Source: Paenibacillus uliginis N3/975 (GTDB lineage: Bacteria; Bacillota; Bacilli; Paenibacillales; Paenibacillaceae). Taken from it: a stretch of 24,000 bases of DNA. Shown piece by piece: positions 1 through 24,000 of the stretch. Numbering within the stretch: position 1 is the stretch's first letter; each line of letters begins with the position of its first letter. The notes beneath the pieces were generated by a model. It searched no databases. It worked only from the letters and a program-made list of their open reading frames with translations, and was not told the origin of the DNA. The position numbers and the translations under genes were made by a program. The stretch lies in assembly GCF_900177425.1 (NCBI RefSeq), contig NZ_LT840184.1, forward strand, positions 395,838 to 419,837, given 5' to 3'.

Positions 1-2
1 AT

Positions 3-635
3 TTTAATCATGTAATTGCAGCAGAGAGGGAAGTCTTCGGGGATCTGAAATTTACTTCAGATAATGTGACTCAACTTTCACTGAAGAGCGGAGATATAAA
101 TATGATTGATCTTGAAACTTTATCTCCAGCACTTAATTCTGATTATTATATTGTTTTTGGAGCTAGCTACATTAAAGGGGGATTATGTGATTTTTTAGTA
201 AAGCAAGGTGCTATTAATATACATATGGGCGTATCCCCTTATTATAGAGGGAACTCGTGTAACTTTTGGGCGCTATATGATGGAAATCCCGAGCTGGTTG
301 GAGCCACTATCCATTTGCTAAGCAAAGGTTTAGATTCTGGTGATATATTGTATCATGCTTTTCCGAAACCAGAATCCATTGACCCATTTGTTCTAGGAAT
401 GAAGGCTGTAAAAAGTGCACATGATTCTCTAATAGAAAATATACAAAGTGGCATTATAAAAGAGTTAGTACCATCTAAGCAAAATAAAGAATCTGAAATT
501 AGATATACTAGAAATAAAGATTTCCATGATGAAGTAGCTAAAGACTATCTTGAGAACTTGCCTGCCCCAGTAGACCTTAAAAATAAGCTTGAGCAAAGAG
601 ATATAAATCAATTTTTATATCCCTATGTGGGATGA
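3..635 (+). CDS. Formyltransferase-family protein (sugar N-formyltransferase-like), 5' end cut by the window edge
   Basis: The reading frame is open from nt 3 to the TGA at 633-635, so the GTG at 66 in the ORF track is probably not the true start. The motifs INIHMGVSPYYRG and GATIHLLSKGLDSGDIL fit the N..H...D catalytic signature (HxSLLPxxRG type) of the formyltransferase N-terminal domain. The motif lies only ~70 codons from the window edge, so the N-terminus is missing. Confidence 0.6.
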   Translation, partial: FNHVIAAEREVFGDLKFTSDNVTQLSLKSGDINMIDLETLSPALNSDYYIVFGASYIKGGLCDFLVKQGAINIHMGVSPYYRGNSCNFWALYDGNPELVGATIHLLSKGLDSGDILYHAFPKPESIDPFVLGMKAVKSAHDSLIENIQSGIIKELVPSKQNKESEIRYTRNKDFHDEVAKDYLENLPAPVDLKNKLEQRDINQFLYPYVG

Positions 636-800
636 GCTATTGAAGTTATCTTGTACTCATCGTAGCCGATGTGGGTAGATGGGGAATGCATATTGAACTT
701 GTACATCTATCTTTGGTGAACATACGTGATTAGTGATTTGCAGGAAAATGTTGTGGCCGTTGGGTGTCCAGCGAAAGTAATTAAATTACGTAAGGGATGA
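636..800 (+). pseudogene. Relic of the 3' end of a left-handed beta-helix (hexapeptide) sugar N-acetyltransferase (EpsM/PglD-like)
   Basis: One frame reads AIEVILYSS*PMWVDGECILNLYIYLW*TYVISDLQENVVAVGCPAKVIKLRKG*. The last ~26 codons match the canonical ..VVAVGxPAKVIK.. C-terminus of hexapeptide acetyltransferases. There are two in-frame stops (TAG 663-665, TGA 717-719) and no N-terminal part. The relic stops 6 nt before the aminotransferase start, as in epsM-epsN or pglD-pglE type pairs. Confidence 0.5.
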
Positions 801-806
801 GACGAC

Positions 807-1955
807 ATGCTAGAACGTGGTGACAGAATTTATTTATCTTCTCCGCACATGAGTGGGTTGGAGCAGCAATATATCTCGGAAGCTTTTGAAACGAACTGGA
901 TAGCTCCTTTGGGTAGAAATGTGGATTGCTTTGAGAAGGAACTTGCTCATTATGTAGGTAGCGAAGGAGCCTTAGCTCTAAGCTCCGGCACTGCTGCAAT
1001 TCATCTGGCACTAATCCTGCTCAATGTTGGTATGGGTGATGTTGTTTTCTGTTCATCGCTGACTTTTGTTGCAAGTGCCAACCCTATTCTGTATCAAGGA
1101 GCAACCCCTGTCTTTATCGACTCTGAGCCCGAAACCTGGAATATGTCGCCTAAAGCTTTGGAGAGGGCACTTAAAGATTATGCTGCTAAAGGACAGAAGC
1201 CAAAGGCAGTCATTGTAGTCAATCTGTACGGGCAAAGCGCGGATTATGACCAGATTAAATCGATATGTGATGAATATGAAGTTCCTATTGTCGAAGATGC
1301 TGCGGAGTCCCTGGGAGCTAGTTATAAAGATAAAAAAAGCGGCACCATCGGTAAGTTTGGTGTTTTTTCTTTTAATGGCAATAAAATTATAACTACCTCG
1401 GGTGGAGGAATGTTAGTTTCGGATGATGCTGGGGCTCTGAATAAGGCGAGGTTTCTGGCTACTCAAGCCAAAGATAAAGCGGTACATTATCAGCATAGTG
1501 TAGTAGGTTTCAATTACCGTTTAAGTAACATTTCAGCAGGAATAGGTAGAGGGCAATTACAGGTTTTAAATGAACGGATTCGAAAAAAACGTGAAATTTT
1601 TAAAGTTTATTATAATGAGTTATCTCGTATTCCGGGAATTGAGTTTATGCCGGATGCACCTTATGGAAATTCTACACGTTGGTTAAGTACTATAGTTCTG
1701 GACCAGGAAGCCTTTAATATTGGTGTATATGAAGTAATTGCTCACCTTGAAAAGCATAACATTGAGTCTAGGCCTGTATGGAAACCACTTCACTTGCAGC
1801 CTTTATTTTCGGATGCCGAATTTTATTTGGATAAAGAGGTCGGGGATGTAAGTTATGATTTGTTTACGAAAGGCATCTGTTTACCTTCAGGAACAAGAAT
1901 GTCGTTAGAAGAACAAATGTATGTAATCAAGCTTATTAAGGATTACATTGGTTAA
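807..1955 (+). CDS. DegT/DnrJ/EryC1/StrS-family PLP-dependent sugar aminotransferase (EpsN/PglE-like, nucleotide-4-keto-6-deoxy-sugar aminotransferase)
   Basis: 382 aa. The N-terminus IYLSSPHMSGLEQQYISEAFETNWIAPLG resembles B. subtilis EpsN from memory, as do AAIHLAL and EDAAESLG. The PLP-lysine context is FSFNGNKIITTSGGGML. The SD AAGGGA lies 9 nt upstream of the ATG. Confidence 0.9.
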   Translation: MLERGDRIYLSSPHMSGLEQQYISEAFETNWIAPLGRNVDCFEKELAHYVGSEGALALSSGTAAIHLALILLNVGMGDVVFCSSLTFVASANPILYQGATPVFIDSEPETWNMSPKALERALKDYAAKGQKPKAVIVVNLYGQSADYDQIKSICDEYEVPIVEDAAESLGASYKDKKSGTIGKFGVFSFNGNKIITTSGGGMLVSDDAGALNKARFLATQAKDKAVHYQHSVVGFNYRLSNISAGIGRGQLQVLNERIRKKREIFKVYYNELSRIPGIEFMPDAPYGNSTRWLSTIVLDQEAFNIGVYEVIAHLEKHNIESRPVWKPLHLQPLFSDAEFYLDKEVGDVSYDLFTKGICLPSGTRMSLEEQMYVIKLIKDYIG

Positions 1956-1990
1956 TTTTAGAGGCAGAATAACCTACTTGGAGGTAGTAC

Positions 1991-3544
1991 ATGTTTCATC
2001 TTGGGGAAATTATTCAGATCACAAACAATGATTGCGATAATTTATTAGGTATTGTCTTAGAGAAAGTAAGAAATGGCGTTGTTGTATTACGAGCTGATCC
2101 TGTAATTTATGAGCAAGATTCGGATTGTGTTTTACTTTTAGGCGACCATACGGATATCCCGGTTAATATCACCGAAAAATTGTATGTAGATGAAAAGGAT
2201 GCAGTGCGTGTTGGGAACGTAGATATTAATACATTCGAGAAAATTAAAAGAAAAGAAATTTTATCTAATGTAAATGAATTTTATCATCTGTTTCATTGGT
2301 CTGAAAAACCGTTCATCCCAGAGGAAACATCACTTTCATATGGTGGAAGAGTATATGATGAAAGAGAAATGATGAATTTAGTAGATTCTTCATTAGATTT
2401 TTGGTTGACTTCAGGGCGGTATAGCAAACAATTTGAGAAAGAATTCGCCAAGTATATTGGCGTAAAATACGCTTTGCTTACGAATTCAGGATCATCGGCT
2501 AATCTATTGGCGTTTTCAGCATTAACCTCACCTAAACTCGGTGATCGTAGAATAAAACCTGGTGATGAAGTTATTACAGTAGCTGCCGGTTTTCCTACAA
2601 CCGTTACACCAATGGTTCAAAATGGAGCCATCCCTGTTTTTATTGATGTAGATTTAGGTACATATAACATCCTACCGGATCTTATCGAAGGTGCTATAAC
2701 ATCTAAAACAAAGGCCATCATGATCGCTCATACGATGGGAAATCCCTTTGACTTAAAAAGGGTAATGGAACTGGCAAACCACTATAAATTATGGGTTATT
2801 GAAGATAATTGTGATGCTCTGGGATCACGTTATGACGACCGAATTACAGGAACATTCGGTCATATTGCAACATCAAGCTTTTACCCTCCTCATCATATGA
2901 CAATGGGCGAAGGTGGAGCAGTTTATACTAATGACCCGCTTTTAAAAATGATTATTGAATCCTTCAGAGATTGGGGAAGGGATTGTTGGTGTCCGTCGGG
3001 TTGCGATAACACTTGCAAAAAACGTTTCGGTTGGGAGCTAGGGACCCTTCCTTACGGTTATGACCATAAATATACTTATTCTCACATTGGCTACAATCTG
3101 CGCGTAACGGATATGCAAGCCGCTATTGGTTTAGAACAGTTAAAGAAAGTTCCTAAATTTATTCAAAGACGTATTCATAACTTTAATCGTTTATTTGAAG
3201 GTTTACGCGATTTGGAGCAATACTTCATACTCCCTAAAGCTACAGATCATTCTCAGCCAAGCTGGTTTGGTTTTATTTTAACTTTAAAAGATGATGCAGG
3301 ATTCACCCGAAAAGACATTGTAGATTATCTTGAAGCACGTAAAATACAAACCCGCATGCTTTTTGCAGGTAACCTTACAAGACAGCCAGCATTTCAAGGT
3401 GTGAATTATCGTATACATGGTGATCTGAAAAATACCGATAAGATATTAAAAGATACATTTCTCATTGGGGTCTATCCAGGCTTAACTGACGAAATGATTG
3501 ATTACATTGTTTTTACAATTAGGGAGTTTATCAGCACGATTTAA
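1991..3544 (+). CDS. rfbH: CDP-6-deoxy-L-threo-D-glycero-4-hexulose 3-dehydrase (E1; RfbH/DdhC) with an extra ~80-aa N-terminal domain
   Basis: NSGSSANLLAFSALTSPKLGDRRIKPGDEVITVAAGFPTTV is near-identical to the RfbH consensus. SFYPPHHMTMGEGG has His in place of the PLP lysine, the E1 hallmark. The Cys-rich DCWCPSGCDNTCKKRFG motif fits the Fe-S site. A strong SD (GGAGG) sits 6 nt before the ATG at 1991. At 517 aa it is longer than the ~437 aa typical of RfbH. Confidence 0.87.
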   Translation: MFHLGEIIQITNNDCDNLLGIVLEKVRNGVVVLRADPVIYEQDSDCVLLLGDHTDIPVNITEKLYVDEKDAVRVGNVDINTFEKIKRKEILSNVNEFYHLFHWSEKPFIPEETSLSYGGRVYDEREMMNLVDSSLDFWLTSGRYSKQFEKEFAKYIGVKYALLTNSGSSANLLAFSALTSPKLGDRRIKPGDEVITVAAGFPTTVTPMVQNGAIPVFIDVDLGTYNILPDLIEGAITSKTKAIMIAHTMGNPFDLKRVMELANHYKLWVIEDNCDALGSRYDDRITGTFGHIATSSFYPPHHMTMGEGGAVYTNDPLLKMIIESFRDWGRDCWCPSGCDNTCKKRFGWELGTLPYGYDHKYTYSHIGYNLRVTDMQAAIGLEQLKKVPKFIQRRIHNFNRLFEGLRDLEQYFILPKATDHSQPSWFGFILTLKDDAGFTRKDIVDYLEARKIQTRMLFAGNLTRQPAFQGVNYRIHGDLKNTDKILKDTFLIGVYPGLTDEMIDYIVFTIREFISTI

Positions 3545-3562
3545 CGACAGGGAGGGTTAGTT

Positions 3563-4360
3563 ATGAAGGTGGTAATTTTGGCAGGTGGGTACGGTACAAG
3601 AATCAGTGAAGAATCTCATCTTAAGCCAAAACCAATGATAGAAATAGGGCATAGACCTATACTGTGGCATATTTTAAAGATCTATTCTAGCTACGGGTTT
3701 AATGATTTTATAATATGTTTGGGTTATAAAGGTTTTGTCATTAAGGAGTATTTCGCTAACTACTTCCTGCATGAATCGGATGTGACATTCGATTTTAGAA
3801 ACGGAAATCAGAATATAACGCATAATCATTCTGCCGAACCTTGGAAGGTAACCTTGGTGAATACCGGTATTGATACCATGACTGGTGGAAGGATAAAACG
3901 AATCCAACCTTACATTAGTAACGAGCCGTTTTTCCTTACTTACGGTGATGGAGTTTCAAACGTAGATATTCATAAACTTTTAGATTTTCATAAAATGAAT
4001 GGAAGACTTGCTACGGTAACCTCTACCCAGCCCGAGGGTCGTTTTGGAATTCTAGATATCGATGATCATAGCCAGGTAAGAGGATTTCAGGAAAAACCTA
4101 AAGGCGACCATAGCTGGATAAACGGGGGATTCTTTGTACTTCAACCTGAAATATTTAATTATATTGAGGGCGACCATACGGTTTTTGAAAAAGAACCACT
4201 AGAACAACTAGCCAAGGATGGAGAACTTACCGCATATAAACATAACGGTTTTTGGCATCCGATGGATACGTTACGCGACAAAAATTATCTTGAAAGTTTA
4301 TGGGCTAATAATAAAGCCCCTTGGAAAGTATGGGAAGATAATCGGGTGATGTCATTATGA
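3563..4360 (+). CDS. rfbF: Glucose-1-phosphate cytidylyltransferase (RfbF/DdhA)
   Basis: MKVVILAGGYGTRISEESHLKPKPMIEIGHRPILWHILKIYSSYGFNDFIICLGYKG is the classic RfbF N-terminus. The length (265 aa) is typical. The SD GGAGGG lies 6 nt upstream. Confidence 0.94.
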   Translation: MKVVILAGGYGTRISEESHLKPKPMIEIGHRPILWHILKIYSSYGFNDFIICLGYKGFVIKEYFANYFLHESDVTFDFRNGNQNITHNHSAEPWKVTLVNTGIDTMTGGRIKRIQPYISNEPFFLTYGDGVSNVDIHKLLDFHKMNGRLATVTSTQPEGRFGILDIDDHSQVRGFQEKPKGDHSWINGGFFVLQPEIFNYIEGDHTVFEKEPLEQLAKDGELTAYKHNGFWHPMDTLRDKNYLESLWANNKAPWKVWEDNRVMSL

Positions 4361-5424
4361 AAGATTTTTGGAACGGGAAAAGAGTTTTCCTTACGGGACA
4401 TACAGGTTTTAAGGGATCATGGTTGAGTATGTGGCTATCCATGCTTGGAGCGCAGGTTAAAGGTTATGCATTGGAACCTCCAACTGAGCCCAGTTTGTTT
4501 GAACTGTGTAAAGTAAAGGAGTTGCTAGTTCAGTCTGTTATCAAGGATATAAGGGACTTAGATTCGCTGAAGAGAGAAATGGTAGATTTTCAGCCGGAGA
4601 TAGTCATTCACATGGCAGCTCAACCTTTAGTTAGGGAGTCTTATAGTATTCCGGTAGATACTTACTCTATAAATGTTATGGGTACGGTAAACCTGTTTGA
4701 GGCAGTTCGTGTGACGAAAAGCGTAAAATCAGTTGTCAATGTGACCACGGATAAATGTTATGAAAATAAAGAATGGGTGTGGGGTTACAGGGAAGGGGAA
4801 ACTTTAGGAGGATATGATCCTTATTCCAGCAGCAAGGCTTGCGCGGAGTTAGTAACGGATGCTTATAGAAATTCTTACTTTCCAGCAGAGTATTATGATC
4901 TTCACGGCGTGGCGATTGCCACAGTAAGAGCGGGAAATGTGATCGGTGGTGGGGATTGGGCTAAAGATCGATTGATTCCTGATTGTATGCAATCGCTAAT
5001 ATTAGGAGAGCCCATACACATCAGAAATCCGCATTCCATCAGACCATGGCAACATGTCCTTGAACCATTGAGTGGATACTTGATGATAGCCCAAAGATTG
5101 TTTGAAGACGGAACAGCATACGAAGGAGCATGGAACTTTGGCCCTAACGATCAAGATACAAGATCGGTCGAATGGATTGTCCAGAACTTGTGCGACAAGT
5201 GGAAAGGAAGTCAGGGTTATGTTGTTGAACAGGGTGATCACCCACATGAAGCGGCTTTTTTGAAGTTGGACTGTTCTAAATCCAGAATGAAACTAGGTTG
5301 GTCTCCTCGCTGGGAGTTGGGTGAAGCCCTAGATTATATTATTGAATGGACTGAGGCTTTTAAGAACGGTGAAGGTCTTAGTGCTGTATGCTTTAACCAA
5401 ATTTCGAGATACGAGGGTTTTTAA
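4357..5424 (+). CDS. rfbG: CDP-glucose 4,6-dehydratase (RfbG/DdhB)
   Basis: FWNGKRVFLTGHTGFKGSWLSMWL is the Rossmann motif. YSSSKACAE is the SDR YxxxK motif. The length (355 aa) is typical. An ATGA start/stop overlap with rfbF indicates translational coupling. Confidence 0.94.
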   Translation: MKDFWNGKRVFLTGHTGFKGSWLSMWLSMLGAQVKGYALEPPTEPSLFELCKVKELLVQSVIKDIRDLDSLKREMVDFQPEIVIHMAAQPLVRESYSIPVDTYSINVMGTVNLFEAVRVTKSVKSVVNVTTDKCYENKEWVWGYREGETLGGYDPYSSSKACAELVTDAYRNSYFPAEYYDLHGVAIATVRAGNVIGGGDWAKDRLIPDCMQSLILGEPIHIRNPHSIRPWQHVLEPLSGYLMIAQRLFEDGTAYEGAWNFGPNDQDTRSVEWIVQNLCDKWKGSQGYVVEQGDHPHEAAFLKLDCSKSRMKLGWSPRWELGEALDYIIEWTEAFKNGEGLSAVCFNQISRYEGF

Positions 5425-5433
5425 CGTGGTTTA

Positions 5434-5484
5434 ATTAATGGTAAAAGTATTATCACAGGTGCAGCCGGTTTTGTTGGTACTTTA
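5434..5484 (+). pseudogene. Relic of the N-terminus of an extended-SDR (NAD-dependent epimerase/dehydratase) gene
   Basis: The spacer between rfbG and the ThDP gene translates in frame 1 as INGKSIITGAAGFVGTL. This is the TGxxGxxG Rossmann motif found at the extreme N-terminus of extended SDRs. It has no in-frame start; the ATG at 5438 is one nt out of frame. The motif breaks off after ~17 codons into the SD and start of the next gene. Confidence 0.45.
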
Positions 5485-5499
5485 GGGAGGGGAAAACTT

Positions 5500-7275
5500 G
5501 TGAAAATGAGAGTTGCAGATTATATTACTAACGCATTATATGATGCAGGTGGAAAGCATGTCTTTTTAGTAACTGGTGGTATGATTATGCACCTGACAGA
5601 TGCTTTATACCAGCATGAAAAACAAACTTATGTATGTTGTCATCATGAACAAGCTGTAGCAATGGCAGCTGAAGCTTATGGTAGATATACTGGTGAATTA
5701 GGTGTTGCATATGTAACGGCAGGCCCGGGTGCACTTAACACGATAACAGGAGTAGCGGGTGCATTTATTGATTCATCTCCATCAATTATTGTTGCCGGAA
5801 ACTCAAAAGTTTCATTAGCAAAGATTAAAGGACCTAGGCAATTCCCTCTTCAAGGGTTCGATTCCCTGCCGATATTTGATCGGATCACTAAATATGCCGT
5901 GATGCTGGATGATATATCTAAAGTAAAGTATGAAGTTCAAAAATGTATTCATATAGCGAAAAGTCATCGTGTGGGCCCGGTATATTTAGAGGTTCCAGTA
6001 GATTTACAGGGTGCAACATTTGATCCTGATCTTTATGAAGACTACGTGCCTGAAACAACAGTAGAAGTATGTAGTAACACAGATATTCAAATTGAAATGG
6101 TTAAGGAAGCACTACTAACTAGTAAGCGTCCTTGTCTATTAGTTGGAGCGGGAGTTCGGCTAGCAGGAGCCATAGAAAAATTCATGACTTTTATTAGAAA
6201 AACTGGTATTCCGGTGTTAACTTCACGACTCGGAATGGATCTAATCGATTATCACCATCATCAATTTGTTGGAAGACCTGGAACATATGGTGATCGACCT
6301 GCAAACTTCACAGTCCAGAATGCTGATTTGCTAATTGTAGTGGGTTGTAGGTTAGGAATTGGTTTAGTAGGCTATGACTTCGAGGATTTTGGAAAGAAAG
6401 CTAAAAAAATAATAGTAGATATAGATGACTTAGAATTGAGTAAACCATCGGTTATTCCTGATATTGCAATTAAAGAAGATGCTAAAGTTTTCTTTGACAA
6501 AATGAATGCGGTTATTGATAACGGTAGCTTTAATTATTCTGCTTGGGTGGATCAAACACAACTATGGAAAAGAAAATATCCTGTAAACTTACCTGAATAT
6601 TCCAATGAAACACAGGGTATTAACTCATATCGTGCAATGACCCACTTTTCAGAACGTGTAGGTAAAGATTCTACCTTTGTAGTTGATACAGGTTCTTGTT
6701 TTCACGTTCACGCACAGGCATTTAAAGTGAAACTAGAACAACGCCACATAATTACTGGTGGTCTTTCAACAATGGGATATACTCCAGCTGCGATTGGAGT
6801 TTCTGTTGCTAAGGGTGGGAATGAAGTATATTGCATAACTGGAGACGGGTCATTCCAAATGAACTTACAGGAATTGCAAACTATCGCACATTATAAACTT
6901 CCAATAAAATTTTTTCTACTTAACAACGGTGGATATTTATTAATACGACATACACAAAACAACTTTATGGAAGGCCGTTATATTGGCGAGAGTAGTGATT
7001 CTGGTGTAGGCTTTGCAAGCTTAGAAAAAGTAGCTGAAACATTTGGCTTAGGGTTCATGAAAATTTCAAATCTAAAAGAATTAGATGAGAAAATAGACGA
7101 TTTCATTCACTATAAAGGAGCTATGATATGTGAAGTTATGACTCCGTCTAATCAGCTTCTCATTCCGAGAGTTGCATCTGAAAAGTTAGCAGATGGAACG
7201 ATGGTATCTAAAGCATTCGATGATATGTTTCCTTTCATGTCTAGGGAAGAGTATTACTCAAATTGTTTAGATTAA
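5500..7275 (+). CDS. Thiamine-diphosphate-dependent enzyme, acetolactate-synthase large-subunit-like (YerE-like candidate sugar C-branching carboligase)
   Basis: 591 aa. The N-terminal Pyr domain reads VADYITNALYDAGGKHVFLVTGG...HEQAVAMAAEAYGR. The ThDP-binding motif is ITGDGSFQMNLQELQTIAHYKLPIKFFLLNNGGY. The SD GGGAGGGG lies 7 nt before the GTG at 5500; an ATG at 5506 is an alternative start. Confidence 0.85.
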   Translation: MKMRVADYITNALYDAGGKHVFLVTGGMIMHLTDALYQHEKQTYVCCHHEQAVAMAAEAYGRYTGELGVAYVTAGPGALNTITGVAGAFIDSSPSIIVAGNSKVSLAKIKGPRQFPLQGFDSLPIFDRITKYAVMLDDISKVKYEVQKCIHIAKSHRVGPVYLEVPVDLQGATFDPDLYEDYVPETTVEVCSNTDIQIEMVKEALLTSKRPCLLVGAGVRLAGAIEKFMTFIRKTGIPVLTSRLGMDLIDYHHHQFVGRPGTYGDRPANFTVQNADLLIVVGCRLGIGLVGYDFEDFGKKAKKIIVDIDDLELSKPSVIPDIAIKEDAKVFFDKMNAVIDNGSFNYSAWVDQTQLWKRKYPVNLPEYSNETQGINSYRAMTHFSERVGKDSTFVVDTGSCFHVHAQAFKVKLEQRHIITGGLSTMGYTPAAIGVSVAKGGNEVYCITGDGSFQMNLQELQTIAHYKLPIKFFLLNNGGYLLIRHTQNNFMEGRYIGESSDSGVGFASLEKVAETFGLGFMKISNLKELDEKIDDFIHYKGAMICEVMTPSNQLLIPRVASEKLADGTMVSKAFDDMFPFMSREEYYSNCLD

Positions 7276-7309
7276 TTATTGTTTTAATCAAGAGGTATTA
7301 ATAAAAATT

Positions 7310-8218
7310 ATGGGGAATAACATCATGATTGATAGTAGATTGAAAGTGGCTATCTTGGGAAGCGGGAATATAGGGACTGATCTTCTTATGAAGACGATTA
7401 GATCACCTTACCTGACATGCACTTATTTTGTTGGCAGGCATATAGATTCTCTTGGAATACAAAAAGCAATGAGAAAAGGAATAAGAGTATCAGATCAAAG
7501 TATTGATGCATTAATTAATGATCCTGATAGTTTTGATCTAGTGTTCGATGCAACCTCAGCAAAAAGCCATAAAGCGCATGCTCCTATCCTTAAGGAGATG
7601 GGGAAGGTTGTAATCGATTTAACTCCATCCAACATCGGAGAAAAGTGTGTTCCTGCCGTTAATATTGATCGATGTATTCATTACGACAATGTGAATATGG
7701 TTACATGTGGGGGACAAGCATCAATTCCGTTAGCTTTTGCTATTGGTCAAACACAAACAGATGTTGAATACATTGAAGTTGTTTCTAGTATTGCTTCTAA
7801 AAGTGCTGGCCCAGCTACTCGGAATAACCTGGATGAGTATATTGAAACGACAGAAAAAGGGATTAGCAAGTTTTCAAATTGTAACCAAGTAAAAGCTATA
7901 CTCAACTTGAATCCTGCTGAACCATGTATTGATATGCAAACCACTGTGTTTGCTAAGGTAAAAAGCCCTCGGTTAGTGAATTTAACTAAATATGTAAATG
8001 AAATGGTTGAAAAAATGCGAAATTACGTACCGGGCTATCAATTGCTTATTCCTCCAACAATTGAGAATGAAAGAATTGTAATTATGGTAAAAGTTCAGGG
8101 CCTGGGGGATTTCTTGCCTGCTTATGCTGGTAATTTAGATATCATTAATTGTGCAGCTATTGCTATGGCAGAGAAACATGCATTAGCTAGAAATGTTTCA
8201 AATGAGAGAGGAGTATAG
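7310..8218 (+). CDS. Acetaldehyde dehydrogenase (acetylating, CoA-dependent), DmpF/MhpF family
   Basis: KVAILGSGNIGTDLLMKTIRS is the NAD-binding motif. NVNMVTCGGQASIP is the catalytic Cys motif of the DmpF family. The length (~300 aa) fits. The ATG at 7325 (SD GGGGA, 8-nt spacer) is a better start than 7310. Confidence 0.85.
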   Translation: MGNNIMIDSRLKVAILGSGNIGTDLLMKTIRSPYLTCTYFVGRHIDSLGIQKAMRKGIRVSDQSIDALINDPDSFDLVFDATSAKSHKAHAPILKEMGKVVIDLTPSNIGEKCVPAVNIDRCIHYDNVNMVTCGGQASIPLAFAIGQTQTDVEYIEVVSSIASKSAGPATRNNLDEYIETTEKGISKFSNCNQVKAILNLNPAEPCIDMQTTVFAKVKSPRLVNLTKYVNEMVEKMRNYVPGYQLLIPPTIENERIVIMVKVQGLGDFLPAYAGNLDIINCAAIAMAEKHALARNVSNERGV

Positions 8219-8219
8219 C

Positions 8220-9227
8220 ATGCATCAAGTACTAATTAGTGACCCTACTTTGCGTGATGGATCACATGCTGTTCGTCATCAAATAACATTTGAACATATG
8301 ATGTTGTACGCTGAACTAGCTGAGGCTGCGGGGATACCCATTCTAGAAGTTGGGCATGGTAACGGATTAGGGGCCTCATCCTTGCAATTGGGTAAAAGCC
8401 TTGTATCAGACGCCCATATGTTAATAGGCTGTAGAGAAAAGTTGGTTAATACTAAGTTGGGTATCCATGTAATACCAGGTTTTGCGACTATTAATAAAGA
8501 CTTGAAAAATGCAATAGATATTGGTGTAAACGTTGTTCGTGTAGCTTCTCACTGTACTGAGGCTGATATTACGAAGTGTCATATCGAGTATGCAAGAGAA
8601 AGAGACGTTGAGGCATTTGGAGTGCTAATGATGTCGCATATGGCATCGGCGACAAAGTTGCTTGAAGAAGCAAAAAAAATGCAAAGTTATGGTGCTCAAG
8701 CTGTTATCCTTATGGATTCTGCGGGAGCCTATTTCCCTAGCGATGTTAGCGAGAGAATAACTAGATTAGTTCATGATCTTGAGATTCCCGTAGGATTTCA
8801 TGCGCACAATAATTTAGGGATGGCGATTGCCAATTCGATTACTGCTCTTGAGAGTGGGGCTGTAATTCTAGATGGAACAATTAGAGGATTCGGTGCTGGA
8901 GCAGGAAATGCTCAACTTGAATTGTTAGTTGCAGTGTTAGAGAGACTGGGATATAAAACAGGTATTGATCTATATAAATTGTTAGATGCTGCTGATATTG
9001 CTGAATCACATTTCGCCAAGGTCCCATATGTGAGTTCAACAAATATTGTGAGTGGACTTTCAGGTGTTTTCTCTGGGTTTGCTAAGCCAGTCGAGAGAAT
9101 ATCTAGGGAGTTTGGTTTAGATCCTAAAGATATCTTCTTCGAATTAGGGCGTAGAAAGGTTGTCGCAGGTCAAGAAGACATAATCCTCGAAGTTGCAGTA
9201 TCATTATCACAAAAGTCGGGTGAGTAA
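8220..9227 (+). CDS. 4-hydroxy-2-oxovalerate aldolase, DmpG/MhpE/BphI family (class II pyruvate aldolase)
   Basis: ISDPTLRDGSHAVRHQ, HAHNNLGMAIANSITALESGA and DGTIRGFGAGAGNAQLELLVAVLERLGYKTGIDLYKLLDAAD match the DmpG catalytic and communication-domain motifs. The start is re-set to the ATG at 8220 (SD GAGGAG, 6-nt spacer), 1 nt after the DmpF-like stop. The track start at 8193 overlaps the upstream gene. Confidence 0.87.
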   Translation: MHQVLISDPTLRDGSHAVRHQITFEHMMLYAELAEAAGIPILEVGHGNGLGASSLQLGKSLVSDAHMLIGCREKLVNTKLGIHVIPGFATINKDLKNAIDIGVNVVRVASHCTEADITKCHIEYARERDVEAFGVLMMSHMASATKLLEEAKKMQSYGAQAVILMDSAGAYFPSDVSERITRLVHDLEIPVGFHAHNNLGMAIANSITALESGAVILDGTIRGFGAGAGNAQLELLVAVLERLGYKTGIDLYKLLDAADIAESHFAKVPYVSSTNIVSGLSGVFSGFAKPVERISREFGLDPKDIFFELGRRKVVAGQEDIILEVAVSLSQKSGE

Positions 9228-9231
9228 TGAT

Positions 9232-10176
9232 ATGTTGAAAAAGAATCATGTTAATATTGCTATCATAGGAGCAACAGGCCATATTGCGAAAAACCTGATT
9301 GTTGGATTAAGTAATGAACGAAAATATAACTTATTATTATTTGCTCGTAATCATAACAAACTTAATCAATTTATTAATTGTTGTGTTAGTAATAAAAAAA
9401 ATATTTCAATTCATTATTTTGATAATTTCTTGCTAGGTGAATTTGATGTAATTATTAATTGTATCGGCATTGGTAATCCTACTGTCTTAACTCAGTCATA
9501 TGCACATATATTTAGCATAACAGAGGAATTTGATAATTTAATATTAGAGTACCTGCATAAGAACACGAGTACTTTATATATTAACTTCAGTAGCGGTGCA
9601 GCATATGGAGCTGACTTTTATTCACCAGCAACAGTTGATAAACATGCTTTATTTAGCATTAATAATATAAGTACAAATGATTACTACTCGATCGCGAAGC
9701 TGAATTCTGAGAAAAAGCACAGAGCATATTCTAACTTTAGCATCATAGATTTAAGAATCTTTGGCTTCTTTAGTAGATATATAGATTTGAAAAATGCTTA
9801 TTTTATGAATGACTTACTTCGAAGTGTGAGAGATGGAGTAAAATTCATAACCAGCAGTGATGATATGTTTAGGGACTACATACATCCCATTGATTTATTG
9901 AATATTATACAAAAGTGTATTGAGTTACAAACAGTTAACGATGTATTTGATGTGTATAGTCTGAATCCGGCTTCTAAGTTTGAAATTGTGGATCTTTTTA
10001 AAAAGACATACAACATTGAGGTACAAGTTCAGGATGTTCGTTTTGATTCTCCAACTGGAAATAAGTTAAATTATTACTCAGAAAACTATAACTTAGAGAG
10101 TATAGGTTATACACCTAGATATACTTCACTCGAAACAGTTAGTAGTGAAACCAAAGCTATCTTCAACTTGGTGTGA
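9232..10176 (+). CDS. NAD(P)-dependent SDR-family oxidoreductase (epimerase/reductase; candidate sugar or branch ketoreductase)
   Basis: The N-terminal Rossmann motif is NIAIIGATGHIAKNLI. The YxxxK motif is YYSIAKLNSE. The start is re-set to the ATG at 9232, 4 nt after the aldolase stop. The gene is extremely AT-rich and its specificity cannot be determined from sequence. Confidence 0.7.
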   Translation: MLKKNHVNIAIIGATGHIAKNLIVGLSNERKYNLLLFARNHNKLNQFINCCVSNKKNISIHYFDNFLLGEFDVIINCIGIGNPTVLTQSYAHIFSITEEFDNLILEYLHKNTSTLYINFSSGAAYGADFYSPATVDKHALFSINNISTNDYYSIAKLNSEKKHRAYSNFSIIDLRIFGFFSRYIDLKNAYFMNDLLRSVRDGVKFITSSDDMFRDYIHPIDLLNIIQKCIELQTVNDVFDVYSLNPASKFEIVDLFKKTYNIEVQVQDVRFDSPTGNKLNYYSENYNLESIGYTPRYTSLETVSSETKAIFNLV

Positions 10177-10368
10177 TATCCCTATATCATCCATAATCTC
10201 TAGATTGGAGACCGTTGGTTGGAGAAACCTCTAGTAAGAGGTCAGTCATTGTTTCGATGAGTTAATTTATGCAACTAACTTGAAGCATTAGTGTTATTTA
10301 GGAAACAGTCTTATCGAATTTACAAAATCAATAGATCACTTGAGGTTCATTGATCTTCACTTTTATGT

Positions 10369-10416
10369 AAAGAAAGACCCGCAAGAGCGAAAAAGTCTCC
10401 TTGCGGGTCTTTCTTT
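10369..10416. terminator. Bidirectional rho-independent terminator between convergent genes
   Basis: A perfect 17-bp stem, AAAGAAAGACCCGCAAG (10369-10385) pairing with CTTGCGGGTCTTTCTTT (10400-10416), encloses a 14-nt loop. The A/T runs within the arms give a U-tract on both strands. It sits between the SDR stop (10176) and the minus-strand GT2 stop (10424). Confidence 0.8.
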
Positions 10417-10423
10417 GCATATT

Positions 10424-12286
10424 TTATTGTAACTTTGCGTTAATAAAGCTGAAGCCTTCTTCAATTAATTTCAAATCCTTCTGATAATGGAGGCGGTCAC
10501 TACTTACATTTGTTTTATAGAATTGTTCATTAGAACAGAATTGATACGCCTTTTCATTCAATTCCCGTAGGTCCAAATTTGTTTTACTGTAAAATGCTTG
10601 AATTGAGATGGCAACTAGAATACAGGTTTTTGAACAAAGCTGCAAGTACATCTTTCTACGAAGGTCAATATCTTCTTTATATATTTCTAAATCTCTAAAA
10701 AACACTGCGAAATCTTCGTGTTGCTCCAATCTTCCTTCAATCGATGCATAGTAAGGTATGATTAATTTCTCTATTTCAACTTCATCGCAGTCCGTTTTTT
10801 CAGCCAGACCTTCGTGTATTAGTACTAGTTCTGTACTCTGTACATGACCATATTGGCATAACAGCATCTCCCACACCATATGAGGATACCAAAAGCATGC
10901 ACTATTACTTATATTAACTTTGATATATTGAATACCATTAGCTTTTTGAAGAAGTTTATTACTATATATAATACCTGACATGTAATTAGAGGACAGCATA
11001 AATTGTAACATTGCTTCTTTACCCATAGATGCAATTTTATTGGATTGTTTACTTTGTGATGAAGTTGATGCTCTAAAAATGGATAGTGTCTCTTTAGATT
11101 TATTTAGACTATCCATAATTATACTGAGAACTTTGGAATCGATTTGATCCTCATCGCTCAATAGTAAAATGAATTCTCCCTTTGCTAGCTCGCACACTTT
11201 ACAACAGTTCAGCGCGTATCCTTGGTTTTCTTCAAAGGCAAAGTATGTTAATCTTGCATCTTCAATTTCACTAATTTTTTCATAGTATGCTTTTGTTTCA
11301 TTTTGAGTCCCATTGTTGGATAATATAATTTCAATTTCTTCATTGTAATGGAATTGCAGTAACTGGATGATGTTTTCATATGCTTTGTGTCCTCTGTTAT
11401 AGCTTGGGATACAAATGCTCAGTAGTATGCGATTTCCGTTTCTATGTTCTTTACTTATACGAGTGTTGTGGATATCTGAAAGAACATTCTTGCTTACATC
11501 AGATTTGTCCTCTGTCAGGTCAATTATATTATAAGGAAGTATTGAGTTAGTAGTTAACAGGTACTCCTTCAATTTATATAGATTGTCGAAAATCATTATA
11601 TTTGAAATATCGTCTAACAACGATCCTTGTAAGCAGGATAAAAACTTGTCTATCTGATTTATTATTATGTATGACTTTTTGTTAAGTTTCCTTGTAGCGT
11701 TAGTAATGGCTACAATATTATTCCAATCCCATTCTTCAAGTACTAAAAAGTCAGAAAAAGCATCTGAAATGGTTACGGAGGGTATCTGTTGATATTGATA
11801 TAATGATATTTTTTCTTTTATCAGCTGCTGCTCTTTATCATACAAGTAGTATTCATTCTGAACGCCCGTTGGAAGCAACCAAAAAGATAACTCTTGAAAT
11901 GGTAGGCTATTCTCGATATATAGATATGAATTTTTATTTAAGTATTCAATGTTAGCCTCATAGTTATCTTGGAATTCATTTAAATTAGGCTCGATAAAAG
12001 CTTCATAGAGCACTTTTTCTATTTCCTCTCTTGAATATCCATTTTCTTGTGCTTTAATGAGCATCATAAAAAATGAATCAAACTCAGATACTCTGAACAG
12101 GAAATATGCAAATGAGAGGTAGACCCTTGCCAGTAAATAATGGGAGTTGCTGTTCTCTCTTTCTAGTTCTTCAATAAGCTCGATATAACTATTGTACGCC
12201 TCATCCACCAACCCGGTATTAACCTGATCATCTATTTTTACTAAAGCTTGATTTATTCGTTGTTCTAATAGATTGTCATTTATCAT
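10424..12286 (-). CDS. Multidomain glycosyltransferase family 2 protein (central GT-A domain flanked by uncharacterised N- and C-terminal regions)
   Basis: 620 aa. The central segment LSICIPSYNRGHKAYENI...IILSNNGTQNET...ENQGYALNCCKVCELAKGEFILLLSDEDQID is a typical GT2 core with a DxD-like SDED. About 290 aa N-terminal (helical-repeat-like start) and ~220 aa C-terminal match nothing I recognise. The SD AGAGGA lies upstream of the ATG on the minus strand. Confidence 0.7.
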   Translation of the reverse strand: MINDNLLEQRINQALVKIDDQVNTGLVDEAYNSYIELIEELERENSNSHYLLARVYLSFAYFLFRVSEFDSFFMMLIKAQENGYSREEIEKVLYEAFIEPNLNEFQDNYEANIEYLNKNSYLYIENSLPFQELSFWLLPTGVQNEYYLYDKEQQLIKEKISLYQYQQIPSVTISDAFSDFLVLEEWDWNNIVAITNATRKLNKKSYIIINQIDKFLSCLQGSLLDDISNIMIFDNLYKLKEYLLTTNSILPYNIIDLTEDKSDVSKNVLSDIHNTRISKEHRNGNRILLSICIPSYNRGHKAYENIIQLLQFHYNEEIEIILSNNGTQNETKAYYEKISEIEDARLTYFAFEENQGYALNCCKVCELAKGEFILLLSDEDQIDSKVLSIIMDSLNKSKETLSIFRASTSSQSKQSNKIASMGKEAMLQFMLSSNYMSGIIYSNKLLQKANGIQYIKVNISNSACFWYPHMVWEMLLCQYGHVQSTELVLIHEGLAEKTDCDEVEIEKLIIPYYASIEGRLEQHEDFAVFFRDLEIYKEDIDLRRKMYLQLCSKTCILVAISIQAFYSKTNLDLRELNEKAYQFCSNEQFYKTNVSSDRLHYQKDLKLIEEGFSFINAKLQ

Positions 12287-12499
12287 GAGTATTCATCCTC
12301 TTTTTTAGAATATAATATATGTCGGCATTATCTTGCTAGTATTAAAGAGGTCTCGTAGATTTAAGGGTACTTCTCGCCGTTTTCCACGAAAATCAATGTT
12401 GTTACATTTTTCCCCCACACCTGTTTCGCCTCCCCCTCATCAGGTTAAGAACCAATGACACCGTTTTCATTTTCCGTAAAACTCATACCTTTAACTCCA

Positions 12500-12529
12500 T
12501 TGACAATGGATATCTTTGGATGATATAGT
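12500..12529 (+). promoter_or_regulatory. Sigma-A-type promoter for cspB
   Basis: TTGACA (12500-12505), an 18-nt spacer, then TATAGT (12524-12529) preceded by TG (extended -10). It lies ~63 nt upstream of the csp ATG, consistent with a csp 5' UTR. Confidence 0.55.
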
Positions 12530-12592
12530 CGGAAATGTGGACAAAAGGTGTCTACACACACTTTTATTTGATGATGAAGGGAATGTTAGTGC

Positions 12593-12790
12593 ATGCAAGG
12601 TAAAGTTAAATGGTTCAACGCAGAGAAGGGTTATGGCTTCATTGAAACTGAAGACGGCGGCGACGTATTTGTACATTTTTCCGCAATCCAGTCGGAAGGC
12701 TTCAAGACTCTGGAAGAAGGACAATCCGTAGAGTTCGAAATCGTTGAAGGTGCCCGCGGACCGCAAGCAGCTAACGTAATCAATATATAA
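12593..12790 (+). CDS. cspB: Cold-shock protein (CspA/CspB family, single CSD)
   Basis: The sequence [62 protein letters not shown] contains the RNP1 (KGYGFI) and RNP2 (VFVHF) motifs. It is close to B. subtilis CspB. Confidence 0.95.
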
Positions 12791-12856
12791 TCATCCCGGC
12801 TCAGCCGACCTACATATGCGGTATAGATGGTTAACAATTGAAGATTCGGTAGCGAC

Positions 12857-12886
12857 AGACTCCGGTGAATGCCGGAGTCTTTTTTT
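12857..12886 (+). terminator. Rho-independent terminator of cspB
   Basis: A 9-bp stem, AGACTCCGG (12857-12865) pairing with CCGGAGTCT (12872-12880), has a 6-nt loop and is followed by T6 (12881-12886). Confidence 0.85.
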
Positions 12887-13409
12887 GTTGCGTGCCCAGA
12901 AGCACGCATTATCTAGTTGGTGAAAGTCCAACCGAAGGAGGGTCCAAGCCACCTTCGTAGCTAGGACACCTGCGTATGGAGAAATCCATGCGTAGAAGCG
13001 TGTCGACGAAAGTATCTGTCAGTGACAGGGCGAGCAATATGCCAGGCCGTAACATAAAGTGAATCCTGCCGCGTCGTCAAAAGGGCCTCGCAAGAGGGAA
13101 AAGAGGGAGCCGAGTCTTGAGCAAATGGGCGAAGGCCAAGGAAGCTGTAAAGAACTTGGAGCAACAGCGAAGAATCCTCCGGCGTAAGGGGATCGGCATG
13201 GGATAAAAGATAATGCAGTGAACTGGGGAGACCCTCCCCTGCACAGAAAAAAAAACTGTAAAAGGATGCTCTATAAGCCAAAAGTGAAATGAGTTATTCG
13301 CAGGAAGGGAGTCCGAGGGGTTCATAGTACTGAAAAACTGCAGGACAACATAACCTGCGGGAGGGAAGGAACCCTGCTTTGTTCATGTTTCTTAAGGAGG
13401 TACGAGTCA

Positions 13410-14701
13410 GTGAATGCCAACAGGCTAACAACACCAAAGGAAAACGTTCAACAACTCCAAGAGAAACTAGGTCATGCGGCCAAGGAAAACAAAAAGCGCA
13501 GATTTCACGCGCTGTACGATAAGGTATATCGGATGGATATATTGTGGGAAGCATGGCGAAGAGTGCGAGCCAATAAAGGTTCCGCAGGAGTAGATGGCCA
13601 GACCCTAAAAGAGATTGAAGAAAAAGGGGAATTCGTCTTTATCCATGAATGTCATCGGCTCCTTAAAGAAGGTGCTTACCACCCGCAACCTGTACGGAGA
13701 CACTACATCCCAAAGAAGGATGGAAAGCAAAGACCGTTAGGCATACCAACCATCCGAGATCGCGTCATACAGATAGCGACTAAACTGGTCATGGAACCAA
13801 TTTTGAAGCGGATTTTCAAGAAGTATCATTTGGTTTTCGCCCCAAACGGGGTGCAAAAGGAGCGCTTGACCGCATCCGTAAAGCCTGTAACCGTAAAGGA
13901 AATTGGGTGGTCGACGTCGACATCCAAGGCTACTTTGACAACATTAATCAAGAGAAACTAATGAAACTGGTAGAAATGCGAATCAGTGACAGACGAGTGT
14001 TGAAACTAGTACGAAAGTGGCTAACGGCAGGAGTCATGGAAGAAGGAACAGTAAGGCGCTCGGATCTTGGGACACCACAAGGTGGTGTCATATCACCGTT
14101 ATTGGCAAACATCTATTTAAACTACTTCGATGTGCTATGGGAAAAGCATGGCAGTAAACTAGGTGAACTAACACGATATGCGGATGACTTTGTGGTTGTT
14201 TGCAAGACGAAGAAAGATGCGGAGCATACATACAAGCTCATACGCACCATAATGGAACGCCTAGAATTAACGCTGCACCCGACAAAAACTCGAATCGTGG
14301 GATTATGGACAGGAGAAAAAGGTTTTGACTTTCTTGGAATGCACCATCGCAAGGCGAGAGCAGAAACGGCTAGAAGTCAAGGGTATTACACGACCCAACA
14401 ATGGTTAACGAAGAAGGCTGAAAAGCGAATTCGGGAAGTTATTAAAGAGCGGTTAGCGCCACCGAGTATGCGAAAGATATCTGTTCAAGAACATATTGAA
14501 TGGCTCAATCCCAAAATACAAGGATGGCGTAACTATTATTATACTTCTTATAGCCAACGGAAGTTAGCAAAGCTAGATTGGTACATTATGCAACAGCTCA
14601 GCCGATGGTACGCTAAAAAAAGACAACGGAGAAGATGGATGAGTTCGCTTGCCGAAGTGAAATTCATGACCAAACAATATGGATTAAAGACGCTATTGTA
14701 A
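13410..14701 (+). pseudogene. Group II intron-encoded reverse transcriptase/maturase, interrupted by a single 1-nt frameshift
   Basis: The ORFs at 13410-13961 and 13907-14701 are two halves of one protein. The first half carries RT domains 0-2 (KGSAGVDGQTLKEIE, RPLGIPTIRDRVIQ). The second carries RT 3-7 (VDVDIQGYFDNINQEKL, GTPQGGVISPLLANIYL, the YADDFVV catalytic motif) and the X/maturase domain. Reading ATT TTT GAA instead of the observed ATT TTG AA at 13800-13807 restores EPIFEADFQEVSFGFRPKRGA. The start is a GTG with SD AAGGAGG 9 nt upstream. Confidence 0.88.
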
Positions 14702-14731
14702 TCTGCATGCCCATGAAAGACGAACATCGGA

Positions 14732-14764
14732 AAGCCGTATGAGGGAAAACCTCACGTACGGTTT
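14732..14764 (+). ncRNA. Group II intron domain V (catalytic hairpin)
   Basis: The sequence is AGCCGUAU-GAGG-GAAAA-CCUC-AC-GUACGGUU. It has the AGC catalytic triad, the two-nt AC bulge and a GAAA-type loop, matching the domain V consensus. Confidence 0.85.
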
Positions 14765-14976
14765 GATGAGGAGGGGCTGAAAAAAAACTTCAGCCCTTTA
14801 CTCTAGTGGTTTAAGCAGAAATAAAGAAATGTTTTGAGGGTTTCAAAATAAAAAAGAATACGCTTTTCAGCACCAAATCCCCTTCAAATAAGGGTCTCGC
14901 AACTGTCCCTGAACGGGTTCCTTTATGCTCTATACGAAAGTACTTTTAAGCTCGATAACATACACAATTTCGACTT

Positions 14977-15005
14977 TTTACATGGGCTTAACAAAGTGTT
15001 ATAAT
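14977..15005 (+). promoter_or_regulatory. Sigma-A-type promoter for hpf
   Basis: TTTACA (14977-14982), a 17-nt spacer, then TATAAT (15000-15005) with an upstream TG (extended -10). It lies 25 nt before the hpf ATG. Confidence 0.55.
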
Positions 15006-15029
15006 GAAGGTGCAAAGGAGGAGTGCCCT

Positions 15030-15593
15030 ATGCAATACAGTATTCGAGGTCAACAAATTGAAGTGACCGAAGCTTTAAAGGACTACGTTGACAAGAAGCT
15101 CAACAGACTTGAGAAGTATTTTGATGCACCCCTTACCTCTGAAGGATACGTAACACTAAGTGTCATTCGAGGATTGCACACGGTGGAAGTGACCATTCCG
15201 CTGCCAGGCGTTGTCCTGCGGGCGGAAGATCGAAGCGACGATATGTACGCTTCCATGGACGCTGTTGTGGACAAATTGGAACGACAGATCCGCAAACACA
15301 AGACGAAGTTAAACCGCAAGTTCCGCCAGGAAGGTAGTCTGAAGACGCTGTTTGTGGAGAATGGAGCCGCAACGGGTTCCGTAGCTGTCCAACATGAGGA
15401 ACACGACGAAGATGAATTGGAAGTAGTCCGTACGAAGCGTTTCACCATGAAACCGATGGATGTGGAAGAGGCCATTTTGCAAATGAACATGGTCGGTCAT
15501 AATTTCTTCGTATTCACCAACATTGATTCACAAGAAGTGAATGTCGTTTACAAACGTGATGACGGAAAGTACGGTTTAATCGAGAGGGATTAG
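15030..15593 (+). CDS. hpf: Ribosome hibernation-promoting factor, long form (HPF/YvyD)
   Basis: MQYSIRGQQIEVTEALKDYVDKKLNRLEKYF begins the N-terminal S30AE/RaiA domain. The C-terminal dimerisation domain reads VVRTKRFTMKPMDVEEAILQMNMVGHNFFVFTN. The SD AAGGAGG precedes the ATG at 15030; the track start at 14925 has no SD. It lies upstream of secA, as yvyD does in B. subtilis. Confidence 0.93.
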   Translation: MQYSIRGQQIEVTEALKDYVDKKLNRLEKYFDAPLTSEGYVTLSVIRGLHTVEVTIPLPGVVLRAEDRSDDMYASMDAVVDKLERQIRKHKTKLNRKFRQEGSLKTLFVENGAATGSVAVQHEEHDEDELEVVRTKRFTMKPMDVEEAILQMNMVGHNFFVFTNIDSQEVNVVYKRDDGKYGLIERD

Positions 15594-15670
15594 GCTCACC
15601 GAACTCTTACCGGAAATGTAGCTGTACTCGTACAATCCGAATTTACGGCTTAACATGAAAAGTGGAAGAC

Positions 15671-15706
15671 GAGCCTTCACCCGTGAATAGCGGGGGGAGG
15701 CTCTTT
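15671..15706 (+). terminator. Probable terminator after hpf (weak U-tract)
   Basis: A 13-position stem with one mismatch, GAGCCTTCACCCG pairing with CGGGGGGAGGCTC, has a 7-nt loop. It is followed only by TTTATAC. Confidence 0.5.
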
Positions 15707-15737
15707 ATACGTATATAAGAAGAGATCGCTTAATGTG

Positions 15738-15766
15738 TTGCGGCATCTCTTACAAACTGTTACAAT
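15738..15766 (+). promoter_or_regulatory. Candidate sigma-A promoter for secA
   Basis: TTGCGG (15738-15743), a 17-nt spacer, then TACAAT (15761-15766) with TG at -15/-14. It would leave a ~150-nt leader before the secA ATG. Confidence 0.45.
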
Positions 15767-15916
15767 TTATGCAAACAAACTAATCCGGCAGGTATGTTTT
15801 TGTCTGCCAGGAATGAAAATTTTTCATTTAGTTTCAATGAATCGATTTCATCATACAACCCTTTGGCACTTAATGAAGTTGATTCTATCATCTGTTTTGC
15901 ACGAAAGGGGTTAACC

Positions 15917-18424
15917 ATGCTAGGACTTGTCAAAAAGATCTTCGGCGACACCAACGAGCGCGATGTCAAACGTCTCATGAAGACAGTCGATGTAATTAAC
16001 AAAAAGGAACCGGAATTCGAGGCGCTCTCGGATGAACAGCTTAAAGCGAAAACCGAGGAGTTCCGTGCGCGGATCGAAAAGGGTGAGACGCTGGATGAGT
16101 TGCTTCCAGAAGCGTTTGCGACAGTCCGTGAAACCTCCAAACGGACACTGGGCAAGCGTCATTATGACGTTCAACTAGTTGGAGGGATGGCCCTCCATGA
16201 AGGCAGAATTGCAGAGATGAAGACCGGGGAAGGGAAGACGCTTGTAGGAACCTTGCCGGTTTATTTAAATGCGCTTCTTGGCAAAGGTGTACACGTGGTT
16301 ACCGTCAATGACTATTTGGCGTCACGTGATAGTGAAGAAATGGCGCAGATATATAATTTCTTGGGCATGACGGTTGGGGTTAACCTGAGCGGCATGGACC
16401 ATGCGTATAAACAAGAAGCTTATGCTTGCGATATTACGTACGGAACTAACAACGAGTTCGGGTTCGATTACCTGCGTGATAATATGGTGCTTTATAAAGA
16501 GCAGATGGTACAGCGTCCGCTTCATTTTTGCATTATTGACGAAGTGGATTCCATTTTGGTCGACGAAGCCCGTACCCCGCTCATCATTTCGGGACAAGCC
16601 CAGAAATCGACGGAGTTGTACTATGCGGCTGACCGTTTTGTAAAGCGTCTCGATGCGGAAGAGGACTACACGGTGGATATTAAAGTTAAAGCCGTTTCTC
16701 TTACGGAAAAAGGTGTGGCTAAAGCGGAACGCGCCTTCGGGATCGACAACCTGTATGACCACAACCATGTCACGTTGAACCACCATGTGGTTCAAGCGCT
16801 GAAAGCAAATGTCATTATGCGCCTTGATGTGGATTATGTTGTAACGGAAGATGAAGTTGTAATCGTTGACGAATTTACGGGCCGTCTGATGGCAGGACGC
16901 CGCTACAGCGACGGATTGCACCAGGCGATCGAAGCCAAAGAAGGCATTGAGGTTCAGAACGAGAGTATGACGCTTGCTACAATTACGTTCCAGAACTACT
17001 TCCGTATGTACCGCAAGCTGGCTGGTATGACCGGTACAGCGAAGACGGAGGAAGAAGAGTTTAAGAAGATTTATGGCCTTGAAGTACTTCAAGTCCCTAC
17101 GAACAAGCCGAACCAACGGGTTGATATGCCGGATGTCGTGTACAAGAGCGAAGAAGGCAAGTTTAGGGCGGCTGTGGTCGAGATCGTGGAGCGCCATAAG
17201 AAGAATCAGCCAATACTGGTTGGTACGGTATCCATCGAGAACTCCGAACGTTTGTCAGATATGCTGAAGCGTAAAGGCGTACAGCACAAAGTGTTAAATG
17301 CTAAGTACCATGCGGAAGAAGCGGAGATTATTTCCCACGCTGGTCAGCCGGGCTCTGTAACGATCGCCACCAACATGGCGGGACGTGGTACGGATATCCT
17401 GCTTGGGGAAGGCGTACAGGAAGTAGGCGGTCTGCACATCATCGGTACGGAACGCCACGAATCCCGTCGTATTGATAACCAGCTTCGCGGCCGTGCCGGT
17501 CGTCAGGGTGACCCGGGTTCGACCCAGTTCTACCTGTCTCTTGGCGATGAACTGATGAAGCGTTTTGGTACGGATAATGTATTGAATATGATGGAACGCC
17601 TCGGTTTTGAGGAAGACCAGCCGATTGAGAGCAAGATGATTACCCGTGCTGTAGAATCCGCTCAGAAGCGTGTTGAAGGTAATAACTTTGATGTTCGTAA
17701 AGTCGTCCTTCAGTATGATGACGTGATGAACCAGCAACGGGAAATTATTTATAAGCAGCGCCGCGAGATCTTGGAATCCGAAGATATCAAACAGATTGTC
17801 ATTGATATGATTAAACCGGTCATTGACCGTGTCGTTGATGCACACTGTAGCGATGATATTCCGGAGAACTGGGAACTGCAGGAAGTTGCGGATTACATGA
17901 ACAGCAAACTTCTTGATGAAGGTGTTGTAACACGTGACGAGCTGTGGGGTAAGGAATCTAATGAAATTTCCGAACACCTCTTCGAGCGCGTGATGCAGAA
18001 GTACAAAGAGCGTGAGCAATCCATCGGCGAAGAGCTGGTGCGTGAGTTCGAAAAAGTTATCGTGCTTCGTGCCGTAGACAGCAAGTGGATGGACCATATC
18101 GACGCGATGGATCAGCTTCGCCAAGGTATTCATCTTCGTGCTTACGGCGGTACAGATCCGCTTCGCGAGTATCAGTTCGAAGGATTCGAGATGTTTAATG
18201 CGATGATCGCTAGCATCCAAGAAGAAGTGTCGACATATATCATGAAGGCACATATCGAGACCAACCAGGAGCGCCAGGCGGTTGTGGAAGAGAGCAAGGT
18301 ATCCACGAACGGTGAGCCAGCCGAGAAACGTCCTGTTCAGGTTGCTGATCAAATCGGGCGCAACGATCTTTGTCCATGCGGTAGCGGTAAGAAGTACAAG
18401 CATTGCCATGGACAGAACGCATAA
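15917..18424 (+). CDS. secA: Preprotein translocase ATPase SecA
   Basis: The N-terminus is [20 protein letters not shown]. Walker A is MKTGEGKT, and the DEAD-like motif is [20 protein letters not shown]. The C-terminal zinc motif is [14 protein letters not shown]. The protein is 835 aa from the ATG at 15917 (SD AAAGGGG). The 41-codon extension in the ORF track is not supported. Confidence 0.97.
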
Positions 18425-18721
18425 GGTATCAATTAAATAGTTAGGCGTACTGCTGTGACTAGCGGTACAATCATAGACTCCCTTGAGAGTAAACAAGGGA
18501 ATACCGGGATGGCTTTAATGCGCATCAGGTATTCCCCTGTGCATTCTTAAGGGAGTTGTTCTGAAGAAAAAAGAAAATACGGTGTATGAGAAATGGTCTC
18601 CATCTGCCTGAATTGAACTCACGTGGAACCCCATATCCATCCCTCCCGATTGGCCCAAGAACGTTTTTCCTGGTATGAAGGGTATAATGAACTTATAAGT
18701 GAAAAGAAAGGACGAGGTGTC

Positions 18722-19835
18722 ATGATCGATCCAAGTGTGAGGCAGGACCTACGTGAAATTAGCAAGAAATTAACCAATCTTAGGGGGTCTCTTTGACTTA
18801 GATCTTAAGCAGGAAATGATTGCGAACTTCGAAGAGAAGATGGCCGCTCCCGATTTCTGGGACGATAACGAAAAGGCGCAGAGTCTCATTGCTGAGATGA
18901 ATGCCGTGAAATCAAGTGTGGATCAGTATGAGAAGTTGCAGCAGGATTATGATGATGCGGTTGTTATGATTGAATTGGCTGATGAAGAGGGAGACGACAC
19001 CCTAAGCGGCGAAATTGGAGAGTCCATTAAAGAAATCGTGCGGCGTGTCGAAGAGTTCGAACTGCAACAGCTGCTGAACCAACCTTATGATAAGTTAAAT
19101 GCCATCTTGGAGCTCCATCCCGGTGCAGGCGGAACGGAGTCACAAGACTGGGGACAGATGCTGCTCCGTATGTATACCCGCTGGGCCGAAAAACGCGGCT
19201 TTAAGGTGGAAACACTTGATTATTTGCCGGGTGATGAAGCGGGAATCAAGAGTGTCACGCTCCTTATTAAAGGCTACAATGCCTATGGCTATCTGAAGGC
19301 TGAGAAAGGTGTACACCGTCTTGTTCGTATTTCGCCTTTTGATTCCTCGGGCCGCCGTCACACCTCCTTCGTATCCTGTGATGTCGTACCGGAAATTACG
19401 GACGATGTGGACATTGAAATCCGTACTGAAGATCTGAAAATAGACACCTACCGTGCCAGCGGCGCGGGTGGTCAACATATCAATACAACAGACTCTGCGG
19501 TACGGATTACGCACTTGCCGACTGGTGTTGTAGTAACCTGCCAGAATGAGCGTTCCCAGATTAAAAACCGTGAACAAGCCATGACGATGCTCCGTTCCAA
19601 GCTATATGAGCGCAAGATTGAGGAGCAGCAACAGCAGTTGGCTGAAATCCGTGGTGAGCAATCGGAAATTGCCTGGGGTAGTCAAATCCGTTCTTATGTA
19701 TTCCATCCGTACAGCATGGTTAAGGATCACCGGACTCAGGTGGAGACCGGGAATGTAGGTGCTGTAATGGACGGCGATCTGGACGGCTTTATCGATGGAT
19801 ACCTGCGCAGTCAGATTAAGCAGGATGTGGAGTAA
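18722..19835 (+). CDS. prfB: Peptide chain release factor 2, expressed via a programmed +1 ribosomal frameshift: join(18722..18793, 18795..19835)
   Basis: ORF0 reads [24 protein letters not shown] and ends at an in-frame UGA (18794-18796). The +1 frame continues [16 protein letters not shown]. The protein has the SPF tripeptide ([15 protein letters not shown]) and GGQ ([17 protein letters not shown]). Confidence 0.96.
18779..18797 (+). promoter_or_regulatory. prfB +1 frameshift cassette: internal SD-like AGGGGG, a 3-nt spacer, then the slippery CUU UGA C
   Basis: The sequence CTT AGG GGG TCT CTT TGA C matches the classical autoregulatory RF2 frameshift site (E. coli AGG GGG TAT CTT TGA C). 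Confidence 0.92.
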
Positions 19836-19853
19836 GAGGAGAATGTAACCATC

Positions 19854-20744
19854 ATGGCCCAATCTGTACGCACTAAACGAAGAGAACCACTCATTCCGGT
19901 AAACGGCCCGGTCCGTCAATTGGCTGACACGCTGTTTATCATTGTAGGTTCGTTTATTATGGCACTATCGTTTAATTCATTTTTCCTCCCGAACCGCATC
20001 GCTTCTGGCGGTGTCTCGGGAATATCTGTTCTGCTAGAAGCTCTCTTCGGCATTCAGCCGGCGTATACGCAATGGATGTTCAATATTCCGCTTTTTGTAC
20101 TTGGCTTTTGGCTGCTGGGACGGGAATACGGAATTCGATCGCTGCTTGGCAGTGTGGTTTTGCCACTGTTTGTTTTCATAACTAAGGACTGGGTCGAGCC
20201 TACTTCGAACCCTCTCCTCGCCTCCATTTTCGGAGGGATTGGTGTGGGCACCGGAATCGGTCTTGTCTACCGGGGGCGCGGTTCTACCGGTGGGCTTATG
20301 ATCGTGGCGCAGATTGTGCAAAAATACAGCGGACTCAGCTTCTCCTTCTGTGTTGTGATGCTTGACGCGCTTGTCATTAGTTCGGCGGCGTTGGTGCTGT
20401 CGCTGGAACAGGCGCTGTACGCATTAATTGCTCTGTACGTCACAGGCAAAATTATTGATACAATCGAGCTTGGCTTTAGCTATACGAAGGTCGCTTACAT
20501 TATCTCGGATCATACAGAGCCGATTACGAAGGCTATCCTGCATGATTTGGACCGTGGTCTCACCAAGCTGAACGCCGAGGGAGGATATACCGGGGAAAAC
20601 CGGACAGTGCTCATGGTCGTTGTGGGCCAGAGTGAAATCCCAAGGCTAAAGACATTGGTGCAATTTGTCGATCCGGATGCTTTTGTTATTATCAGCAAAG
20701 CCCATGAGGTGCTCGGTGAAGGCTTCCAGAAGGTTAAAGCCTGA
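19854..20744 (+). CDS. YitT-family (UPF0750) integral membrane protein with a C-terminal DUF2179 domain
   Basis: FIIVGSFIMALSFNSFFLPNRIASGGVSGISVLL is the family signature, and there are multiple TM segments. The C-terminal soluble domain reads GYTGENRTVLMVVVGQSEIPRLKTLVQFVDPDAFVIISKAHEVLGEGF. It sits directly after prfB, the position I recall yvjA holding in B. subtilis. Confidence 0.85.
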   Translation: MAQSVRTKRREPLIPVNGPVRQLADTLFIIVGSFIMALSFNSFFLPNRIASGGVSGISVLLEALFGIQPAYTQWMFNIPLFVLGFWLLGREYGIRSLLGSVVLPLFVFITKDWVEPTSNPLLASIFGGIGVGTGIGLVYRGRGSTGGLMIVAQIVQKYSGLSFSFCVVMLDALVISSAALVLSLEQALYALIALYVTGKIIDTIELGFSYTKVAYIISDHTEPITKAILHDLDRGLTKLNAEGGYTGENRTVLMVVVGQSEIPRLKTLVQFVDPDAFVIISKAHEVLGEGFQKVKA

Positions 20745-21306
20745 TTGCAATGTCGACACATCCTTGTCTGCGTTAGATTGTTGGTTTATAGTCTATCGTA
20801 TTGGGGATACCTGACTAAAAGGGCAGTGGGCGTACATTAGTCTAGTGAAGTTAACAATCAAGAACGATGTTCCTGAAGTGGGTTAAAAGGGATAATCGAG
20901 GTACACACCATAGATTTTAAAATCAAAAACAGGTCAGTCAAGGATTTATCCTTGTCTGGCCCGTTTTGTGTAGTTCATCGTATGATTTTAAGTCGATTGC
21001 GGGCGAGTAAAGTCCAGTCCAGGTAGATCAAAGATTTAAAAGTCTTCAACAGAGAAGGCGGAATTATTTTGGAGAAGCGTAGAGGTCGCCCGAAAGCTTT
21101 CCACAGGAAAGCTCGCATCGTAAGCATAAGCTGTCCCCGGATTTCAACGATGGTATAAATACATAAAAGAAATTTGGGGGCAAGAGCGATCGTAAGAATA
21201 ATCCGCATTCGTAGTGATGCTCAAGCTAAGAATCATTAATTCAACTTTTGTAGATGAAGAAGATTGTAGGAATGATTCGTTCTCACAGCGTCTCCTAACA
21301 CAAAGA

Positions 21307-21358
21307 GAGGGTATCCCTAAGGTCTTTGAACCTTTTGGGATATTCTCCTTTTATTTTT
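21307..21358 (+). terminator. Terminator-like hairpin with a U-rich tail, 45 nt upstream of the GNAT start (terminator of an unknown transcript, or an attenuator)
   Basis: The stem pairs 21307-21322 with 21331-21347 (GAGGGTATCCCTAAGG with CCTTTTGGGATATTCTC), with a small internal loop and two G-U pairs. The loop is 8 nt. The hairpin is followed by CTTTTATTTTT. Confidence 0.45.
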
Positions 21359-21403
21359 GCGAGCACACGATATAATGATAACTAATCTATTGGGGGTGTC
21401 GAT

Positions 21404-21973
21404 ATGGAAATCAAAGAAATATATGGTAACCTTCCGCAGCTTCAAACTGAACGGTTACTTCTAAGGAAAATAACAATGCAGGATGCCGAGGATATGTTTG
21501 CCTATGCATCAGACGAGGATGTGTCCAGATACGTTACTTGGGATACACATCGGACGATCGAGGATAGTAAAGGTTTCATTCATTTTATTGAACAACAGTA
21601 TGACAATGGGGCATTAGCTCCTTGGGCCATAGAAGATAAGGAAAGCGGCCGGATGATCGGGACGGTCGATTTTGTTATCTGGAAACCCCAGCATCAACTA
21701 GCGGAGATCGGATACGTGCTGAACAAGGATTACTGGGGCAAGGGCTTAATGGCGGAGGCAGCGGGTGAGCTGCTGCGTTTTGGTTTTATGGAGATGGATC
21801 TGGTCCGTGTTCAGGCGCGATGTTTTGCTGAAAACATAGGTTCTGGAAGAGTGATGGAGAAGATCGGAATGACATATGAGGGTACTCAGCGTAAAGCCGC
21901 GAAGATTAAAGGGGTGCACTGGGACCTTAGAACATTCGCAATTTTAAAAGAGGAATATGAGTTACAGCTATAA
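21404..21973 (+). CDS. GNAT-family N-acetyltransferase (RimJ/RimL-like)
   Basis: The N-terminus is TERLLLRKITMQDAEDMFAYASDEDVSRYVTW. The acetyl-CoA-binding region is EIGYVLNKDYWGKGLMAEAAGELLRFGF. The C-terminal part reads VQARCFAENIGSGRVMEKIGMTYEGTQRK. The SD GGGGGTG lies upstream. Confidence 0.85.
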   Translation: MEIKEIYGNLPQLQTERLLLRKITMQDAEDMFAYASDEDVSRYVTWDTHRTIEDSKGFIHFIEQQYDNGALAPWAIEDKESGRMIGTVDFVIWKPQHQLAEIGYVLNKDYWGKGLMAEAAGELLRFGFMEMDLVRVQARCFAENIGSGRVMEKIGMTYEGTQRKAAKIKGVHWDLRTFAILKEEYELQL

Positions 21974-22033
21974 GGACAAGTCTATTAATTCATTTATGGA
22001 TTCCCATTTTTTAATTTAAATGAAAGATACCTG

Positions 22034-22062
22034 TTGTATTAATATGAATACGGTCGTATAAT
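22034..22062 (+). promoter_or_regulatory. Candidate sigma-A promoter for argC-argJ
   Basis: TTGTAT (22034-22039), a 17-nt spacer, then TATAAT (22057-22062). The surrounding DNA is AT-rich and could hold an ArgR/AhrC operator, but I could not match it convincingly. Confidence 0.5.
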
Positions 22063-22120
22063 AATACATATTTATGAGACGGGATAGTGAAAATCTACCA
22101 GACGCGAGTGGGAGAGAGGG

Positions 22121-23185
22121 ATGGGTATGATGACAGAACAGAAGATTTTGAGAGCTGCGATTGTCGGTTCAACCGGCTATGGAGGGGTGGAGCTGATCCG
22201 ATTGCTTCAGCATCATCCTCAAGTGGAGATTACGTCGGTTATCTCCTCCTCCAGTTCAGGAGTTCCGATATCGGACGGATTTCCTCATTTGACGAATATC
22301 GTGGAACGGAACCTGGACGGTGTCGTACCGGCGGAGATTGCGGAACGGGCGGATGTTGTGTTTACGGCAACGCCGTCAGGCGTTAGTGCCAAGCTGGTGC
22401 CACAGCTGATGGAAGCTGGACTTAAGGTCATTGATCTTTCCGGTGATTTTCGAATCAAGGATGGCAGCGTGTACGAGGAATGGTATAAGCATAAGGCACC
22501 GGATGACGATGTGCTCGCACAAGCGGTATACGGTTTATGTGAAGTGTTCGGGGAAGAGGTTGTGGATGTGGATTTCATCTCGAACCCAGGCTGTTATCCT
22601 ACTGCGACGCTACTTGGTCTGATCCCTGCGATTAGCGCAGGCTGGATTGATCCGGCAAGCATCATCATCGATGCCAAATCAGGTGTGTCCGGAGCGGGAC
22701 GCGGTACCAGCTTGATGGCACACTATGCGGAGATTAATGAGAACTTCAAAGCTTATAAGGTGAATAAGCATCAGCACATTCCAGAGATCGAGCAGGTGTT
22801 GAGCGAAGTGGCCGGTGAAAAGGTGACGGTTACCTTTACGACCCACCTCGCCCCTATGACAAGAGGAATTATGAGTACGATGTACGCCTCCCTTCTGGGC
22901 GCATATACTGAGGAGGATTTTGTAGAGCTGTACCGCCAGTACTACAAGGATCGCCGTTTTGTACGTGTCCGTGATCAAGGCACTTGGCCGGCAACGAAGG
23001 AAGTCAGCGGCTCGAATTATTGCGATATCGGTTTTTCGGTGGATTCCCGGACGGGAAGAGTCACCTTTGTATCCGTAATTGATAATGTGGTGAAGGGCGC
23101 CGCAGGGCAGGCGATCCAGAACCTGAACTTGATGATGGGATGGGAGGAAAGTCTCGGACTTACGTTTACGCCAGTGTATCCGTAA
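22121..23185 (+). CDS. argC: N-acetyl-gamma-glutamyl-phosphate reductase
   Basis: The NAD-binding motif is LRAAIVGSTGYGGVELIRLLQHHP. The catalytic Cys context is ISNPGCYPTA, and the C-terminal motif is IDNVVKGAAGQAIQNLNLMMG. The ATGs at 22127 and 22130 are spaced better from the SD GAGGG than 22121. Confidence 0.95.
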   Translation: MGMMTEQKILRAAIVGSTGYGGVELIRLLQHHPQVEITSVISSSSSGVPISDGFPHLTNIVERNLDGVVPAEIAERADVVFTATPSGVSAKLVPQLMEAGLKVIDLSGDFRIKDGSVYEEWYKHKAPDDDVLAQAVYGLCEVFGEEVVDVDFISNPGCYPTATLLGLIPAISAGWIDPASIIIDAKSGVSGAGRGTSLMAHYAEINENFKAYKVNKHQHIPEIEQVLSEVAGEKVTVTFTTHLAPMTRGIMSTMYASLLGAYTEEDFVELYRQYYKDRRFVRVRDQGTWPATKEVSGSNYCDIGFSVDSRTGRVTFVSVIDNVVKGAAGQAIQNLNLMMGWEESLGLTFTPVYP

Positions 23186-23200
23186 AGATGGGGAAAGCAT

Positions 23201-24000
23201 ATGGGAGAGAGTTTATATACCATCGTAAGCGGTGGAACGATTGTTTCGCCGCAGGGCTTTAAGGCTGGAGGTCTGCACTGCGGACTGAAGAAGACGGATC
23301 GCCATGATCTCGGCGTAATTGTGTGTGATGTACCGGCTGTTGCGGCAGCAGTGTATACAATGAATGTGATCCAGGCGGCTCCGCTGAAGGTAACACGTGA
23401 AAGTCTGCAGAACGGCAAACTCCGTGCAATAGTCGTAAATAGCGGCAACGCCAATGCATGTACTGGTAAGCAAGGGGAAGAGGACGCATATACGATGCGT
23501 TCACAGACGGCGGCACAGTTTGATATCGCCGATGAGGATGTGGCTGTGGCTTCCACCGGTGTCATCGGGGAACTGCTGAAGATGGACCGTGTACGGTCGG
23601 GAATATCTGGACTCCCATCGCGAATCAGTGGTGAAGCCGCTGGTGCCGAGGCGTTCAGCCAGGCTATTTTGACAACAGACCTGGTTAAAAAAGAAGCCTG
23701 CGTCACCGTGAAGGTAGACGGCCGTGATATTACAATTGCAGGGGCAGCTAAAGGCTCGGGGATGATTCACCCGAATATGGCGACGATGCTCGGTTTTGTG
23801 ACAACGGATGTCGTCATCGGACAGGAAGCCCTGCAGCAGCTGCTGCGCGGCACTACCGACCTGACGTTCAACATGATTACGGTGGATGGGGATACAAGCA
23901 CGAACGATATGCTGATTGCCATGGCGAGTGGGCTTGGCGGTAACGATGTTTTGACGCCGGATCATCCGGATTGGAGCGCTTTTGCGGCCGGGTTTGAATA
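23201..24000 (+). CDS. argJ: Bifunctional glutamate N-acetyltransferase / amino-acid acetyltransferase ArgJ, 3' end cut by the window edge (absent from the supplied ORF track)
   Basis: My own translation from the ATG at 23201 (SD GGGGA, 6-nt spacer) gives MGESLYTIVSGGTIVSPQGFKAGGLHCGLKK...VVNSGNANACTG...AKGSGMIHPNMATMLGFVTTD...TVDGDTSTNDM. This includes the autoprocessing ATML site. The frame stays open to nt 24000. Confidence 0.93.
   Translation, partial: MGESLYTIVSGGTIVSPQGFKAGGLHCGLKKTDRHDLGVIVCDVPAVAAAVYTMNVIQAAPLKVTRESLQNGKLRAIVVNSGNANACTGKQGEEDAYTMRSQTAAQFDIADEDVAVASTGVIGELLKMDRVRSGISGLPSRISGEAAGAEAFSQAILTTDLVKKEACVTVKVDGRDITIAGAAKGSGMIHPNMATMLGFVTTDVVIGQEALQQLLRGTTDLTFNMITVDGDTSTNDMLIAMASGLGGNDVLTPDHPDWSAFAAGFE

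Follow-up and report, generated by a model that had tools for sequence, protein, structure and literature searches.

The window examined in this study, a stretch of 24,000 nucleotides from Paenibacillus uliginis N3/975, contains seven contiguous genes on the forward strand (1991-10176) that encode RfbH (E1), RfbF, RfbG, a ThDP carboligase, a DmpF-like protein, a DmpG-like protein, and an SDR, in this order. Gene identities were assigned by comparing NCBIfam scores with the curated cutoffs, and domains were taken from Pfam (Table 1). A profile search of each protein had been recommended in a preliminary description of this DNA; in this search, RfbH, RfbF, RfbG, DmpF, and DmpG all pass their NCBIfam cutoffs, and the assignments already made for the first three are upheld.

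Table 1. Features of the cassette and its immediate surroundings (positions within the window)
Feature	Position	Strand	Evidence or remark
LegC-family aminotransferase	807..1955	+	TIGR04181 384 bits, below cutoff 420
RfbH/DdhC-type E1, CDP-4-keto-6-deoxy-D-glucose 3-dehydrase	1991..3544	+	NF011936 737 bits, cutoff 423
RfbF/DdhA glucose-1-phosphate cytidylyltransferase	3563..4360	+	TIGR02623 439 bits, cutoff 300
RfbG/DdhB CDP-glucose 4,6-dehydratase	4357..5424	+	TIGR02622 508 bits, cutoff 278
YerE/ErwE-like ThDP-dependent carboligase	5500..7275	+	three TPP domains (N, M, C; Pfam)
DmpF/BphJ/ErwJ-like acylating acetaldehyde dehydrogenase	7310..8218	+	TIGR03215 371 bits, cutoff 282
DmpG/BphI/ErwI-like class II pyruvate aldolase	8220..9227	+	TIGR03217 382 bits, cutoff 286
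Extended SDR, YerF/ErwF-like candidate	9232..10176	+	Pfam Epimerase match
Intrinsic-terminator hairpin, bidirectional	10369..10416	.	common end of the cassette and the convergent GT2 gene
620-aa protein, central GT2 domain	10424..12286	-	PF00535, residues 290-416

The genes are as closely packed as had been stated: the start of rfbG overlaps the stop of rfbF in an ATGA (4357-4360), and short gaps at 8218/8220 and 9227/9232 separate the last three genes. The downstream hairpin, described earlier as a strong terminator, indeed folds at -37.8 kcal/mol (z = -9.8), a stability reached by 0 of 200 shuffled sequences; its position between convergent genes and the T-runs that flank it make it bidirectional. 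The proposal that the genes form one operon agrees with the finding that no terminator-like site occurs inside the run (1991-10176), but such an operon remains presumptive, and since same-strand ORFs (807-1955 and 66-635) extend the run upstream, the transcription unit may begin before 1991.

Related loci were collected using two search patterns, and 82 loci among the matches are listed. Note that this sample is biased, because one of the two patterns was the ThDP motif DTGSCFHV. The listed loci span many phyla, including archaea and CPR bacteria. The survey of genome neighbourhoods that had been suggested earlier shows that the ThDP and DmpFG genes co-occur: both DmpF and DmpG are present in 55 of the 82 listed loci, the distance between the pair and the ThDP gene is at most 300 nt in 50 of the 82, and RfbH is found in 41 of 57 listed aldolase- or dehydrogenase-linked loci. 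In P. dendritiformis, a cassette of identical seven-gene content is found at another locus, so that it behaves as a functional module, and the survey as a whole suggests a widespread and widely shared one. Pectobacterium was not among the matches listed in the genome scan, and the matches listed in three protein database searches were closer environmental relatives.

CDP-3,6-dideoxyhexose genes and the E3 reductase

E1 enzymes are characterized by a C-X57-C-X1-C-X7-C [2Fe-2S] motif and by a His that replaces the PLP-binding Lys. RfbH consists of 517 aa, including an 88-aa N-terminal extension, and its alignment contains both the iron-sulfur motif (NCDALG...DCWCPSGCDNTC) and a His-His at the place where the PLP lysine would be (FYPPHHMTMGEGG). 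The full Fe-S motif, the catalytic His, and the high profile score together argue for a functional dehydrase.

The E3 partner (DdhD/AscD) was defined here by the combination of Fer2, FAD_binding_6, and NAD_binding_1 domains. As the preliminary description had noted, no E3 gene is found in the window; a tblastn search using the Pfam-verified E3 of locus L059 as the query (E = 10) gave no match there or in L081 or L083, and none is found in the two Paenibacillus relatives. Hence, the window lacks the dedicated E3 reductase of a complete ddhABCD core, and 3-deoxygenation would depend on a reductase encoded elsewhere. Among the listed loci, an AscD-type E3 occurs only in L059 and L071, both of which are without DmpFG, and in 0 of the 57 aldolase-linked loci (flanks of up to 10 kb, ORFs of at least 110 aa). 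This systematic absence raises the question of how E1 is reduced in cassette-bearing organisms.

One possible answer is that C-3 deoxygenation is incomplete without E3 and that the branch is added to CDP-4-keto-6-deoxyglucose or another intermediate, in which case the acceptor would not be a 3,6-dideoxy sugar. The distribution of E3 fits this answer, as does locus L001 of P. anaericanus, which has the ThDP, DmpFG, and SDR genes but no rfbHFG within 10 kb. However, the intact motif and score of RfbH speak against it, a short FNR-like reductase adjoins the rfb genes in nine listed loci, and the E3 search covered 10-kb flanks and ORFs of at least 110 aa. Moreover, SpnQ, an E1 homologue, works with general cellular ferredoxin/flavodoxin reductases. 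We consider an acceptor other than a 3,6-dideoxy sugar to be distinctly unlikely, and retain CDP-4-keto-3,6-dideoxyglucose as the predicted acceptor.

Branch donor, carboligation, and reduction

The ThDP ORF encodes 591 aa when started from the GTG at 5500, a length also found in its homologues, and 589 aa from the ATG at 5506 in the NCBI annotation (P0001). In addition to the three TPP domains, the protein has a catalytic Glu50, the GDG-X24-NN motif, and DTGSCFHV, and among PDB entries it matches JanthE with 386 bits, PpYerE with 259, and plant AHAS with about 208 or less. A true acetolactate synthase was considered and rejected, since the protein falls below every NCBIfam acetolactate-synthase cutoff (TIGR00118, 354.6 bits vs 538.35) and is nearer to YerE-like lyases than to AHAS; the previous identification as a YerE-like, sugar-branching carboligase is thus sound. 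All 38 listed loci that bear DTGSCFHV and have a flank of at least 3 kb contain DmpFG (38/38), and the motif can serve as a testable predictor of an adjoining aldolase.

From end to end, the DmpF-like protein can be aligned with 1nvm_B and 4jn6_B, which are dehydrogenase chains of DmpFG-type complexes, and the chains shown aligned conserve its TCGGQA segment, which in DmpF holds the catalytic Cys. The DmpG-like aldolase, 335 aa from the start at 8220 (the same length as is called in P. dendritiformis and L083), matches DmpG chain 1nvm_A with 268 bits. It contains both domains of a DmpG/BphI class II pyruvate aldolase, PF00682 (HMGL-like barrel) and PF07836 (DmpG communication domain), and equivalents of the metal-binding and catalytic residues R17, D18, H21, H200, and H202 of DmpG, including the catalytic Arg and His.

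At two further positions, the window's aldolase has Phe (DmpG Y291/BphI Y290) and His (DmpG L88/BphI L87) instead of the Leu87/Tyr290 pair (BphI numbering) that determines 4S selectivity. Among the listed cluster-linked aldolases, position 290 is Phe in 57 of 57 and position 87 is His, Phe, or Tyr in 56 of 57. In BphI, the Y290F substitution abolishes 4S control, and the L87N/Y290F and L87W/Y290F variants are 4R-specific (PMC3962088). The residues of the cluster-linked enzymes mirror these engineered variants and would therefore fit 4R selectivity; this natural signature should mark 4R-selective pyruvate aldolases, which would be of use as biocatalysts, and this can be tested.

A precedent for such a donor is the erwiniose cluster of the plant pathogen Pectobacterium atrosepticum SCRI1043, which consists of ddh genes together with ErwE, ErwF, ErwI, and ErwJ and whose gene logic was published in 2022 (Steitz 2022, PMC9306805). 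Besides the ddh functions, it provides a YerE-like ThDP carboligase, an NAD(P)H reductase, a BphI-like pyruvate aldolase, and a BphJ-like acetaldehyde dehydrogenase. There, the aldolase/dehydrogenase pair makes 4-hydroxy-2-oxopentanoate, the donor for the ThDP enzyme, and the earlier idea that the DmpFG pair of the window points to a longer branch donor was a good one. Given a ketone acceptor, ErwE takes 4-hydroxy-2-oxopentanoate, preferentially as the R enantiomer, and rejects pyruvate (PMC9306805).

It is conceivable that propionaldehyde, glycolaldehyde, or some other aldehyde is condensed with pyruvate instead, so that the branch is not four-carbon and the product is a related, undescribed sugar. 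For example, BphI-type aldolases accept several aldehydes (PMC3962088), ErwE also takes 4-hydroxy-2-oxobutanoate and 4-hydroxy-2-oxohexanoate (PMC9306805), the variation among His, Phe, and Tyr at position 87 could tune the specificity, and the listed loci contain two ThDP clades with differing gene orders. On the other hand, the DmpF-like enzyme scores above the cutoff of the equivalog model of acetylating acetaldehyde dehydrogenase, and the BphI L89 position is Ile, Leu, or Met in the cluster-linked aldolases; this retained bulk fits a short aldehyde, since the L89A substitution in BphI favours longer ones (PMC3962088). We judge another aldehyde to be unlikely.

Alternatively, the branch could be a two-carbon unit derived from pyruvate, as in yersiniose, with DmpFG extending the acetyl branch later or serving unrelated catabolism. 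Pyruvate is the donor for YerE, the founding member of the family (PMC9306805), and the SDR family of the window is common to ddhDABC-ThDP-SDR loci without DmpFG. This is very improbable, however, given that ErwE, which belongs to the one characterised cluster of this composition, rejects pyruvate, that DmpFG adjoins the ThDP gene in so many listed loci and phyla, that the active-site signature of the aldolase is non-catabolic, and that DmpFG-linked and unlinked ThDP enzymes have different residues close to the cofactor motifs (positions 397, 400, 402, and 481).

The SDR, 314 aa from the start at 9232, agrees in length and with 100% identity with database entry P0121. In Pfam and NCBIfam it matches the Epimerase Pfam family only, its nucleotide motif reads GATGHIA, and its catalytic pair lies in YSIAK. 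Its family lies directly 3' of the ThDP gene in L059, L071, L030, and L056, and the occurrence in ddhDABC-ThDP-SDR loci supports its earlier description as a YerF analogue, although an SDR of this type is present in only 10 of the listed aldolase-linked loci.

As in an erwiniose-type cluster, the ThDP carboligase, aldolase, dehydrogenase, and reductase are co-located with the CDP-3,6-dideoxyhexose genes. We estimate at roughly 72% the probability that this is an erwiniose-type cassette whose seven genes make a CDP-activated C-4-branched 3,6-dideoxyhexose with a four-carbon branch. What is observed are the identities of the genes, their conserved linkage, and the residues of the active sites; the direction of the DmpFG reactions, the donor and acceptor specificity, the stereochemistry, and the glycosylation target we infer. 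In the predicted pathway, RfbF would produce CDP-glucose, RfbG would convert it into CDP-4-keto-6-deoxyglucose, and RfbH would remove the 3-OH to give CDP-4-keto-3,6-dideoxyglucose, drawing its electrons from a reductase whose gene lies elsewhere. Meanwhile, acetyl-CoA would be reduced by the DmpF-like enzyme to acetaldehyde, which the DmpG-like aldolase would condense with pyruvate to (4R)-4-hydroxy-2-oxopentanoate. The ThDP enzyme would then decarboxylate this donor and add the resulting 3-hydroxybutanoyl unit to the C-4 ketone of the CDP-sugar, and the ketone created in the side chain would be reduced by the SDR. This would yield a CDP-4-C-(1,3-dihydroxybutyl)-3,6-dideoxyhexose, which corresponds to erwiniose or one of its stereoisomers.

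Genomic context and comparison with known systems

A spacer of 35 nt separates rfbH from the LegC-family aminotransferase gene that precedes it. The counterpart of this gene in L083, a close relative, comes after the NeuB, NeuC, CMP-sugar synthetase, and Maf genes, and the aminotransferase is probably part of an adjoining nonulosonic-acid pathway rather than of the cassette. The GT2 gene is also kept in L083, where it is likewise convergent; its product, whose regions flanking PF00535 have no match in Pfam or PDB, is a candidate transferase for the branched sugar. Since the cassette adjoins Maf and nonulosonic-acid genes in a close relative, a flagellin or surface-protein glycan is suggested, and the probable target of the sugar is flagellin or some other surface glycoconjugate. 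More specifically, Paenibacillus may carry an erwiniose-type octose on a flagellin- or S-layer-type surface protein rather than on LPS, with 3-deoxygenation proceeding without a dedicated E3 reductase; we put this forward tentatively, as a possible but doubtful proposal. If true, a Gram-positive would supply the first case of a bacterial protein bearing a long-branched sugar, with E3-free 3-deoxygenation as apparently in most cassettes across bacteria, archaea, and CPR lineages.

The catabolic DmpFG/BphIJ enzymes of meta-cleavage pathways have the same two-protein architecture as the window's pair, including the DmpG communication domain, and agree with it in the metal ligands, the catalytic residues, and the segment that holds the catalytic Cys. 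They are, however, naturally 4S-specific with Leu87/Tyr290 and are encoded in aromatic-degradation operons, whereas the cluster-linked members have the signature described above and lie in sugar clusters, and the window's pair is predicted to run in the biosynthetic direction.

Among solved structures, JanthE (PDB 8rph) matches the window's ThDP enzyme best (residues 2-583), with an identity of approximately 35%; JanthE accepts unfunctionalised donors and has CDG in place of the canonical GDG motif of the window's enzyme. The yersiniose A pathway of Yersinia pseudotuberculosis (ddhA-D, yerE, yerF) has in common with the window the route to the CDP-4-keto-3,6-dideoxyglucose acceptor and the ThDP-dependent branching at C-4 followed by ketoreduction, and its layout was recovered in L059 and L071, whose SDR belongs to the window's family. 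It differs in that YerE uses pyruvate to form a two-carbon branch, in the lack of an aldolase/dehydrogenase pair, and in encoding the E3 reductase DdhD.

The preliminary description regarded YerE as the sole characterised enzyme of its kind and the sugar as one not yet tied to genes. Neither view can be maintained: ErwE, MMAR_2332, and MyGE (PMC9306805) and JanthE (PMC12247030) have also been characterised, and the gene combination, present in most of the listed loci, is that of the erwiniose cluster (PMC9306805). Because that gene logic is already published, the Paenibacillus cassette is a new example rather than a new pathway. Judged by the published description, the functional gene set is the same in both, and so is the predicted donor, (R)-4-hydroxy-2-oxopentanoate, which the window's aldolase residues fit. 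The window differs in having no E3 gene and in its gene order, ThDP-DH-aldolase-SDR, whereas the accession numbering of ErwE, ErwF, ErwI, and ErwJ (WP_011093010 to WP_011093013) suggests ThDP-SDR-DH-aldolase in Pectobacterium. Finally, the erwiniose cluster has an LPS O-antigen context, whereas the window comes from a Gram-positive host and a likely flagellin or surface-protein glycosylation island; the cassette would thus bring to such an island a pathway that had been known solely from envelope glycolipids of Gram-negatives and mycobacteria.

Genes, boundaries and genomic setting of the cassette

Rechecking of the ORF coordinates confirmed the overlaps and gaps that had been quoted between the seven cassette genes. 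The starts at 8220 and 9232 are consistent with the gene calls of relatives and with P0121, a database protein entry 100% identical to the window SDR. The window ThDP enzyme, too, has a 100% identical match in the proteins of P. uliginis N3/975. The hairpin lies between the cassette run and the convergent GT2 gene, and is therefore a bidirectional terminator. The preliminary description treated the cassette as one operon; the packed same-strand run and its closing hairpin agree with this, but the transcription unit is one that we infer, and the run extends upstream through the LegC-family and formyltransferase-like genes.

Features of the cassette and its immediate surroundings (window positions)
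Feature	Position	Strand	Evidence or remark
Formyltransferase-like gene	66-635	+	same-strand run, upstream of LegC-family gene
LegC-family aminotransferase	807-1955	+	same-strand run, upstream of cassette
RfbH	1991-3544	+	NF011936, 737 bits (cutoff 423)
Glucose-1-phosphate cytidylyltransferase (RfbF)	3563-4360	+	TIGR02623, 439 bits (cutoff 300)
CDP-glucose 4,6-dehydratase (RfbG)	4357-5424	+	TIGR02622, 508 bits (cutoff 278)
ThDP enzyme, three TPP domains	5500-7275	+	under all ALS cutoffs
Acetylating acetaldehyde dehydrogenase (DmpF-like)	7310-8218	+	TIGR03215, 371 bits (cutoff 282)
4-Hydroxy-2-oxovalerate aldolase (DmpG-like)	8220-9227	+	TIGR03217, 382 bits (cutoff 286)
Extended SDR	9232-10176	+	Pfam Epimerase match only
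Hairpin	10369-10416	both directions	-37.8 kcal/mol, z = -9.8
620-aa GT2-domain gene	10424-12286	-	GT2 domain; convergent with cassette

Between rfbG and the ThDP gene there are 75 nt, in which positions 5440-5478 read GKSIITGAAGFVG in the frame of the ThDP gene, like the N-terminal Rossmann motif of SDRs. This stretch is degenerate in L083, a locus from a close Paenibacillus relative, and missing in P. dendritiformis; it could be what remains of a deleted gene, or a product of chance.

The cassette region is followed downstream by a group II intron, beyond which come hpf, secA and prfB. The G+C content is 32-42% in the cassette/glycosylation region (1-12000), 47-53% in hpf, secA and prfB, and 42-53% over 13000-24000 (the intron with hpf, secA, prfB and argC), a contrast that fits horizontal acquisition. 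The intron is contained in 12857-14807 (Rfam D1-D4 at 12914-13057, D5-D6 at 14730-14807) and begins ~10 nt past a hairpin (12857-12890) that has a T-run and resembles a terminator; its reverse transcriptase/maturase is spread over two ORFs that overlap in different frames (13410-13961 and 13907-14701), and is either frameshifted or affected by a sequencing error.

The upstream context was read from L083, which has 86-90% nucleotide identity and whose contig is collinear with window 726-12384. Its upstream genes encode a Maf-type (MptE-like) protein, an SDR dehydratase, a CMP-sugar synthetase, NeuB, NeuC, a PglD-like acetyltransferase and LegC, followed by the seven-gene cassette, a convergent GT2 and an SLH-domain protein, and from this gene content the setting reads as a putative flagellin or surface-protein glycosylation island. 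Note that the collinearity starts only at window 726, and that the formyltransferase-like gene of the window has as its counterpart the PglD-like acetyltransferase at L083 4684-5328; the nonulosonic-acid derivative of P. uliginis may be N-formyl rather than N-acetyl.

P. dendritiformis has all seven genes (ThDP enzyme 87% identical) at another locus, beside pcrB-pcrA-ligA, with a GtrB-like GT2 and GtrA next downstream. This difference in location argues that the cassette behaves as a transferable module. A GtrB/DPM1-like GT2 of ~315 aa is found in 34 of the surveyed loci among the matches listed (e.g., L005 2870-3826 and, in P. dendritiformis, L081 14719-16172), and at least eight loci encode small membrane proteins of the GtrA family; these genes point to probable transfer of the branched sugar to polyprenyl phosphate for extracytoplasmic use. 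The window contains neither and has the 620-aa GT2 protein in their place; in the regions either side of its GT2 domain, there was no Pfam or PDB match and no flagellin-binding TPR region was found.

Related loci and the reductase partner of RfbH

Scanning genomes with aligned homologues gave at least 80 loci, to which three more were added by exact look-up, and their gene content was scored by tblastn and ORF clustering. Neither P. uliginis nor Pectobacterium was among the matches listed in the scan. The preliminary description had asked whether rfbH, the ThDP gene and dmpFG co-occur in other genomes, and they do: among the matches listed, DmpF and DmpG are both present in 55 of 82 loci, and RfbH and RfbF occur in 41 and 44, respectively, of the 57 aldolase- or dehydrogenase-linked loci. 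In 50 of those 55 loci no more than 300 nt separate the DmpFG pair from the ThDP gene, the order being F-G-ThDP (29) or ThDP-F-G (21); the window has the latter order, in which the ThDP enzymes share at least 56% identity with its own (among the matches listed). In this biased and incomplete sample, for which DTGSCFHV was one of two scan patterns, DmpFG accompanies all 38 of the listed ThDP loci that have this motif and at least 3 kb on each side, and is present in 6 and absent from 13 of the listed loci without the motif.

Bacterial hosts include at least Cyanobacteria, Nitrospirae, Geobacteraceae, Fibrobacteres, Negativicutes, Actinobacteria, Lachnospiraceae and several CPR groups, and archaeal hosts at least methanogens and Altiarchaeia. 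Assemblies that carry the ThDP gene, in many cases together with dmpFG and rfb genes, include those of archaea (Altiarchaeia, Methanoregulaceae and Methanocellaceae; L006, L008, L026, L075 and L079) and of CPR/Patescibacteria (L022-L024, L027, L036, L051 and L058); the window-type SDR also has archaeal matches. A class I/II aminotransferase is present in 10 of the listed loci (L006, L022-L024, L036, L059, L064, L071, L072 and L079), about half of them without DmpFG, and in L059 it lies directly upstream of the ThDP gene (8807-9976); this suggests 2-oxo-acid donors derived from amino acids by transamination. L001, from Paenibacillus anaericanus, has ThDP (75% identical to that of the window), DmpF, DmpG and SDR genes, and none of rfbH, rfbF and rfbG within 10 kb either side, so that the genes for its acceptor sugar must lie elsewhere or be of another kind.

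The window RfbH has a C-X57-C-X1-C-X7-C motif and, in the alignment, His-His where the PLP lysine would be; it is therefore an E1 dehydrase, dependent on an electron donor. The proposed absence of a gene for E3, the reductase partner of E1, holds for the window and is a general trait of aldolase-linked cassettes among the matches listed. An AscD-type E3 (Pfam Fer2, FAD_binding_6 and NAD_binding_1) is present in L059, and with this protein as query L071 was the sole other match listed; both loci have the layout ddhDABC-ThDP-SDR, without DmpFG. In nine listed aldolase-linked loci (L007 3026-3772, L009, L011, L016, L017, L024, L044, L048 and L066), a short FNR-like reductase (NAD_binding_1, median ~235 aa) without a ferredoxin domain lies beside the rfb genes, and is a candidate E3 stand-in. 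In the remaining listed aldolase-linked loci, the window and both Paenibacillus relatives among them, neither an E3 nor an FNR-like gene was found among ORFs of at least 110 aa in flanks of up to 10 kb.

The window RfbH also has an 88-aa N-terminal extension (1991-2254) without a Pfam match. Extensions of like length occur in P. dendritiformis (519-aa protein), where it is poorly conserved, and in L083 (516 aa), and most other surveyed RfbH homologues among the matches listed have none. That this extension compensates for the absent E3 is rejected in view of its restriction to the Paenibacillus lineage, its poor conservation even there and the lack of a Pfam match. Electrons would likely be supplied to RfbH by a housekeeping reductase; SpnQ is an E1 homologue that is served in this way.

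Predicted enzyme specificity and branched sugar

Among solved structures, the ThDP enzyme scores best against JanthE (8rph, 386 bits), followed by PpYerE (5ahk, 259 bits) and plant AHAS (~208 bits), and it reaches no cutoff of the NCBIfam acetolactate-synthase models. It thus does not group with true acetolactate synthases, which the preliminary description had considered as a possible objection. The positions dividing aldolase-linked from unlinked ThDP enzymes among the matches listed (397, 400, 402, 419, 423, 481 and 489) lie close to cofactor motifs, consistent with a possible difference in the donors that the two groups use. Both a nucleotide-binding motif and a YxxxK pair are present in the window SDR. 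Members of its ORF family were seen in 13 sources, and in L059, L071, L030 and L056 they come directly after the ThDP gene (among the matches listed), which supports a YerF/ErwF-like role, predicted to be reduction of the side-chain ketone.

For the aldolase, 57 cluster-linked homologues among the matches listed were aligned to the DmpG sequence from 1nvm. All of them keep H200 and H202; R17, D18 and H21 are conserved in 56, with a gap at these positions in the remaining one. We take BphI and DmpG numbering to be offset by one residue, with which R16/R17 and H20/H21 agree. All 57 have Phe at DmpG Tyr291 (BphI Tyr290); the DmpG Leu88 (BphI Leu87) position has Phe (23), His (21), Tyr (12) or Leu (1), and that of BphI Leu89 has Ile, Leu or Met. 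The window aldolase has His at the Leu87 and Phe at the Tyr290 position of BphI.

BphI is strictly 4S; Y290F abolishes stereocontrol, and L87N/Y290F and L87W/Y290F use exclusively the 4R enantiomer (PMC3962088). Together with these variants, the Phe/His-Phe-Tyr signature, which appears non-catabolic, predicts a 4R product. A smaller residue at Leu89 favours longer aldehydes (PMC3962088); the bulky residue here and the acetaldehyde-dehydrogenase equivalog match favour acetaldehyde as the probable substrate and hence a four-carbon branch. A catabolic role of DmpFG is rejected in view of the conserved linkage and the altered active site.

The best 120 relatives each of the window ThDP enzyme, the window SDR and the SDR of a proteobacterial YerF-like locus were mostly metagenomic, and none of these three sets of 120 included Pectobacterium or Yersinia. 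A precedent is described in P. atrosepticum, where a search from yerE/yerF found a ThDP enzyme (ErwE), a reductase (ErwF), a pyruvate aldolase (ErwI; 43% similarity to BphI) and an acetaldehyde dehydrogenase (ErwJ; 41% to BphJ), with erwE, F, I and J adjoining CDP-4-keto-3,6-dideoxyglucose genes (Steitz et al. 2022, PMC9306805). In the proposed erwiniose route, acetyl-CoA gives acetaldehyde, the aldolase adds pyruvate, the ThDP enzyme forms the branch and the branch ketone is reduced; ErwE couples 4-hydroxy-2-oxopentanoate with a ketone, refuses pyruvate and selects the R enantiomer (PMC9306805). A 2025 review adds JanthE to the YerE-like enzymes and refers to work in which more than 200 YerE-like clusters were surveyed in silico (Krug et al. 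2024, cited in PMC12247030).

The aldolase/dehydrogenase pair, for which the preliminary description saw no counterpart in the yersiniose route, therefore has one in ErwI/ErwJ, and with ErwE (PMC9306805) and JanthE (PMC12247030) YerE is no longer the one characterised case; the suggestion of a longer branch donor stands, as a prediction. The gene logic is already published; the parts to pursue are the putative glycosylation-island context in a Gram-positive host, the residue signature of the aldolase and the lack of an E3 gene. By likeness of gene functions to the Erw system, we predict, with a probability of roughly 0.7, that the cassette product is a CDP-4-C-(1,3-dihydroxybutyl)-3,6-dideoxyhexose of the erwiniose type. 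The predicted 4R product of the window aldolase would be the same enantiomer that ErwE of Pectobacterium uses.

Follow-up and report, generated by a model that had tools for sequence, protein, structure and literature searches.

The closest described system is the erwiniose pathway of Pectobacterium atrosepticum SCRI1043, to which a ThDP-dependent enzyme (ErwE), a reductase (ErwF), an acetaldehyde dehydrogenase (ErwJ) and a pyruvate aldolase (ErwI) have been assigned (Steitz et al. 2022, PMC9306805). The scheme was proposed and partly demonstrated in that organism; ErwE takes 4-hydroxy-2-oxopentanoate, of which the R enantiomer is consumed, and rejects pyruvate (PMC9306805). In the yersiniose A pathway of Yersinia pseudotuberculosis (YerE/YerF), a ThDP-dependent carboligase acts on CDP-4-keto-3,6-dideoxyglucose and is followed by a reductase, as in the locus described here. 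YerE, however, uses pyruvate as the donor and makes a C2 branch with neither an aldolase nor a dehydrogenase. A report from 2024, cited in PMC12247030, described more than 200 YerE-like clusters. A preliminary description of the DNA analyzed here had held the biosynthetic enzymes of erwiniose and caryophyllose to be undefined, which was not borne out, as the assignment dates from 2022 (PMC9306805). Given that assignment and the clusters of 2024, the novelty claimed at the time was overstated. The known chemistry, published in 2022 for Pectobacterium, is unchanged by the present locus.

The DNA analyzed, hereafter the window, is a stretch of 24 kb from a low-GC Gram-positive (Paenibacillus-like) host, unlike Pectobacterium, and the glycan concerned is probably not an O-antigen. 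An operon on the plus strand holds a pair of DmpF/DmpG-type genes together with RfbF, RfbG, E1/RfbH, a YerE-like ThDP enzyme and a short-chain dehydrogenase/reductase (SDR). The features were as follows.

1 to 635, plus strand: formyltransferase-like gene, truncated at the window's 5' end (Pfam Formyl_trans_N, 4e-08; frame open to base 3)
807 to 1955, plus strand: DegT/LegC-type sugar aminotransferase (Pfam DegT_DnrJ_EryC1, 4.9e-96)
1991 to 3544, plus strand: E1 (RfbH/DdhC), CDP-4-keto-6-deoxyglucose 3-dehydrase (NCBIfam RfbH, 737 bits; cut-off, 423)
3563 to 4360, plus strand: RfbF/DdhA, glucose-1-phosphate cytidylyltransferase (TIGR02623, 439 bits; cut-off, 300)
4357 to 5424, plus strand: RfbG/DdhB, CDP-glucose 4,6-dehydratase (TIGR02622, 508 bits; cut-off, 278)
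5500 to 7275, plus strand: YerE-like ThDP-dependent carboligase, window subtype (all three TPP_enzyme domains; canonical GDG motif)
7310 to 8218, plus strand: acetylating acetaldehyde dehydrogenase, DmpF/ErwJ type (TIGR03215, 371 bits; cut-off, 282; Pfam AcetDehyd-dimer, 166 bits)
8220 to 9227, plus strand: class II pyruvate aldolase (4-hydroxy-2-oxovalerate aldolase), DmpG/ErwI type (TIGR03217, 382 bits; cut-off, 286)
9232 to 10176, plus strand: extended SDR, ErwF type (Pfam Epimerase, 2.3e-12)
10424 to 12286, minus strand: glycosyltransferase with a central GT2 domain (Pfam Glycos_transf_2, 8e-14, residues 290-416)

For comparison, the P. atrosepticum locus (L092), which encodes exactly WP_011093010, was retrieved. 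As in the window, its four enzyme types (ErwE/F/I/J) adjoin RfbF, RfbG and E1, although the gene order is E-F-J-I there and E-J-I-F in the window. Homologues of all four Erw proteins were present in the window at 37-62% identity. ErwI (62%, compared with 43% for DmpG of 1nvm) and ErwJ (55%) were the nearest experimentally contextualized homologues of the pair. We conclude, with a probability of about 0.75, that the DmpF/DmpG-type pair makes the branch precursor in an erwiniose-type pathway, whose product would be a 3,6-dideoxyhexose with an acyl branch. An anabolic scheme leading from acetyl-CoA through acetaldehyde and 4-hydroxy-2-oxovalerate to ThDP-dependent transfer of a C4 branch and reduction by the SDR had been put forward in the preliminary description. 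The scheme was supported and equals that published for erwiniose (PMC9306805); the four Erw homologues and the conservation of the cassette across many phyla (see below) were further evidence for it.

The three nucleotide-sugar enzymes RfbF, RfbG and E1, which belong to the CDP-4-keto-3,6-dideoxyglucose set, scored above the curated cut-offs and were 59%, 60% and 57% identical, respectively, to their Pectobacterium homologues. Together, they would produce CDP-4-keto-3,6-dideoxy-D-glucose. E1 had the Cys spacing C274-X57-C332-X1-C334-X7-C342 and carried an additional N-terminal stretch of about 80-90 residues; its N-terminal 90 residues gave no Pfam match. E1 would need a reductase for this reaction, one that the window does not encode: no E3 homologue was found in the window, and most related loci were also without one. 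The E3 function could be encoded elsewhere in the genome, or a general reductase could act as a substitute. The Pectobacterium locus, in contrast, has an E3 (DdhD) reductase, an HpcH/HpaI aldolase and a second SDR (351 aa), all three absent from the window, in whose cluster DmpG was the sole aldolase gene. Because the HpcH/HpaI aldolase and the second SDR are missing, the products of the two loci need not be identical.

The window pair shares its folds, catalytic Cys, ligands, communication domain and gene adjacency with the catabolic proteins DmpFG, BphIJ and HsaFG (PDB 1nvm, 4jn6, 4lrs and 8ih7). The dehydrogenase had a Rossmann GSGNIG motif (GxGxxG) and its catalytic Cys in NMVTCGGQA, and LRDGSHA and HAHNNLG were present in the aldolase, so the catalytic signatures were intact, as previously stated. 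The aldolase matched the Pfam families HMGL-like (2.6e-42) and DmpG_comm, the communication domain (2.2e-24). Its longest ORF opens at 8193, and the homologues begin at the position of 8220. Since the DmpF stop codon (TAG) lies at 8216-8218 and the ATG at 8220 follows a GAGAGGAG ribosome-binding site, the two genes are 1 nt apart, the spacing given in the preliminary description. The visible signs of a putative aldehyde-channelling complex were the communication domain and this 1-nt spacing.

Both proteins scored above the curated "equivalog" thresholds set for the catabolic enzymes, as they would if an ordinary catabolic DmpFG had landed in a glycan island or served as a local supplier of pyruvate or acetyl-CoA. 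The genomic context argued against this. The catabolic pairs lie in a meta-cleavage context, whereas no hydratase, hydrolase or dioxygenase gene was found in the 24-kb window. As described earlier, the neighbors were nucleotide-sugar enzymes; the ThDP enzyme, the SDR and the GT2-domain glycosyltransferase were also among them. The pair was also tightly packed in the operon and shared its orientation, the intergenic gaps being 1 and 4 nt.

Residue differences in both subunits likewise set the pair apart from the catabolic enzymes. In the aldolase, the metal/pyruvate ligands Arg17, Asp18, His21, His200 and His202 (DmpG numbering) were kept, as in every aligned homologue. His88 and Phe291, however, occupied the positions of the catabolic Leu88 and Tyr291 (Leu-87 and Tyr-290 of BphI); Leu and Tyr were found there in all four solved catabolic aldolases and in six further catabolic-type sequences. 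ErwI has His88/Phe291 like the window aldolase. In the catabolic enzymes, the residues at these positions (Leu-87 and Tyr-290 of BphI) border C4 of the substrate and impose 4S selectivity; in BphI, the Y290F substitution abolished stereoselectivity, and L87N/Y290F inverted it to 4R (PMC3962088). Judging from these positions, the 4-hydroxy-2-oxopentanoate made by the window aldolase would probably be the 4R enantiomer. Other changes relative to catabolic DmpG were Asp53 to Asn and Gly57 to Ala. At position 89, the window aldolase has Val, whereas the catabolic enzymes have Leu. The L89A variant of BphI favors longer aldehydes (PMC3962088), and Val89 could allow a longer aldehyde in the window enzyme, which would count against the C4-branch reading.

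In the dehydrogenase, the end of Rossmann strand beta-2 reads G-R-H, in contrast to G-I-D in the catabolic NAD+-using enzymes. Dehydrogenases of the non-catabolic clade mostly had G-R-N at this position, and ErwJ has a G-R-N-type motif. By the general rule for Rossmann folds, G-R-H in place of G-I-D suggests that the window dehydrogenase uses NADPH. Along with this general knowledge, the arguments for NADPH use and for reversibility draw on the aldol-addition activity that BphI shows (PMC3962088). The literature searched yielded nothing usable on BphJ reverse channelling, DmpF cofactor determinants or PDB 7Z3S, and no description of the His88/Phe291 and G-R-H signatures was found in it. In the proposed pathway, the dehydrogenase would convert acetyl-CoA to acetaldehyde, probably with NADPH, and the acetaldehyde would be handed to the partner aldolase and joined to pyruvate, giving 4-hydroxy-2-oxopentanoate, probably in the 4R form.

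Two checks proposed in the preliminary description, the placement of the pair relative to catabolic DmpFG clades and a search for the same gene trio in other polysaccharide loci, were run here. The window aldolase fell in a large non-catabolic clade that was separated from catabolic DmpG in 60/60 neighbor-joining bootstraps, and ErwI and ErwJ belonged to the same clade as the window pair. The trio ThDP-DmpF-DmpG was found beside Rfb genes across phyla. Among the matches listed, ThDP-DmpFG-SDR lay beside RfbF/RfbG/E1 in most of 80 genomes from many phyla, and a YerE-like ThDP gene was located within the fetched flanks of 60 of the 75 non-catabolic-type loci, in both bacteria and archaea. In Paenibacillus, Planktothrix and Methanoperedens, the trio with one or two SDRs adjoined RfbF, RfbG and E1. 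In the genomes scanned, aldolases of the Phe291 subclade of DmpG (as a rule also with His88), together with their G-R-N/H partners, mostly accompanied a YerE-like ThDP gene. When plasmids were searched by tblastn with DmpG as the query, no sugar cassette was found, and the contexts were solely catabolic or otherwise unrelated to sugars. On the grounds of context, phylogeny, residues and the ThDP and Rfb linkage conserved across phyla, a catabolic role or a local supply of pyruvate was rejected, and we consider it scarcely credible. The pair probably runs biosynthetically, and the predicted direction of its reactions is the reverse of that in the catabolic systems. The two alternatives named in the preliminary description, that pyruvate is supplied locally or that a 3-hydroxybutyryl N-acyl donor is made, fitted poorly with the conserved gene association.

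Unlike the yersiniose A system, the window has a dedicated pair between its ThDP and SDR genes, and the ThDP gene stops 34 nt 5' of DmpF. The nearest solved relatives of the ThDP enzyme were JanthE of Janthinobacterium sp. HH01 (8rph, 2e-114) and PpYerE (5ahk, 7e-76), with acetolactate synthases behind at 6e-61. JanthE has a CDG motif, whereas the window enzyme has GDG and belongs to a different subtype. Among the matches listed, the window enzyme was 59-93% identical to the ThDP genes at the same position in 11 other loci, and CDG-type genes occupied this position beside DmpFG-type pairs in about 23 scanned loci. Members of the window type were at least 59% identical to one another, whereas the CDG-type genes were 33-37% identical to the window enzyme. 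Because the window enzyme is of a different subtype and 38% identical to ErwE, the donor preference of ErwE is not transferable by homology, and a comparison of the JanthE mutagenesis positions was of no help in predicting donor specificity. We predict that the enzyme decarboxylates 4-hydroxy-2-oxopentanoate and attaches the resulting C4 acyl-anion equivalent at C-4 of the keto sugar.

The order of these events might also be reversed, an alternative raised by Steitz et al. themselves (PMC9306805): the ThDP enzyme would add an acetyl branch from pyruvate, and the DmpG-type aldolase would then lengthen this sugar-bound branch, using acetaldehyde from the dehydrogenase. Either order would give the same final carbon skeleton, and JanthE, the closest solved relative, accepts pyruvate. 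The rejection of pyruvate by ErwE (PMC9306805) speaks against this order, however, and the aldolase retains Arg17 and all of its pyruvate and metal ligands, which favors a free alpha-keto acid as its substrate. In addition, the DmpFG clade was also found without any sugar genes, so the simplest assumption is that it makes a free keto acid. We therefore regard the reversed order as unlikely.

Under the preferred reading, in which the C4 unit is assembled before its transfer, the last enzyme of the module would be the SDR. Its start was placed at ATG 9232, 4 nt past the DmpG stop codon, instead of TTG 9193. The protein was 37% identical to ErwF over 310 of 314 residues (E value of 7e-72), contained the GxxGxxG, Ser and YxxxK motifs and, among the matches listed, had homologues in 17 other loci; no solved relative was found at an E value of ≤0.01. 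It is predicted to be the ketoreductase for the branch carbonyl and, by reducing the ketone, would leave a 1,3-dihydroxybutyl group as the branch. When the longest chain is taken for the name, the predicted product is a 3,6,8-trideoxy-4-C-(1-hydroxyethyl)octose, an erwiniose-like sugar.

The 4-hydroxy-2-oxopentanoate could instead serve a purpose other than C-branching, for example, as the source of a 3-hydroxybutyryl or 4-hydroxynorvaline-type acyl group for the amino sugar of the upstream genes. In Paenibacillus sp. P25 and P8, in Thermoanaerobaculia and on Phaeobacter plasmids, sister DmpFG pairs were found without ThDP or Rfb genes and adjoined aminotransferases, PLP decarboxylases or ATP-grasp enzymes, and the window itself contains an aminotransferase and a formyltransferase-like gene. 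Nevertheless, the P. dendritiformis cassette (L001) keeps the full ThDP-DmpF-DmpG-SDR-E1-RfbF-RfbG set without an aminotransferase, and the window aminotransferase is of the nucleotide-sugar DegT/LegC type; its score against the NCBIfam LegC family model (384 bits) was under the cut-off of 420. In L090, a close relative (93%), the aminotransferase groups with NeuB and NeuC-like genes, and NeuB, NeuC-like and PglD-like genes stand where the window has its formyltransferase-like gene. The aminotransferase is likely part of a neighboring amino-sugar pathway, and the formyltransferase-like gene probably belongs to a neighboring amino-sugar or nonulosonate pathway rather than the branch module. Next to the pair, there was no acyl-activating or N-acyltransferase gene, and a role as an N-acyl donor was considered unlikely, as were non-C-branch uses in general, even more so than the reversed order.

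Returning to the erwiniose-type pathway, we tentatively propose, at somewhat less than even odds, that the window represents a distinct minimal lineage of acyl-branched-sugar synthesis, with a ThDP enzyme about 38% identical to ErwE and no HpaI-type aldolase, second SDR or E3. The lineage would be common to Paenibacillus, cyanobacteria, Geomonas, Fibrobacteres, Verrucomicrobia and archaea, the last represented by Methanoperedens, Methanocellaceae, Methanoregulaceae and Altiarchaeia. If so, its DmpFG would have co-evolved for synthesis, combining an NADPH-type dehydrogenase with a naturally 4R-selective His88/Phe291 aldolase, and sequence rules for stereochemistry and cofactor use in this aldolase family would follow. 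A Gram-positive organism would then carry an erwiniose-like octose, beside a legionaminic-acid-type sugar, on a surface glycoconjugate that may be an S-layer or flagellar glycan. As far as the literature searched shows, this would be the first such sugar beyond Gram-negative and mycobacterial envelopes; that literature contained no account of erwiniose in a Gram-positive organism. More broadly, the results would carry the logic of the erwiniose pathway over to Gram-positive bacteria, cyanobacteria and archaea. The window pair passes the curated catabolic cut-offs yet is probably biosynthetic, and similar pairs, in the hundreds, have likely been misassigned to meta-cleavage; Phe291 (usually with His88) and G-R-N/H could serve as annotation rules. 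The clade may also supply naturally 4R-selective pyruvate aldolases and new YerE-like carboligases for biocatalysis.

From the locus, the surface glycan of this Paenibacillus-like host is predicted to contain a rare C4-branched octose. The GT2-domain glycosyltransferase is a candidate transferase for this glycan and would install the erwiniose-like sugar at the cell surface. Its N-terminal 289 residues had no significant Pfam match, and a counterpart of 622 aa was present at the same position in L090. Among the genes nearby, there were indications of a nonulosonate pathway and, in a relative, of an SLH protein. Farther downstream, the window contained csp, a group II intron, hpf, secA, prfB and argC.

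The pair had been described from the sequence as a DmpF-type dehydrogenase and a DmpG-type aldolase, 1 nt apart and away from any meta-cleavage genes, and this observation was confirmed. Both ORFs scored above the equivalog cut-offs, and the motifs quoted in the preliminary description were found in both proteins. The dehydrogenase stop codon (8216-8218) is followed by a single base and then by the aldolase ATG at 8220, which is preceded by the ribosome-binding site GAGAGGAG. No meta-cleavage gene was found in the 24-kb window. The genes from 807 to 10176 all read in the + direction, and no gap between them exceeds 75 nt; they therefore form one operon-like block.

Features of the gene block and its 3' flank
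Upstream of the pair, cut by the window edge: formyltransferase-like gene (family match)
Upstream of the pair: DegT/LegC-type aminotransferase (family match)
Upstream of the pair: E1/RfbH (737 bits; cut-off, 423)
Upstream of the pair: glucose-1-phosphate cytidylyltransferase (family match)
Upstream of the pair: CDP-glucose 4,6-dehydratase (family match)
Immediately upstream of the pair: three-domain ThDP enzyme (domain matches)
7310-8218, +: acetylating acetaldehyde dehydrogenase (NCBIfam equivalog, 371 bits; cut-off, 282; Pfam dimerisation domain)
8220-9227, +: 4-hydroxy-2-oxovalerate aldolase (equivalog, 382 bits; cut-off, 286; HMGL-like barrel and DmpG communication domain)
From ATG 9232, +: SDR, 4 nt past the aldolase stop
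3' of the block, convergent: GT2 gene (family match)

Against solved structures, the ThDP enzyme matched the YerE-like enzymes JanthE (2e-114) and PpYerE (7e-76) best, with true acetolactate synthases behind (6e-61). The E1 cysteines are spaced C-X57-C-X1-C-X7-C, which is the E1 iron-sulfur motif. E1/RfbH also has an N-terminal extension of about 80 to 90 residues without a Pfam match (1991-2260), present as well in Paenibacillus relatives (516 to 519 aa); the Pectobacterium E1 has 437 aa. The nearest homologues were from Paenibacillus. The G+C content was 32 to 42% in the glycan block (1-12000) versus 42 to 53% in the housekeeping part (13000-24000), a contrast that would fit a glycan island acquired by horizontal exchange.

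In 2022, Steitz et al. proposed a common scheme for sugars with acyl branches (PMC9306805). In Pectobacterium atrosepticum SCRI1043, four enzymes are encoded side by side: ErwE (ThDP enzyme), ErwF (reductase), ErwI (an aldolase resembling BphI), and ErwJ (an acetaldehyde dehydrogenase resembling BphJ). ErwE uses 4-hydroxy-2-oxopentanoate, refuses pyruvate, and prefers the R enantiomer, whose configuration matches that of erwiniose. In the deduced order, acetaldehyde is formed from acetyl-CoA by ErwJ and joined to pyruvate by ErwI; ErwE then couples the resulting keto acid with CDP-4-keto-3,6-dideoxyglucose, and the branch is finally reduced by ErwF. The same scheme, with different aldolases, applies to caryophyllose and "gastriose" (PMC9306805). 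The preliminary description had proposed an anabolic pair feeding a ThDP coupling and an SDR reduction. This mechanism is supported, but it re-derives the published pathway and is not new; the accompanying statement that the enzymes for such branched sugars are undefined was out of date. The best reading of the window is an erwiniose-type scheme, in which the dehydrogenase, the aldolase, coupling by the ThDP enzyme and reduction by the SDR would follow one another; from it we infer the reaction direction, the donor choice of this ThDP subtype, and the product.

The Pectobacterium cluster was reached with a Janthinobacterium ThDP query, and ErwE itself (WP_011093010.1) belongs to this cluster. 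In P. atrosepticum, the locus (L092) has the order E3, RfbF, RfbG, E1, HpcH/HpaI aldolase, ErwE, ErwF (311 aa), ErwJ, ErwI, and a second SDR (351 aa), and the other Pectobacterium locus (L091) has the same order. Identities of the window proteins to those of L092 were 62% for the aldolase (ErwI), 55% for the dehydrogenase (ErwJ), 37% over 310/314 residues for the SDR (ErwF), 59% for RfbF, 60% for RfbG, and 57% for E1; identity to catabolic DmpG was 43% for the window aldolase and 41% for ErwI. However, the window ThDP enzyme was only 38% identical to ErwE, and the window has no E3 gene. It also lacks the HpaI-type aldolase and the second SDR, and the sugar may therefore differ in detail. The HpcH/HpaI-type gene lies immediately 5' of erwE (L091, 9259-9981; L092, 7209-7991), and the 351-aa SDR gene follows erwI (L091, 14698-15753; L092, 12695-13750); Steitz et al. 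discuss neither gene in their main text (PMC9306805).

The best 120 aldolase homologues listed were 67 to 93% identical and came from Paenibacillus, Cohnella, cyanobacteria, and Methanoperedens. In 3/3 context look-ups, ThDP, DmpF, DmpG, and SDR genes stood beside a nucleotidyltransferase, a 4,6-dehydratase, and a DegT/E1 gene. A genome scan with one genome per species gave at least 80 loci, and the matches listed include Methanocellaceae, Altiarchaeia, Micrarchaeota, Bacteroidota, Oxalobacteraceae, Geobacter, Spirochaetota, Verrucomicrobia, candidate-phyla-radiation bacteria, and others. A YerE-like ThDP gene was found in the fetched flank of 60 of the 75 non-catabolic-type loci among the matches listed, and about half of these 75 had E1 and RfbF; several loci without the ThDP gene were short contigs. 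Gene content, homology, and a conserved association were established in this analysis. An in-silico study, as cited in a later review, counted >200 YerE-like clusters (PMC12247030). The ThDP enzymes fell into four types.

ThDP types beside non-catabolic pairs
Window type: at least 59% identical to the window enzyme; at least 11 other loci; immediately upstream of DmpF; HpcH/HpaI never
JanthE-like: CDG motif; about 23 loci among the matches listed; upstream of the pair; HpcH/HpaI never
ErwE type: closest to ErwE, 41 to 69% identical; at least 15 loci; upstream of the pair; HpcH/HpaI always, immediately upstream
Fourth type: 42 to 50% identical to the window enzyme; about 10 loci among the matches listed; after the aldolase; HpcH/HpaI none

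Among the matches listed, an HpaI-like gene was just 5' of the ThDP gene in 15/15 ErwE-type loci and never accompanied the window or CDG type; E3 was missing from most loci. An SDR of 350 aa lies 3' of the aldolase in at least 40 loci and not in the window, and an ErwF-type SDR was present in at least 17 other loci. The locus is probably an erwiniose-type cassette, in a host group without an earlier report in the literature examined and with a distinct ThDP subtype. ThDP genes with the CDG motif, an unusual one shared with JanthE, adjoin DmpFG-type pairs, and in most cases RfbF, RfbG, and E1 are there too (L011, L012, L014-L016, L020, L022-L024, L026, L027, L030, L031, L033, L038-L040, L042, L045, L048, L049, L058, and L084). 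This gene context suggests 4-hydroxy-2-oxopentanoate and CDP-4-keto-3,6-dideoxyhexose as substrates of the JanthE type. Two loci, L050 and L060, have ThDP frames of 853 to 856 aa with a weak HpaI-like match just upstream, which may represent a fusion of aldolase and ThDP enzyme; the genomes belong to the candidate phyla radiation and to Methylophilaceae. A few sister pairs (Phe or Cys at 291) lie in non-sugar settings: L006 (Phaeobacter plasmid), L007 (Streptomyces plasmid), L008/L074/L075 (Paraburkholderia, Trinickia), L017, L025, and L028. Next to them stand ATP-grasp enzymes and aminotransferases, KAS III/ACP genes, an SDR-CMD-ThDP set, or an SDR and a PLP decarboxylase, and these pairs probably serve other biosynthetic uses of 4-hydroxy-2-oxo acids.

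In a neighbour-joining tree, the catabolic set (four solved aldolases, the Thermus pTT27 gene, and five Bacilli genes) stood apart from all others, the window aldolase included, in 60/60 bootstraps. Catabolic aldolases have Asp53, Gly57, Leu88, Leu89, Ile93, Tyr291, and Ser/Thr293 (DmpG numbering), whereas Asn53, Ala57, His88, Val89, Phe93, Phe291, and Gly293 are found in the window aldolase, in ErwI, and in most members of the other clade; position 88 in this clade is His, sometimes Phe, Tyr, or Leu. In BphI, in which Leu-87 and Tyr-290 correspond to positions 88 and 291, Y290F loses stereocontrol, and the double variants L87N/Y290F and L87W/Y290F cleave the 4R enantiomer alone (PMC3962088). 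Because these variants turn 4R and ErwE consumes the R enantiomer, we infer that aldolases of the window clade would be naturally 4R-selective, by analogy with donor choice and mutagenesis results taken from the literature. Val89 could be compatible with a longer aldehyde. Past the second Rossmann strand, the dehydrogenases read G-I-D-P-E-S in the catabolic enzymes, G-R-N/H-x-x-S in the other clade, and G-R-H-I-D-S in the window. Loss of an acidic residue with gain of Arg is the usual sign of NADP(H) preference, and by this general rule such a preference is predicted for the window dehydrogenase; if so, it would suit the reductive, biosynthetic direction. Neither the two residue signatures nor the ThDP subtype/HpaI correlation was found described in the literature examined, and they merit a small follow-up.

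At 1-1955, the formyltransferase-like gene adjoins the LegC-type aminotransferase. The same position in the close relative L090 (93%; 1-3742) holds a PglD-like acetyltransferase with NeuB and NeuC-like genes, which suggests that a legionaminic-acid-type nonulosonate with a different N-acyl group is part of the same glycan. The block in L090 is flanked by these genes and by an SLH-domain protein, and these flanks hint at a surface protein or the cell wall as the predicted destination of the glycan.

Past the GT2 gene are a cold-shock gene, a group II intron, hpf, secA, prfB, and argC.

Features downstream of the GT2 gene
12593-12790, +: cold-shock protein gene, 65 aa, with a near-consensus extended -10 promoter at 12500-12529
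12857-12880: strong terminator hairpin of the cold-shock gene
12914-14807: group II intron (Rfam D1-D4 match, 12914-13057; domain V/VI match, 14730-14807)

The intron begins about 30 nt past the hairpin. Its reverse-transcriptase frame is broken into two overlapping ORFs (13410-13961 and 13907-14701) and is therefore frameshifted, or the sequence contains an error. The prfB frame (18816-19835) opens with MIANFEEK and lacks the usual first 25 or so codons, as expected if the programmed +1 frameshift typical of prfB is used.
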